The notes: generated by a model from the sequence alone, not told the origin. Positions 1 to 64,000 are shown, counted from the first letter of the stretch. The stretch: DNA of 64,000 bases from an uncultured Planctomycetota bacterium (GCA_963823665.1 CAWGMQ010000005.1:416001-480000), one strand, 5' to 3'. Numbers and translations are program-made.

Positions 1-346
1 GAAGGCGATCGCAGTCGAGGACCACTTCCAGCTCGGTGCGCCACTGGGGGAATCGTTGCACCAGCTCCGACAGCGACGGTTCCTGGCCTTCGCCCCGACG
101 AAGGCAGACTTCCTCATAGATCAATCGGATCGCCGCGTCTGGTTGCGCGTAGAGGGGCGGATGACGCTTGAGAAATACCTCGGCCGGCTGCCGTTGCCCA
201 CCGGCCCACGCCGCCGCAAACTCTTCGACCAGGCGCGTCACGGAGCCGGCCTCGCGGCTGCGCGAGAGCAGCTCGCCACCGGAATAGAGCGGCAGGGCGC
301 TCTCGCCCGTCACGAAGCCTGTTGGTCTTTCATCGTGACGATCCAA
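1..346 (-). CDS. N-terminus of a probable planctomycete Ser/Thr protein kinase (runs off the window)
   Basis: Manual translation gives ...LVEEFAAAWAGGQRQPAEVFLKRHPPLYAQPDAAIRLIYEEVCLRRGEGQEPSLSELVQRFPQWRTELEVVLDCDRL, the helical N-terminus typical of ECF-linked planctomycete kinases. TTG start at 346 with GAGGG upstream; directly downstream of an ECF gene. The kinase domain itself is not in the window. Confidence 0.7.
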   Translation of the reverse strand, partial: MDRHDERPTGFVTGESALPLYSGGELLSRSREAGSVTRLVEEFAAAWAGGQRQPAEVFLKRHPPLYAQPDAAIRLIYEEVCLRRGEGQEPSLSELVQRFPQWRTELEVVLDCDRL

Positions 347-377
347 GTCGTGGTCCCTCTTCGTCCGAGCGCGCCTT

Positions 378-971
378 TCAGGTGGTTTCGATCGATGAGC
401 GGTGGAGCGCCGGGCGCTCGAAGGCAACCCGACACGCCAGGTCGTGGAAGATGCGGTGCACGCTGCCGACATGAAGGCCGGTCCGGCGGGCGATTTCGGC
501 CACGGGTGTGCCGCGCATCCGGAGCCGCACAATCTCCTGGTGCGCGGCGGGGCACAGCGCCAGCATCCGCTCGAACAGTTCCTGGGCTTGCACGTGCTCG
601 CTGGGGCTGGGCAGTTGCGAGACCGGCTCGTGCTCCCGCGGCAGCTCGACGAGCGGGCGCTCCCGCGCGACTGCGGTCCGATGACGGCGGAGATGGTCAA
701 TGAACCGATGACGGGTCAATTTGACCAGAAACGCGCGGAGATGGGCCTCGTCAGCGAAGCGCCAACCAGCCTCTCGGAAGCCGCGCAGCACGTCGGCCCA
801 GACCGACTGCACGACATCCATCGAGTCGAACTTGGCCCGCAGCCGTCCCGGCAGTTTCTTGCGCACCACCATGCGAAGATACGGCTCGAATGCCAGGAAG
901 ACCTGCTCTGCCGTGGCCGGATCGCCACTGCATAGTTTTTCGAGCAGGGAATCCAAAGGTTGGATCGTCAT
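378..971 (-). CDS. ECF RNA polymerase sigma-70 factor
   Basis: MTIQPLDSLLEKL...LRAKFDSMDVVQSVW (region 2)...EIARRTGLHVGSVHRI (region 4 HTH). ATG at 971 overlaps the upstream stop (ATGA). Confidence 0.9.
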   Translation of the reverse strand: MTIQPLDSLLEKLCSGDPATAEQVFLAFEPYLRMVVRKKLPGRLRAKFDSMDVVQSVWADVLRGFREAGWRFADEAHLRAFLVKLTRHRFIDHLRRHRTAVARERPLVELPREHEPVSQLPSPSEHVQAQELFERMLALCPAAHQEIVRLRMRGTPVAEIARRTGLHVGSVHRIFHDLACRVAFERPALHRSSIETT

Positions 972-2047
972 GGCAACCCCAGGGGCCAAGGACCGACCGG
1001 GAAGGGCCCGTGCCCCCGACCAGCGGACGACTCCACAATCAGCGAGCGGCGGAACAGCGGGCGGCCTCGGCGCGACGCCCTGCGTGCCACAACCAAGGCG
1101 CCGGCAGCGCCAATCCAGGCAAGCCACAGCGACCGCGACGGACGACCGTGCGCGGAGCCTGCCAGGCCGCCGAGTCGGGCGAGGAATTGCCGCAGCTCTC
1201 CGTCGACTGCCTCCCAATCGGCATTGACGGCGGCATCCAGAAGCTCAGGCGAAGAGAAGACAAGGGACGCCGCCGAGAAGACGAGCGAGCGCGATTCGTC
1301 GCCGCGGAGGCCGGAAACCGCTCGCGATTCTCCCGGCGAGAATATGGACCTGTCAAGCACCAGGACGACTGTGCCGGAGGAACCCGTCGGTGCCGGGGAT
1401 TCTGCCGCGCCGAGCCCCAGATCGGCGTCGAGCGCGGCCGAGTCACCGAACGCGTTGGCCGCGGAGGTGACCAGCGACATCGCGCCCTCGGGCACTGACC
1501 CGACGGCGGAAGCCACGGCCGCGGAATCGGACACGTCGCCACCGCTTGCGCCGAAGAGCAAGTCGGAGCCATTCTGTGCGCCTTCGAAGGCCGGCTCGTG
1601 CGACCCAAGATCGGAGCTTCGCGACTCCGTGGGGGCAGAATCCAGCAGTTGTCGCTGCGGAGACTTCTTCGCGTTTGACCGCCGAACGATACCATTCGTG
1701 CTCGAACTGATGGCGACGCTGGCAGGGGAGGCCGGTGGATTGGCGCTCGTCACGTTGACGGTAAGGGCGCGCGCACCAGCAACCAGGCTATTTGCCGGCT
1801 CGGTCTCCTGAGAAGTGCTGGCGCCATCTGGTTGGACCAATGCGGGCGCGACGACCACGACGGCTTTCTGGTCGACGACGAGAACCTCCACAGGCGTCGA
1901 CCGGATCGGCGACACGACGCTCAGCAAATGCCTCCCCTCGAGCATTTCAATCGCCGCGGCACGGACCCGGGAGTGACGGCGCTGCAGCCTCCTGGACTTC
2001 TCGCAATGGGCCAACCCTGTGATCCAATCGGTTCGCACGTTCGTCAC
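968..2047 (-). CDS. Hypothetical exported/membrane protein with planctomycete export signal
   Basis: Arg-rich N-terminus followed by IEMLEGRHLLS, a Ser/Ala-rich middle and a C-terminal hydrophobic helix (LWLAWIGAAGALVVA) followed by basic residues; translationally coupled to the ECF gene. Confidence 0.7.
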   Translation of the reverse strand: MTNVRTDWITGLAHCEKSRRLQRRHSRVRAAAIEMLEGRHLLSVVSPIRSTPVEVLVVDQKAVVVVAPALVQPDGASTSQETEPANSLVAGARALTVNVTSANPPASPASVAISSSTNGIVRRSNAKKSPQRQLLDSAPTESRSSDLGSHEPAFEGAQNGSDLLFGASGGDVSDSAAVASAVGSVPEGAMSLVTSAANAFGDSAALDADLGLGAAESPAPTGSSGTVVLVLDRSIFSPGESRAVSGLRGDESRSLVFSAASLVFSSPELLDAAVNADWEAVDGELRQFLARLGGLAGSAHGRPSRSLWLAWIGAAGALVVARRASRRGRPLFRRSLIVESSAGRGHGPFPVGPWPLGLP

Positions 2048-2538
2048 TTCCCGGCCAAGGAAAGCCTCCGTGCCAGTGGCGCGAGCACGTCATCCCCGAG
2101 GACTCAGTGCATCGAACTGCATTGTTTACGGTCCATGTACGAGGAATCGTCGAATCGTCGGTGATCTTGGCCGCCCATGCGCAAGCCCGAGCGGCACTGC
2201 CCCGGCCGCAACTTTCTCCCGAGCCGCGAGCGCCGGCGCAATCCCGCATTTTGAGTATACTCGCTTTCTTGATCGGACGGCAAGCGAACGGACGGCGCAC
2301 TCGGGCGTTCGCGACCAAGACACAATTGCCGCCTTCAGGCCGGTGGATTTTCGCGGATTCGGGGATGTGAATCTCGACAACCAGGCTGATCTCGATTGCT
2401 GACGGGAAGAGGTTCCCGACACTTTTGTTCCTTGGCGATGCATTTGTAATCCTGCGTCCCTGTGTTCTCCGAGCGCCCGTTTTGACCAAATCGTAACGCT
2501 TGATTATCATTGTGCAAACGCGACGTTGTCATCTCGCT

Positions 2539-2569
2539 GCCGGGGCTCGCACTGGGCGCCGGCTTTTTT
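2539..2569 (+). terminator. Possible intrinsic terminator/attenuator hairpin upstream of the ABC-F gene
   Basis: GCCGG-g-GCTC-gcact-GGGC-g-CCGGC followed by TTTTTT, about 150 bp before the ABC-F start. Confidence 0.3.
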
Positions 2570-2720
2570 CGTAGCGGTGCCAACGATTCGAGCTGAGTTG
2601 AACTGTCGCGCCAGGCGCGCCTGGCCGCGGAGCTTGGTGCCGGTGCGGGGTCGCGGAGTCTGGCGCTTGACAAATGGCGCCCGAGAGCGGGCGTGTCTCT
2701 TCAGGGAGCTTGATTGATCA

Positions 2721-4509
2721 ATGGCCGTGTTGTTGCAAATCCGGGACGCTCACAAGAGCTATGGAGGGCAGGCGCTCCTCGATGGCGCCGAGGTCTCCGA
2801 TCACCGATGACGTGAAAGTCGGGTTCGTCGGACGGAACGGGGCCGGCAAGAGCACGCTGCTCAAGATCTTGATCGGCGAAGACGAGCTCGACCGCGGCGA
2901 GGTGATTCGCCATCCCAGGCTCCGCCTGGGCTACCTCCGCCAGCATGATGCGTTCTTGCCGGGCGAGACGGTGATCGACTTCCTGATGCGAGACAGCGGC
3001 CAGCCCGACTGGAAATGCGGTGAAGTGGCGGCGCAGTTTGAGTTGAAAGGCGCCTATCTCGAAGGCCCGATCAAGATGCTATCGGGAGGATGGCAAACCC
3101 GGGTCAAACTGGCAGCGCTATTGCTTCACTCGCCGAATCTGCTGCTGCTCGACGAACCGACCAACTTTCTCGACCTGCGCACCCAGATCCTTCTCGAGCA
3201 CTTCCTGCGGAACTTTGAGGAGGCTTGCCTGATCGTCTCGCACGATCGCGCGTTTCTGGGCGCCACTTGCGACCACACACTCGACCTCTCTCGCGGAAAG
3301 TTGACGATGTTCGCGGGGAAGATCGACGACTATCAGGAGAATCAAAAGGAACGGCGCAAGCACGACGAACGCGTCAATGCGGGCGTCCTCGCCAAGAAGA
3401 AGCACCTCGAAGAGTTCATCGCCAAGAACAAGGCCCGAGCGAGCACAGCGACACGGGCGAAGTCGAAAGAGAAACAGCTCGAGAAACTCGAGCTGGTCGA
3501 GATCGCGGCGGATGAGCCCACTGTCAGCATCCGCGCTCCACTGGTCGAGGCCCGGCGCGGGCCGGCACTTCGCTGTATCGACGTGGCGATCGGCTACCCC
3601 GACCGGCAAATCGCCAGCGAGATCCGGGCCGAAGTCGAGCACGGCTCGCGAACCGCGGTCGTCGGCGACAATGGTCAGGGGAAGACCACGTTCCTGCGCA
3701 CCATCGTCAACTCGCTCGAGCCGCTCGAGGGAGAAGTTCGCTGGGGGCACGGCTGCAACATCGGAATCTACGCCCAGCACGTTTACACGAGCCTGCCGCA
3801 GGACCAGACGGTTCTCCAGTACCTGGAAAACGTCGCGCCCGGCGGGACAAAGATCCAGGAGATCTTGAACGGCGCCGCGTCGCTGCTTTTCCGCGGGGCC
3901 GACGTCCGTAAGAAGGTCTCGGTGCTCTCAGGCGGAGAGCGCGCGAGGCTCTGCCTGGCGGGGCTGATGCTTTCCCGATACAACGTCCTCATCCTCGACG
4001 AGCCCGGCAACCACCTTGATGTCGAATCCGTCGACTCGCTGGCCGAGGCGCTCCTGGCCTACAACGGGACCGTCATCTTCACCAGCCACGATCGATACTT
4101 CCTGAAACGAGTCGCGACATCGATCATCGAGGTGCGCGACGGCCGGGTGGTGAACTACCTCGGCGACTACGAGTCTTATCTGTACTCCGTCACGAAGGAG
4201 ATCGAGGAAGGCGAGCGCGAAACCGCGACTCAGATGTCGAAACCACCGAAAGACCTCTTGAAGGCCAAGCCCACGGCCAAGGCAGCCCGCCGCGGCGAAC
4301 AGGAGCTTCGCAAGGAGATTTACAACGTCGAAAAGATGATCGCCAAGCTTGACGAGCAGAAGAAGCTCGCCAGTACGCAACTCCTCGCCGCGAGCGACCC
4401 GAAAGAGGCGCTTCGGCTGCACCACGAGCTTTCGGAGCTGGCCAAAGAGCTTGGTGTTGCGGAAGATCGCTGGTGTGCGTTATTCGAAGAGCTTGGGGAG
4501 TCGAGTTGA
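2721..4509 (+). CDS. ABC-F family ATP-binding protein (frameshift near 2798)
   Basis: MAVLLQIRDAHKSYGGQALLDGAEVS joins ITDDVKVGFVGRNGAGKST after a one-base shift. Two ABC domains (GRNGAGKST/LSGGW/LLLDEPTN and GDNGQGKTT/LSGGE/ILDEPGN), no TM segments, C-terminal coiled coil. Confidence 0.9.
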
Positions 4510-4552
4510 TGGCTTGGGATCTGGCGCGGGTTGGCTGTGTTGATTTTGCGGG

Positions 4553-4576
4553 CGGGACACGGAGTGTGCCTGCTAC
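4553..4576 (-). repeat. GTAG-type REP-like element, family A
   Basis: Minus strand reads GTAGCAGGCACACTCCGTGTCCCG; a near-identical copy lies at 60403-60427. Sits between convergent genes. Confidence 0.7.
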
Positions 4577-4579
4577 AAG

Positions 4580-6225
4580 TCACGGCAGCGTCGAGTAGAT
4601 CACGATGTTGGCGACGATCTTCTTTGCGCTTTCGGGCGTGTAACTCTTCGCTTCAATGTTTGCGTTCCTGTCGAGCACGCTGCCGATGTCGTATTTCGAA
4701 TAGATGATGCCCCAATGGTCGTCGATCCGCACTCCCTCAAGCTCGGGATACCCACGCTTACCGCCGGCTGCCTTGTTGTACTGAACGCTCGAGAGATCAG
4801 AGCCGACATTCTTCTTGAAGAGCTCGTCTTCGTGTGGGATCGGGACGAGCTGGCGATCGGGGCATAGGTCTTTGACGAAGCGACGGAAGGACGCATCGAA
4901 CTCGGCGCCCGAGGCGTGGGCGTCGACGAAGATTGTGGCGCAGCCCGGATCGAGATGCTTGCGCAAGGCTTCCAGATCGGCTTTGTCTAACGTCGGCATC
5001 TTGCGGCCATGCAGGTAGACGAGCGGATAGTAGACGAAGTTCGGGTCGCGCGGGACAACGACTTTTTCGATTATGTCGACATCGAAGGACAACGGAGGCT
5101 TTTCGAGGAATTCCATCAAGTTGGGCATGGCGCGCGGAGCGAGGTCCCAGTCGCCGGCGTGTTTGAGCCTGGCGATTCGCAGGGCCCCGCGTTTTGGAGG
5201 TTGCCGCGGGGTCTTCGGTTTTTGGGGGACTGGCTCGGGTTGAGCCGCGGCCGGTTTGGCGACCTTGGCTGTCTCTGAATTAAGTTTGGTCGACGCTTGC
5301 GGATCGGAGCTTGCTGTTGAGCGGCCGTTGTCCTGCGCGCGCGATGCGGGTATCAGTCTCGTCGTGGTCCAGCCAACGGCGCCGAGCAAGCCCGTTGCCA
5401 TGGATGCGATCAAGGCGATCTTGAGCTTTGTCATGGCCAAGGTTCGGATGATTCCTTCGGTGAGGAGAGCCGTTCCGGCGGTGACTGAGCCGGCGGTGAG
5501 CGCGCCTCGGGTTGCAAGTTGCGTTGCGGCGCGAATGGTTTGACCGAGCAACTTGACGGGGACGGCCGACATCGGATCGTTCGCGAGCAACGGGCCGTGC
5601 GCGAGGAGAGACGTCGCAAAACCGCGCCGGACCAATCGCGAGCGCAGCCGCTCGCGGCCTGCGCCAGCCGGCTCTTCACGGTGCCGACCGGACAGCGAAG
5701 CTCGATGGCGGCTTGCTCGTGGGTCTGACCCTCGATGTCGCAAAGGATGAGCGGAGTTCGGAAGCGCGGTGGCAGACCGTCGAGCTCTGCATCGAGGATG
5801 GCTCGGAGCTCATTCGACTCAATCCCGTCATCACGATGATCGTGCACGTCGACTTGCTCCAACCCGATGCGCTCGACAGACCGCCTGCGCTTCGAATCGG
5901 CACGGGCGCGCACGGCTACCCGGCGGGCAACCCCGTAGAGCCAGCTTCCCAGGACGTCGCGGTTGCGAATCGATTTCGCGTTCTTGACCAGGATCAGGAA
6001 TGTGGCCTGGAAGGCATCTTCGACGTCGTGTTCGTCGTCGAGGACGTGCCGGCAAATGCCGAGCACCATCCGCCCATGCCGGTTGACGATCGCCTCGAAA
6101 GCCGATTCATCACCTCGAGCGAGAAATCGATCGAGAAGCTGGTGCTCCGGAAGTGACGAAGTCGTGCCACTCTCGAATAGTCGCTGAATGGTTTCGACCA
6201 ACGCGCTCTGTTCAACGCTCGGCAT
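4580..6225 (-). CDS. ECF sigma factor with TM segment and C-terminal DUF4159-like domain (frameshift near 5670)
   Basis: [12 protein letters not shown] and CPVGTVKSRL sigma motifs; continues in another frame through the TM helix (KLKIALIASMATGLLGAVGW) into RIARLKHAGDW...YPLVYLHG...IFVDA...IIYSKYDIG. Confidence 0.85.
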
Positions 6226-6298
6226 CGTTTCCCATCTCCAGAACATTCGCCGTCTACTCTATCAGTGCAGGATCGGCGGCGATCGTTCCATTTTTTTC

Positions 6299-7025
6299 TC
6301 AATCATCCTGGCGATACGACCATCTCGTGCCCAGTTCCACGTTTGTGTCTGTACCGAGTAGTAAGGAAAAGTGGTCCGTCTCTCGGACTCCGGAGTGAAA
6401 CCGGACAAAGCCGGTTCGTCCACCCGGATTGGGATCGATAAAGAGGCCGACTGTCTTCGAATTGGGGTCGAACCCCGATGCGGCCAGCCGGAATGGGCCA
6501 ACCCAACGAGGCGCGCTTATGCTGTGCCCGGTTCTCGACTCGATCGGCCAAACTCTCGAGGCTCGATCTGTAAACAAGAAAAGCCAGATGCAGCGGCCAA
6601 ACGGTTGCAAGCGTGATCCCGGGCATCATGGCCAAAACGAGCACCGAAGCCCAGGATACCCATGGCGATCTTCTCGGTGTCGCGTCTACCTGGGTCGCAA
6701 GCTTGGCCCAAGCCGTTCCCAATGCACCGATTGCTGGAAGAAACGCCATGAACCATGCGATTCGGAGTGCTGGCGTGAGCATGTAATCCGGATACAGCGA
6801 GGCGAGTGCGTAGAGAGTGTTGCTCAGAATCGCTATGCCGACGAAGCCGACCGCCGCCAATCGACGGAACCGCCAGGCGGAAAGGCACGCGCCAGCGACC
6901 AAAATCGCACATGGAATGGCCAGGGACCAGAGTGGGACATAAGCTGCTAGGAATTGGACGTACACGGCTAGTAATCCGGCCGCAACGCCGACCCACAACA
7001 TCATGGTCTTTAAGGTAAATCGCAT
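6299..7025 (-). CDS. Hypothetical multi-pass membrane protein (frameshift near 6530)
   Basis: MRFTLKTMMLWV start, about five hydrophobic segments, WPLHLAFLVYRSSLESLADRV; the C-terminus continues in ORF 6299..6610 (PRWVGPFRL...WSYRQDD). Confidence 0.6.
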
Positions 7026-7274
7026 GTCTTCACGGCCCCTCTGCATCCGCTCGAGGAGTCGGCCTGGAGCTCGATCGACATTGTCGCTCTGTGCGGCACC
7101 GGTTCGGCCGCAGCCGGTGCGCTGAGGCAGCGTACCGGCCTGCCGCAATGTACCTTGATGGTACCACACGCGACCGCCGGCGCGGGGTTGTTCGTTGTGT
7201 GATGCGCGGAGTTTTGGGGACTGGCCCTCGGCGTTCGCAACAATGGTCGACTACGACCGCCAGGAGCTGGCCGT

Positions 7275-7991
7275 TTACGAGGCCGTCTCAAAGTTCGACG
7301 ACTCAGTCATGCCCATTTCCGGGCGAATCGGTTCCTGACACCTTTTTTCGAGGAAGTGCAGCCACTCGTCCATTCCCTGGCCGCTTTTTGCTGATAGTTC
7401 GAAGATCTGCATGCCGGGACGCACGGATTGGATGTTTCGGTGCGCCGCGGCGCGATCGAAATCGACGGCGGCTGCCAGGTCGATCTTGGTGATGATCGCG
7501 ACATCGGCGCTGTTGAAGATCGGAGGGTACTTGAGCGGCTTGTCTTCCCCCTCGGTCACCGAGAGGAGCACCAGACGAAGCGTCTCGCCCAGATCGTAGG
7601 AGGAGGGGCAGACGAGATTACCCACGTTTTCCACAAAAAGGAAATCGAGCTCGTCCAGGGCCCAGCCTTCGAGCGCATTTTCGACCATTGCGGCTTCGAG
7701 GTGGCAAACCGTGCCGGTGGTGATCTGCCGAGTCGGCACCTGCGCACGGGCCAGACGCTGGGCGTCGTTGTCGGTGGCGAGGTCGCCAACCAATGCAGCC
7801 ACGCGGTACCGAGCCCGAAGCAGCCCAAGTAACTTTTCCAGGAACGCGGTCTTTCCGGCGCCTGGGCTTGACACCAGGCTTACCACGTAAACCCCGGCTT
7901 CGCGGAACCGCTGGCGCAGAGCCCGGGCTGCCACGTCGTTTTGCTTGAGGACGTGCTGGCGTACCTGAATCAGCCGTGTTTCGACGCTCAT
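7275..7991 (-). CDS. hypB: Hydrogenase nickel incorporation GTPase HypB
   Basis: SSPGAGKT P-loop, TTGTVCHL, ENVGNLVCP, TEGEDKPLKYP, TKIDL. Confidence 0.95.
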   Translation of the reverse strand: MSVETRLIQVRQHVLKQNDVAARALRQRFREAGVYVVSLVSSPGAGKTAFLEKLLGLLRARYRVAALVGDLATDNDAQRLARAQVPTRQITTGTVCHLEAAMVENALEGWALDELDFLFVENVGNLVCPSSYDLGETLRLVLLSVTEGEDKPLKYPPIFNSADVAIITKIDLAAAVDFDRAAAHRNIQSVRPGMQIFELSAKSGQGMDEWLHFLEKRCQEPIRPEMGMTESSNFETAS

Positions 7992-8332
7992 TGGATTTCC
8001 ATCGCGACAACTTGCAGGTCACGGCCGCTAACCACGTCGTGGCTCGGCGTGCCGCACTCCGCACAGCAAAGCTGCTGCACCGAAACGACGGGCCGCGTGG
8101 TGCGGCAGACCGGGCAATGCACCAGCACCGGAACCTCTTCGATAACCAGTTGAGTCTCCGCGAATGGCGAACCTTCTCGGGCCAGTTCATAGGCGGAGAC
8201 AAGCGCTTCTTTTACAACTCCTGATAGGGGCCCCAGCTTCAAGTGGATTCCCACGACGCGCACGCTCCCTTGCCTCTGGGCTTCCTCACTCGCCACATCC
8301 AGTATACTCAATGCGATGGAGAGTTCGTGCAT
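7988..8332 (-). CDS. hypA: Hydrogenase nickel metallochaperone HypA
   Basis: MHELSIA N-terminus, two CxxC motifs (CPVC, CAECG), SGRDL C-terminus. Confidence 0.95.
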   Translation of the reverse strand: MHELSIALSILDVASEEAQRQGSVRVVGIHLKLGPLSGVVKEALVSAYELAREGSPFAETQLVIEEVPVLVHCPVCRTTRPVVSVQQLCCAECGTPSHDVVSGRDLQVVAMEIQ

Positions 8333-8844
8333 CAGGAACCATTCGCGAGAATCTGAGTCACGAGGGACTCGATCAGGGTAATCGCCTCCTCGACGGCGGC
8401 TTGCACCGGTGTGCTCATCTCCAGCTTCATGTCGTCGTCAGAGGTCATTGGACCGGGCTCGCAGCCGACGAGCAAGACGCTCTTGATCGTGCTGCCCAGT
8501 TCCCGGGCCATGCGCAGCACCTTCACCGGATCCATGGAGTGGAGCTCGACGGCCGCGCCTGTCAGACCATCTGAAGACACTTCAGGTTCAATAACGTACA
8601 CGGTTCCCACCGTGCCGCCGCGGGGAAGAGCGTCCACGAGGATCACCGTGTCATAAGGGTCGAGCAGAGCATACGCCAGGTCAAGACCGCGAATGCCAAA
8701 ATCGACCACGCGCACGGTGTCCGGGAGCGGGCGCTGCGCCAGGCGCCGGGCGACCTCAGAGCCGAACGCATCGTCTCCGAAGAAGATGTTGCCGATGCCG
8801 GCGATGAGGATGCGTGCGGCGCTCATGTCGGTGGTCACAATCAC
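8332..8844 (-). CDS. Hydrogenase maturation endopeptidase (HyaD/HybD/HupD family)
   Basis: ILIAGIGNIFFGDDAFG, DFGIRGLDL, ILVDA, HSMDP, VGCEP. The start may be the ATG at 8826. Confidence 0.92.
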   Translation of the reverse strand: MIVTTDMSAARILIAGIGNIFFGDDAFGSEVARRLAQRPLPDTVRVVDFGIRGLDLAYALLDPYDTVILVDALPRGGTVGTVYVIEPEVSSDGLTGAAVELHSMDPVKVLRMARELGSTIKSVLLVGCEPGPMTSDDDMKLEMSTPVQAAVEEAITLIESLVTQILANGS

Positions 8845-8847
8845 ACT

Positions 8848-9400
8848 TCATCCGTCCTGCCTGCGGCCCACCAGATCGAAAGCGAGCTTCAGCTCGTCCT
8901 TCAAGGTAATCATGCCGCCGAGGGCGGAAACCCGCTTGATTCGATAGGCGGGCTGCGAAAGCGGGCAGTCGCCGGTCAAACGGATCTCGTCTTCCATCAC
9001 TCGCAATTGCGCGTCCGCCCGCAGAGGGTTTGTGACACCATGCAGGGAAAGCTTTCCGGCGATTCGAAGCCGAGTACCACCCTCCGGCGATCTTGCTTGA
9101 AGTGATTTCCGTACTTTGAAAGACGATTTCCGGATAGGCGGCGGTTTCCAGCACCTCCTGGCGCATCCTGCTTTCAATCTCATCGCGGTCCTTGGCACTG
9201 ACGGTGTCGGTCAAGGCGAGGGAAGCCGCCTGGACCGTCAGGTTGATCGCCGCATCGGCGATCGCGTCGGGCGCGAAACGAATCTCACCCGTGAACGTGC
9301 GGACCGCGAACGTCGGACTGTGCCCGAGGGCCGAGAGAGCGCCCGCGACAAACGCCTGAACGGTGAATCGACTTTGCGAGTCGTCCAGCAAGTAACGCAT
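8848..9400 (-). CDS. YceI-family (polyisoprenoid-binding) protein without signal peptide (frameshift near 9075)
   Basis: MRYLLDDSQSRFTVQAF...GHSPTFAVRTFTGEI...VLETAAYPEIVFQST joins RLRIAGKLSLHGVT...YRIKRVSALGGMITLKDELKLAFDL. Confidence 0.8.
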
Positions 9401-9495
9401 CGTTTCAGGGCCCGATCGGACCAAGCCGGAATGCAAAACGACACACGGGCGGAACGGGGCGAGCGATCGAGCACTCGCCACCGGGCGACCGCGGC

Positions 9496-9705
9496 TCACA
9501 TGGCTTTCAGTTTCAAGTAACGCTCCACATCCGGCAGAACGCCACCGATGCCGTTGCCCAGCGACCCGAGCGGAGCGATGCCCCCCAGCAAGGTGCGGCG
9601 GACGGCAGGGTGCGCCAGAATCAGCCCGGCGCCGAAAGCCACCAGTGCAATTCCTCCGGCTAGCAACACGGCGTCGCGAACATCTGAGTTTGTGTTTTCC
9701 TGCAT
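9496..9705 (-). CDS. Small single-TM protein ending PDVERYLKLKAM (DUF6893-like, seen in group 1h clusters)
   Basis: 69 aa, hydrophobic helix LLAGGIALVAFGAGLILA, GAGG RBS upstream. Confidence 0.7.
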   Translation of the reverse strand: MQENTNSDVRDAVLLAGGIALVAFGAGLILAHPAVRRTLLGGIAPLGSLGNGIGGVLPDVERYLKLKAM

Positions 9706-9781
9706 GGGTCACCTCTCTTGTCAGTGAAAGTAACGGTCGGCAGAACGCAATTCGTGGACTTGACTGATCGGTCCATCCGGG

Positions 9782-10102
9782 TCAGATAGCCTCGCTTGGA
9801 CTCGTTTCGGGCTGAAACAGCTCGACCTCGTCGATGCCGAAATAGAAACAATGGCCTGGCTGGCGCAACTGACCCAGGTCGCGGCCGGGATCATCGTCCA
9901 GCACCACGCCCAGGTAGACGCGGTCTTCGAAATCCTGTTCGATCGCTTCGATCGTCGCGGTTTTTCCCTCGAGGGCCATGTCCAGGATGTCGGCCCGGCC
10001 GAGCGGATGAAGCCGGACTCGGTCGCCGGGTTTGAGCTCGAGATCGTTTGCGCGAACGCTCTCCAGTCGCGGCCTGTCAATAAACGGATCCCAGTCATTC
10101 AT
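9782..10102 (-). CDS. Conserved group 1h hydrogenase accessory protein (small, SH3-like)
   Basis: PGDRVRLHPLGRADILDMAL...IEQDFE...DDDPGRDLG...PGHCFYFGIDEVE; ATGA-coupled to the upstream gene. Confidence 0.7.
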   Translation of the reverse strand: MNDWDPFIDRPRLESVRANDLELKPGDRVRLHPLGRADILDMALEGKTATIEAIEQDFEDRVYLGVVLDDDPGRDLGQLRQPGHCFYFGIDEVELFQPETSPSEAI

Positions 10103-11164
10103 TGCGATTCTCCGGAACGCACGGGCCGCAATGCAGCGAACACCCCGTGCAACCCCATCATCTGCTCCTCGCTCAGCGATCTGGTCCGGTTCAACAATGC
10201 CCGCGCGCGCTCATCCACCGCGGCGACTGCCTGCTGTTCCTCGTCGGTCAAAGTCAGAACGCGAAGCACGAGCATCTCGTCGATCTCCGTGCCGTCGAAG
10301 AAGTCGCCGGGGCTTTCGGCGGCGATTTGCGGGTAGTCGTAGAGCGTGATCGGCGAAGAGAGCATGGTGTCGCGCTCGCCTTCGCTGCCGACGAGCACAG
10401 GCCAGGCCCCCTCGTTGCGGCACTGAGCGGCCAGCGAAGTGCATTCCTCGGGCGGATCAATCAACGACAAGAACTCAGCATGTTGCACGCTCAGGATGGT
10501 GTGCGTTGAAGCCATCGCCGCTAGCACCGCCTGGTCGCGGCAACTCTTGTCGAGCTGGTCGAACGCTGTGTTGTTCTCGATCCGCACGACAAGCTTGAAC
10601 AATCCGTCGCCCAGCTCGTGAGCGGAAACCTGGACGCGAACGGTGACGGAGCGCTGCTCGCGCGATATGACCGCCTCGATGTCGCCGGAGTGGCCGCGCA
10701 CGGGCTCGATGCTTCCGCCTGCCGGAAAAGTCATCTTGCTGCTGCCGCGGCTCGCGCGCCAGCGAATCCAGATCCAGCCCCTCAAGAACTACTTCCCGCT
10801 GCACGGCTTCTTGCCAGGTCTGGAGCAGCCGGTCGCCGACTTTGAGCTCCTCGACGAAATGGAAGACCGGCGCCTCGGTTTCATCCAGCTCAGCCACGCG
10901 GCAATCGCGCTGCCCGACCAGCCGGGCCTGGAGATGCAGGAACCGCACCTCCACTCGAGCCACCGTATTCCCGGTCCCCCGGAGCAGGCACTCCGTCTGC
11001 ATGGACCAGGCGTCGCCGGTTTTCTGCGCTTCACAATAATCGCGAGGATACAAGCCGCCGAACGTCCACCGCTGCCGGTTCTTGACCGACGGCCGATAGG
11101 GGTAGAGGATGTACCCCTCGTAGAGGACCGCATCGACAATCTGGTCCACCAGAGGCTGGTTCAT
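10099..11164 (-). CDS. Group 1h hydrogenase accessory protein (HhaC-like; frameshift near 10735)
   Basis: IVDAVLYEGYILYPYRPS.KNRQRWTFG...WQEAVQRE, then MLSSPITLYDYPQIAAESPGDFFDGTEIDEMLVLR. Confidence 0.8.
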
Positions 11165-11866
11165 GAGACGGAGTCTCTCCGGAATCTCGCCCCGGCGCCG
11201 GCGAATGTGGTTCACCGTCCAGAGAGGCGCCGAGCAAGCGCTCCAGTGCTTGTTCCCAGGTGGGCACGCCGTGACGGCTCTTAAACTCGTAGAGCCGATC
11301 GAACACATCCTTGCGCAAGCAGAGCCAGGCACTGTTGGGATAATACTGCTCCATCATTTCCTTCCAGACGGATACCCTCAGGCGGAAAGGCCGCTTCCCT
11401 GTCCCAGGGGATTTGCGCCACTTGCAGGGCACCGTCGTCGGCTTCGTGAAACATCGTGCCGCTGAAGAGGAGGTTCACGGGAATCTCTCCTCCCTCCAGG
11501 GCATAGAAGTACTTGGTCACCGCCACGTTGAAGTCGTACGTGCACGGAACGGGCAAGTCGACGACGATGGAATCGGTGAACGGCCCGATGCCGACGTTGG
11601 CGTGGGTCCAGAGCATGAGCCGGAGCGTCTGGCCCCAGCGCGAGGGTCTGTCGAAGAGGTCGAGCAGCTTTTCCTGTTCCGGGCTCGTGTAACCGCGACG
11701 GCCCGGCTCGATGCGAATCTGGCACTGGAGCGCGACGGCATGGATGGGAACGAGCTTCCGCACCGGTGGCCGCGGTTTGGCTGACGTGCAGCTTGAATCT
11801 CAACAATGGCCCGACCGCGAAAGGCTCCGGTTCTGCGGACTCGACCTTGAACTTGAGATCAGGCAT
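11161..11866 (-). CDS. DUF6084-like hydrogenase accessory protein (HhaB-like; several frameshifts, end approximate)
   Basis: MPDLKFKVES...IHAVALQCQIRIEP...PCTYDFNVAVTKYFYAL..GEIP..LLFSGT...WKEMMEQYYPNSAWL across three frames. Confidence 0.8.
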
Positions 11867-12500
11867 GGCAGCGTATCTCGCCCCGAGTCGATTGTTGGTT
11901 CAAGCCGGCGAAGAACTGGCCAATTTCCTGCCAAACTTCCGCGCCGCCGGACAACCCTCGCCAGCCGGCCCGGATGATCCCTACGAGCCGGTAGCAGGCA
12001 TCGATCGGCACCCGATAGTGTTCTCGCGCGGGCCCCAGACGATTGACGAGGAGTGCTTCCACGTCGGGCTCGAGCTCGCGCAGGCCCGGGTTTTCTTCCT
12101 CGAGTTGTTGCCAGGCCTCCAAGGTCAGAAGCGATTCCGTGCCGCCGGCGGGACTTGGGTAGATGGCGACGACCCGCTCCGCGCGAGTACTCCGGAAGAA
12201 GAAGGCCAGGTTGATCGGGAGGTGCAGCTCCTCCCATTGCGCATCCGTCAGCCGAAAGTCGCTCAGAAACTCGACGTCCCGGGGCACGCGGCGGTAGCGA
12301 GCGCCGGGCTGGCCGCTGAAGAGGATGGCACAAGCGGTGCACGAACAGACGAGGCGCCCGACGGCCGGCTCGACCAGGTGTTCGTGATGAGGCGGTAGTG
12401 GGGCGCTGCACAGCTCGCAAGACTCAGCGGCGGGGCGCTTCCGCGTGAATCTGCGAAGTGCGGCGAATGAATTCTGGCCGAATTCGGATTCTGGCGTCAT
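11859..12500 (-). CDS. DUF5947-like hydrogenase accessory protein (HhaA-like)
   Basis: CELC...HEHLV...CSCTAC, YPSPAGGTESLL, DVEALLV, PIDACYRLVG. Confidence 0.85.
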   Translation of the reverse strand: MTPESEFGQNSFAALRRFTRKRPAAESCELCSAPLPPHHEHLVEPAVGRLVCSCTACAILFSGQPGARYRRVPRDVEFLSDFRLTDAQWEELHLPINLAFFFRSTRAERVVAIYPSPAGGTESLLTLEAWQQLEEENPGLRELEPDVEALLVNRLGPAREHYRVPIDACYRLVGIIRAGWRGLSGGAEVWQEIGQFFAGLNQQSTRGEIRCHA

Positions 12501-12527
12501 CTCATCGCGCCCTGTGTTTGAACCGAA

Positions 12528-13090
12528 TCACTGCCCGAGGATAGGCAGGGCGATCCGCGCTAGACCGTCTTTCGCCACGTGCCCGTTCGTCGCCGGTTGA
12601 TCGACCTCGATCGCCGTCACATCCGGGGCTTTCTCGTAGATCGCCGCCTCGATTGCGTGCTTGAGGGTCATGGCCGACGACGGGCAGCCGTCACAGCTTC
12701 CGAGCATTCGCAAGCGTACCACGCCGCCGGAAAGGTCCAGGAGTTCGACATTGCCCCCGTGTGAGCGCAAGAGCGGCCGGACCTTATCGAGCGCCTGTCG
12801 CACGCGGGTTTCCAGATCCAAGCGGATGAAGCCCGTGGAGCAAAAGTATCGACGCGACCAGGTCATCTTCTACGAGCGCATCGATCAATGCGGCGCTTCG
12901 TCTCCCCGGTGTCAGCCACCGTTTCCAGAATGCGCTCGAACGCGGCGCCGTGCAGCTCGATGACGGTCCTGAGAAGCTCCTGAGTGCTCGCGCGCACGGC
13001 GGCGTCCGAAAATCGCTCGACCTCGTGGATCAAGGCCTCGACGCGCTCGATGCGGCTGCGAAATTCTCGGGCTTCTTTGGAACTGGCCAT
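12528..13090 (-). CDS. NifU-like Fe-S protein of group 1h clusters (HhyE-like; frameshifts)
   Basis: N-terminal helical part (IELHGAAFERIL) plus a NifU C-domain, RVRQALDKVRPLLRSHGGNVEL...GSCDGCPSSAMTL. Confidence 0.85.
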
Positions 13091-13102
13091 TCGTGCTCCT
13101 TG

Positions 13103-14902
13103 CTACTCTTGCATACCGAACATCGGCACGTGCCTGGTCTCGAGGACCTTGCCTTCACCCAGGTACATGTGCACTCCGCACGGCAGGCAGGGATCGAAGC
13201 TGCGCACGGCCCGCATGATGTCGATGCCTTTGAACTTGTCGGGGCCATTCTCCTCGAAGATCGGCGTGTTCTGGACGGCATCCTCGTAGGGGCCGGGCGT
13301 GCCGTAGATGTCGCGGGGATTGGCATTCCAGGGCGTGGGCGGGTACGGGTGGTAGTTGGCGATCTTGCCCTTCCTGATCACCACATGGTGCGACAGCACG
13401 CCGCGAACCGCCTCATGGAAACCGCAGCCGATCGCCTCGTCGGGAACGGTGAACTCGGTCCAGGTCTTGGTTCGCCCGGCGTGCAGCTCCTTGAGGGCCT
13501 GCTCGACGAAGTAGTACGCACAGGCGGCGGCGTATGCCTGGAAGTAAGTTCGGGCCCGGTCGCGTTCGATGGCGTTGCTCCACTTGGGGACTTTCCATTC
13601 GAACTCGACTTCGGGCTTGGACGCCGTTCTTGGGCAGGTAGATCTTGACGCTCGAGCCCGTCGACTTCACGTAACCGATGTCAACCATATTCGACAGCGC
13701 GGTCGCCCACAACCGGGCGATGGCGCCGCCGCCGGTGTCGAGCGCGAGGTGCTCCTTGGTGCGCTTGTCGATACCAGCGTGGCGACATCACCCAGGTGTA
13801 CTTGTCGTCGAAATTGCGTTTCTGCGGCCGGGGAATGGTGGTCTGGTTCCAAGGGTGACGGCGGTCGACCGGGTTGCCGAGCGGGTCCTTCTCGACGAAG
13901 ATCTCGCTGTTATCCCAGTCGTCGTAGTAGGACGAACCCAGCAGGATGCGGATGTTGAGGTTGATGTCCACCAGGTCGTTCGTGACGACCTTGCCGTCGA
14001 CGATCACGGCGGGCGTGACGAACATCTTCCGCCCCCAGGCGTTCATGTTCTTGTAGGTGTAGTCGCAGGCTGCGGGGTCGTTGAACGAGCCCCAGCAGGC
14101 CAGCAGCGTGCGGCGGTAACCCACCTTCTCGTAGCCGGGCAGGGCTTCGTAGAAGAAGTCGAACAGGTCATCGTGCAGGGGCACGCACTTCTTCATGAAC
14201 TCGGCGTAGCGGGCCAGGCGAACGAGGTAGTCGGTGAAGAGCTGGACAGTGGGAACGGTGCCGACGCCGCCCGGGTAGAGTGTGGACGGGTGGACGTGGC
14301 GGCCTTCCATCAGACAGAACATTTCACGGGTGTAGCGGCTGACGTGCAGCGTCTCACGGTAGAAGTCGCCGGTGAAGGGGTTGAGCGCCCGCATGATGTC
14401 GGCGATGGTTTTGTAGCCGTGGTCCTCGGCGTGGGGCGACGGCGTGCGCTGGGCCTTCTCCCAGACGCCGGGATTGGTTTCCTTGACCATCTGCTCGCAG
14501 AAGTCGACGCCGACGAGATTGTCCTGGAAGATGTTGTGGTCGAACATGTACTCGGCGGCCTCGCCCAGATTGACGATCCACTCGGCGATGGCCGGCGGTC
14601 GAATGCCGAACGCCATGTTCTGGGCGTACGTCGCGCAGGTTGCGTGGTTGTCGCCGCAGATGCCGCAGATGCGGCTGGTGATGAAATGGGCGTCGCGCGG
14701 GTCTTTGTTCTTCATGAAGATGCTGTAGCCGCGGAAGATCGCCGAGGTGCTGTGGCACTCGGCGACTTGCCGGTTGTCGAAGTCGATCTTGGTGAAGATG
14801 CCCAGGCTGCCGACGATCCGGGTGATCGGGTCCCAGGACATCTCGACCAGTTTGCGGGGTTCGGTCGGCGCCTTCTTCTCGGGGAGAGTCGCAGTAGCTC
14901 AT
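13103..14902 (-). CDS. hhyL: Group 1h [NiFe]-hydrogenase large subunit (frameshifts near 14899, 13771, 13630)
   Basis: MSWDPITRIVGSLG, L1 TSRICGICGDNH and L2 RSFDPCLPCGVH are group 1h signatures; about 600 codons when joined; 21-aa extension after L2. Confidence 0.93.
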
Positions 14903-14916
14903 TCGACCAATCCTTT

Positions 14917-15995
14917 CTAGCCTTGTTGCGAGTAAGTGGTGGGATGATAACCGGTCGTCAGCTCGGAGCGCCGTGCCGCCAGCTCGGTTCCTTGTTGACG
15001 GTGGTGTTGGTGAAGCCGCGCAACGACCGGATCATCCGGCCGTAGATCCCGATCGCGTTGGTCGACAGCTTGGCGCCGGGCGGCTCGTCCATGAACGGCA
15101 TGAACTTGTCGGGGAATCCGGGCATCGTGCAGCCGATGCAGATGCCGCCGACGTTGGGGCAGCCGCCGATGCCGGCCATCCAGCCGCGCTTGGGCACATT
15201 GCAATTCACCACCGGCCCCCAGCAGCCCAGCTTGACCAGGCACTTGGGCGAGCCATACTCCGTGGTGAAATCGCCCTGTTCGTAGTAGCCGGCCCGATCG
15301 CAGCCTTCGTGCACCGTGTTGCCGAAGAGCCACTTGGGCCGGCCGCAGGTCGTCGAGCGGAATCATGGGCGCCAGGCCCGCGACCTGGATAGAGCAGGTA
15401 CAGGAAGGTCTCCATGAAGTTATCGGGCTGGACTGGACAACCCGGCACATTCACGATCGGGAGGCCTGCCTTCGACTTCCAATCCCAGCCCAGGTAGTCG
15501 CGCCAGGCCCATGCACCCGGTCGGGTTGCCTTCCATTGCGTGAATGCCGCCGTAGGTGGCGCAGGTGCCGGCCGCGACCACCGCCAGCGCCTTGGGAGCC
15601 AGACGATCGATCCATTCGTTGGTCGTGATCGGCTGGCCGGTCCGCTTGTCGGTGCCGAGCGCAGCCCAGTAGCCTTCGCTCTTGATCTTCTCGTTGGGTA
15701 TCGACCCTTCCACCACCAGCACGAACGGGTCGAGCCGGCCCTCCTCGGCCTGGTACCAGTATTTCATGAACTCGTCACCGACCTCGTACGCCAGCACCGG
15801 GTTGTGCAGGTGGACCTTGGGGAGCCCCGGAATGGCCCCCATGATCACGTCCTCCAGACTCGGCTGGGTGGCGGCGGTGATCGAGACCGAGTCGCCATCA
15901 CAGCCCAGACCGGCCGTGATCCACACGACATGCACCTCTTTGACAGCCGGTGCGCGTTGAGTTCGGCGCCCGTGGGGGACCGTTGCTTCAGCCAT
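14917..15995 (-). CDS. hhyS: Group 1h [NiFe]-hydrogenase small subunit (about four frameshifts)
   Basis: WITAGLGCDGDSV, GTCATYGG, VPGCPVQPDN, HEGCDR, CLVKLGCWGPVVNC, GGCPNVGGICIGCTMPGFPD; no Tat hydrophobic segment. Confidence 0.93.
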
Positions 15996-16127
15996 CGCCA
16001 GAGCGCTCCTTTTCACGAGGTGAGTGTCGAGTTGATTCAATTCGGATGACGAATGAGCGAGGAACAGCACCGCGCGCGACGTACCAGACCAGGGTCTTCG
16101 TGACGATCCTCTAGAAGTTCAACGCAA

Positions 16128-16144
16128 TGCACGAATCGTGCCAA
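16128..16144 (-). promoter_or_regulatory. Sigma54 (-24/-12) promoter for hhyS
   Basis: Minus strand TTGGCACGATTCGTGCA has exact GG-N10-GC spacing, about 130 bp upstream of the hhyS ATG. Confidence 0.8.
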
Positions 16145-16248
16145 AGGAGCGACTGATGGGATTTGAGCCCTAACATGTCTGCCTCTTTAGAATTAGGCAG
16201 ACGGCGACGGCGGCCGGGATATCAAGATGCAGCCTGGGGTTCCCATTC

Positions 16249-16268
16249 TTTCGGGAAAATTCCCGAAA
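16249..16268. promoter_or_regulatory. Palindromic candidate enhancer (UAS) for the sigma54 activator
   Basis: TTTCGGGAA-AA-TTCCCGAAA, 9-bp arms, about 105-125 bp upstream of the -24 element and just after the activator stop codon. Confidence 0.55.
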
Positions 16269-16278
16269 TATCGTCGGT

Positions 16279-17943
16279 CTAACGATCCCGTTTGATGCCG
16301 AGCTTGGCCATCTCGTGATTCGAGAGTTGTCGGCTTGAGACCAAGGATGGCGGCCGCTCCGTTCTTGCCGCTGACGCGCCAGCCGGTCTTCTGAAGGACC
16401 GCCAGGATCTGGCAGCGCTGGGTGTCGTCCAGCGTCAATCCGTTGGCCGGCACTGGAGCACCGGAAGAAATGGCCGGCGCGAAGGTCGTGCCGTTGGACA
16501 GCGACGGCAACTCGACTTGGAGTGTCGGGCCCTGGGTGACGATCATGGCGCGCTCGATGACGTTGCGCAGCTCGCGAATGTTTCCGGGCCAGGGGTAGCG
16601 CTTGAGCGTCTCCATCGGTGGCTTGCGGGATGGAGTCGATCTTCCGGCCCATGGTTCGGCCGAACTCTCTGACGAACGACCAGGCCAGAAGCGGAATGTC
16701 ATCGACGCCGCTCTCGGAGTGCAGGCAGGCGGATCGGGAACACGTTCAAGCGATAGAAGAGGTCCTCACGGAATCGCCCTTCCTTGACCATCGTTTCCAG
16801 GTCTCGGTTACTCGCGGCGATGATGCGCACGTTGGCCGAGAGGGTGCGGGTGCTGCCCAGGCGCTCGAACTGGCCGAACTGAAGGACCCGCAGCAGCTTG
16901 ACCTGCACCTCGAGGGGCAGCTCGCCGATCTCATCGAGGAAGAGGGTGGAACCGTCGGCCTGCTCGAAACGGCCGATCTGCCGCGTCATGGCGCCGGTGT
17001 AGGCGCCTTTTTCGTGGCCAAACAGCTCGCTTTCGATCAGTGTGGCCGGCAAGGCGGCGCCGCTCACCGTCAGCATGGGCCGGGCTCGCCGCGGGCTGCT
17101 GCTGTGAATGGCGCGGGCCAGCAGCTCCTTACCCGTGCCGGTCTCGCCAAGCAGGAGCACGGTCGCCGACGTGCCGGCCACTTGCTCCACCTGGTGCAGC
17201 ACCCTGCTGATGGCTGGAGTCTGCCCGACGATCTCGCCGAAGTTGCACTTGAGCTTGATCTCCTCCTGGAGGTAGACGTTGTCTGCCTGCAACTGGTCCT
17301 TGAGGCGTCTGATCTCGTCGTAGGCGGCAAGCGTGGCCTCCTCGGCTCGCTTGCGCTCGGTGATGTCGAAGGCCACGCCGTGCAGGAACGACGGCGCTCC
17401 GTGTTCGTCCATCACCAGCTTGGCTTCACCGTGGACCCAAACGACACGCCCGTCGCGGGCGAGGAACCGGAATTCGGCGCGAAGGCGCTCGCCGGAGAAA
17501 CAGGTGCGGGCGAAGCTCTCGGTCCACCGGACCTGGTCTTCCGGGTGCAACTGCCGGTACCAGAGGAAGGGCTCTTCCAGCCATTCCTGAGCCGAAAAGC
17601 CGAGCAGCTCCTCGATCTGCGGACTGACGTACAATTCGCTCGTGCTTCCGTCCAGCGGTGCCATGAAGGTCACCGCGGGGATTTGCTCCACCAGTGCACG
17701 GTAGCGGGCCTCGGCCCGGTGAAGCTGCCCGTCGCCGCCCGAGGCACGATTCGCCGAGGTCAGGATGCCCACCAACTGCCAGATATCGCTACCACCAGGC
17801 GGAAGTGCGCCGGCCATTCGCGCCAGGTGATTCTCTGCCTCCTGGTGCGAAGGCGGTTCGCCGCCGCGCGGTTTGCTCAGCGAACCTGGGTTCCGGCCGT
17901 TCCCGGCCTGAGGATCAGGGGGGGCCAACGATTTCCGCTTCAT
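16279..17943 (-). CDS. PAS-domain sigma54-dependent transcriptional activator, FhlA-like AAA+ and Fis HTH (frameshifts)
   Basis: PAS (YVSPQIEELLGFS...LHPEDQ), GETGTGKE, ESELFGHEKGAYTGA, LFLDEIGEL, FREDLFYRLNV, YPWPGNIREL, GAAAILGLKPTTLESR-MAKLGIKRDR*. Confidence 0.9.
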
Positions 17944-17993
17944 GGGGTTACAATCAACTCAACATGGGAATGCTCTTGAGAAGACAATCGGAG

Positions 17994-19073
17994 TCAGCAA
18001 ATCCTGCGGTAGCTGCTCGCCCGCGAGCATGGTGACGACCCGTTCCCCGCCCACGAGCGAGTGCATTGTGACCATGCCCGGATGGTCGTCGACCACCTGG
18101 CCGATGATGGCGGCGTTCTGGCCGAGGGGGTGGTTGCGCATCACCTCCAGGAGTCGATCGGCGTCGCCCTGCGGGCACCACGGCAATCAATTTCCCCTCA
18201 TTGGCGACGTAGAGCGGATCGAGCCCCAGAATCTCGCAGGCGGCACGCACTTCGGGCCGGAGCGGAATCGCGGGCTCACGCAGCTCGACACCCACCTTCG
18301 AGGCCGCCGCCAGCTCGTTGAGCGCGCTCGAGAGCCCGCCGCGCGTCGGGTCGCGCATGCAGCGGATTCCAGGACATGCCTCGAGCATCACCCGGGTCAG
18401 GTCGTGGAGAGGGGCGCAGTCGCTTTCCAGTACGGTCTCGAATTCGATTCCCTCGCGCACCGACATGATGGCGATTCCGTGGTCGCCGACCGTGCCGGAG
18501 ACCAGGATGCGATCGCCGGGACGGGCGGCGCGGATCGAGAGCGATCGACCGTCCGGAACCAGACCAATGCCCGACGTGGTGATATAGACCTGGTCGCCCT
18601 TGCCGCGATCGACCACCTTGGTATCGCCGGTGACGAGCCGTGACCCCGGTCAGCGCGCACGCCTCGTGCATGGATGCGACGATTCGCTTCAAATCGGCCA
18701 TCGGCAGACCTTCTTCGAGAATGAATGCGGCCGAAAGGAACAGGGGCAGCGCGCCTCCGACGGCCAGGTCGTTCACGGTGCCGTGCACCGCCAGTTTACC
18801 AATGTCGCCACCCGGGAAAAAAATGGGGCGGACGACAAATGAATCGGTCGTGAATGCCAAGCGGGGAGCCTTGGACCCGTTCATGCCGGCCAGGCTGATG
18901 GTGGCTTGATCCTCAAGCGCGCAGAGGACCTCGTTGGCAAAGGCCGGTACGAACAGCCGCTCGATGAGATCGGCAGTTAACCGGCCGCCGCTGCCGTGGC
19001 CCAGCAAGACGTGCTCGTAGCTGGATAACGGCACGGGGCAGCTAAGCTGATCAAAGTCGATGACTTCAGGCAT
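17994..19073 (-). CDS. hypE: Hydrogenase maturation protein HypE (frameshifts)
   Basis: [52 protein letters not shown]; the C-terminal GEQLPRIC* is restored by removing one base. Confidence 0.93.
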
Positions 19074-20199
19074 TGGCTGTCTCGAGCTGTACCTTCGCGG
19101 CCGGCGCTGGATGCCGGAAGCGTCCGTAATGGTAGTAAGCCGCGCAGGCACCTTCCGACGACACCATGGTTGCCCCGAGCGGATTCTCCGGCGTGCAGGT
19201 TTTTCCGAAGGCCGGGCAGTCATGCGGCTTCTTGAGCCCCTGGAGAATCATTCCGCTGATGCACACACTCGACTCGTCGACTTGAACACCCTCGACCTCG
19301 AAGCGCCGTTCCGCGTCAAAGTCGGCGTAGGCGGGGCTGAGCCGGTAGCCGCTCTCTTGAATCGTGCCAATGCCCCGCCATTTGCGATCGGTGACTTCGA
19401 AGACCTCGCGTATCAAGCGGAGTGCGCCCGGATTCGCTTCGCGGTGCACGGCTCGGGAATACTGATTCTCCACGCCTTGCCGTCCCTCCTCGAGCATACG
19501 GACGCAACGGTAAACTCCCTCCAGGAGATCGAGCGGCTCAAAGCCGGTGATGACAATCGGGATGCCAAATCGCTCGGCCAGCGGCTCATACTCCTCGTAG
19601 CCCATGACCGTGCACACGTGGCCGGCGCCGAGGAAACCTTGCACGCGGTTGGAGGGCGAAGCGAGGATGGCCGTCATTGCCGGCGGCACCAGGACGTGAG
19701 ACACGAGCACCGCGAAGTTCTTGAGCCCGCGGCGCTTGGCTTGCCACACCGCCATGGCGTTGGGCGGCGCGGTGGTCTCGAAGCCGACGGCAAAAAAGAC
19801 GACGGTGCGTGACGGGTTCTGCTCGGCGATCTGGAGACAATCGAGCGGGGAATACACGATACGCACGTCGCCGCCGGCCGCCTTGACGGCAAAGAGATCG
19901 CGCCCGCTCCCGGGCACCCGAAGCATATCGCCGAAGGAGCAAAAAATCACTTCCGGCCGCGAGGCGATTGCAATGGCCTTGTCGATCAGCTCGAGCGGCG
20001 TGACGCACACCGGGCAGCCGGGGCCATGGACCAGCTCAATTCCCGGTGGCAAGAGCTCATCGATGCCGTACTTGACGATGGTGTGCGTTTGCCCGCCGCA
20101 GACTTCCATGATGGTCCACGGTTTGGTGGTGATGGCGAGCAGGGCCTGGCGGAGTTTGGCGGCGGCGGCGGGATCACGATATTCATCAAGGTACTTCAT
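19066..20199 (-). CDS. hypD: Hydrogenase maturation protein HypD
   Basis: [36 protein letters not shown]. Confidence 0.96.
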
Positions 20200-20449
20200 G
20201 TGCGTCTCCCGCTCTGAGGTCGGAGAGCTCGTTCATGCCGTCGAGAAACGCGAAGACCTGTTTTGCTTCGGCCTCGTCAATGCGCGACAGCGCGAAGCCG
20301 ACGTGCACGATGACGTATTCGCCGACCTGGGCCTCGGGCACGTGCTCGAGACAGACACGCTTGAAGACACCGCCGAAATCGACCTTGCCCATGAGCACAT
20401 CGTGCTCGCGATAGGTGCTGGTGACTTTTCCCGGGATTCCAAGGCACAT
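20186..20449 (-). CDS. hypC: Hydrogenase chaperone HypC
   Basis: MCLGIPGKV...VDFGGV...[18 protein letters not shown]. Confidence 0.96.
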
Positions 20450-20589
20450 TGGCGTCTCCTCTCTCGATCACGGACGCGAGGGTGGCGAAAAGCCTCGACC
20501 GACCGAAATCGACGATACCCGCACGTCTCGTGCCGGGCTTTCGTCAATGCGGCTCGGCGGGAGCCGCGCCCTTCCCGCTGCCTACGCCG

Positions 20590-20880
20590 GCACTTTCGCC
20601 TTCCGGCAGCGCTGCCGCAATGGCCAACTGTCTCGAATTCAGTCCTCCATTTTTCGGCGGCACGAGCCTGTGATTGGAGCCGCGAAGCCATCACGCTCTA
20701 GCCGCCGATGTACTTCACTGGATAGCCAGGCGTTCATGAAAACCTCGCCGCTCCGAGCAACGGCGTCGAGTTGGGTTGACCCGCCGTTATGGTCGCACAC
20801 CGCGCCGATCAATTCAATCGTCGGGGTTTGAAATCGGGGGTGTGCGATTGCGGTTGGAGTGCCCTCTGCGGCATCGAGCC
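20590..20880 (-). pseudogene. hypF: Degenerate 3' remnant of hypF
   Basis: ...LDAVARSGEVFMNAWLSSEVHRRLERDGF / HRLVPPKNGGLNSRQLAIAAA matches the HypF C-terminus (VxLSGGVFxN...HxxVPPNDGGLSLGQxxxA) with substitutions at conserved positions; immediately upstream of hypC. Confidence 0.75.
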
Positions 20881-21052
20881 CCACGACACGGCGCCCGTAT
20901 AATCGTCGAATTAGAATAGAGAAGGGGTGTCGGACACCTTTCGCCCGCCGCGCATTGTCCGATCGGCGAGCGCCAGAGAAAGGTGTATTGCGGCGACCGC
21001 TCGTGGGGAATAGGAGTATGAGGACAGTCCACTCCTGCGCGGAGGGCAGATC

Positions 21053-24000
21053 ATGGCGAGCGCATCAGCGGGAAACCTCAAGCGGCACCTTGGGCGTCTC
21101 TTCGGCGCAGGCAGTCCCGTCGGACTGACCGATCGCGACTTGCTCGAGCGATGCACGCATGGGCGGGATGACTCCGCCGAGGCCGCATTCGAGACGATCC
21201 TGGCCCGCCATGGGGTGATGGTCCTCTCCGTCTGCCGGCACGTGCTTGGCGACGAGCACGCGGCCGAGGACGCCTTCCAGGCCACCTTCCTTGTCCTCTT
21301 CCGCCGCGCCGGATCGCTGCGCATCCGCGCGCCGGGCTCGCTGGGCCCGTGGCTTTACGGGGTCGCGCATCATATCGCGTCGAAGGCGCGACGGGGGGCT
21401 GCGCGACGCTGGGCGCGCGAGCGGCGGGTGCCGGTGCGGGGCGGGGGAGGAACTACGGCTACGATCGAGCGGGACGAGCTGCGGGCGCTCTTGCATGAAG
21501 AGGTCAACCGGTTGCCGGCGAAGTACCGCGCCGCAGTGGTGCTCTGCTATTTCGAGGGCCGGACGCACGACGAGGCCGCCGCCGCGTTGCAATGGCCGGT
21601 GGGGACGGTCCGGGGCCGGCTGGCCCGAGCCCGAGAACTGCTCCGAGTGCGGCTTACGCGCCGGGGCCTGGCGCCGAGCGGATGGCCTGGAGCCATTCTG
21701 ATAGAGCCGATCGCCCGGTTCGAGCCCCCGTCGGCGCTGGTGGAAGCCACCGTCGGCGCTGCGATCAAGGGAATGCCGGCCACGGCCGTGGGTGTGATGG
21801 CCGGGCGGGCGCTCAGGGGCCTGCACCTGGCGAGGCTCCGGATGACCGGGGGCGTGATCGGGATCGCCTTGATGATGGCCGGCTTCGGCCTCGCCGTACC
21901 CGGAGCGCCCAAGTCGCAGGACCGGCGGCGGTCCGAGACCACCCCGCGAGCGGACACGACGGCCCGATTCGTCTCGAAGGCAATCGATCGCCGCGCCGAT
22001 CCACTTCCGGAGCACGCCCGTCTCCGCATTGGCAGCACCGGATTCAATCACGGCATTTCGATCGGCCGGGTCCTCTGCACTCCTGACGGCAAGTCCATAG
22101 TGGCGATCGACCGTACCGGCGCCGTGCTCGTCTGGGATGCAGCCACCGGACAGTTGGTTCGAGCGATCGGCGGACCCCCGATCGTGTTCCGGGACATCGC
22201 GCTCGCGCCCGATGGCCTGACGCTGGCGACGCTGGAAACGTTCCAGACGCCGGGATGCGCGCTCCGCCTCTGGGACCTGGATTCGGGACGCGAGCGCCGC
22301 CGCTGGCATGAGGTCCCGGGATACCCCATGCATTTGACCTTCTCCCCAGATGGCCGGACTCTGGCCGCGGAGCTGAGCACCCAGGATCCGACCACCCTGA
22401 AGGAAAAACGCGCCATAACACTCTGGGACCTGACTTCGCCCACGGAGCGTCGGCGCCAGTTCGTGGCCGACTGGAGGGTTCTGAATGCGCTCGCATTCAC
22501 TCCCGATAGTAAGGCCCTGATCACGGGCAGCAACGATTTCGAATTACGGATCGCTGACGAGAAGCCCGAACGGGGCTCGCTGTGGCTCTGGGACGTCGCC
22601 ACGGGGCAGGCGCGGCGCCGCTTCCCGGTCGAGGGTCCTGAAGTCCGCTCGATCGCCGTTTCTCCCAACGGATCGCGAGTGGCCGCCAGCATATCCGACC
22701 AGACCATCCGGGTCTTTGACATGGCGACCGGGCAGGAGCGAACCCCGAGGCTAGTTCCGCGCCGCGCCCCCGGCCCGCCGGCCATCGGCAAGCGCCGGCT
22801 TCTGAACCCTCTTGTGATGAGCTGCCTGGTGTTCTCGCCCGACGGCTCAATTCTCGCGTCGGGCGCATCCGGGACGGGAGACACCGGGTCGTCCCAGCTC
22901 GCCGATGTCTACTTCTGGGACGTCGCCCGGGCAAAGGAACTCCGCCATCTCCCGGCGCACCAGGGATGGGTCAGGTCGTTGAGCTTCTCCCCGGATGGCC
23001 GGACGCTGGCCTCGACCGGTTCCGAGCCGATGATCCGCCTCTGGGACGTGGCCGACGGGCGAGAGGTCTTCACGCAGTCCGGCCATCGTTCGGCGATACG
23101 CAACCTGGTCGTCTCGCCAACCGACTCGACGGTCGTCACGGCCGGCCAGGACGGAACCATCAGGCACTGGGAAACCGCCGCGGGTCGTGAGCTGGGCGTG
23201 ATCGCCCGTTTTGCCGATTCGGCGGACACGATGGCCATTGCCCCCGATGGTAAGACCTTGCTCTTGGCCAGCAGCCACGGCGGAAGGTTCGCGCTCTGGA
23301 GCGTCGCCGAGCAGCGTGAGCTTCTCACTCTTCCCCGCATCAACCCGCGAAACCCCGTGCGCCATGTCGCGTTCTCACCCGACGGCAAGACCGTAGCTTC
23401 CGAGTGGCGGGTGTGGGACGTCGCCACCGGCCAAGTCCTGGTCACGTTCCGCGATCCAGACGAGCAGAAGAACCGCGATGCGAACTTCTTCCCCATATTC
23501 TATTCTCCGGATGGGACGAAGCTGATCACGACGGAGAGCGAGGGCGCCCGCATCTGGGATATCCGCTCGGGCAAGCAGGCGCGTTGGGCGGTCCGGGCCA
23601 AGATCCACCACTCTTGCGTGGCCCTCTCTCCCGATGGGCGGTACCTCGCGACAGGTGGTCTGGTGGCCCACTCCCGCGACATAGAGGCCGATCCGCAGAT
23701 CCACCTCTGGGAGCTGGCGTCGGGAGAGGCGGTCGCGACGCTCGAGGGGCACCGGGAGAGCACCCGGGGCCTGGCCTTCTCCCCGGACAGCCGATGGCTG
23801 GCCTCGTGCAGCGGCGGAAACGCGTCGCGCGACGACCAGACGGTCCGGATCTGGGACGTCGCCACGGGGCGCGAGCTGCGCCGATTCCACGGACACCTGG
23901 GAGCGGTCAACGAAGTCGCCTTCACGCCGGATGGCCGCTCGGTCGTCTCAGGCAGCGCCGACTCTACGGTGCTGGTCTGGGATGTCTCCGACCTGCCGAA

Positions 24001-24394
24001 CCACCGGGACGCCCAGCCGGTCACTGACGAACGGTTGAGGACCTGGTGGGCCGAGCTGGCCGGCAACGACGCCATGGCCGCTAACTGCGCGGGCTGGGCG
24101 CTGGGCGTCCCCTCGGCCATCGAGTTCCTCCGAGAACGCCTGCAACCTGCCACGTCCGCCGACCCCGAGGGTATTCCCGCGGTGAATGGGCCGATCGCGC
24201 CACCCGATGTCTTGCGGACCGTGCGCGCCATTGCAGCACTGGAGCGCGCGGGTACGCCCGAAGCCCGCGACGTCCTCGAGCGGATGGCAGGGGGAAACTC
24301 CGGCGCGATTGAGTCCAGAGAGGCGAAGGGCGCTCTTTCACGCCTGACTCGGCGCGGAGAGGCTCCGGCTCGGGCATTGCAAAGTCGGCCTTGA
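21053..24394 (+). CDS. ECF sigma factor with TM segment and C-terminal WD40 repeats (ECF57-like)
   Basis: [23 protein letters not shown], a TM helix, then many repeats of the form FSPDG..LA.....IRLWD. Confidence 0.92.
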
Positions 24395-24701
24395 CCCGGA
24401 ACTCTCGGTTTTCCGGAATCGTCCGCCGCTTTGGGAGAGCCAGCAGATAAGTCGTTTGCGCGTTTACGTCCCTTTACGTCTCCGTCAATCGGCCCGAGCC
24501 CTGCGACACTGCGCCCATATATTCGCCAGAGTCGTTCAAGTCGCCGTCACTTGCGACCGATGAAACTGATGTATCCGGAAGTCGCGGGCTCGCGACGGTC
24601 CGGAAAGGGTGATGGAGTTCGCCCGCCGTTCAAACCGCCCGACATCGGGCTGATGACTCCTACCGCGAGGCACCAATGCCTCCCGGTAGGAGTCTTTTTT
24701 T

Positions 24702-25970
24702 TTGGGGAGCGCTCCATTGGCGATTCCTCGTCATGCCGCCGGGGCGGAACGGCTTGCGGCGCGATTCCGGCGCATCCTGGCCGTCGCGCTGGTAACGGGC
24801 GCGTGCGCCGGCGGGTGCGCGACCGTCAATCGGCCGGCTCAGTCCTCCTCGTCCTTCTCCACCTCCACCGCCGACGCCGCCGCGACGAGCAGCACGTCTC
24901 CCGTCACTGCTGCCACGGTCCGGGCTCAAAGCGGTGAACCGGCGGCAGGCCCTGTGGTCCCCGGATCGGCGGCAACCACAACCGCGGCACCGGCTGATGT
25001 CGTTCCGGAAGACCCACCGGGCGGCGCGTTCGATCCGCCACCCGGAGGCGCGCCGACCCCGCCTATCATCACCGGTCCCGTCGACACGGCACTCGAGTCG
25101 TTATTCGGAGAGGCGTCGACGTCGGATTGGACTCCGTTGTTGCTGAGTGAGCTGTTCACCGTGGGCTGGAACCAGCCATTCGTACACTCGCCGCCGAGTG
25201 ATGGCGGCGCCATGCGGCAGGAATGGATCAACGCGGCGAACGGGGTGTTCTACCGTCAGTGGGTGCTCGATTACAACTTTCGCGATCACGTCGACCCATC
25301 GGGAAACCGTGATATCGGCACATGGTCCGTTTTCGCGCCCCTCAGTCGGCGCCTCGAACTGTATATCTCGATTCCGTTCGTCGATTACCACCGCGTCGCT
25401 GACCCGATGGCTGCGAGCGGACCGGCGAACATGCTCTCGCGATCGAGCGCGGCGAGCTCGACTTCATCGTACAAGGCGACTTTCGGAGACATGAGCATCA
25501 CGCCTCAGGTCTTGCTCCACGAGACCCAGAACACCTCGATCATGTCGATCCTCACGGTTCGGACTCCCACGGGCTCAATCGACGCGGGTAACGGTGAGAC
25601 TTCGCTCGGGCCCCAGATCCAGTTCTGGCAAGGTCTGCCGAACCGCTGGGTACTACGCGGCGGCGCCGGCCCGACCATCCCGTTGTCGACGACTGGAGCA
25701 CGCACGACGCTCGACTCCAACTTGACGATCGGCAAGTTCCTCACGCTCGACGAGGTCAGGTATTTCAAGGAATTCACGGTCTGGCTGGCGGTCAACAACT
25801 CGGCGACGACAGACAACCGCGGGCCCGGTGGTGATACCTTGACCATCCTGCCGGGAATCCGGTTTCGGATTGCCCCGCAAACGTGGTTCCTCTACGGCGT
25901 CGAGATACCTCTGGTTGCACCTAGAGATGAGGCTTTTGGCATGTATTTCCGGCTTGTGAGGCGGTGGTGA
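24702..25970 (+). CDS. Putative outer-membrane beta-barrel / lipoprotein
   Basis: Signal peptide with a lipobox-like Cys (VTGACAGGC), Ser/Thr/Pro linker, amphipathic strands, PTG...GNG motif, terminal YFRLVRRW. Confidence 0.6.
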   Translation: MGSAPLAIPRHAAGAERLAARFRRILAVALVTGACAGGCATVNRPAQSSSSFSTSTADAAATSSTSPVTAATVRAQSGEPAAGPVVPGSAATTTAAPADVVPEDPPGGAFDPPPGGAPTPPIITGPVDTALESLFGEASTSDWTPLLLSELFTVGWNQPFVHSPPSDGGAMRQEWINAANGVFYRQWVLDYNFRDHVDPSGNRDIGTWSVFAPLSRRLELYISIPFVDYHRVADPMAASGPANMLSRSSAASSTSSYKATFGDMSITPQVLLHETQNTSIMSILTVRTPTGSIDAGNGETSLGPQIQFWQGLPNRWVLRGGAGPTIPLSTTGARTTLDSNLTIGKFLTLDEVRYFKEFTVWLAVNNSATTDNRGPGGDTLTILPGIRFRIAPQTWFLYGVEIPLVAPRDEAFGMYFRLVRRW

Positions 25971-26263
25971 ATCACAGGCGCTGCGGTCGCATCGTCTCGA
26001 CTTCGATCAAATGGCGTTGGGTCGAATGGTGGACCCGCAGGGTTCCAATAGAAGGATTCACAGTTGAGATGATCCTTGTTTTCCGAGCTTCTTGGCGTGA
26101 TGTCTGGAATCCCTGGCTCCGCCTCGCAACCAGAGATTGGGTGTCTGGCTCCTCCTCGGACGCGATCAGTATTGTGAACGCAAAACGGTCCGCGTCCCGG
26201 TTCATTCCCCAGTTTCAACTTGAACCAACTCGAATCTTTCATTCCTGCGCTGGACCTCCACTT

Positions 26264-29032
26264 TCACTTTCGCAGTTTTCCAGCGTATATGACCACCGGG
26301 ATGTTCACGCCGATTTTCAGCGGGGCCTGGCTCATCACCCACGACGTCAGGTCCCCGTTCGGACCCTTAAAGATGAGAGTCGTTCCTGGTTTGATATAAT
26401 CTGGATTCGAGACATACGCACCGATTTCCCCGCCCCCGGGGTTAAATATCTGATTTGTGACCCTGTTCGGATCCTTGAGGGGATCGTTCGTGGGATTGGT
26501 CAAGGTGATCATGTAATCATCCTTATACTTGCCGTCTCCGCCTACCTGGCTGATCGTTGCCGTGGTGTCGATCTCGCCCCACCGGACCGTCGGGAACCAT
26601 TCATTCTGGTTGGTGAGGCCAGCGATCCCCCCGACACCAATTTGCAGATTACTGGGAAGGTGGTTGTATACCGTGTCGCCGGGGGTCGAACCGGCAGCCA
26701 GGACGGGGCCGGCCGCCGAAGGATTGGACACATCGTCGTCGACCGAGAAGGCGTACCCTGCCGTGTTCTCCACGTCGTGAACGAACCATACGTATGGATC
26801 AAGGTTGTAGACGTTGAAATCTTTGCCTCCAGTCTTGGGTTGAGCCGGGTTCGGATACCACTCGTTCTGGTCCGGAATAGCAATGAAATTCCAGACCCCG
26901 CGCAAGAGGGATTTCACCACGTCGCGGACCTGGCCCGTGAGATTCTTTCCCCCGGGCAGGGCGTCTGTCGGCAGGTTCGCATAGAACTGGATGACCCGGG
27001 AGACGATGTCCGCCGACTTGGACAGAGGGGTCGCCGGTGGGTTTGGGACGCCGGCCTCTGCCGACAATGCCGCATAGACAGATCCCGCAAACAGCGTTGC
27101 GTTCTTGTCGTCCGCGGGGAACGTCAGGTCGTATGTCTTTACCTCATTCGTATACGGAATCTGCGGCGGTCTGCCGAACGTGTATGACTGGTCGCCGGCC
27201 GGGACGGTAGTAGGGAGCAGGCTGAGGTAGATTATGTCACCCTTCGCGTTGGCAGCAGCGATGGGCACGCCCTTGGAATCGGTGATGCTCAGGATCGTGG
27301 TGCCCGGTCGAATCCAATTCGGACCACTCACCGTCATTCCCACACGCAAAGGCTTGTCGGGAGCAGACGAAAGGGTGAAAGCGTTGTAGACCGGTACTTC
27401 CGCAGTCGGTGGGATGTAAGCGGCTTTTGCGGGGTCCTTGGCCGGATAGTCCTTGAACGCCGTGGTGACATAGTGCTTCGCCCACGAGTACCACAGCTCG
27501 GTGATGTCGCTAAGCGCGTAATCGTCCAGCGGGGTCTTGAAAGTGAGGACCTCACCGGTGTCTTTGCCTTTTCCCGTGGCCTGGTTCAGCAGAACGTACG
27601 GTTTCTTCGCGTCGACTCCCGTAACGTGGACTTCATCGACCTTGGTTCCCGGTAGAATGATCCCCGTTGGTCCGGTGACATCCATCCCCTTCTTCAAGAG
27701 CTCGATCTTTGAGCGTGCCTCCAAGGGATTAATATAAAGCTTCTTTGAATCGTCCGGAAACGCCCCCAGGATAGTCTCGATGGGTCCAGCGCCCGAGGTC
27801 GTACTCGTCAGCAGGTAATAGTTTTGATCATAGGGCGACCTGGCATCAGTCAGCGGGCTGTAGGCAAAAATGCTGGCGGCAGAGGGGATCACGATATTCG
27901 TGGAATTGGGGTTGGAATTATAAAACATGGGCCATCCCTTACCGCCAAAATAATCCCCGATCTTGGCTTTGCCCTTGTTCTCGGTGAAATCCTTGAGCAG
28001 AGGATACCAGTCCGTGGCGCTTTGGTTTGCCGCGTTCCAGCCGAAGTTTTCTGGAGGATCGTAGTAAATGGGAACGGGCTGGGTTGGATCCGCCTGAACA
28101 CCATCGACAACCGGAACGGCGCTGGCCTCGAGCGCCACGGGGGTCGTCAACTTATCGACGTATGAGACGTCGTAGTTGATGAGGGGATATGTCTGCAGAT
28201 TATCGGTGATGAACTGCTTCAGGTAGGGATCTCGAAACGTCAGTTCAAGCAACTGCGCGGGGGCGGCAAGTGACACCCCTTCAGGCGTTACCGGATTAAA
28301 GTAGAACACGATGACCGGTTTGTCGGCGACCGGATAGTTGGAGGCGTTTGTCACCCACGTCGTTGTATTTTCCGGCGTGGTGCCGGAGGCCGCAGTGCCA
28401 GCGATGCTTATCTTTGCAGTTGCGTAGTAATGGTATAGCAGCGTATTTTCCGTCAGGCCGGTAGAGTCGGTCGAGATCATGAAGTTGCCTCCGTTCCAAA
28501 AGACGAGCGGCAACTGAAATGTAATGGACGCGCCCGATGGAACGCCCATAAACGTGCCATCGGACGTTTGATATCCAACGTAAAGTCGAAAGTCGAGGCC
28601 ATCACCGCCGGGAGGAGTATGGAGGTCCTGAGGATCGTAGTACTTCAGATTGTTGGGGGGTATCGGAGTAGCGTTCGGATCCGCCCCGGTATTCGCGTCC
28701 CAGATAAATGGATAGATCGTGTCCGGGCTATTGTTGGTCAGCGAGATGGTCTTGGTGGCGTCGGCCTTGGACGGGGAGGGAACATTCTGGATGCCATTTG
28801 TTGTGTCCAAGGGCGGGCCGCCGTTCCAGATGATAGCGGACAAAGGTACGGCTGCCGCGACCTGAGCGGGTGGAATCTGATTCGCCGGCAAGCTGAGCAC
28901 CAGGCGCTCTTCCAGCCGCAATACCCCGGCCTCGACCTGCAATCGGCGGTGGGCTCGACGCCGCCGCACTCGCGCACGATCTTTGAGACGGAACCGAAGA
29001 TTCAGCGTGTACCGCGAGTCGGATCCAAACAT
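26264..29032 (-). CDS. Large secreted protein with thaumatin/GH64-like motifs
   Basis: RLEERLVLS export signal; KTISLTNNSPDTIYP, INYDVSYVD, YVWFVH...GYAFSVDD motifs. Confidence 0.7.
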   Translation of the reverse strand: MFGSDSRYTLNLRFRLKDRARVRRRRAHRRLQVEAGVLRLEERLVLSLPANQIPPAQVAAAVPLSAIIWNGGPPLDTTNGIQNVPSPSKADATKTISLTNNSPDTIYPFIWDANTGADPNATPIPPNNLKYYDPQDLHTPPGGDGLDFRLYVGYQTSDGTFMGVPSGASITFQLPLVFWNGGNFMISTDSTGLTENTLLYHYYATAKISIAGTAASGTTPENTTTWVTNASNYPVADKPVIVFYFNPVTPEGVSLAAPAQLLELTFRDPYLKQFITDNLQTYPLINYDVSYVDKLTTPVALEASAVPVVDGVQADPTQPVPIYYDPPENFGWNAANQSATDWYPLLKDFTENKGKAKIGDYFGGKGWPMFYNSNPNSTNIVIPSAASIFAYSPLTDARSPYDQNYYLLTSTTSGAGPIETILGAFPDDSKKLYINPLEARSKIELLKKGMDVTGPTGIILPGTKVDEVHVTGVDAKKPYVLLNQATGKGKDTGEVLTFKTPLDDYALSDITELWYSWAKHYVTTAFKDYPAKDPAKAAYIPPTAEVPVYNAFTLSSAPDKPLRVGMTVSGPNWIRPGTTILSITDSKGVPIAAANAKGDIIYLSLLPTTVPAGDQSYTFGRPPQIPYTNEVKTYDLTFPADDKNATLFAGSVYAALSAEAGVPNPPATPLSKSADIVSRVIQFYANLPTDALPGGKNLTGQVRDVVKSLLRGVWNFIAIPDQNEWYPNPAQPKTGGKDFNVYNLDPYVWFVHDVENTAGYAFSVDDDVSNPSAAGPVLAAGSTPGDTVYNHLPSNLQIGVGGIAGLTNQNEWFPTVRWGEIDTTATISQVGGDGKYKDDYMITLTNPTNDPLKDPNRVTNQIFNPGGGEIGAYVSNPDYIKPGTTLIFKGPNGDLTSWVMSQAPLKIGVNIPVVIYAGKLRK

Positions 29033-29388
29033 GGCGAGCTCCTGGGAGTGGATGTTCGTCGGATGGTGAGCGAGTCAGACCCTTCGTAGCCCGGAATTGA
29101 CTCCGTTCCTGCGTTCCGTAAGGCACTGCGACAGGGTCGCCAGTTCGTCTCACGGTGCAAAAGAATCTCGGCGAGTGGTGAGTAACGAACGAGAACCGCC
29201 AGTTCGTTTCTCAATGCAGTAAAGTTTCGTAGCAACCGGCGAATCGCCCCGATGCATACAGCCGGGGACAGCACCAACATGCGAGAGCGGGGCACCCCAT
29301 CCGATTTCGGCTGACTTCGCCGCGTTGAGCCCAGCCGACGAACGGTGTTCAGCCGTCGGTCTTTGGCGAGCCATGGTCGCCGAACGAT

Positions 29389-30945
29389 CTACAGCGCCAG
29401 TCCCACTGTGGTCAACCTAGGATGATTGTGACGTCTAGTCAAGTGCGAGCTTTCGCGATGCGCCATAGGGACCCCACGATGCTCGGCGATGAGGCGGGAG
29501 AGGCTCGTGCCGCCCGGCAGGCCGCGGCGGCCATGCCGGATCGCCACGTCGAGGTTGACCCATTTCTCGCCGGGCGCGCCGTCAATCGGACCCGAAGTGT
29601 TGGTCGGCCACCGGCCTGTTGCGGCGCGGTGGGCGTCGGCCCAGGCGAGGACCTGGTCGACCGTAAGGTCGGGCCGTCTGCCTCGGGCGGCGGGGTCGAG
29701 CGAGCGCCCGAACAGCTCGGTCAGCGAGGTGCCGCGAGGGAGGCCGCGGCGGCCGAGCTTCAGAGCGCCGCCGACCGCCGACCAGGTCTCGTCGGGGACC
29801 CCACGCACCGGGCCGGCATAGGCGTCGGGCCAGCGGCCGGTGGCCTCGCGGTGGGCACGAGCCCAGGCGTAGATCTTCCGCAGCGATAGCCGCCGCGGCC
29901 GCACCGGCCGGTGCTTCGCCAGCAAACGGGCCAGCGACGATTGGCCGGACAGGCCGCGGTAGCCGTTGTACAAAGCCATATTGACGATTGCCCACGTCTC
30001 CACCGATCCCTCGGCCACAGGGCCTGAGCTCGCCGTTGGCCAGCGGCCGGTCGCAGCGCGGTGAGCGTCGGCCCAGGCAAGGATCTGCGCGATCGTCAAA
30101 CGAGGTAAGTCACTCTGGTTGCGGGCGCCGCAGTGCTGGGCGAGTAGCTGTGCGAGCGACGAGCCGCCGGGCAGGCCGCGACTGCCCCGGCACAGCGCGC
30201 TGCTGATCGCGTTCCAGTTCTCCCCGGGGACACCGCGGACCGGCCCGGAATTTTCGCCGGGCCACGCGCCGGTGGCCTCGCGGTGGTCGCTGGCCCAGGC
30301 GATAATCTTCGCGGCCGTCAGGGATGGCTCCGTGTAGATGTTCGGAGCTTGGCGGTGCTCAGCAAGCAACTGGGCCAGCGTGATGCCGCCGCGCAGGCCG
30401 CGGCGGCCCGCCCGCAGAGCGCGGTCGAGCCTCGGCCAGGTCTCCAGGGGCACGCCAGAGACCGGACCGGACGACCACGAACTCGGCCAGCGGCCGTTGG
30501 CCGCGTGATGCGCGTCGGCCCAGGACAGGATCAAGTCGATCGTCAGGCGGTAGGTCGCGCGCGGTCCTATCGCGCGGTAGCGCCGTGGCCGCCGTGTCGG
30601 GAACTGCTCGGCCTCCCAGGCTCGCAGCCGTTCGACCGGCGACTCCGGGTTAGCCCCTTGCGTGACTCCGCGCTCCTCGGCCAGCAGTATGGCCAGCGAC
30701 GATCCCCCAGGGTGCCCGCGTCGGCCCCGCCTCAAGGCGGTGTCGATCGCTGACCAGGTCTGGTCGTCCGCCCCGCCGACCGGCCCGGAACCCCGGTCAG
30801 GCCATTGCCCGGTCGCCGTGCGGTGGGCATCGGCCCAGCGCAGGACCCGCTCGATGTCCAGCGCCCTACGCTTCTCAGCCGCCCTACTCGGCGCCGCCGC
30901 TGTGCCGGCGCGCGCCGATCCCGACGCCCCGCATTTCTTTTTCAT
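29389..30945 (-). CDS. Hypothetical protein of six ~70-aa repeats
   Basis: Six copies of L(T/S/D)xxxIxxWAxxHxxxTGxWPxxxSGPV...WxxxxxALxxGxRGLxGxxSLxxL; likely start ATG 30945 (MKKK). Confidence 0.8.
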   Translation of the reverse strand: MKKKCGASGSARAGTAAAPSRAAEKRRALDIERVLRWADAHRTATGQWPDRGSGPVGGADDQTWSAIDTALRRGRRGHPGGSSLAILLAEERGVTQGANPESPVERLRAWEAEQFPTRRPRRYRAIGPRATYRLTIDLILSWADAHHAANGRWPSSWSSGPVSGVPLETWPRLDRALRAGRRGLRGGITLAQLLAEHRQAPNIYTEPSLTAAKIIAWASDHREATGAWPGENSGPVRGVPGENWNAISSALCRGSRGLPGGSSLAQLLAQHCGARNQSDLPRLTIAQILAWADAHRAATGRWPTASSGPVAEGSVETWAIVNMALYNGYRGLSGQSSLARLLAKHRPVRPRRLSLRKIYAWARAHREATGRWPDAYAGPVRGVPDETWSAVGGALKLGRRGLPRGTSLTELFGRSLDPAARGRRPDLTVDQVLAWADAHRAATGRWPTNTSGPIDGAPGEKWVNLDVAIRHGRRGLPGGTSLSRLIAEHRGVPMAHRESSHLTRRHNHPRLTTVGLAL

Positions 30946-31189
30946 GATCTGGACCCCCGATATCCGTGCGGTCGAAGCAACGGCTTTATTAGGCCGCACG
31001 ATAGTCGTGACAGATACAGCCAGTCGACAAATTCCGCAAGGTCGAAATAGTGGGTACGCGCGATTGCGGTTTATGTAAACCGATCATCGCCCGCGCTGCG
31101 GCAACCCTCGACCTCGTCGACGGGGCTGGTCTTGTGGTGCATTCGGAATTCGCGACGGAGGTTCTTCGTCGGTGAGGGCTAACTGACTT

Positions 31190-31244
31190 GGGGGCCGTGA
31201 GACAAAGGATGGGTGTCTGGGATCATCTGGAATCATCTGGAATC
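31190..31244 (+). repeat. Isolated right end of the 148-bp element, with a tandemly duplicated terminal motif
   Basis: GGGGGCCGTGAGACAAAGGATGGGTGTCTGG followed by GATC-ATCTGGAATC-ATCTGGAATC. Confidence 0.85.
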
Positions 31245-31392
31245 ACTCTTCCAAGAAAAGAATCGCGACCCGAAATAATTCGGCCGGTCAAGTCAGATCC
31301 TGCTTCCGCCGCCGGTACCATCTCTCGATCGTTGCAGCTTCTGGGCCCTCCTACGGGTGCGTAATTGACGGAACTTGTCAAGGCGATACACC

Positions 31393-34300
31393 ATGCGCGT
31401 ACTACTCGCACTCGGGCAACCACGTCGTGCTTCCTGGGAGTCTCTGCGGCGGGCAAGGCGCAAGTGTTTGCTGCGCCGGAAGCTGAGCTTCCATGAGCTG
31501 GAAGACCGCACGCTGCTCTCGACGATCGTTTGGGACAGCACCGATCACCCGAAGGGCGGGAGCTGGGACGTCGCCGCGAACTGGGTCGGCGGCGTCCTGC
31601 CTGGTTCGAGCAACGACGTGGTCATCGACCTGACGGCCGCCGGCACGGTCACGCTCGGAACCGGCGTTACCGATACGGTCAAAAGCCTGATGACCAACGC
31701 GAATACTTCCATCAGCATCACGACGGACACCCTCGCGCTCGCTTCGACCTCCAGCATCGGCGGGGGAGTGAATGTGACGCAGGGCACGCTCAACGTGAAC
31801 TCGGGATCGCTGAGCGTTGGCGGTGCGCTGACTCAGTCGGGCTCCGTGAATATTGCGGCGGGCACCACACTGACCACGAGCGGGGCCTACACCCAGTCGT
31901 CGGGGACCACGACGCTTGCGAGTGGTGGTATGCTGACGTCCTCGGCGAACGGCGTGGCGATCAACGGCGGCACGCTCGCCGGGTCGGGCACCATCACCGG
32001 GTCCGTCACCAACGCGGGCAACATCGTCCCCGGTGGGACGGATGCGGCGGGAATTCTCACGATCACGGGCAACTATACGCAGACCTCGGGCGGGACCCTC
32101 ACCGTCAGTCTCAGCGGCACGGCCCCGGGCTCGGACGACGGAGAGTTGGTTGTGAGCGGCAAGGCCGCGCTGGGAGGCAACCTCAACCTCAATCTGTTCG
32201 GCGGCTATATTCCCAACGACGGCGACCAGTACGTGGTTCTCGGCTACGGGTCCTCCGGCACTCATTTCGCGAACATCACCTATGCGAACTTCCCTGACGG
32301 TACGACGGTCACTCCCACCTACAACTCGAGCGACTTGACGCTTGTGGCGAACGTCCCGCCGCCGGTTGATTTCGGGAAGCTCGATACCGACCTCACGACT
32401 CATCTCAGCAATATTCAGTCCAGCGTGGATTCCGGGCTCAAGCAGGCCGTGGCAAACGCCGTGCCGATACCGATCATCGGCCAGAGCCTCACCAGCGTCT
32501 CGCCGATCACGAGCGGGCTGGGAGCGATCATCCAGCCGCTCATCGCCGCGTTCCAATCGATCCAGGGAATCGCAGAGAATTCCCCCAAGCTGGGTTCCAC
32601 GATCCAGTCCGCGGTGTACGCCTACCTTTCGGCGGGGGTCGCGGGCAACCCGGGAGTCGTGACACTTGCGGACCTGAACGACCAGAACAACGGCGGTATC
32701 TCGCAGAATGACGTCATCGTCCAGACCGGTCTCGACCAGGACCACACGTTCTCCGTCGAGGTGCTCGTGACGGTGACCAATCCCGCGAGCATCGGGTTCA
32801 GCCTGGGCCTGGGCAATTTCCTGACGCTCAAATCAACCTTTAGCCTTCCGTTCCAACTGACCACCGACTATCTGCTCTCGTTCAAGTTCGATCCGACCAC
32901 GAATACGTTCACTCCCGATAACACCGCGAACCTTGCGGGCCAACCTGAGGCGCCGGATGCAGGGATACTCCCGGACGTGCCGCTGGCCGTCACTCTCGAC
33001 CTGGAGTCGTCGTCAACGTCGGCATCGTCTGCTACGGGTCAGCTCGCCGGACTTCTGTACGCCACAGTGTCGGACGCAGGCTCGAGCTTCATGGCGGCCC
33101 TCGGCGTGGGCCTGGACTCTGACGATAACGCCTCACTGACTTTGACGGGGAGTGCGACCGCCCACGTAGAGGTGAGCCTCACTTTTGGCAATCCGAGCGA
33201 CAACACCGGGATCAATCCGACGATCTCGACGGGCCTGGACTTCAACGTGAGCTTCGATTCCTCGTCGCTCGAGGGCGGGAGCTCGTCGTCGCCATTCGGC
33301 GACATCAGTCCGATCACGGTCGAGGCGGTCTCCGTGAGCCTCAATCTCGAGTTCCTGAACCCGATCCTCTCGGCCATCCAGACGGTCACCGAGCCGCTCC
33401 AACCCATCATTAACATCCTGGACGCACAGGTCCCCGGCCTCAATGAACTGGGGATCCACGAGACCCTGATCGGCCTCTTGCTGGGCGTGACCGGCAACGG
33501 CGACGAGCAGACGCCCGTCCAGGACTTCCTGAACCTGGTCACTGACATCAACCAGTTCCACATCAACTAGGGTAACGATTCGCTCAGCTTCACGGTCCTC
33601 GACAAATTTCAGATCCAGGTTCCCAATTTCAGCGCGGGGACCTCAAGCACGCTCGGTAGTCCGCAACCGAACTCCGATGCGGACCCGAATGATGATCAAT
33701 CCTGGAAAAACTCGGCAGTGGGCCAGCTCAACGACGACGAATCGGACGGCGGTTCGTCCGGAACGTCCATTTTCACATTCCCCTTTCTCACCGATCCGGT
33801 CCATGAACTGATTCCATTGCTCCTGGACCCAACCAGCTCCTCTGCCGCCCCGCCGGTGCTCTTCGAGCTCACCACGCCGGATATCAGCGTGAAGGGCGGC
33901 GTCCCGATCCCGATCGGATCGGTCCCGCCGTTCATTCCGGTCATTGATCTTGTCCTGGGCGCGAAGCTCGACATGCAACTGGCAGTGGGATACGACCTCA
34001 CGGGTTTGATGCTGATCGCGCACGGGGGGCCCCCCAGCGACCTTCTCGACGGCTTCTTCATCGACGACAGCGTGACGCACATCACGACGAGTGGGACCAT
34101 CGGGCTCGAAGCCGACGCGTACCTCGCAAGCATCCAAGGCGACCTTAGCGTTGGACTGACACTGTCGCCCGCGCCCAACGGACCGGGCGACCGGACTTAC
34201 CTGTACAAGCTTCCGGGCGAGTCGATCGACCAGATTCTCAATTTCTCCGCGGACATCACGCTGTCATTCACGGTCAGCGTGGGTATCGAGCTCGGGCCGA

Positions 34301-37300
34301 TCCAGGCGACCTTGTTCAGCTTCACCATCGGGCCGTTCACCCTCGCCCAGTTCGGGACGGCGTACAGCGCTCCGTCGATCCAACTGGACACCAGCCCAAC
34401 GATCGCGATCACCGAGACGAACTCGGAGTCGGGGAACATCGTCGTTCATCAGGCGACCATTCCGGACCCGAACACGGCCAATCAAAATGACGTTGTCATC
34501 GAGGTCGATTACCCCGACGGCACCCACGATTACTATCCCGTGGAGGCGCTTGACGCGACGACCAACAATCCGATCAGCCGGCCCAGCTCCTGGCCCACCA
34601 ACTACCAGATCATCACCGAGACGAACGGGTTGGCATCGTTTCCGATCATGGACCCCACGGCGATCACGCAGGGTCAGACGATCATCGTCAACTCCGACGT
34701 CGTGAATTACAACGCGAACAACCAGCAAGAGCCCGTCAACGCGGTGCTGATCGGCGGCGAGGGCAACGACGAGCTGGAGTATTACGCCAGCGGGAACGCG
34801 CTTTTGATCGGCAACGGCGGCAGCAACACCCTGCTCGGCGGCGGCAAGGGCACCGTCTATGCCTTCGGCGATTCCATCGATCCACACCAGCCCGATCCCC
34901 TCCTCAGTAATCCCGCCTGGTTCAGCTCGATGCCGTCCTCGATTTATAATTTCGTGTTTACACCGCAGGGCTCGCACGGCGAGCTGGCCGTTCCTACCGA
35001 TGAGAACCACCACGGAATCGATCGCCGGGGCGGGGAACGGCGACTTCCTCGAGGGCGGGGCGGGCGGCAACGCGTTCGGGGAAAGCGGCGACAACTTCGA
35101 AATCGTGACCGAAGGGAACACGGCGAATCAGATCGAGATCTCGCCGGCCACCGGCAAAGGCTCGGGCCAGACGATCTATCACAGCATCTACTTCACGAGC
35201 ACCGTAGCGGGGAGTAGCCCCGGCAACTGGATGGGTCTGAGCCCGGATTCGACGGACAACCTGGTGTTGAGCAGCGTGGCTGCCACGTCAAACTCGAACG
35301 CGTATCTTCAGATTGCCGGGACCGAGACGAACCTCAACGTGTATGGCGAAGTGCAGTACGTGTCGCTCTCGATCTCGGGCGGGACACTCGAGCTCGGCGA
35401 CATGTCGGCCCTCTCGACGTTCGTCACTTTCATCATCCAGGAAGACAGCGGGCTCGACTCGTCGAGCCCGCTCACGACCGGTAGTCCAAACACAATCATC
35501 ATGGATGGGCCCGCCTCGGGCGCCGCTGCGAATATCATCGTGGGCGGCTACCCGGTCTACGAAGGAATCAATGGGGCGGCTGAGTTCGACGGCGTTCCCC
35601 CGTTCTACGACCTCGTCGCCGGGGATTTCTCGACCGACACGGAGGCTGTCTTCCAGGGCCTGACCAATCAGGACACGGTTTACATGCAAATGCAGGGCGG
35701 TTCGGCGTACGTGAACAGCCCTGAGGAGACGGGCCTGGTGGTGCCGACCCTGGGCGACCTCGGCCTCGAGCAGATCGACTTCAATGGAGGGGTCCCGGTT
35801 CAGGGCGAGGGCCGGAAGGCCAACAGCATTACTATCTACGGCGGGGCCGGCGACAGTTTGGTCATGTCCCCCGACAGCAGCCCGCCCGGCTCACTCTTGA
35901 CCGACAACCAGACCACAGACGGCGAAACGGTCGGCGGAATCGACCTCATTGGAACGGCTCCCGGCGACACGACCACGATTTACGGCGGGATGCCCCCGGC
36001 CGGCGACTTCCTCACGTATACCGACTCGTTCGACATCGACGCCTCGTACCTCAGTGGAAACCTCAATCTGATCGGAGGCTATGGTTCGCTCGCGACTCAG
36101 GAGCTGGTCAACGACTACTTCCTGATCACCAACGTCAGCGCCCTACTCTCGACCTACATGGTCGGCGGCGGTGCGGCCAACACCTTCTACATCGAGCACA
36201 ACGGGGGACTCAACAGCAATATCACGATCGTCGGCGGCCCGGGCGGCGCGGCGACCGATACCCTGGTCGTCGACCGCACGGAGACGTCGAAGAAGGACCC
36301 GGACAGTCTCACGTTCAGCGCGGGCACAAGCCCCCTCGTCGGCAATCAGAACGTGGGCGTGCAGATGACGGGGACCGATACCTCGATCTTCGAGTATGGC
36401 GTCTACACCATCGACGTGGGGATGCACGGCGGAACTCTCGACGTGAACGACCTCATCGCGGCGGGTTCGTACAATGTCAACGTCGTCGGCCTGGCGAGCC
36501 CCGCCGGCAATCCCAATCATATCATCATCGAGGCGCCAAACAGCTATGGGGATGCGATCTCGGTGGACACCGGGTTGACCATCGATGACGCGGCAACGGA
36601 GACGGACTATTCGATCACCGGGTTAGTGGCCCAGGACGATGTGCGGATCAAGCTCCGAGGATACGGTATCGAGACGGTCAACGACCTCCAGACCCTCGGC
36701 CCATACACCCTGTTCTTCGATGGATCGGCGGAGGGTAGGCGCGGCTCTTACTTCGAAATCCCCATGGTCGTGCCTGACTTCGCTCTCGGTGTGGACAAAG
36801 ACTCGGAGGGGGATACGGAGTTCTCGTCTGGAGAAGGCATTGTCGTCTTCCACGACCCGATTCCCGCCGACCAGTTCGCCCTTGCCGACGAATCACTCTC
36901 CGGCACGACAAATTACTTCGACGTCGCCGATGCAACGGCCCTCGTGGGTTCCCTCGAGATCGGGGGCAGCCAGTTCGGCACGACGGCCTCCGACTTGTTC
37001 GAGGTCGACGCCACGCCCACCGCCAACCTCGCCATCACGCTGCATTCGGGTTTTGGAGCGAATGTCTACGACCTCGATGATGTGGGAAACAATGAGGGAA
37101 TTACGATCGACGCAGACTCCGGGACCAACAAGCTTATCCTCGACCACACCGGGTCTTCATCCACGAGTCCGTATAATCTGACGCTCTCGGCGATGTACGT
37201 CGAAGATTACAGGCGTCAAGCTGTGATCGTCACCGGCGAGACAACCTCCGCAGTCGTGATCGGCGTGCTGGACATCGACGTCAACATGTACGGCGGGACG

Positions 37301-40300
37301 CTCGACGTGGGCGACCTCTCGGCCGTGGGTGCCACGAACATCGTCGTGACGGGCAAGGCGCACATCCCGAAAGATCCCAATGAGGTCGTCGTCGAGCCGC
37401 CAGCGATGGGCGCGCCGGACAATCTCGATGTCATATCGGACGGCGGGCTGGACATCGGCGACACGGCGACCGATACGACTTACCTGGTCACGGGGTTCGT
37501 GACCCAGGACGACGTGCGGATCAAGCTCAATGGCGGCGGCTCCGAAACCGTCGACGACCTGGACATGCTCGGGGATTACGGGCTGATCTTCGACGGTTCG
37601 GACCGGTCGAGCGGCGCCAACACGCTCAACGTTCAGCTCGCCACGCCCGGCTTCGTGGCGACGATGGCCACCGAGTCAGTCGGTGATCCGCAGCTCCAGG
37701 ACGCCAACGGCCTGCTATCCTTCCACGGCTCGATCTCGACCGACCACATGAACGTTGAAGACGAGGTGCCGCTCGGTACGCCGGGCGATCTCACCGATAC
37801 ATTCGACATCGACGACTCGGCCCTCCAGGGCACGCTCGACCTGGTCGGCACCAAGTGGACCCCGGTGCCAGTCGCCGACACGTTCGAGGTCACCAACACG
37901 CCTGTAACCGGCCTGACGACCGATCTCACCGGCGGCACGGGGTCCAATGTCTTTGACATCGTTCACGGTGGACTCAATATCCTTGACGGTGGAATCAACA
38001 GGGGCATCATCGTCTCGGGCGGGAGCGGCAGCAACGAGCTCGTCCTCGACCGTAGCCGGTCGTCGGGCGCGGCGCCCGACAGTGTCACGCTCGCCACGCC
38101 GGACAATAATATGACCTCTCCCGCCGGGCACGTTCAAGTCACCGGAACGTCGACGTCGTTCATGGCGTCCAACGTTTATAACATTCAAGTCAACATGTAT
38201 GGCGGCACGCTCTACGCCGGCGACTTGAGCCCGGCCGGCAAGTTCGCCGTCGACGTGACGGGCGAGGCCAGCCCTGACCGCGACGCCAACCACGTCGTCA
38301 TCGAGCCGCCGCTGGGGAATGCGCGAGACAACGTCACGGTTCTTGCAGGGATGGCGATCGAGGACACGGCCACCAGTACAAATTATAACTTTTACCAACT
38401 GGCCGCGCAGGACGACGTGCGGATCATGCTCAATGGGAGCGGTACCGAGACTGTCAATAACATCGAGACCCTCGGCCCCAGCACGCTGATCTTCGACGGT
38501 TCGGCACGCTCCCTCGGCGGCAACACGCTCAGTGTGCCGCTTACAGAGGCTTTCCTCGCGAACTTCGTCATCGACGCGGCCGGAGATCCGGAGCTCCAGG
38601 AGAACGGCGGCGGGCTGGTGGCCTTCCATGGGTCGATTCCAACCGACCAGTGGAACATTACCGACAGAGCGACCTCGAACAATTTTGGCAACACCATCAA
38701 CGTCGAAGATGACTCGGCCCTCGAGGGGACGCTCGAGCTCGTGGGCGGACCGGATAAAGATGAGTTCAACGTCTACAACACCGCCGCCGCCAACCTCACG
38801 ACCGAGCTGGTCGGGGGCGCGGGACAGACTGACTTCACCATTCAACACGGCGGCGTCAATGAGAACATCGCGGTCATCGGGGGTACGGGCGTCAACGACC
38901 TGTTCCTCGACCGTCCCCAGACATCGGCCACTGCGCCCGATTTCCTGGCCCTCTCCAGCGGCAGCACGAGCCCGGGCGGGCCGGCCAACGTCGTGGATAT
39001 CACCGGTACCGAGACATCGATCACGGCGTCAGGCGTCTTCGCCTTCGGCATCGACATGTACGGAGGAACGCTCGACGCGGGCGACCTGGGGCCGCTGGGG
39101 TCGCAAGCCACCTACCTGGTGCACGCCTTGGCGAGTCCTGCGTGCGACCCGAATCACGTCATCATCGAGCCGCCGCTCGACAATGCCCCGGACAACATCA
39201 CGGTCCTCTCCGGACCGATCGTCGCGGACACGGCCACCGACACAGATTACTTCTTCGAGGATCTGGCGGCGCAGGACGACATTCGGATCAAGCTCAACGG
39301 CGGTGGTTCCGAGACCGTCGACGACCTCCCGACCGTCGGTCCTGAAAACCTGATCTTCGACGGTTCGAATCGGTCGGGCGGGAGCAACACGCTCAACGTG
39401 CCGATCGCGCTCTCCAGCTTCGCGCTTTCGATGGCCACCGACGCGGCGGGCGATCCCCAGCTCAAGGATGGCGGCGTGGTCTCGTTCCACGGGTCGACGC
39501 CGGCTGACGTGCTCACCGTCAGCGACCAGGTCACGAGCGGAGGCCCCCGTACCTTCGACAGCTTCCAGATCGACGACTCGGCGCTCGAGGGAACGCTCAA
39601 GCTCGTGGGCAACCAATCGACGTCGGACGAGATCAAGAACTCGTTCACGGTGACGTCGACACCCAGTGCGAATCTCGCCACCGACCTGATCGGCGGGACG
39701 GGCCCGAACTACTTCGACATCGTGCACGACGCGGTCAACCAGGGCATCAACGTGACCGGCGGCCCCAGCCTCAATAGCCTGGTCGTGGACAGGGACGCGC
39801 CGTCGGCGCCGGCTCCCGACAGCCTTGCGATCACGGCAATCCAGTCCGAGCCGGATCCGGAGTTGCAGGTCACCGGCACGACGACATCCGTGATCGCGAC
39901 CGGCCTCTTCACCGTCGACGCAAACATGAACGGCGGCACGCTCGACGTGGGCGGCCTGAGTCTGCTCGGCGGCGATTCCCTCAGTGTAACCGGCAGCCCC
40001 AGCGCCCCGACCGACGTCACCCTCGACGCGACTTCGCTTGTCGGGTACTTCCTCACGCTTGGCGACGGCCCGGAGAGTTTTGAGTCGTTCCAGTGGAAAC
40101 TGCCCCGTGGCGTCCAATCGGCGATCGACCTCCAGCAGAACTCGGTCGAATTGACGCTCGAGCTCCCGACGAGCGAATCCAACAATCTGGTCAACCTGAC
40201 CGTCAACGATACCGGGCTTCTTCCCACGACCATCGACGAAGGTCCGGTACCAACCATCGTGGCCGGCACGACCGGGTCCCTGACCTTCCAGAGCAACGAT

Positions 40301-42696
40301 CCCGCCTCGATCACGATCGGCCTTGCGGGCAGCGTGCAAGGACTGAACGGCGCGGTAAACGTTCTGACGACGACCCCGACCAGCTCGCCCTCCAGCCTGG
40401 TCGTCGACGATTCGGCCGATACCAAAGCAGAATCGGTTGACCTCGCGCCCGCGGCGGGCGGCCTGTACTCGATCACCGGCCTGGCGCCGGTGCCGATCGC
40501 CTTCACCGCGGCGCAGTATGCCCTCACTCTCAACGGGGGACCGGCCGGTAACACGTTTGACGTGGTGGACACCGAGGCCGGGGCTGGGCTCACCGTTAAC
40601 GCCGGCTCGGGCAGCGACGCGATCACCGCCCAGGTCGCGGGCACCGGCGGATTCGCCCCGCTGACCGTCAACGGCGGGCTCGGCCTCAACTCGCTCGCTG
40701 TCATCGGCAGCAACGACAATCCGGTCTTCACCGATACGCCGGCCGCCGGCCAGCCCGGTGCCGGCACGTTCACGGTGAGCTACCCGCCGAACGGTCCGAC
40801 GCGCACCATTCAGTACACCGGCATCAGCACCATCGTCAGCCCCACGACGACGGGCCTGGTCTCCTCGTCGGCGAACGACACATCCACCCTGGGCCAGTCG
40901 GTCACGTTCACGGCCACGGTGGGTGCGGACTACGCCGGCGCGGGAACGCCAGCCGGCACCGTTACCTTCATGGACGGCTCCTCGACGCTAGCGACCAAGC
41001 CGCTGACCGGCGGCGTGGCTACTTACACGACCACCACCCTGAGCGTGGGGAGCCATTCGATCACCGCGACGTTTGTTCCATCCGGCAGCTTCCAGACGAG
41101 CACTTCCCCCAAAGTCGTGCAGCTCGTCGTCACACCCCTTCAGATCTCGTCGATCGCCCCCGTGGCTCCCAATCCGCGGAACACGGCCGTCTCGACGATC
41201 AACGTCACCTTCAACGCGCCGATCAACACCAGTAGCCTGACCGCCGGCGCCCTGACGTTGACTGACGATGGAACGACGCTCTCGGTCGCCGGAGTCTCGC
41301 TGTCATTGATCTCCGGCACGACCTACGCAATCAACGGTCTGGCCGGACTAACTACGACTGACGGGAATTTTACGCTGACCGTCAACGGCGCCGACTTCCA
41401 GGAACAAACGACCGGTATGCCCGGCTCGGGAGCCCTCTCGGTTTCCTGGCTGATGGATACGACGCCGCCTACCAGCCATGTCAATCCGCTACCGGCGCGA
41501 GACCGGCCTCAGCTTCCCCGTGTCGGCCGCCGGCTCCGACCTTGGCGCCGCGCCCTCGGGGATAGCCTCGTACGCGATCTACGTCTCGAGCAACGGGGGC
41601 TCATGGTCGCAGTGGACGACGGTGCCGGCCTCCGACCCCACCGGTACCTTCACTGGCCAGAGCAACACGACCTACGCCTTTTACAGCATCGCAACCGACA
41701 ACGCCGGCAACACCGAGAGCAAGCAGCCGACGATCGAGGCCAGCACCTACGTTCCCAACCTGACCCCGCCGATCACATCGGTCGACGGGACCACCGGGGC
41801 CAACCCGACCACCGTCAACACCAGCACGGGAACCGTCACGCTCGACATCGCCGCCACTGACCCGGGTGGTGGTGTCATCACCTACTTCGAAGTCTTCGTC
41901 TCGGTCGATGGCGGGGCGTATACGATGATCAACGGAGCAGCGATCCCGGCGGGGCCGCCCAACAGCCAGGGGATCACGGATGCGACCATTCCGTACCAGG
42001 GCGTGACGGACGGCAAGAGCCATACGTACCAGTTCTACAGCATCGGCTTCGACAGCGCGGGCAACGTGCAGTCGACAGCCTCCACTCCCAAGCTGACTCT
42101 GACCGAGACCTTCGCCCAGCCGTCCGCGCTGCAGGTGACAAACCTGATCGTGGAGGATGGCGCCGTCGAACGGTCGTACATCCGTTACCTCGACATCGGC
42201 TTCAACGAATCGGACGGCCAGTCGGGTGGCGAGCTCACCGAGCTCGTCAACTCCCTCGGCTCCTCATCGCCCGCGATTCAGCTCTACAAGTACGATCTCA
42301 GCGACGACGCCTCGAGCAAGACGTCGGTTCTCGCTTTCGGGAGTGTCCGTCGAGTTGATCGACCACGCCATCGAGCTCGACTTCGGGGCGAGTGGCCTCG
42401 GTGGCAGCCCGAGCACGACGACCGCGGACGGTTATTACGAACTGGATATCAAGCTTCCGAACGGAGCGACGGCCGTTCATCACTTCTACCGGCTCCTGGG
42501 CGACGTCACCGGCGATGGTGTGGTGGACAACAACGACCTGAACGCGATCGCCGCCGAGATCAATCTGTCGAACCCAATGGGCTTCGCACCCATCGGCGCG
42601 GACATAAACGGCGACGGCACGGTCTCAGTGGTCGACCTCACGCTGGCGACCCGGGCCAAGGGGCACAAGCTGAATTCGGGACTGCCGCTGGGATGA
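31393..42696 (+). CDS. Giant surface/adhesin-like protein of about 3,770 codons (in-frame TAG at 33568; frameshifts near 35010, 41500, 42335)
   Basis: HELEDRTLLS signal, autotransporter-like beta-helix strands, five to six ~290-aa repeats, an Ig-like domain (GQSVTFTATV...GTVTFMDG...GSHSITATF), FN3-like segments and a dockerin-like C-terminus (GDVTGDGVVDNND...DINGDGTVSVVD). Confidence 0.8.
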
Positions 42697-42769
42697 TAAC
42701 CGTCTGCTACAGACGCGGGGAAACGCGGAAAAGGAACGGGGAAAAGGCCATGCACTTTCGGCGGGTCGG

Positions 42770-42940
42770 AATAAGTTGCCAATGATCCCGTAATACCCAT
42801 AGTGGCCCCGCAGTTTTTGCGTGAGCTTTTGGTATTGCTCCTTGACCGGAACGTGCCGGTTTTTACGACACCATTCCGACAGCGCTGCAAGCGCTCGCTT
42901 GAGTCGGCTCTTCGCTGTCTTCCGTTTTGACCACCCACAC
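42770..42940 (-). pseudogene. Group II intron RT/maturase (domain X) fragment, copy 1
   Basis: Translates to WVVK/RKTAKSRLKRALAALSEWCRKNRHVPVKEQYQKLTQKLRGHYGYYGIIGN. Confidence 0.8.
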
Positions 42941-42943
42941 GGA

Positions 42944-43091
42944 GATGTCAGACATCGACGTTTTGCCGAGCGTCGGGCACTCGCCGTCTGCGTGTTCGAA
43001 ATGATCAGAGGCCGTGGTTTTGCGCCGAAACTGTGAGGTCGCGAATGAACGGATGTGGGGGCCGTGAGACAAAGGATGGGTGTCTGGAATC
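42944..43091 (+). mobile_element. 148-bp MITE/REPIN-like element, copy A
   Basis: GATGTCAGACATCG...GATGGGTGTCTGGAATC; same length as and highly similar to the copy at 46611. Confidence 0.8.
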
Positions 43092-43131
43092 CTCATGCGA
43101 CCGGCGCCTTAGCCTGCAATCGTGTCGGGAA

Positions 43132-45033
43132 TTACACCTTCCCGGTCAACGCGTACGACAAGGCCTCGGTCTTGAGCACGTAGCCTGCCGCCTGGATCTG
43201 AAACAGTCGCGCGTAGATTTTGCCGAGCCGCATCAGGTCGTCGTGCGTTCCCTGTTCTGCCACGATCCCATCCTTGAGGACGCAAATCCGATCCGCCTTC
43301 CTCACCGTTGAGAAACGGTGCGAGATGAGGATCACCGTCTTGTCCCTGGGCAGCGCTTCCAGCTCCTCGAAGATGCGCGCTTCGGCCTCCGCGTCGATGG
43401 ACGCCGTGGGCTCATCGAGGATCAGCAGCCCGGGATCGCGGTAGAACGACCGGGCCAGAGCCAGCTTCTGGAGCTGGCCCTTGGAGGGGTCGATGCCGTC
43501 GGGAAATTCGCGCCCCACCATCTGCTCGTACTGTCCCGCCCATTCCGCGATGAATCCCTCCGCGCCGCTCCGCCGGGCGGCCTGACGAACTTTGTCCATG
43601 TCCGCCGCCGGACTGCCGTTGCGCCGGCCCATTGCGATCACTTCCTTGACGAGGAAGTGGTAGTCGGCGTAGTCCTGAAACAGCACACTCATCTGGTGGT
43701 GCCAGCTATCCAGGTTCAGGTCGCGGAGGTCGTGCCCATTTACCAGGATTCTGCCCTCGGTTGGGTCGTAAATGCGGCAAATGAGTTTTACGAGTGTCGT
43801 CTTTCCGGAGCCGTTCACGCCCACGAGCGCGACCTTCGCTCCCGAGGGGATGGCCAGCGACAGGTTTTTCAGGACCAGCTTGTCGGTTCCGGGATAAGCA
43901 AACGACACATTGTCGAGGACGATCTCTGGAGCTGCGCCCGCAGACAGCACGCGCGCATTCTGCGCGCGGGGGATGGCGGGCGGAGTGTCCATGACCTCAA
44001 ACAGGTTGGTGGCAAACAGGCTGTGCTGGTACTGATGGCCCAGGCTCAGGAAAAACCCCGAGAGGGCGTCTTGCAGCTCACGGATGGCTCCAATGACGAA
44101 GGCCATGGTGCCTACCGCCAAGGCGCCGGTCGCGACGGCATCGATGATCGACACGACGGCCACCGCGATGGCGATACCGGCGGCGGAAAGCGCACCCATC
44201 TGGTAGATCAGTTTCCGCCGCTCGTTCGCGCGGTGTTCCTCGTTGAAGGCATGCAGCAGGTCGCGCATGGCGGAGAGGAAGTACCGGACGTTCTGGAATA
44301 GCTTCAGCTCAATGAGATTTGAGAGACTGTGGAAATGGCGATGAAAGTCGGCATACCGCCGCCGCTTCTCGGCGCTAGAGTCGTGAATGCTCCAGACGCC
44401 ATAGCCGTATTTCGCTTCCAGAACGAACTTGGGAATCGCCGCCACCACGACGAGGCCGAAGATCCGCCAATCGTAGAGAGCGAGCACGGTCGCCGCCACG
44501 CTGACGCCCAGCAGGCTTTGAAGGTTGTAGAACTGTTGCTCGAGCAGGGCGACCATCGGGTAGATCCCTTGACCTTCCGCCTTGGTGAGGAGGTCCTGGA
44601 ACTTGGGGCTCTCGTAGGTGGCGACGTCGATTTCGCCCTTTCGTTCGACCAGCTTCAACTCGAAGTGCTCGTCCATCAACAGGTGCATTTTGCGATCGAG
44701 GAAGCCTTTCCAGGCGTAGAGAGCATCGGGAAGGACGGTGGCGCCGACCGCCAGGGTAGCGAGCACTGACACGCTGCCGGTGAGCCCCTGGCCCGCGGTC
44801 CGAACCAATTCATTGATCAGCAAGGCGATGATGCCCGACTGCACGAACGGAACGCCTGCGCTCAGCAGAGACAGGAGAGTCTCGGCGATGACGATGCCAG
44901 GTTGTTGCCGCCAGGTTGCCGCCAGCAGTCGACCGGCGCTTACCAGCACAAGCTTGACAGCAGACAGAGGCAGTCTCATGAATTCCTTCAGAGTCGTGTC
45001 CTTGAGAAGGGAAGCGTGTTGGTCCGACACCAT
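43132..45033 (-). CDS. ABC exporter, fused permease and ATP-binding domains
   Basis: N-terminal TM helices; GVNGSGKTT, variant signature PSKGQ, LILDEPTA, ISHRFST. Confidence 0.92.
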   Translation of the reverse strand: MVSDQHASLLKDTTLKEFMRLPLSAVKLVLVSAGRLLAATWRQQPGIVIAETLLSLLSAGVPFVQSGIIALLINELVRTAGQGLTGSVSVLATLAVGATVLPDALYAWKGFLDRKMHLLMDEHFELKLVERKGEIDVATYESPKFQDLLTKAEGQGIYPMVALLEQQFYNLQSLLGVSVAATVLALYDWRIFGLVVVAAIPKFVLEAKYGYGVWSIHDSSAEKRRRYADFHRHFHSLSNLIELKLFQNVRYFLSAMRDLLHAFNEEHRANERRKLIYQMGALSAAGIAIAVAVVSIIDAVATGALAVGTMAFVIGAIRELQDALSGFFLSLGHQYQHSLFATNLFEVMDTPPAIPRAQNARVLSAGAAPEIVLDNVSFAYPGTDKLVLKNLSLAIPSGAKVALVGVNGSGKTTLVKLICRIYDPTEGRILVNGHDLRDLNLDSWHHQMSVLFQDYADYHFLVKEVIAMGRRNGSPAADMDKVRQAARRSGAEGFIAEWAGQYEQMVGREFPDGIDPSKGQLQKLALARSFYRDPGLLILDEPTASIDAEAEARIFEELEALPRDKTVILISHRFSTVRKADRICVLKDGIVAEQGTHDDLMRLGKIYARLFQIQAAGYVLKTEALSYALTGKV

Positions 45034-45244
45034 GTTGTTGCCAGCCGCCTACCACCAGAAACTCCAGGCCACCACGGTGCCGAAACGATGACACTGATGC
45101 CACGAGTTGGAGTTCGCGAACTTGGTGAGAGGTTTTTCGCCTCGCGGGCGAAATCCTCGCGGCAAAATCATTGCTGCCCAGTGAAATCCCGTGAGGATCA
45201 CGACGGGTATGATGTCCGCGATCAGCAATCCGCGCTACCGGTAA

Positions 45245-45426
45245 GACGCAAAGACGCCCACCTTCTTAGGAGCGTCGGAGACGCGCATTCTTTTTGTTCG
45301 AAGCGACCAGCGGCCGTGCCGTGGTTCTCCGCCGAGCGTGTGGGCCGCGAATGCATGGATGGGGGGGCGGAGAAAAACGATGGGTGTCTGGATTCCTTGT
45401 GAGACAAAGGATGGGTGTCTGGAATC
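45245..45426 (+). mobile_element. Diverged copy D of the 148-bp element plus an extra right end
   Basis: GACGCAAAGACGCCCACC...GTTCGAAGCGACCAG...CGCGAATGCATGGATG...GATGGGTGTCTGGATTC, then GTGAGACAAAGGATGGGTGTCTGGAATC. Confidence 0.7.
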
Positions 45427-45496
45427 CTCAGCCGTGGACAGGAGAGCGGAGGGTGATCAGGATTCGGGAATCCCACAGACGCCGAGGGTGCCTCCC

Positions 45497-45892
45497 ATGT
45501 TCCCCTTACGCTTCCGCCTACGATTTCTGATGATTGTCGTTATTCCGATCATTGCGATGGGAACCTGGACCTATCGAGTTCTCCCGAAATGCCCGGTCCA
45601 CGGCAGTGTCATGCGGCGAGGGAGCGTGCCGATCAATTACGGGCTAGTTATGTTCAGTGCCTCTGGACTTCAATATAGGGAGGCGAGAGCCTCGTTGTTC
45701 CCCAATTGTGACTGTGCCGTGGGGGGAGGCTGCGTTGTTCAGCCGGACCAGATCAGGCAGAAGAACATCTGTAGAACCTGCAACGCTACCCGAGCTGCCT
45801 GGCGTTTAAGTCAGACCAAACCCACTCCCACTGTCTATACGCCCTTGGCTGGTTCCACCTCCGGCAGTTCTTCGACTACCGACTCGAATTGA
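45497..45892 (+). CDS. Small Cys-rich membrane-anchored hypothetical protein
   Basis: MFPLRFRLRFLMIVV N-terminal anchor; CPVH...YGL...FPNC...GGCVV...CRTC, possible metal-binding residues. Confidence 0.65.
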   Translation: MFPLRFRLRFLMIVVIPIIAMGTWTYRVLPKCPVHGSVMRRGSVPINYGLVMFSASGLQYREARASLFPNCDCAVGGGCVVQPDQIRQKNICRTCNATRAAWRLSQTKPTPTVYTPLAGSTSGSSSTTDSN

Positions 45893-45977
45893 CGGCCAAG
45901 GATTGTCGCCGAGTATGATCAAGCTCTGAGATTCGACGGCGTGGAGCCGCTTAGGCGACCCCGAGGGACCGATCAGG

Positions 45978-46595
45978 ATGATGCTCCTACTGAAGCTCGC
46001 CGCCCTCGGCAGCATCCTGCTGGCCCTGATGAGTACGTACCCCGGCGTGCTCAACGACTTTGCCTCGATTGCGATACTTTTTTGCCCGATTTGGATTCCG
46101 GCAGTCTGCTTCGTCGGCTGGATGGCGTTGCTCAGTAACTCCCGAGCCGCTCAGAAGCCGGTAAAGCCCGAACTCCTGGCCGATGTCGAGATCGGCGGAA
46201 AATCACCTGTTTCCCACCGGCGCTGGTTCGTCGTCTCGATTGCGATCTTGATCGTCAACTTCGTTCTGATCCTGAGTGGCATCCCGACAAAGCTCGCTTT
46301 TGTTCTGTCACGGCCAGCATTCCAACGATACGCTGCCACTGCACCAGTCTCCGATTCCGATGGCGAGGCTGTGGGACGCCTCTTCGGCGTCTACTACGTA
46401 GATCTCTACGCCGCTGATCCCCGTGGCGGAGTTTACTTCCGAACCCATGCCGGGCCGGACGGGATCGGGCCGGACACGATGAGCTACGGCTTTGTCTACC
46501 GACCGAACCCGAAGGGGACGCCCTTCGGCAATTCAGGATACCGGTATTCGCACATCGTCGGGGACTGGTACTGTTTCTCGGCATCGAACGACTAG
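45978..46595 (+). CDS. Hypothetical membrane protein
   Basis: Three hydrophobic segments, then PTKLAFVLSRPAFQRYA and a beta-rich soluble domain ending HIVGDWYCFSASND. Confidence 0.7.
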   Translation: MMLLLKLAALGSILLALMSTYPGVLNDFASIAILFCPIWIPAVCFVGWMALLSNSRAAQKPVKPELLADVEIGGKSPVSHRRWFVVSIAILIVNFVLILSGIPTKLAFVLSRPAFQRYAATAPVSDSDGEAVGRLFGVYYVDLYAADPRGGVYFRTHAGPDGIGPDTMSYGFVYRPNPKGTPFGNSGYRYSHIVGDWYCFSASND

Positions 46596-46610
46596 CAGCA
46601 AAGAAGCGGT

Positions 46611-46758
46611 GATGCCAGACATCCACCTTTTGCCGAACGTCGGACACTCGCGTTCAGCGTGTTCGAAATGACCAGAGGCCGTGGTTTTGCGCCGAAACTG
46701 CGAGGTCGCGAATGAATGGATGTGGGGGCCGTGAGACAAAGGATGGGTGTCTGGAATC
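46611..46758 (+). mobile_element. 148-bp MITE/REPIN-like element, copy B
   Basis: Terminal inverted repeats GATGCCAGACATCCA / TGGGTGTCTGGAATC (13 of 15 match); begins 16 bp after the upstream stop. Confidence 0.85.
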
Positions 46759-46806
46759 CACCCTTGCCGTGGGATCTCGAGTCTTTGTCGGTGAGATGGA
46801 ATCGCA

Positions 46807-47208
46807 TCAGGACTTCAGCCAGTCCTCCAAATGCAAGTTGGGAACGTTTTGAAAGTCGGCCGTGTTATGGGTCACCAGGGTCAGGTCGTGCGCGAGGGCG
46901 ACCGAGGCGATGAGCATATCGATGGGCGTCATGGTTACTCCGATGCCCTGCAAGCTGACCCTGAGCAGACCAAACTGTTCCGCACTGGCCTCATCGAAGC
47001 CCATCACTTCGACATCGTAGTCCAAGAAGGTCGTGATGGCGGACAGGAACTCGCGAGGATCGGGGCGCATGTAGGCCCACACGTAGAGCTCCGCCATGAC
47101 CAGGGTTGGGACGAAAATCCGGCCCGTGTACTGAACGAACCGATGCATCAGGCCAGCTGGTCGGCGAATGGGGGCCGAGCAAATGTCGGTGTCAAGCAAG
47201 AAGGTCAT
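46807..47208 (-). CDS. vapC: VapC PIN-domain toxin
   Basis: FLLDTDIC, AELY, DMLIASVAL..DLTLVTHNTADF. Confidence 0.92.
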   Translation of the reverse strand: MTFLLDTDICSAPIRRPAGLMHRFVQYTGRIFVPTLVMAELYVWAYMRPDPREFLSAITTFLDYDVEVMGFDEASAEQFGLLRVSLQGIGVTMTPIDMLIASVALAHDLTLVTHNTADFQNVPNLHLEDWLKS

Positions 47209-47459
47209 TCGGGGAGCTCACGGAATACGCCTTGTTTTCGTTCCAGGATGATTTTCTCCAGTTCAAGATCGACCTCGGGCGGTAGATGGGCAAGCATCCC
47301 CGCCGCCGTTGGTCGCTGGCCAGGGCGTGACGCAATTGCGCCTGGCGCAGCCCGGCGTGGCCGCAGGATCACGTCGATTTCCTCGCCGTCTGAAAGTCCC
47401 GGATTCTCCTTGAGCTCGATCGTATTACCACGAATGACTCCCTGAATAATGTGAGACAT
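47205..47459 (-). CDS. Putative antitoxin for VapC
   Basis: 84 aa, IQGVIRGNTIELKENPGLSDGEEIDV beta-rich N-terminus; ATGA overlap with vapC. Confidence 0.8.
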   Translation of the reverse strand: MSHIIQGVIRGNTIELKENPGLSDGEEIDVILRPRRAAPGAIASRPGQRPTAAGMLAHLPPEVDLELEKIILERKQGVFRELPE

Positions 47460-47584
47460 ATTCCAGTGACTCCTTGGTTCCAGCGGAAAGTTGATTCAGG
47501 TAATTCCAGCCACTTCGAGGCTTTGCGTTCAATGTGAATCCGCTCCGCGTTGCTAACGTCTTTTCGTCATTGCATGCCCCCGTT

Positions 47585-47655
47585 TGGGTTGTTGGTGAAT
47601 CTTCTTCATGATTGTATCCCATTCGGGGTCGTCAGCGAGGGCGCCGGATGAACCA
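47585..47655 (-). pseudogene. Possible C-terminal remnant of a paralogous antitoxin
   Basis: SGALADDPEWDTIMKKIHQQ resembles AGMLAHLPPEVDLELEKIILE of the neighbouring antitoxin. Confidence 0.4.
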
Positions 47656-47665
47656 TCCGCAGATA

Positions 47666-47747
47666 ATAGTGGCCCCGCAGTTTTTCCGTGAGCTTTTGGT
47701 ATTGCTCCTTGACCGGAACGTGCCGGTTCTTACGACACCATTCCGAC
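47666..47747 (-). pseudogene. Group II intron RT/maturase fragment, copy 2
   Basis: SEWCRKNRHVPVKEQYQKLTEKLRGHY; 80 of 82 nt identical to 42799-42880. Confidence 0.8.
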
Positions 47748-47996
47748 GTCACGGAGAAGGCTGAGAGCGGCTTGTACCAGTCGGCCAGCGAGGTCATCCG
47801 CGATGGGCTCAGGCTGATGAGGGAACGGGATGAGTTGCACCAAAGCAGGGTGGCCGAGCTTCGCCGAGACATCGCCATAGGCATTGACCAAGCCGAACGT
47901 GGGCAGGTGCAGCCTTTCAACGAGGAAGTCACAGCCCGCGTCAAGGCACGCGGGCGGAAACGCCTGGCCGCCAAAGACAGATCGGACTCGGTATGA
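47748..47996 (+). pseudogene. parD: 5'-truncated ParD-like (CopG/Arc/MetJ) antitoxin
   Basis: EKAESGLYQSASEVIRDGLRLM...LRRDIAIGIDQAERG; the native start is replaced by the intron fragment. Confidence 0.75.
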
Positions 47997-48040
47997 ATGA
48001 GCCGAGGCTCACCGAGCAAGCGGAGGCCTAGACGAGCATA
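47993..48040 (+). pseudogene. ParE-like toxin N-terminal stub
   Basis: ATGA-coupled MNEPRLTEQAEA* with LDE in the shifted frame, as in the ParE motif RLTxxAEADLDEI. Confidence 0.5.
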
Positions 48041-48274
48041 GAATGACTTCGCAGTTCTTTCTGAGAGGCCGAGCGAGGCGGGTGCCGGGACGAGGCGGAG
48101 ACCGGGACGCGATCAGTGAATGCAAAACTGTCCGCGTCCCGGTTTCACTCCCCCCGAAATTTCTGACGGCTGCAGACGATTCCAACGTATACTGAGGCAA
48201 GGCGGACACGCTGGTCCTTTCCGACCCTACCAAGATCATGCGCCATCCCGCGATGCGGAGCAAAGAAGGCAGCC

Positions 48275-48487
48275 ATGTCGACCGCTGAGATCATCCGTGC
48301 GGTTCGCGCACTCTCTCGCACCGAGAAATTCCAGATCGGGCAGACGTTGCTCGATGACCTGGCCAAAGAGGAACTGTCGGCGGCGGTCTTGGAAGGCCAT
48401 GTCTTTCCGATCTACACACCAGAATACGCCCCCGATGCCGCGGCCCAACTGGCCAAGGCCCTCACGGAGGAAGGGACCGGCCCTTGA
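48275..48487 (+). CDS. Small antitoxin-like hypothetical protein
   Basis: 70 aa, MSTAEIIRAVRALSRTEKFQI...PIYTPEYAPDAAAQL; coupled to the downstream pseudogene. Confidence 0.65.
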   Translation: MSTAEIIRAVRALSRTEKFQIGQTLLDDLAKEELSAAVLEGHVFPIYTPEYAPDAAAQLAKALTEEGTGP

Positions 48488-48710
48488 GCGTTGTCGAGCA
48501 GTTTCCGTACTGCGACAGGAACCCATCCTCCGGCGGGCTTTAGCAGTCGGGCAACTGTCGCCTGCGCGCTTCGCGCTAGCATGGGCCGATTCGGATCAGG
48601 TTCCGTTTCTTCTCGGACAATTCAACTTCTTCCAGGTGTTCGATGTCTGTTTTTTCCGCACGCGGAAAATGTTCGAGATCAGGCAACCGGGCGCGGCGAT
48701 TTCACCGTGA
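48484..48710 (+). pseudogene. Internally deleted partner gene (retropepsin-like family suspected)
   Basis: MSVVEQFPYCDRNPSSGGL* then, out of frame, VGQLSPARFALAWADSDQVPFLLGQFNFFQVFDVCF; the middle, including any D(T/S)G motif, is absent. Confidence 0.5.
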
Positions 48711-48738
48711 ACATTAATGGCTGGCAGAGCGATGGAAT

Positions 48739-48856
48739 GTCGGGCACTCGCCTTCTGCGCGTTCGAAATGACCAGAGGCCGTGGTTTTGCGCCCAAAGTG
48801 CGAGTCGCGAATGAATGGATGCGCGGGCAATGACAAAAGGATGGGTATCTGGATTC
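48739..48856 (+). mobile_element. Copy C of the 148-bp element (left end decayed)
   Basis: GTCGGGCACTCG...GTTCGAAATGACCAGAGGCCGTGGTTTTGCGCC...GGATGGGTATCTGGATTC. Confidence 0.8.
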
Positions 48857-48876
48857 CTCGTTCTTGCGGTTTGTGC

Positions 48877-48907
48877 TTGACTTATTATCCCAAAAAAGGG
48901 ATATTCT
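48877..48907 (+). promoter_or_regulatory. Sigma70-type promoter with an overlapping palindromic operator for the TA operon
   Basis: TTGACT-N17-GATATT; TATCCC-N6-GGGATA at 48886-48903; the ATG follows at 48912. Confidence 0.6.
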
Positions 48908-48911
48908 GCCG

Positions 48912-49322
48912 ATGGACGACCAGCCAGACTTCACGGACGACGAAACGGAAAAACCGAAGCCCAAACCGCTGAGGTGGATTGGGTCGTCAAAAGGCGACCT
49001 AAAGAGCTTTCCAGATGCAGTCCGCAAGCCTATGGGGCATGCCCTGTACCTGGCACAGATCAACCTGAAACCACCGAACGCCAAGCCGCTGCGGGGATTC
49101 GGCGGGGCGAGCACGCTGGAAGTCATTGAGGATCACGACGGCAGCACCTACCGGGCCGTCTATACGGTGAAGTTTCAAGACGTCGTATACGTGCTGCACG
49201 CCTTTCAAAAGAAATCCAAGAAAGGCATCGCCACGCCGCCGCACGACATTGAGTTGATCAAGAAGCGGTTGAGAGCGGCCGCCGAGCAGTACGCGAAACA
49301 GCAGAAGGATAAGAAGCCATGA
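48912..49322 (+). CDS. RelE/HigB-like toxin (Gp49/DUF891-like)
   Basis: KPLRWIGSSKGDLKSFP...AKPLRGFGG...TYRAVYTV...VYVLHAFQKKSKKG. Confidence 0.9.
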   Translation: MDDQPDFTDDETEKPKPKPLRWIGSSKGDLKSFPDAVRKPMGHALYLAQINLKPPNAKPLRGFGGASTLEVIEDHDGSTYRAVYTVKFQDVVYVLHAFQKKSKKGIATPPHDIELIKKRLRAAAEQYAKQQKDKKP

Positions 49323-49645
49323 GTAACGACACCACCATCCATGACGGCAGCGGCAACGTGTTCGCCGACCTCGGCATCAAGAATGCCGATGAGTATATGG
49401 CCAAATCCGAGCTGGCCGCCGAAATCCTGCGGATCGTCCAGCGCCGGCGTCTGACGCAGGCCGAAGCCGCCAAGCTGCTGGGCATCCGGCAGCCCAAGGT
49501 ATCCGATTTGCTTCGCGGCCGCCTCGACGGGTTTTCTACCGACCGGCTGCTTCGCTTCATTACCCGCCTGGGCTACGACGTGCAGATCAAGTTGTCCAAG
49601 GCACGCCCTCATACGCAGGGCCACATGGAAATCATCGCCGGCTAA
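49319..49645 (+). CDS. HigA-like XRE/HTH antitoxin
   Basis: SGNVFADLG, LTQAEAAKLLGIRQPKVSDL, FSTDRL; ATGA overlap, toxin-first order. Confidence 0.9.
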   Translation: MSNDTTIHDGSGNVFADLGIKNADEYMAKSELAAEILRIVQRRRLTQAEAAKLLGIRQPKVSDLLRGRLDGFSTDRLLRFITRLGYDVQIKLSKARPHTQGHMEIIAG

Positions 49646-49721
49646 ATCCATGCGGCCGGTAGCGGGTCGCTCAAGGCGACGTGCTCCGCCCCTCAGTGGC
49701 GAAGCCCACATGTTTATGCGT

Positions 49722-49775
49722 TTTTTTCTACGAGTGAAAGGAGAGACGTACTTTCGCGGAGCGAAAGGCGACACT
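49722..49775 (+). repeat. REP-like palindrome, family C
   Basis: CTTTCGC-GGA-GCGAAAG hairpin followed by GCGACACT, preceded by a degenerate copy (TTTCTACGAGTGAAAG). Confidence 0.5.
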
Positions 49776-49804
49776 GAAAGTCAGCGCGATACTGATGGTC
49801 CTCA

Positions 49805-49920
49805 CCGCGGCGGACGGCGACGGTTTCGTTGCTGATGCCTTCATCCGTGAATTTGAAGTGGCGCGCGGGCGCGGTGAATGGGGAGTTCAGAATCGGGTTT
49901 TCGATCAGTGCGTCGGGCGT
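49805..49920 (-). pseudogene. N-terminal stub of a type III restriction (Res)-like helicase-nuclease
   Basis: (ACG)PDALIENPILNSPFTAPARHFKFTDEGISNETVAVRR matches the IENPILNSPF..P.RH start of BPTD_3080-like Res proteins; the start codon reads ACG. Confidence 0.65.
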
Positions 49921-50534
49921 CGGGCAACCCTTGACGATCGTTGGAACGGAGCGGCGGGCTTCGCCGGCTCGGGAGTTTCTGCTCCGTGCGGAGAGCGGGA
50001 ACTCTATACTATCGAAGGCGGCGATCTCTATTCCTTTGTCCACTTCCGTCAGGAATTGTTCGGTCGTGAGTGCTCAACGGGCATCGCTGATGGGAGTTGT
50101 CCGGCGTTGTCAAGGCGGGCTGCGGTGGTTCATTCTTGCCCCGTACCGCGAGACCTTGAGATCGATGCGATGGCGCATCGGGTGGTTGTGCGATCGTCGG
50201 AATCGGAGCCGAATTGCTGGGTTCCGTATTTTGAGTAACAGGATTATTTTGCCTTCGAGGCATATATGTTCTATATTATGGAGTTATTCTGGACGACCAG
50301 GGATGCTGCGTCGATCGGCCCGAGTGTTCGTGCCTCGGCGGGGCGTCGGTGGGTAAACTTCCCCAGCGGAGGCGAAATGGTTAACGAAGGCACGTTTTAA
50401 GGTCACACCCGCGATGGACGTAATGCTATATGGGATAGTCTGTTGAACCGACACTATGGGGAGAGTCGACGGAGCGTATGCGCTCGAACGGTCTCGAGGT
50501 GTGTTCGTGCGTTTGAAGCTGGTCCGGGGAAATC

Positions 50535-50697
50535 GTCAGGCTGAAGCCTGACCTACTTGGGAGGCGTGATCATTGCGTTTTCGGGAGATCGATATCTGGG
50601 GAATTGTCAGGCTAAAGCCTGACCTACTTCGGAGCGGCATTCTTGCGTTTTCGGGGGACGGGCATCAGAGGAATTGTCAGGCTGAAGCCTGTCCTAC
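50535..50697 (-). repeat. Three tandem GTAG-type REPs (family B) in ~70-bp units
   Basis: GTAG-GTCAGGC-TTCA-GCCTGAC variants at 50535-50556, 50606-50627 and 50676-50697; the linkers are homologous to each other. Confidence 0.85.
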
Positions 50698-50748
50698 TTC
50701 GGTGGAATTGGTGGGCTTTCGCGCCACAGACAGGGTCAAGGTGATGCG

Positions 50749-53700
50749 ATGGGTGTGCAACAGGGTGCGGCGGTTGCTGGAATGAATGATCAGCGGGCTT
50801 CGAGCTACAATGTCTCACGCTACAATGCGATTAAACATGGGCTCACGGCGAAGACGCCGGTCTTGCCTGGTGAAGATCCGGCGGAGCTTCAGGCGAAGAT
50901 CAACGCGTATAAAACGGGTCAGCAGACTCGAACTGAAGCCGAGGGGGATCTGGCCACGCTGGCGGCGATGGCTTACTGGCGGGCCATGCGGGCGAATCGT
51001 CTCGAAGTTAATCGCATGACGGGCGCCATGGTGGCGCGATCGCGGGCGGAGGCGGTGCGCGAGACAACGGACGCGGAGGCGCTCGGGGACCGCTTGCTCT
51101 TTGACCGCAGGGGGCCGTCGCAACTCTATCCGTCGCGGGACTATGAGCACAAGGAGCCCCGAACCTCGTCGTCGGGGGAGCCCGGTGACCCTGATAAGCC
51201 GGTCATTTTGGTCCGCCAGCTCGAGGCGACTCGCGCCGGGCGGCAATGGCTGCGAGAGCGGCTGGGCGAAGTGCGGGAGCCGATCGATTCGGGAGAGGGG
51301 TGGGTGTCGTGCGAGAAATTCAAAGCTATCCGGTTGCTGGGCAAGCAGCCGCTTGATGCGCTTTGGGATTCAGAGGTCGCCCGGCTGTTCCTCGCGAGCT
51401 ACGCCATCCGGCGGGACTTGCCGTCGGCCTTCCATGAGCTTCGGTGCGAGATCCACTATGATCGCGTCAAGCGTCATGAGAGCCAGCTTTCGCGCAAGGA
51501 GCAACGCGCGATCACGCCGCCGAATGCGGCGGCCGCACGGGACGTGCTGCTTGCGATCATTGACCAGGCGATTGAGCGGCTGTGGAAGCTCGACGCCGAG
51601 TACGCGGAGGGCGACGAGATTCTCGAGCTGACCGGGTCCAACGTGGTGAGCGATGCGGAGGCGAAGCACGTCGCGCAGGTTCAGCGCCATCTGGAGAGCT
51701 CGAACCGGCTGGCGATTCGGAACCTCGACACCATCAAGAGATGGCACCGCTGGGAAGAGGAAGGGTGGTACAAGGTTCGCCGGGATCGAGAACGGAGAAA
51801 GGAGGAAGCGCGACGCGGGCGTCCGCTCGATCAGCGGTTTGTGCTCGACCAGCATGGGACCGTTCGCGATGCCTGGGGATATGAAGGCGACCTCGAGGCG
51901 GGGCTGGCTCGCTGGAAGGCGGAGCGCGGGCCCCAACCTTGTGAGGATCCGTATTACCGTGCGCCTGGCGCTGGCGGCGGGAGCTATGCGGGTGGCACGC
52001 CGAATGACGTGAGCGCGAAGCCTGCACACTCGCAGATCCAGGGCCAAACGGAAGCGATCACCGATGGGGCGTGCGAGACGGCCGCGCGGAATGGCAATGC
52101 TCAGGGAGCGCCGGGGACTCGCCGGCCGGATGCGGTTGCCGATGATGTTGCGGTGAATCAGGACGCCGACTCCGCGGCGGAAATGCGGGATGGGGCCGCG
52201 GATTCGGGGCAGGCTGGGGTGAGCGATTTCGTTCCCGTAATCCTTACGGGACATGGGCCCGCGACGAATATACAAAACGAAATCGACGGACTGGGGATGG
52301 ATGACGATGGGGTGCTGGAGGAGGCGGGTGATGGCGTGGTCGGCGGTGATGCGTCGGGTGCGCGTGAGGCAGGGCGAACTGGGGAGGACGATGGCGGGAC
52401 CTGCGCTTGTGCAGACGGCTGGGGGCAAGAGGAGACCTACGGTCGCGCGGACGGAGGGGTCAGAGACCCGCGCCGAACTGAGAGTGGGGACGGCGAGGGG
52501 AAAGAGGAGACCTGCGGTCCAACGGACGGCGGCGACCCTTCGGGTGCCCGAGACCCGCGCCGAACTTGGGAGGGCGCCGCGGCCGGGGCGGAAATCGGGG
52601 ATGGGGCCGCGGATTTGGGGCAAGCTGGGCCGAGCGATTTCGTTCCCTTAACCCTTACAGAACAAGAGCCCGCGACGAATATACAAAACGAAATCGACGG
52701 GCTGGGGATGAATGACGATGGGGTGCTGGAGGAGGCGGGTGATCGCGTGGTCGGCGGTGATGCGTCGGGTGCGCGTGAGGCAGGGCGAACTGGGGAGGAC
52801 GATGGCGGGACCTGCGCTTGTGCAGACGGCTGGGGGCAAGAGGAGACCTACGGTCGCGCGGACGGAGGGGTCAGAGACCCGCGCCGAACTGAGAGTGGGG
52901 ACGGCGAGGGGAAAGAGGAGACCTGCGGTCCAACGGACGGCGGCGACCCTTCGGGTGCCCGAGACCCGCGCCGAACTTGGGAGGGCGCCGCGGCCGGGGC
53001 GGAAATCGGGGATGGGGCCGCGGATTTGGGGCAAGCTGGGCCGAGCGATTTCGTTCCCTTAACCCTTACAGAACAAGAGCCCGCGACGAATATACAAAAC
53101 GAAATCGACGGGCTGGGGATGGATGACGGTGGGGTGGCGGAGGAAGCGGGTGATCGCGCGGTTGGAAGGGAGGATTTGGGTGCGGGTGAGGCGGATTGCG
53201 ATTTGCACAACTCGGCGTTTTCTGTTGCGCAACCGTATTGTGATGGCGGCCGCCGGGACGGACCCCCCCTGGCCCCCCCTTTTCAAGGGGGGGAAAGCTG
53301 GCGCAACATTCCCGCTGGGAAATCTCCGCTCCGTCCAGTGCATATTTTCAACAGCCCAGCCGGAGACTCGCGTCGAACGGTGAGCGATTTCGTTCCCTTA
53401 ACCCTAACGGGACAAGAGCCCGCGACGAATATACAAAACGAAATTGTGGGCGAGGAAATCGGGCCGGCATTTCGCGAATCGCAGGCCGAGGTGGCGGGGG
53501 ACGGGGACCGTGATGCAAGCGAAACAAGCCCGCAGACGAAGGGCGGTGGCGACGATCCACCGGCTTCTTCGGGAGAGAAGCGTTGTGTTGAGCCGCGGCG
53601 CGTGAGCGAACCGCTTTCGAAGCGGGAGAGACGGCGGCGGCGACGGGAAATGTCGATCAAGGAGCGTCAGGGGCGGCGCGGGGCGATGCAGAGGAAAGCC

Positions 53701-53760
53701 GATGCGCCGCTTGAAGAGGTGCTCGATCGTGTTGAGGGCCCGTTGCAATCGTCAGGCTGA
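50749..53760 (+). CDS. Hypothetical 'NAxKHGL' family protein with a repeat-expanded low-complexity tail
   Basis: SRYNAIKHGLTAKTPVLPGEDP N-terminus, helical core, four DFVP...TNIQNEI motifs. The start may be ATG 50782; the stop lies in a degenerate REP. Confidence 0.7.
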   Translation: MGVQQGAAVAGMNDQRASSYNVSRYNAIKHGLTAKTPVLPGEDPAELQAKINAYKTGQQTRTEAEGDLATLAAMAYWRAMRANRLEVNRMTGAMVARSRAEAVRETTDAEALGDRLLFDRRGPSQLYPSRDYEHKEPRTSSSGEPGDPDKPVILVRQLEATRAGRQWLRERLGEVREPIDSGEGWVSCEKFKAIRLLGKQPLDALWDSEVARLFLASYAIRRDLPSAFHELRCEIHYDRVKRHESQLSRKEQRAITPPNAAAARDVLLAIIDQAIERLWKLDAEYAEGDEILELTGSNVVSDAEAKHVAQVQRHLESSNRLAIRNLDTIKRWHRWEEEGWYKVRRDRERRKEEARRGRPLDQRFVLDQHGTVRDAWGYEGDLEAGLARWKAERGPQPCEDPYYRAPGAGGGSYAGGTPNDVSAKPAHSQIQGQTEAITDGACETAARNGNAQGAPGTRRPDAVADDVAVNQDADSAAEMRDGAADSGQAGVSDFVPVILTGHGPATNIQNEIDGLGMDDDGVLEEAGDGVVGGDASGAREAGRTGEDDGGTCACADGWGQEETYGRADGGVRDPRRTESGDGEGKEETCGPTDGGDPSGARDPRRTWEGAAAGAEIGDGAADLGQAGPSDFVPLTLTEQEPATNIQNEIDGLGMNDDGVLEEAGDRVVGGDASGAREAGRTGEDDGGTCACADGWGQEETYGRADGGVRDPRRTESGDGEGKEETCGPTDGGDPSGARDPRRTWEGAAAGAEIGDGAADLGQAGPSDFVPLTLTEQEPATNIQNEIDGLGMDDGGVAEEAGDRAVGREDLGAGEADCDLHNSAFSVAQPYCDGGRRDGPPLAPPFQGGESWRNIPAGKSPLRPVHIFNSPAGDSRRTVSDFVPLTLTGQEPATNIQNEIVGEEIGPAFRESQAEVAGDGDRDASETSPQTKGGGDDPPASSGEKRCVEPRRVSEPLSKRERRRRRREMSIKERQGRRGAMQRKADAPLEEVLDRVEGPLQSSG
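52170..53160 (+). repeat. 411-bp tandem duplication (about 2.4 units, 137 codons each)
   Basis: GCGACGAATATACAAAACG recurs at 52261, 52672 and 53083 with near-identical intervening sequence. Confidence 0.9.
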
Positions 53761-53830
53761 TGCCTGGAGACCGGAGGCCGAGATCGCGCTGGATGGGGCG
53801 GCGAGTCGATACACGCTCGAGATTCAGAAT

Positions 53831-54039
53831 TCAACGAGACGGCTTGCGCGGCGATCGGTTTCGGTCCTCTCGGACCGAGAGGTAAGCGCAGAGTGCGACG
53901 ATGATGATCTGGGGTGTCATGACAATTGCGGCGGCGAAGATGAGGGGCGCGAAGGCGCGGCGTTGATGGCGATGCCGAGCAGCAAGCCGAGGATCGCAAC
54001 GAGGATCATCAGGTCTCGGATTGTTTTGGGGGATTTCAA
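53831..54039 (-). CDS. Possible small two-TM protein (frameshift near 53955)
   Basis: MKSPKTIRDLMILVAILGLLLGIAINAA joins FAPLIFAAAIVMTPQIIIVALCAYLSVREDR. Confidence 0.4.
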
Positions 54040-54386
54040 GCGGTGGCCCCTGGACCGAGCGCAATCGCTATCATCGCCGTTAATGACATGAATCGTTTGA
54101 ACGTTTTGAACGGGCGGATCGGGACCCACGGCAAGAATCCTCGACTGGGCATGCGATGTTCGGGCGATGGCGCCTCGCGATCGCCGGCCGGTTGATTCGT
54201 GCGTTTCCAGACGCATTATCCACCTTGATTGTAGCCGTTTCCGTTTGCGCCACCATTGGCGAGAAAGGTTGAAGCTGGTGGTGTGGGGATTGTCTATAAT
54301 CGACCAACGCGTGAATCGTGGCGAACGATGGCGGATGGTCCGCGATGAAAATGGTCAGCAGTGGCGGACCTCATAGGAGCTGATTC

Positions 54387-55880
54387 TTGATTGATCGGGA
54401 TGCGTTTCGTGGATTGCCGGCGGTGGGTGCGTTGATCGAGCACGAGGTGTTGGAGTGCGCGGTGCGCACCCGCGGGCGGGCTGCTGTTGTTCGGGCGGTG
54501 CGGGCGGCGATTGAGGAGGCGCGCGAAGGGTTGCGCGCGGGGCGGCGGATCGCCGGGGATCTGCAGAGCCTGGCGGGGCGATCGATTCAGATCCTGGAGA
54601 GGGAGCGGGCGAGTATCCGGCCGGTGATCAACGCGACGGGCGTGTTGCTGCACACCGGGCTCGGAAGGGCGCCGCTGGCGCGTGAAGCGATCGAGGCGGT
54701 GGTTGCCGTCGCACGGGGTTACTGCAACCTGGAACTCGACCTCGAAGACGGCGAGCGCGGCCGGCGCACCACGGGAATCGAGCGACTGATTCGCGAATTG
54801 ACGGGGGCCGAGGCAGCGACGGCCGTGAACAACAACGCCGGAGCGACCGTGCTGGTACTCAAAGCTCTGGCGGCGGGGCGAGAGGTGATTGTGTCGCGCG
54901 GGGAGCTCGTCGAAATCGGTGGGAGCTTCCGACTGCCGGAGATTCTGGAGGCTTCCGGAGCAAAGCTTCGCGAGGTGGGCACAACCAACAAGACGCGGCT
55001 GACGGACTACGAGCGCGCAATAGGCCCCGAGACGGCGGCGATTCTGCGGGTGCACCGGAGCAATTTCGAGATCGTTGGATTCACCGAGGCGCCGGAGTTA
55101 CGTGCGCTCGTGCGGCTGGCCCACGATCGGGGGATCTGGGCGATCGACGACATTGGCTCGGGAGCGATCGATCCCGACACGCTTCCTCCGCCGGCCGCTG
55201 ACGAGCCAACGGCCGCCGGGAGCATCAGGGCCGGGGCGGACGTTGTGCTGTTCTCGGGTGACAAGCTGCTGGGCGGGCCCCAGTGCGGCGTGATCGCCGG
55301 CACGAAGCGCGCGATCGAAAAGATCGAGTCGGATCCTCTCATGCGAGCGCTGCGGCTCGACAAGATGGTGCTGGCCGCGCTCGAGGCGACGTTGCGGCTG
55401 GCGCTCGACCCGGAGCGAGCGGCGAGGGAGATTCCGCTGTGGTCGATGGCGGCGGTGCCGGTGGATGTTCTTGCGAGTCGTGCGGCCAGTTTGGCCCGAG
55501 TATTGTGTGATCGGTTTGGCTATCGCGCAGAGTGCGTGCCGTCGGATTCGTTCCTGGGGGGCGGGAGTGCGCCGATACGGGTGATTCCATCGGCGGCCGT
55601 GGCGATTTCGGCGCCGTTTCCGGCTGGCGCTCAGTCGGAAGCGGGGCTGGCGATGGCGCTTCGGGGCGGCGATCCGCCGGTGATTGCGCGGGTTCAGAAG
55701 GGGGCTGTGTTACTCGACCTGCGGACGGTCCCGAATGAGTGTGAGGCAGAGCTTCTCGACGCGCTTGGGAAAGTCTGTCATGATCGGATGGGCGCGGAGG
55801 CTGGACGTGGCACCGGCGATGACGGTGAGGGCTTGAGGGACGTCGGGACGAAGGCTGACCTACTGGAATCGTCAGGCTGA
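54387..55880 (+). CDS. selA: L-seryl-tRNA(Sec) selenium transferase
   Basis: VINATGVLLHTGLGRAPL, VNNNAGA, SRGELVEIGGSFR, EVGTTNKT, FSGDKLLGGPQ (PLP lysine), RALRLDK. Confidence 0.95.
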   Translation: MIDRDAFRGLPAVGALIEHEVLECAVRTRGRAAVVRAVRAAIEEAREGLRAGRRIAGDLQSLAGRSIQILERERASIRPVINATGVLLHTGLGRAPLAREAIEAVVAVARGYCNLELDLEDGERGRRTTGIERLIRELTGAEAATAVNNNAGATVLVLKALAAGREVIVSRGELVEIGGSFRLPEILEASGAKLREVGTTNKTRLTDYERAIGPETAAILRVHRSNFEIVGFTEAPELRALVRLAHDRGIWAIDDIGSGAIDPDTLPPPAADEPTAAGSIRAGADVVLFSGDKLLGGPQCGVIAGTKRAIEKIESDPLMRALRLDKMVLAALEATLRLALDPERAAREIPLWSMAAVPVDVLASRAASLARVLCDRFGYRAECVPSDSFLGGGSAPIRVIPSAAVAISAPFPAGAQSEAGLAMALRGGDPPVIARVQKGAVLLDLRTVPNECEAELLDALGKVCHDRMGAEAGRGTGDDGEGLRDVGTKADLLESSG

Positions 55881-55921
55881 AGCCTGACCTACAACAATCG
55901 TCAGGCTGAAGCCTGTCCTAC
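55871..55921 (-). repeat. Two GTAG-type REPs (family B)
   Basis: GTCAGGCTGAAGCCTG(A/T)CCTAC at 55871-55892 and 55900-55921, with a half copy at 55852-55863. Confidence 0.85.
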
Positions 55922-55944
55922 GAGGGTTTGAAGAGGAGTGCCGG

Positions 55945-56919
55945 ATGCGCATTTGCCGGTTTGGGTATGACGAAATGGTGCTCACCGGGTTTTACGCGGA
56001 TGACCATGTGATTCCCGTCGATCAGGCTGCCGAGGCCTTTAGCCGCGATACCGGTGTAGAGCTGTTGCTTCCGTCAACGGAGGATGTGCTCGACCTGCTG
56101 CCTCCGGATGGGTCGTCGTATGAAGCGGCGTGCGAGCTGTATGCGTGGGTTGAGAAGCTCGATTACGTCGATCGCGAGGAGTTCTTGATTCCGATCGCGG
56201 AGGTTCGGCTGCTGGTGCCGATTGCGAGCCCGCCCAAGATGTTTTTTCTGGCGGGGAACTACGCCAAGCACGTTGCCGAGCGCGGGGGAGTCGCGGCCGA
56301 GCGCGAGGAGACCTTTCCATACGTATTCATGAAGCCAGCGAGCACGACGCTGACGCACCCCGGTGATCCAATCGTGATTCCCCGGGTCTCGCCCGACCAG
56401 ATCGACTGGGAATGTGAGCTGGGGATTGTGATCGGCAGGCGGTGCCGGCACGTCGACGAGGACGAGGCAATGGCGTGCATTGCGGGGTACACGGTGGTAA
56501 ACGACATCAGCGACCGTGCATACCGGCCCAATCCCAAGCGGAAACCGCGCGAGCGCGACAAGTTTTTTGACTGGCAGCACGGCAAGTGGCACGACACATT
56601 TTGTCCGATGGGCCCGTGCGTGCTGGCGGCCGACGTGGTGGCGGACCCGCAGACGCTGCCGATCAAGCTTCTGGTCAACGGGCAGGTGAAGCAAGACGCG
56701 TCAACGGCCGAGATGGTGTTTCCGGTGCCGGCGATCGTGGCGTTCCTTTCGGAGCTGGTGACGCTTCAGCCGGGGGATGTGATCGCGACGGGCACTCCAT
56801 CGGGCGTGGGCTCTGCGACCGGGACATTTCTCAAGCCCGGCGACGTGGTGCGCGCGACGATCGAGCCGATCGGCACGCTCGAGAATCCCGTCGAAGCCGA
56901 GGAAGATGAAGACCTTTGA
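55945..56919 (+). CDS. Fumarylacetoacetate hydrolase family protein
   Basis: AGNYAKH, DWECELG, GYTVVNDIS, GKWHDTFCPMGP, PGDVIATGTPSGVG. Confidence 0.92.
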   Translation: MRICRFGYDEMVLTGFYADDHVIPVDQAAEAFSRDTGVELLLPSTEDVLDLLPPDGSSYEAACELYAWVEKLDYVDREEFLIPIAEVRLLVPIASPPKMFFLAGNYAKHVAERGGVAAEREETFPYVFMKPASTTLTHPGDPIVIPRVSPDQIDWECELGIVIGRRCRHVDEDEAMACIAGYTVVNDISDRAYRPNPKRKPRERDKFFDWQHGKWHDTFCPMGPCVLAADVVADPQTLPIKLLVNGQVKQDASTAEMVFPVPAIVAFLSELVTLQPGDVIATGTPSGVGSATGTFLKPGDVVRATIEPIGTLENPVEAEEDEDL

Positions 56920-59900
56920 TGACTGTCTTTCGCAAGTTGATGGTCGCCAATCGCGGCGAGATCGCGATCCGCGTCTTCCGGTCGTGCCATGAGCTCGGCA
57001 TCCGGACCGTGGCGATCTATTCGCACGAGGACCGGTTCGCCCTTCATCGACTGAAGGCGGACGAGGCATACGAGGTTGGCACGCCGGGCGAGCCGATTCG
57101 CAGCTACTTGAGCATCGATGCGATCATCGAGCTGGCCAAGGCGAAGGAAGTGGACGCGATTCATCCCGGATACGGGTTCCTTTCGGAGAATGCCGGGTTC
57201 GCGCGGGCGTGCGCCGTGGCAGGGATTGTGTTTGTCGGCCCGCGGCCGGAGCAGCTCGACCAGCTTGGCGACAAGGTGGCGGCGCGAAAGCTGGCGCGGG
57301 AGGCGGGCATTCCGGTGCTATCGGGGAGCGACGAGCCGGTGATGCCCGGAGCCGCTGCACAAGAGCTGGCGCAAACGCTCGGTCTTCCGGTGATCGTGAA
57401 GGCGTCGATGGGGGGCGGAGGGCGGGGGATGCGGGTGGTCGAGTCGGCCGCGGATCTCGATGCGGCGCTTGACCAGGCGCGGCGGGAGGCAGGCGCGGCG
57501 TTCGGCGTTCCCGACGTATTCATCGAAAAGTTCGTGCGCAAGGCCAAGCACATCGAGGTGCAAATCCTGGGAGACAAGCATGGCGGGCTCGTGCATCTGT
57601 ACGAGCGCGACTGCTCGGTGCAGCGGCGGCACCAGAAGATCGTCGAGATGGCGCCTGCGTACAACTTCGACCCGGCCGTGCGCGAGGCGATTTGCGATGC
57701 GGCGGTGAAGCTTGGGCGAGCCGTCGGGTACGAGAACGCGGGAACGGTCGAATTCCTGGTGGACGTGGAGACCGGTGCGTTCTATTTCATCGAGGTGAAC
57801 CCACGGATCCAGGTGGAGCACACGGTCACGGAGATGGTGACCAACATCGATCTGGTCAAGAGCCAGATCCTGATTGCCGCGGGGTTGCCGCTGGCTGACC
57901 CGGAAATCGACCTGGCATCGCAGGACCGGGTGCAGGTGCAGGGGTACGCGATCCAGTGCCGGGTGACGACTGAAGACCCCGAGAACAAGTTCACACCCGA
58001 TTATGGGAGGATCACGCATTACCGGTCCGTGGGCGGGCTGGGCATCCGGATCGACGGGGGCCCGGCGGTGACCGGAGGGATCATCACGCCGTTTTACGAC
58101 TCGCTGCTCGTGAAGATCTGTGCATCCGGGCGCCGGTTCATCGACGCGGCCCGGCGCATGGAGCGGGCGCTCGAGGAGTTCCGCGTGCGGGGGGTGAAGA
58201 CCAACATTCCGTTCCTGCTCAACTTGCTGGCGAGCCCGGATTTCCTGGCGGGGAGCTGCACGACGCGGTTCATCGATGAGAACCCGGAGCTGTTCCGGTT
58301 TCCGGTTCGCCAGAATCGAGCGATGCGGCTGCTGACGTATGCGGCAGAGATCACGGTGAACGGTTTTCCGGGGGTCGCGAGGCCGCCGGGGCTGGCCGTA
58401 GCACCGGAACCGCGGGCGCCGCGGGCTGGTCCGGAGGCGCCGCCGCCAGGCTCGAGGCAGAAGTTTCTGGAGATGGGGGCGGAGGCATTTTCGCGGTATG
58501 TCCGCGAGCAAGAGCCGCTTTTCGTGACCGATACGACCTTTCGCGACGCCCATCAATCGCTGCTGGCGACGCGGGTGCGCACCCGGGACATGCTGCGAGT
58601 GGCCGACGCTTATGCGCGGCTGTGTGCGGGCGTTTTTTCGATCGAGATGTGGGGAGGAGCCACCTTCGACACGGCGATGCGGTTCCTGAAGGAAGACCCG
58701 TGGGAACGGCTGGCGCAGCTTCGGGAGAGGATCCCCAACATCCTGTTTCAGATGCTATTGCGGGGGTCGAACGCGGTCGGCTACACGAGCTACCCGGACA
58801 ACGTGGTGAAGGGTTTCGTCAAGGAGTCGGCTTCCGCCGGTATCGATCTCTTTCGCGTTTTTGACTCGCTCAACTGGGTGCCCAACATGGAGCTCTCGAT
58901 CGAGTCGGTGCGCGAGGCCGGCGCGATCTGCGAAGCGGCGATCTGCTACACGGCCGATATCCTGAACCCCGCGCTTACGAAGTACACTCTGGCGTATTAT
59001 GTGGACCTCGCGAAGGAGCTGGAGAAGCGCGGGGCGAACATGATTGCGATCAAGGACATGGCCGGCCTGTGCAAGCCCAAGGCGGCGGAGCGATTGATCG
59101 CCGCGCTAAGGCAGGAAGTCGGCTTACCCATTCATTTCCATACACATGATATTGGAGGTGCGCAGGCGGCGAGCGTGCTGCTGGCGGCGGAGGTGGGTCT
59201 GGATATTGCCGACGGCGCCATCGCCTCGATGGCGGGACTGACCTCGCAGCCGAGCTTGAATGCGATCGTCGAGTCGCTGCGATTTACGCCGCGAGAGACG
59301 GGCATCGACCCGGCGGCGCTCGTCGAGATGAGCCGGTACTGGGCGGAAGTGCGCGAGCTGTACGGGCCGTTCGAGTCCGGGCCGCGGTCCCCTTCGGCCG
59401 ATCTGTACGCGCTCGAGATGCCAGGGGGCCAGTACACGAACTTGTTCCAGCAAGCCAAGGCGCTCGGGCTGGCTTCGCGCTGGCTGGAGGTGTGCGAGGC
59501 GTATTCGCGCGTGAATGAGCTCTTCGGGAACATCATCAAGGTGACGCCGAGCTCGAAGGTGGTCGGGGACATGGCGCTCTTCGTTGTGGCGAACAACCTG
59601 ACTTCCGAGGACGTGCTTGATCCGGAGCGGGAGCTGGCGTTTCCCGAGAGCGTGGTGGAGTTTTTCGAGGGCCGGCTTGGGCAACCGCCGGGCGGTTTTC
59701 CGAAGGCGCTTCAGGCCAGGGTGCTGAAGGGGCGCAAGCCGCTCGAGGAGCGGCCGGGTGCCCGGCTGGCAGCCGCGGACATGGCGCTGCGCGCGAGAAA
59801 GCGTCGGCACTGCTGGGCCGGGAAGCAACTGATCGGGACGCGCTCAGCTATCTGCTTTATCCGCGAGTGTTTCCCGATCTGGCTGCACACGAGCGCACGT

Positions 59901-60367
59901 ATGCCGACACGTCGATCCTGCCGACGTCAATCTTCTTTTTCGGCCCGGACCTGGGTGTGGAGCACCCGGTCGAGATCGAGCCGGGGAAGACGCTCATCGT
60001 GAAGCTGCTGGCGGTGGGTGAGCCGCACGCCGACGGGATGCGCACGGTCTTTTTCGAGCTGAACGGGCAGCCGCGCGAGGTTGAGGTGGCAGACCGATCG
60101 CTGGCCTCGTCGGTGCGGGAGGTACCGATGGCGGATCAGGGCGATCCGGGCCAGGTGGGCTCGCCGCTGCCGGGGTTGGTGGTGGGGGTGGCAGTCGGAC
60201 CCGGAGACGCGGTGCGGAAGGGGCAGAAGCTGCTTTCGATCGAATCCATGAAGATGGAATCGACAATCTACGCGGAGAGCCCTGGCCGGGTGGTGGATGT
60301 GCTGGCGATTGTGGGCCGCCAGGTGAAAGCCGGAGAATTGCTGGTAAGGCTCAGCCTCGAGAAATGA
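56919..60367 (+). CDS. pyc: Pyruvate carboxylase (frameshift near 59795)
   Basis: Biotin carboxylase domain (ANRGEIAIR, HPGYGFLSEN, RDCSVQRRHQK), carboxyltransferase domain (DTTFRDAHQSL, IKDMAG, HFHTHD) and biotinyl domain (ESMKME). Confidence 0.95.
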
Positions 60368-60402
60368 GCGTGGCGGTGAAGCAGACAACTGTGAGGTGGT
60401 GG

Positions 60403-60427
60403 ACGGCACACAGAGTGTGCCTGCTAC
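60403..60427 (-). repeat. GTAG-type REP-like element, family A
   Basis: Minus strand reads GTAGCAGGCACACTCTGTGTGCCGT. Confidence 0.7.
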
Positions 60428-60510
60428 TGGGAAGGCTCTGGAAAGGAATGGGCGCGGCCTGCGACAATGTTCCAGAGGGCCATGACGGGTTTGCCAGGCA
60501 ACTCCGCGGA

Positions 60511-61668
60511 ATGTCCGTACGAGGTGGTGACGTGAGATCAAGCTCATCGAAGAATAATTGGTCGCCGCAGGGAGACGCCGGTGCCGATCGTCCAGACGAA
60601 GGGCGCCCCGATATCGAAATTGATGCGAAGGCTCAAACGATCCGGGTCTCTGATGCACGGCTCATCAATGCGGGGCAGCGCGGATTTTGCCGCAGGCTGC
60701 TCGAAGCCGCGGCGCGGCGGCCGGGGATCGGCAAGGCGGAGGTCGACCTTTCCTTGGCGTCATGCCGGATCGAGTTTACCGGCAAGGCTACGAGCTCGCA
60801 AACGATGGCCGAGTTCTTCGCGGACTGCGTGCAAGAGGCGGCGAGGGGATTTCCGGACCGCGAAAAGAAGCTGTTCGGGCGGACGAGCCACGGCTGGACC
60901 AAGATGACGGCGTATCCGCTTGCGAGTGATATCTCGCTGTGGGAGACCTTCGACGCCAAGAGAGATCGGGTGAAGCTGCGGCATCAATGGCCGGAGGGGG
61001 GTGATCGCCAGTTGCCGCTCATGGCCGAGGCGATTTCGCGCCTGGGTGATGTGGAGCGCTGCGAGGCGAATCATCGATCGCGGAGCCTGACCGTGGATTT
61101 CCGGCATGCCCACAAGGAGCTGAATGGGTTCATGGATCAAGCGGAGCGAAGCTTCGAGGAACTACTGGCGAAGGCGACGAAAGCGGGGGCGGGCGATTCC
61201 GATCTGGTGCCACGCGAGGCCCTGGGGCGGGTCGAAGTTGAGACGGGGCCGAAGCGAGTCTTGTATCTGACGCTAGCGGGGGGCTCGTTTGCGATGACCC
61301 TGGTCGGGCTGGTCATTCCCGGCATTCCGACGGTGCCGTTCTTGCTGGCGACGAGCTATTTTCTGGCGCGGTCGTCGCCCTGGCTCGACCAGAAACTTCG
61401 CGACTCGGCGTACTTCGGTTCGATCGTGACCGAGTGGGAAGAGCATGGTGGGCTTGGTCGGCGCTCGAAAGCCAAGCTGGTGGCGCTCACGGGAGTGATC
61501 GTGGTGGTCGCGATTCTGGTGAGCCCGCTGTCACTCATGGCGATCATCCTGCTGATCGTGATTTCGTCGCTCACTGCGTACGGAGTGTATCGGCTCCCGG
61601 GACTTGAGAGTGAGCGCGGCGAGAAGCTCTCGCCCGGCAGGCCGCGGCTGGCTCTACCGGCTCCGTGA
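60511..61668 (+). CDS. Protein with HMA-like N-terminal modules and a C-terminal DUF454/YbaN membrane domain
   Basis: GLVIPGIPTVPFLLATSYFLARSSP...FGSIVTEWEEHGG (YbaN). Start uncertain; the 60364 extension runs through a REP. Confidence 0.75.
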   Translation: MSVRGGDVRSSSSKNNWSPQGDAGADRPDEGRPDIEIDAKAQTIRVSDARLINAGQRGFCRRLLEAAARRPGIGKAEVDLSLASCRIEFTGKATSSQTMAEFFADCVQEAARGFPDREKKLFGRTSHGWTKMTAYPLASDISLWETFDAKRDRVKLRHQWPEGGDRQLPLMAEAISRLGDVERCEANHRSRSLTVDFRHAHKELNGFMDQAERSFEELLAKATKAGAGDSDLVPREALGRVEVETGPKRVLYLTLAGGSFAMTLVGLVIPGIPTVPFLLATSYFLARSSPWLDQKLRDSAYFGSIVTEWEEHGGLGRRSKAKLVALTGVIVVVAILVSPLSLMAIILLIVISSLTAYGVYRLPGLESERGEKLSPGRPRLALPAP

Positions 61669-61704
61669 TCCAGATCTGGCGATTCGATTCCACCGGGAAG
61701 CTCA

Positions 61705-62496
61705 GTGACGTTGACTGAGGACGCTCTGCCAAAGACGAGCTGGCCATTCGTGCGGACGATGGTGGAGTGTGACGTGGTTCAATCGACGAACGACGTCGCG
61801 GCCCTGCTCGTCCGCACGGGGGCTCTAACGCTGCCGCTGGCGGTGTGGGCGCACCGGCAGACGCGAGGGCGGGGACGAGGCAGCCACGAGTGGTGGTCGG
61901 ACGAGGGTAGCTTGACGTTCACGATCGCGATCGATCCGGCCGCGCACAACCTTGGGCAGTTGGCCGTACCCCGAGTGGCCGTTGCGACCGCGGTGACGGT
62001 GATTGACGCGGTTCGCGAGCTGGGCTTCCCGGAGCACGGCTTGGGGATCCGATGGCCGAACGACGTGGAATGCGGCGGGAAGAAGCTTGGTGGGATCTTG
62101 CCCGAAACGGTGGCGCTCTTGGACGGGGAGCGTCTACTGATCGGGGTCGGGCTGAACGTGCAGACGAAACTGGACGAGGCACCTGCAGAGGTGAGGGAAA
62201 TGGCCGCTTCGCTAGCGACGGTTTCGTCGGGTTCCATCGAGGGGGAGATTCGGGCGCGGCTGCTTGCCGCGATCCTGGGACGATTCGAGGAGACACTGAG
62301 GCAGCTGGCGTCGGCGGACGCCGGACTGGCGGCGCGATGGAACGAGCTCGATGTGCTCCGCGAGCGAGAGCTTTGTGTCGACGTGGGCACGCACCTGGTT
62401 CAAGGGCGAGGACGTGGGATCGACTCCGACGGTGCACTGTGCGTCGACGACGGGCGGACGACCGTCAGGCTTTTCGGAGGGACGGTCCTCCGATGA
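61705..62496 (+). CDS. birA: Biotin--protein ligase (no HTH domain)
   Basis: STND, QTRGRGRG..W, RWPNDV...KKLGGIL.E, IGVGLNV, GIDSDGAL; downstream of pyc. Confidence 0.92.
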   Translation: MTLTEDALPKTSWPFVRTMVECDVVQSTNDVAALLVRTGALTLPLAVWAHRQTRGRGRGSHEWWSDEGSLTFTIAIDPAAHNLGQLAVPRVAVATAVTVIDAVRELGFPEHGLGIRWPNDVECGGKKLGGILPETVALLDGERLLIGVGLNVQTKLDEAPAEVREMAASLATVSSGSIEGEIRARLLAAILGRFEETLRQLASADAGLAARWNELDVLRERELCVDVGTHLVQGRGRGIDSDGALCVDDGRTTVRLFGGTVLR

Positions 62497-62688
62497 CGTT
62501 GTTTCGAAAAAGCGGTCTCGGCGCTTCGCCCCTGGGCCGAGTAACCTGGAAAGGAAGCGAGAAGTCGACGGAGCGTGCCGGGACGATTCTCAATGAAGCT
62601 AGCCGCACTGGCTTCGAGGGAAGAGCGCTGGCACGGTCGCTTGGTCGAATCCCACAGCCAGGGTTTCTCGCCGCTGCTTCCGGAGGAG

Positions 62689-63435
62689 ATGAGCGTGTCG
62701 AAATCGACTCCGGAGCGGACCTCCTCGGGTCAATTCCCATCGACCCACTGGAGCCGCGTGGTCGCGGCTGGTGGCGCGGGCGGTCCAAAGGCACGGGAGT
62801 CGCTGGCAGCGCTTTGTAATGCGTACTGGTACCCGCTTTACGCCTATATCCGGCGGCGGGGTTATTCCAGCGAGCAGGCCCAGGACTTGACGCAGGATTT
62901 CTTTACACGAATTCTCGAAAAGGGTCTGTTCGCGGAGGCCGACCCCGGGCGAGGTCGATTTCGATCATTCTTACGCACGGTCTGTTCACATTATTTGACG
63001 AATCGGCGTGCCACGGCGAAGACTTTGAAACGAGGAGGGGGCCGGCCCGCGATCTCGATTGACGCGGCGGGTGCGGAGGGGCGTTATTCGCGCGAGCTTG
63101 CACATCACCTTACTCCGGAGCGCATTTTCGACCGAACGTGGGCGCTGACGTTGCTCGGCAGGGTATTCAGCCAGGTCCGGCGCGAATATGAGGACGCGGG
63201 ACGCGCTGAGACTTTCGAGGCACTTCAGGTTTTTCTCACCGACGGGACTCGAGCGGCGTCGCACGCCGCAACGGCACGCAAGCTGGGAATCACGGAAGGT
63301 GCGGTCAGAGTGGCCGTGCACCGTCTCCGTCGCCGTTACGGCGACATACTCCGCCGCGAGATTGCCGCCACGCTTGACGATCCGGCGCAGATCGATGACG
63401 AGATCCAGGGCCTGTTTACAGCGATTGAGACTTGA
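62689..63435 (+). CDS. ECF sigma factor
   Basis: FPSTHWSRV, YWYPLYAYIRR, AQDLTQDFF, GRFRSFL, EGAVRVAVHRLRRRY; GGAGG RBS. Confidence 0.9.
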   Translation: MSVSKSTPERTSSGQFPSTHWSRVVAAGGAGGPKARESLAALCNAYWYPLYAYIRRRGYSSEQAQDLTQDFFTRILEKGLFAEADPGRGRFRSFLRTVCSHYLTNRRATAKTLKRGGGRPAISIDAAGAEGRYSRELAHHLTPERIFDRTWALTLLGRVFSQVRREYEDAGRAETFEALQVFLTDGTRAASHAATARKLGITEGAVRVAVHRLRRRYGDILRREIAATLDDPAQIDDEIQGLFTAIET

Positions 63436-63634
63436 GCGGGCATTAAAGTTTGAAACCGGCGGTAACATTTCACGTGATTTCCTTGACACTATAGTAAGGG
63501 AACGACTGGGAGTGCGCGCGACCGAGCTCGATCGGCTGCTCGCGAATCTCAGAGCCGCGGCTCGAGTCGAGTTACGGCTGAACAGGGCATGCCGCCGGCC
63601 AATGGCTGCCCCGAAGAGGGGTGGTCCCCGCTTC

Positions 63635-64000
63635 ATGAAAAAGCAACCGGTTGAACTGATGTCCCGCGCCGAGCAGGCCAAGGCGAGGCGCTGGGGGAAA
63701 TCTGCGACCAGTATCGCAACTACTTACGCGTGGTTGTGCGCGCTGAATTAAAGTCGCGGTTGCGGGAGCGCGTGGAGTTATCGGATGTGGTCCAGGAGGT
63801 TCTGGTCGAGGTCGTGCGCCAGTTTCCCAGCTTCACCGGCGAGAATGAGACCGCGCTCTTGGGGTGGATGCGGCGTTTGATCGCGCAAAAGCTGGCGGAT
63901 CTGGGCCGGTATCACAATCGGCTGAAGCGTGGAGGAGGAGTCTTTCCCGTCTCGCTTGACCGCGAATTCGATCTCGGCAGTTCTCGGAACGCGCAGGAGG
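63635..64000 (+). CDS. Planctomycete-type ECF sigma factor, partial (frameshift near 63670)
   Basis: MKKQPVELMSRA joins AGQGEALGEICDQYRNYLRVVVRAEL...LSDVVQEVL...FPSFTG...LLGWMRRL; runs off the window. Confidence 0.85.

Follow-up and report, generated by a model that had tools for sequence, protein, structure and literature searches.

Miniature elements with Y1-transposon ends in an integron-like array of a planctomycete genome: junction footprints consistent with one-ended joining

To our knowledge, all characterised small Y1 enzymes (IS608, ISDra2, TnpA-REP) read hairpins and guide tetranucleotides. The TnpA-Y1 enzymes of subclass 2.3 are very widespread, were described without identifiable REP-like flanks and without a reported mechanism (Quentin, Siguier, Chandler, Fichant 2018; 10.1101/279083 = PMC6006769), and have no published ends or mechanism in the literature searched here. 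In TIRYTs, or TIRtrons, according to the available text of Di Nocera et al. (2013, PMC3733652), a Y1 gene lies between terminal inverted repeats, whose dimers or clusters are found elsewhere; these are equated with subclass 2.1. We analysed a 64-kb stretch of DNA (64,000 nucleotides, hereafter the window) from the genome of an uncultured Planctomycetota bacterium (G000), in which short co-oriented repeats punctuate an array of accessory modules. A literature search with the end motif of these repeats returned only unrelated primer matches, most subscription papers and ISfinder lying outside its coverage.

Element copies and modules in the window

The preliminary description of this locus reported four copies of a 148-bp element in the same orientation, and profile and sequence comparison recovered all four on the + strand, the unit measuring 149-150 bp rather than 148 bp. 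Copy 1 (42943-43092, +) is full length at 150 bp, its left end joining a fragment of a group II intron reverse transcriptase (RT) and its right end joining an ABC module. Copy 2 (45245-45396, +) belongs to a subtype with a 5-nt insertion; its right end is repeated in tandem over 31 bp (45397-45427), and the outermost 7 nt on its left side are intron-derived, matching the sequence with which a group II intron begins at its 5' end. Copy 3 (46610-46759, +), also full length at 150 bp, is 92% identical to copy 1, and it is for this copy that the reported terminal inverted-repeat match of 13 of 15 positions holds. Copy 4 (about 48734-48857, +) covers profile positions 28-153, its left inverted repeat being missing. 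The extra right end noted near 31190 is real, consisting of a half end (31186-31225) in the array orientation followed by 10-bp tandem repeats of its own tip, the whole spanning 31186-31245 (+).

Among the modules that separate the copies, Pfam recognised the ABC, PIN/VapC, ParD-fragment and Gp49 plus HTH_37 genes; two membrane-type ORFs and what is presumably a restriction stub had no Pfam match. To the left, an RT/maturase ORF fragment (42773-42941, -) ends at the left end of copy 1 and matches, at 95% on the DNA level, a remnant of an intron with RVT_1 in genome G001 (L221); the reading of this interval as an insertion sequence end was rejected. The ABC exporter module with its upstream region (43095-45244, -; Pfam ABC_tran) holds an ORF of 633 aa at 43132-45033. 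It is followed by a module of two small ORFs (45428-46609, +), at 45497-45892 and 45978-46595, both of unassigned family, with zero Pfam or NCBIfam matches; the second has DNA homologs at 73-77% in genomes G409 and G350, and the match of a contig from sequencing run X3 to this module ends at 46606, 3 nt short of copy 3. Beyond copy 3 lie a vapC gene (Pfam PIN, 46807-47208) with a small upstream partner (together 46807-47459, -) and, recognised by sequence match, a second intron RT fragment joined to a parD that lacks its 5' part and a parE with an internal deletion (47666-48154, +). The RT part (47666-47747) is 97.6% identical to 42799-42880, and an intact parDE, 98% identical, is found at G000:C10:2568185-2568756 inside another element array. 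A pair of small genes from which ~210 bp are missing internally (48156-48720, +) has homologs at 84-86% in G321, G415, G215 and G000:C3. The last module, a higBA-like pair (48864-49645, +; Gp49/RelE-like toxin and HTH_37 antitoxin by Pfam), has a 92% partial copy adjoining another element at G000:C11:290357.

The expectation that module boundaries fall at element ends proved right for one module, the ABC module. The other modules are decayed fragments whose boundaries are partly unrelated to the elements, several of these boundaries stemming from other decay (the intron RT fragment, internal deletions), and module far ends are arbitrary.

End cores, junctions and a probable Y1 partner

The elements terminate in a core reading RTGGGTGTCT outward (AGACACCCAY inward) plus 7 nt. 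Clustering of orphan ends led to a cognate Y1 clade: in G000 the same core bounds transposons of ~1.8 kb, present in trans, that code for an HUH/Y1 enzyme of 390-415 aa; two of these transposons are intact (C8:1396272-1398114 and C3:448682-450612). The outward core was found at 26 of the 32 sides of 16 near-full-length Y1 genes of this clade (clade A), on both sides in 10, as against 2/50 sides of TIRYT-type control loci in the same genomes (n=25); a sister Y1 clade has a different core at 7/8 sides and core A at 0/8. Y1-family matches in G000 number 42, fragments and the sister clade included. Searches with PF01797 (G000, G001, G230, G374, G008) had not revealed the cognate clade, most of the genes listed being short, of TIRYT type and bounded by different ends. 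The cognate Y1 has no match within the 64-kb window, in agreement with the preliminary statement that no transposase is present there. The 149-bp interior is absent from every autonomous Y1 copy found, so it is the shared core only that pairs element and enzyme. Non-coding derivatives with these ends have at least five different interiors. Its sequence makes the 150-bp repeat a miniature element without coding capacity whose inverted ends are those of intact long-Y1 transposons of the same genome; the enzyme likely acts on this element in trans. When viral contigs (12 loci) and metagenome contigs (14 loci) were scanned for the end pattern, the matches were single and lacked both the element interior and a Y1 gene; we treated them as chance.

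The catalytic motifs H72-L-H74 and Y185-x-D-L-N-P (HUH, Y---NP) are invariant in 6/6 aligned Y1 proteins. A weak structure model (mean pLDDT 52, fold E 1e-3) has insertions at beta1/alphaA and beta3/alphaC and a long C-terminal tail, and is confident only over about residues 15-185. Its best fold match is E. coli TnpA-REP (4ER8), followed by IS608 TnpA, and searching solved structures by sequence yielded 0 matches. The REP-type RAYT profile NF047646 scored 46.8 of 80 bits, below its cut-off, and none of 120 listed homologs carries a precomputed Pfam domain (DnaA_C/HTH were sought, in a C-terminal part modelled at pLDDT <50). Relatives are numerous (6296 among 8000 candidates scored), and 10 of 13 records in a plasmid collection are from Pseudoalteromonas, Catenovulum, Saccharobesus or Shewanella; the Alteromonadales relatives, ~325-360 aa long, are flanked by the same core and by tip repeats. 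Judged by its features, the partner is a multi-copy, subclass 2.3-like Y1 transposon. Of the drivers suggested for action in trans, an HUH-type enzyme thus stands, through the ends shared with intact long-Y1 transposons, and a REP-type RAYT or a recombinase does not.

Ordinary target-site duplications, which the preliminary description listed among the findings that would speak against a gene-capture platform, are not found among 57 copies: with offsets of 5-10 and lengths of 2-9 nt, at most 7/57 copies had a 2-nt duplication and 0-1 had one of 4 nt or more, the sole such case over the six offsets being a single 5-nt repeat. For 26 ends an element-free homolog was available; the break falls 0-2 nt past core+7 in 16 of them, and lies further out or could not be placed in the other ten. 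At copy 1, the left-side homolog breaks 1 nt and the right-side homologs 2 nt past this point. None of these 26 informative ends has a clean empty site, three matches on the other side being tandem duplications. The junctions are one-sided, the far end being arbitrary and often inside genes. Tandem duplications finish at the outer boundary in 116/334 ends versus 9/600 random positions, head-to-tail tandem copies of the element exist, and the target begins with a pyrimidine in 48/53 cases, a count that includes short duplications starting inside the terminal motif.

Group II introns are closely tied to the same core. Both exon junctions lie at the core in 12 introns, nine different flanks come directly after 7-8 nt of intron 5' sequence, and intron DNA is present in 13/44 inter-element segments. 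The end core appears to double as a homing site for introns, which interrupt the element end and are then cut off. The resulting intron-derived ends amount to a natural control, suggesting that the outer 7 nt are exchangeable.

Copies and modules within and between genomes

The stretches of G000 examined hold at least 65 element copies at 58 sites. An early search had given 43 genome matches from scoring 40 of 85 candidates, and a 13-nt end pattern matched 44 times versus 0 for its reversed control, an abundance far beyond chance. Copy counts are lower bounds, coming from stretches around known matches, and clustering is inflated because the stretches were chosen in this way. The copies are clustered and co-oriented (28/29 neighbouring pairs in this genome, 17/19 in a further count), which speaks against the random scatter that the preliminary description had also set against its proposal. 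Element orientation agrees with local GC skew in 28/36 clusters (p 0.001), or 26/36 when skew is taken at fourfold sites (p 0.011), and the skew changes sign over short distances. The anticipated enrichment of toxin-antitoxin (TA) genes beside the elements is present, if modest (20/148 vs 9/150, p 0.03, about twofold).

The ABC module is found at 94-96% DNA identity in 4/120 other genomes of the family, in four other genera, and on this distribution is horizontally shared. Its native flanks continue in those genomes; here both are replaced exactly at element ends. That the module might have fixed ends of its own was rejected, native DNA continuing on both sides in more genomes. The junction of copy 2 with the ABC module recurs in G008 and in a contig of run X3, and in G230 the match breaks off no more than 1 nt from the left ABC boundary seen here, without an element there. 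Of 54 breakpoints between G000 and G001, 12 are no further than 12 nt from an end (chance ~1.3% each) and 42 are not at ends. Three segments shared by these two genomes consist of cargo plus element and end at the element's right end, and the modules of one G001 array (C5:3.39-3.43 Mb) are spread over four different G000 arrays. A search for fixed-end cassettes re-used at several positions found 1/44 inter-element segments whole elsewhere, there without both elements. No circles or excision joints were detected in four sequencing runs, which yielded contigs of relatives with patchy cover and none of which contained half of the sequence words. Such joints as these runs gave connect one element copy with another and can arise as artefacts of the repeats.

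Explanations and comparison with known systems

The footprints described above probably reflect Y1-driven one-ended joining, which would stack units of cargo plus element into arrays that look like integrons without true cassette recombination, as the ends sit exactly where foreign accessory DNA joins. The enzyme would bind the core and nick at a fixed distance whatever the seven outer bases, and the nicked end would be joined to a target usually starting with a pyrimidine, probably in single-stranded stretches of the replication fork. If that target lay shortly behind the end, a brief duplication of the tip would result; if it lay further back, cargo plus element would be duplicated; if ahead, adjacent DNA would be deleted; and if on foreign DNA, that DNA would be captured. 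Repeated rounds, probably with homologous recombination between copies, would produce co-oriented stacks of such units. TA pairs may be kept in the arrays partly because they resist loss. The element-free break of G230 at the left ABC boundary is left unexplained by one-ended joining.

An ordered cassette platform, with cargo and its downstream element excised as a circle by Y1 and re-inserted mostly at existing right ends, so that modules are gained, lost and swapped, would suit the three cargo-plus-element segments, the dispersal of the G001 array over four G000 arrays, the ABC module adjoining the right end of copy 1, the head-to-tail copies, the strong co-orientation and the TA enrichment. 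It is nevertheless unlikely, given the single segment found whole elsewhere, the arbitrary far ends, cargo genes that face both ways and the lack of circles in the four runs. Doubtful, too, is a broader proposal, in which subclass 2.3 Y1 transposons and their miniatures would form an integrase-free gene-stacking system of Planctomycetes and marine Gammaproteobacteria, the core being read, the cut set by a ruler 7 nt outside it on fork DNA, units lifted as circles and inserted at existing ends, and TA and accessory modules swapped between loci and genera.

The element has the hallmarks of a MITE (short, non-coding, with terminal inverted repeats, multi-copy), and the array look could be a by-product of plain MITE insertion at a hot spot that is dispensable, with adjacent deletion and homologous recombination coming later and no cargo moved by the element. 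This reading invokes the same enzyme as one-ended joining and differs in denying capture. Adjacent deletion and inter-copy recombination are known causes of missing target-site duplications (PMC11708052, in the sections available), the region is full of other decay, and purging of inverted copies could leave co-orientation; we still hold it improbable, since no clean empty site was found, tandem duplications finish at the outer boundary and not inside the repeat, copy 1 joins two unrelated DNAs, and orientation follows skew between unlinked clusters. A MITE of a DDE transposase would explain the short terminal inverted repeats, typical of DDE elements as a matter of general knowledge, and spread by a group II intron RT would explain the intron DNA between elements, yet either is very improbable when target-site duplications are lacking, the coding partner found for the clustered orphan ends is Y1, Y1 genes in gammaproteobacteria have the same ends and tip repeats, and introns lie within the end and are themselves truncated afterwards. 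Least credible is an integrase-less integron array (CALIN) with unusual attC sites, even if attC arrays (cf. PMC3001079 and PMC7923331) are called to mind by the co-oriented repeats, the TA cargo and the targeting by introns. With the TIGR02249 profile for IntI, 0/18 matches in G000, a genome 92% complete, exceeded the cut-off (best 112.6 of 265 bits), and neither RYYYAAC nor GTTRRRY cores occur in the four window copies or in the 10 nt flanking them, on either strand, as the preliminary description had said in calling the platform non-integron. Folding of the window copies appears unremarkable (z +0.8 to -1.6); z spans +0.8 to -3.1 across 8 folds made with 4 copies, and most of the pairing comes from the terminal repeat. 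The element array is not an integron.

If one-ended capture is true, accessory genes would be stacked, and passed from genus to genus, by one more route that needs no integron. The locus family offers substrates for its study: a core, a predicted cut position, a target preference and, within one genome, intact enzymes.

Like integrons and CALINs whose attC sites serve group II introns as homing targets, this locus has co-oriented repeats between accessory and TA modules and a repeat into which introns home, but here there is neither IntI nor attC core, cargo lies on both strands and module far ends are not fixed. As far as the accessible text of PMC13181058 goes, IS91/ISCR elements share HUH chemistry, the lack of target-site duplication and one precise end with a variable far end including adjacent DNA, and the genomic footprints here would be compatible with such one-ended co-mobilisation of adjacent DNA; those elements have distinct oriIS and terIS and a larger rolling-circle transposase, whereas the elements of this locus have symmetric inverted repeats at their ends, each end making precise junctions, and the fold is that of a small Y1. 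REPINs, in the portion of Bertels et al. (2017, PMC5581495) available, are likewise short non-autonomous inverted-repeat doublets, often tandem, moved in trans by Y1 enzymes (RAYTs), most of which are single-copy and whose substrates are hairpins with a GTAG/GTGG foot; here the enzyme is multi-copy, and the right end and the intron-derived ends cannot form such a hairpin. As in TIRYTs, a Y1 gene lies between terminal inverted repeats, with repeat dimers elsewhere, but the enzyme clade and end core are others, the GGGGWSAS consensus is absent, and the available text of PMC3733652 does not describe cargo capture. The enzyme shares its features with subclass 2.3 (HUH and Y---NP, insertions after beta1 and after beta3, a long C-terminal tail, multiple copies, Alteromonadales relatives), unlike which the genes described here lie between short inverted ends that contain a conserved core, and non-coding derivatives of them form arrays.

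Copies of the element and their cargo

The non-coding element of about 150 bp (149-150 bp) with inverted ends is present in the window as four co-oriented copies, at 42943-43092 (copy 1), 45245-45396 with a 31-bp tip repeat (copy 2), 46610-46759 (copy 3) and about 48734-48857 (copy 4), together with a solo right end at 31186-31225. Sequence mapping confirms the four same-orientation copies and the solo end of the preliminary description, copy 4 proving to have no left end; the match of 13 out of 15 terminal bases holds for copy 3, attC cores are absent from the window copies as had been claimed, and the cargo labels (ABC, vapC, parD and higBA-like genes) agree with the annotation here. Adjoining the solo end is a 536-aa ORF of 70-74 aa repeats (29389-30999), with a related ORF near other ends in fetched stretch L037. 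A very large repeat-rich, secreted-type gene with a dockerin domain at its end (31375-42696) is broken into several frames by assembly errors or decay. The 1003-aa ORF at 50749-53760, with 411-bp internal repeats, matches no known family and has many relatives in the genome, one of which (C11:693348, 98% identical over 2 kb) sits beside another element array. A fluoride riboswitch (RF01734) occupies 24599-24669. A separate REP-like hairpin family occurs at 50521-50704, 53737-53766 and 55857-55928, a closely similar inverted repeat flanking RAYT-like genes in genomes G001 (L104) and G230 (L255); a short inverted pair at 48100-48150, partially repeated at 26158-26210, resembles the termini of one of the source genome's TIRYT families (compare L060, L194).

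The window corresponds to C5:416001-480000 of the source genome (G000; 16.5 Mb, 12 contigs). Searching this genome for the element gave at least 43 matches (40 of 85 candidates scored), and a profile search counted 65 copies in its fetched stretches, distributed over 58 sites, and in G001, of the same genus, 43 copies over 37 sites. Of 41 relatives searched, three (one of them G000) contain element DNA; six of 401 genomes of the class match an 18-nt end pattern, with multiple copies only in G000, G001 and G230. Named records with the element or its proposed partner enzyme are from Planctomycetota/Isosphaeraceae. At least five different interiors have common ends, G230 carrying other interiors between the same ends. 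The copies are not randomly scattered: neighbour pairs within 10 kb are co-oriented in 28/29 cases in G000 and 17/19 in G001, and 41 of 58 sites have a neighbour within 10 kb versus about 4 expected, a density inflated by fetching stretches around matches. Local GC skew accords with the majority orientation of 28 out of 36 clusters (p 0.001, one tie excluded), or of 26 when computed at fourfold sites (p 0.011).

Ends, junctions and introns

The element measures 135 nt from core to core (RTGGGTGTCT), and conservation reaches 7 nt outside each core (core+7) before giving way to a preference for pyrimidines at +8 and +9. A pyrimidine comes next after 302 of 334 distinct termini (miniatures plus autonomous copies), and after 116 of the 334 there is a tandem duplication, 8-197 nt long, that ends at the boundary, compared with 9 of 600 random positions. 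Bigger duplications, of cargo plus element, obey the same boundary rule (1152 bp in G230, for example). Ordinary target-site duplications, which the preliminary description had held up as the alternative, were absent from 57 copies with ordinary ends, a set leaving out nine copies without a placeable core and intron-type ends. The junctions are one-sided: among 194 termini an element-free homolog of the flank was available for 26, and homology broke 0-2 nt past core+7 in 16 of these, further out in seven and at unplaceable points in three, with no clean empty site among the 26.

Group II introns adjoin many copies (Rfam search), and in 12 introns both exon junctions fall exactly after the core. 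At nine different flanks, including one of copy 2, the core is followed by just 7-8 nt of intron 5' sequence (with one mismatch at five of the nine) and then by unrelated DNA. We infer that the end was probably recut at the same distance from the core after intron insertion, in which case core distance would determine the cut, rather than a hairpin or the identity of the outer bases. The core is the homing site of an ORF-less group II intron of 732 bp and of an intron-in-intron of 4.4 kb (G000:C11:551452-561160, C6:911026-916240, C3 and others; L031, L032, L034, L035, L039, L044, L195, L197); these start with TTGCG and end with CCCGGC, not the usual AY.

The proposed partner enzyme

The G000 search found no IntI integrase, and the window holds no intact partner Y1 gene. 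These genomes contain many short Y1 genes of the TIRYT type, whose ends differ from those of the element. Orphan ends were traced to elements of 1.7-1.9 kb in which a Y1 gene of 390-415 aa lies between outward-facing cores, intact frames with both ends being found in G000 at C8:1396272-1398114 and C3:448682-450612. The core lies on 26 of the 32 sides of 16 such genes (clade A), on 2 of 50 sides at 25 TIRYT control loci and on 0 of 8 sides of four sister-clade genes; these last carry a core peculiar to them on 7 of 8 sides. Miniatures are nested inside Y1 genes or truncate them; the 149-bp interior is in no autonomous copy found. At L061 (G000:C10:187478-188850), a CRISPR-like array with 18 repeats or more continues straight into a sister-clade long Y1 gene.

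HUH and Y---NP motifs are invariant in the aligned proteins, and the predicted structure, weak overall (pLDDT 52), best matches TnpA-REP (4ER8, E 1e-3) and IS608 TnpA. Set against part of the published description (Quentin et al.), the enzyme agrees with subclass 2.3 in architecture and Alteromonadales relatives, and is most likely a TnpA-Y1 of that subclass. A related core, accompanied by tip repeats, borders four of five gammaproteobacterial loci examined on one side or both, and on a Saccharobesus plasmid TA genes are punctuated by co-oriented ends. In L297 (NZ_CP026605.1, locus 2600-4300), a RelE pair and the remnant upstream of brnA are punctuated by ends of this core family, all in one orientation; a long Y1 gene lies alongside, as does a group II intron.

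Proposed module capture and comparison with known systems

Of 120 other family genomes, four (from four genera) share the ABC-exporter module between copies 1 and 2, at 94-96% identity. Native DNA to its left is common to G008 and G411, and that to its right to G411, G415 and G230; in the window neither flank is native, and the changeover occurs at element ends, 2 nt and 0 nt beyond core+7. The proposal that module boundaries coincide with elements holds for both flanks of the ABC module; between copies 3 and 4 lies a patchwork whose breaks are away from the element ends. The left end of copy 1 truncates an intron RT fragment, and this copy accordingly joins two unrelated DNAs. In G008 the copy 2 junction is present together with a native left flank, which suggests that the module may have been captured stepwise. 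ABC homology in G230 (L294, G230:C2:160175) stops no more than 1 nt from the left junction seen in the window, with no element end there, and this common breakpoint is possibly a target hot spot.

Only one of 44 inter-element segments, the ABC segment, is found whole elsewhere. Of 54 breakpoints between G000 and G001, 12 are no more than 12 nt from an end (chance about 1.3% each); some segments bounded by such breakpoints are Y1 remnants, and three are cargo plus element, terminating at the right end. Modules of one G001 array are distributed over four G000 arrays, and within the fetched stretches the G001 region that matches the window's selA side is free of elements for 247 kb. The suspected enrichment of TA genes beside copies proved modest: TA families matched 20 of the 148 small ORFs lying up to 1.5 kb from elements versus 9 of 150 distant ones (p 0.03), and 18/145 versus 6/138 after removal of higBA-fetched loci (p 0.02). 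ORFs were called by a simple purpose-made predictor, window ORFs being excluded and controls being sampled from 344 small ORFs more than 4 kb away.

Alongside these footprints (shared ends, a fixed boundary, absent target-site duplications, one-sided junctions, tip and cargo duplications, co-orientation), we propose that clade A Y1 acts in trans on the miniatures: ruler-type nicking at element ends would be followed by joining of the nicked end to pyrimidine-start targets, presumably in dependence on the fork (the element plus strand on the lagging-strand template, assuming the usual skew rule), and homologous recombination may assist. No circles or excision joints were seen in four sequencing runs, which comprised only patchy contigs of relatives.

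In the literature within reach, neither ends nor miniatures nor capture are described for subclass 2.3. As far as the consulted parts of the published accounts go, the system would, to judge by its genomic footprints, work like the one-ended capture of IS91/ISCR (PMC13181058), and its layout resembles those of TIRtrons (PMC3733652) and REPINs (PMC5581495). The element family belongs to none of these three, and the genomic footprints of its chemistry are unusually good.
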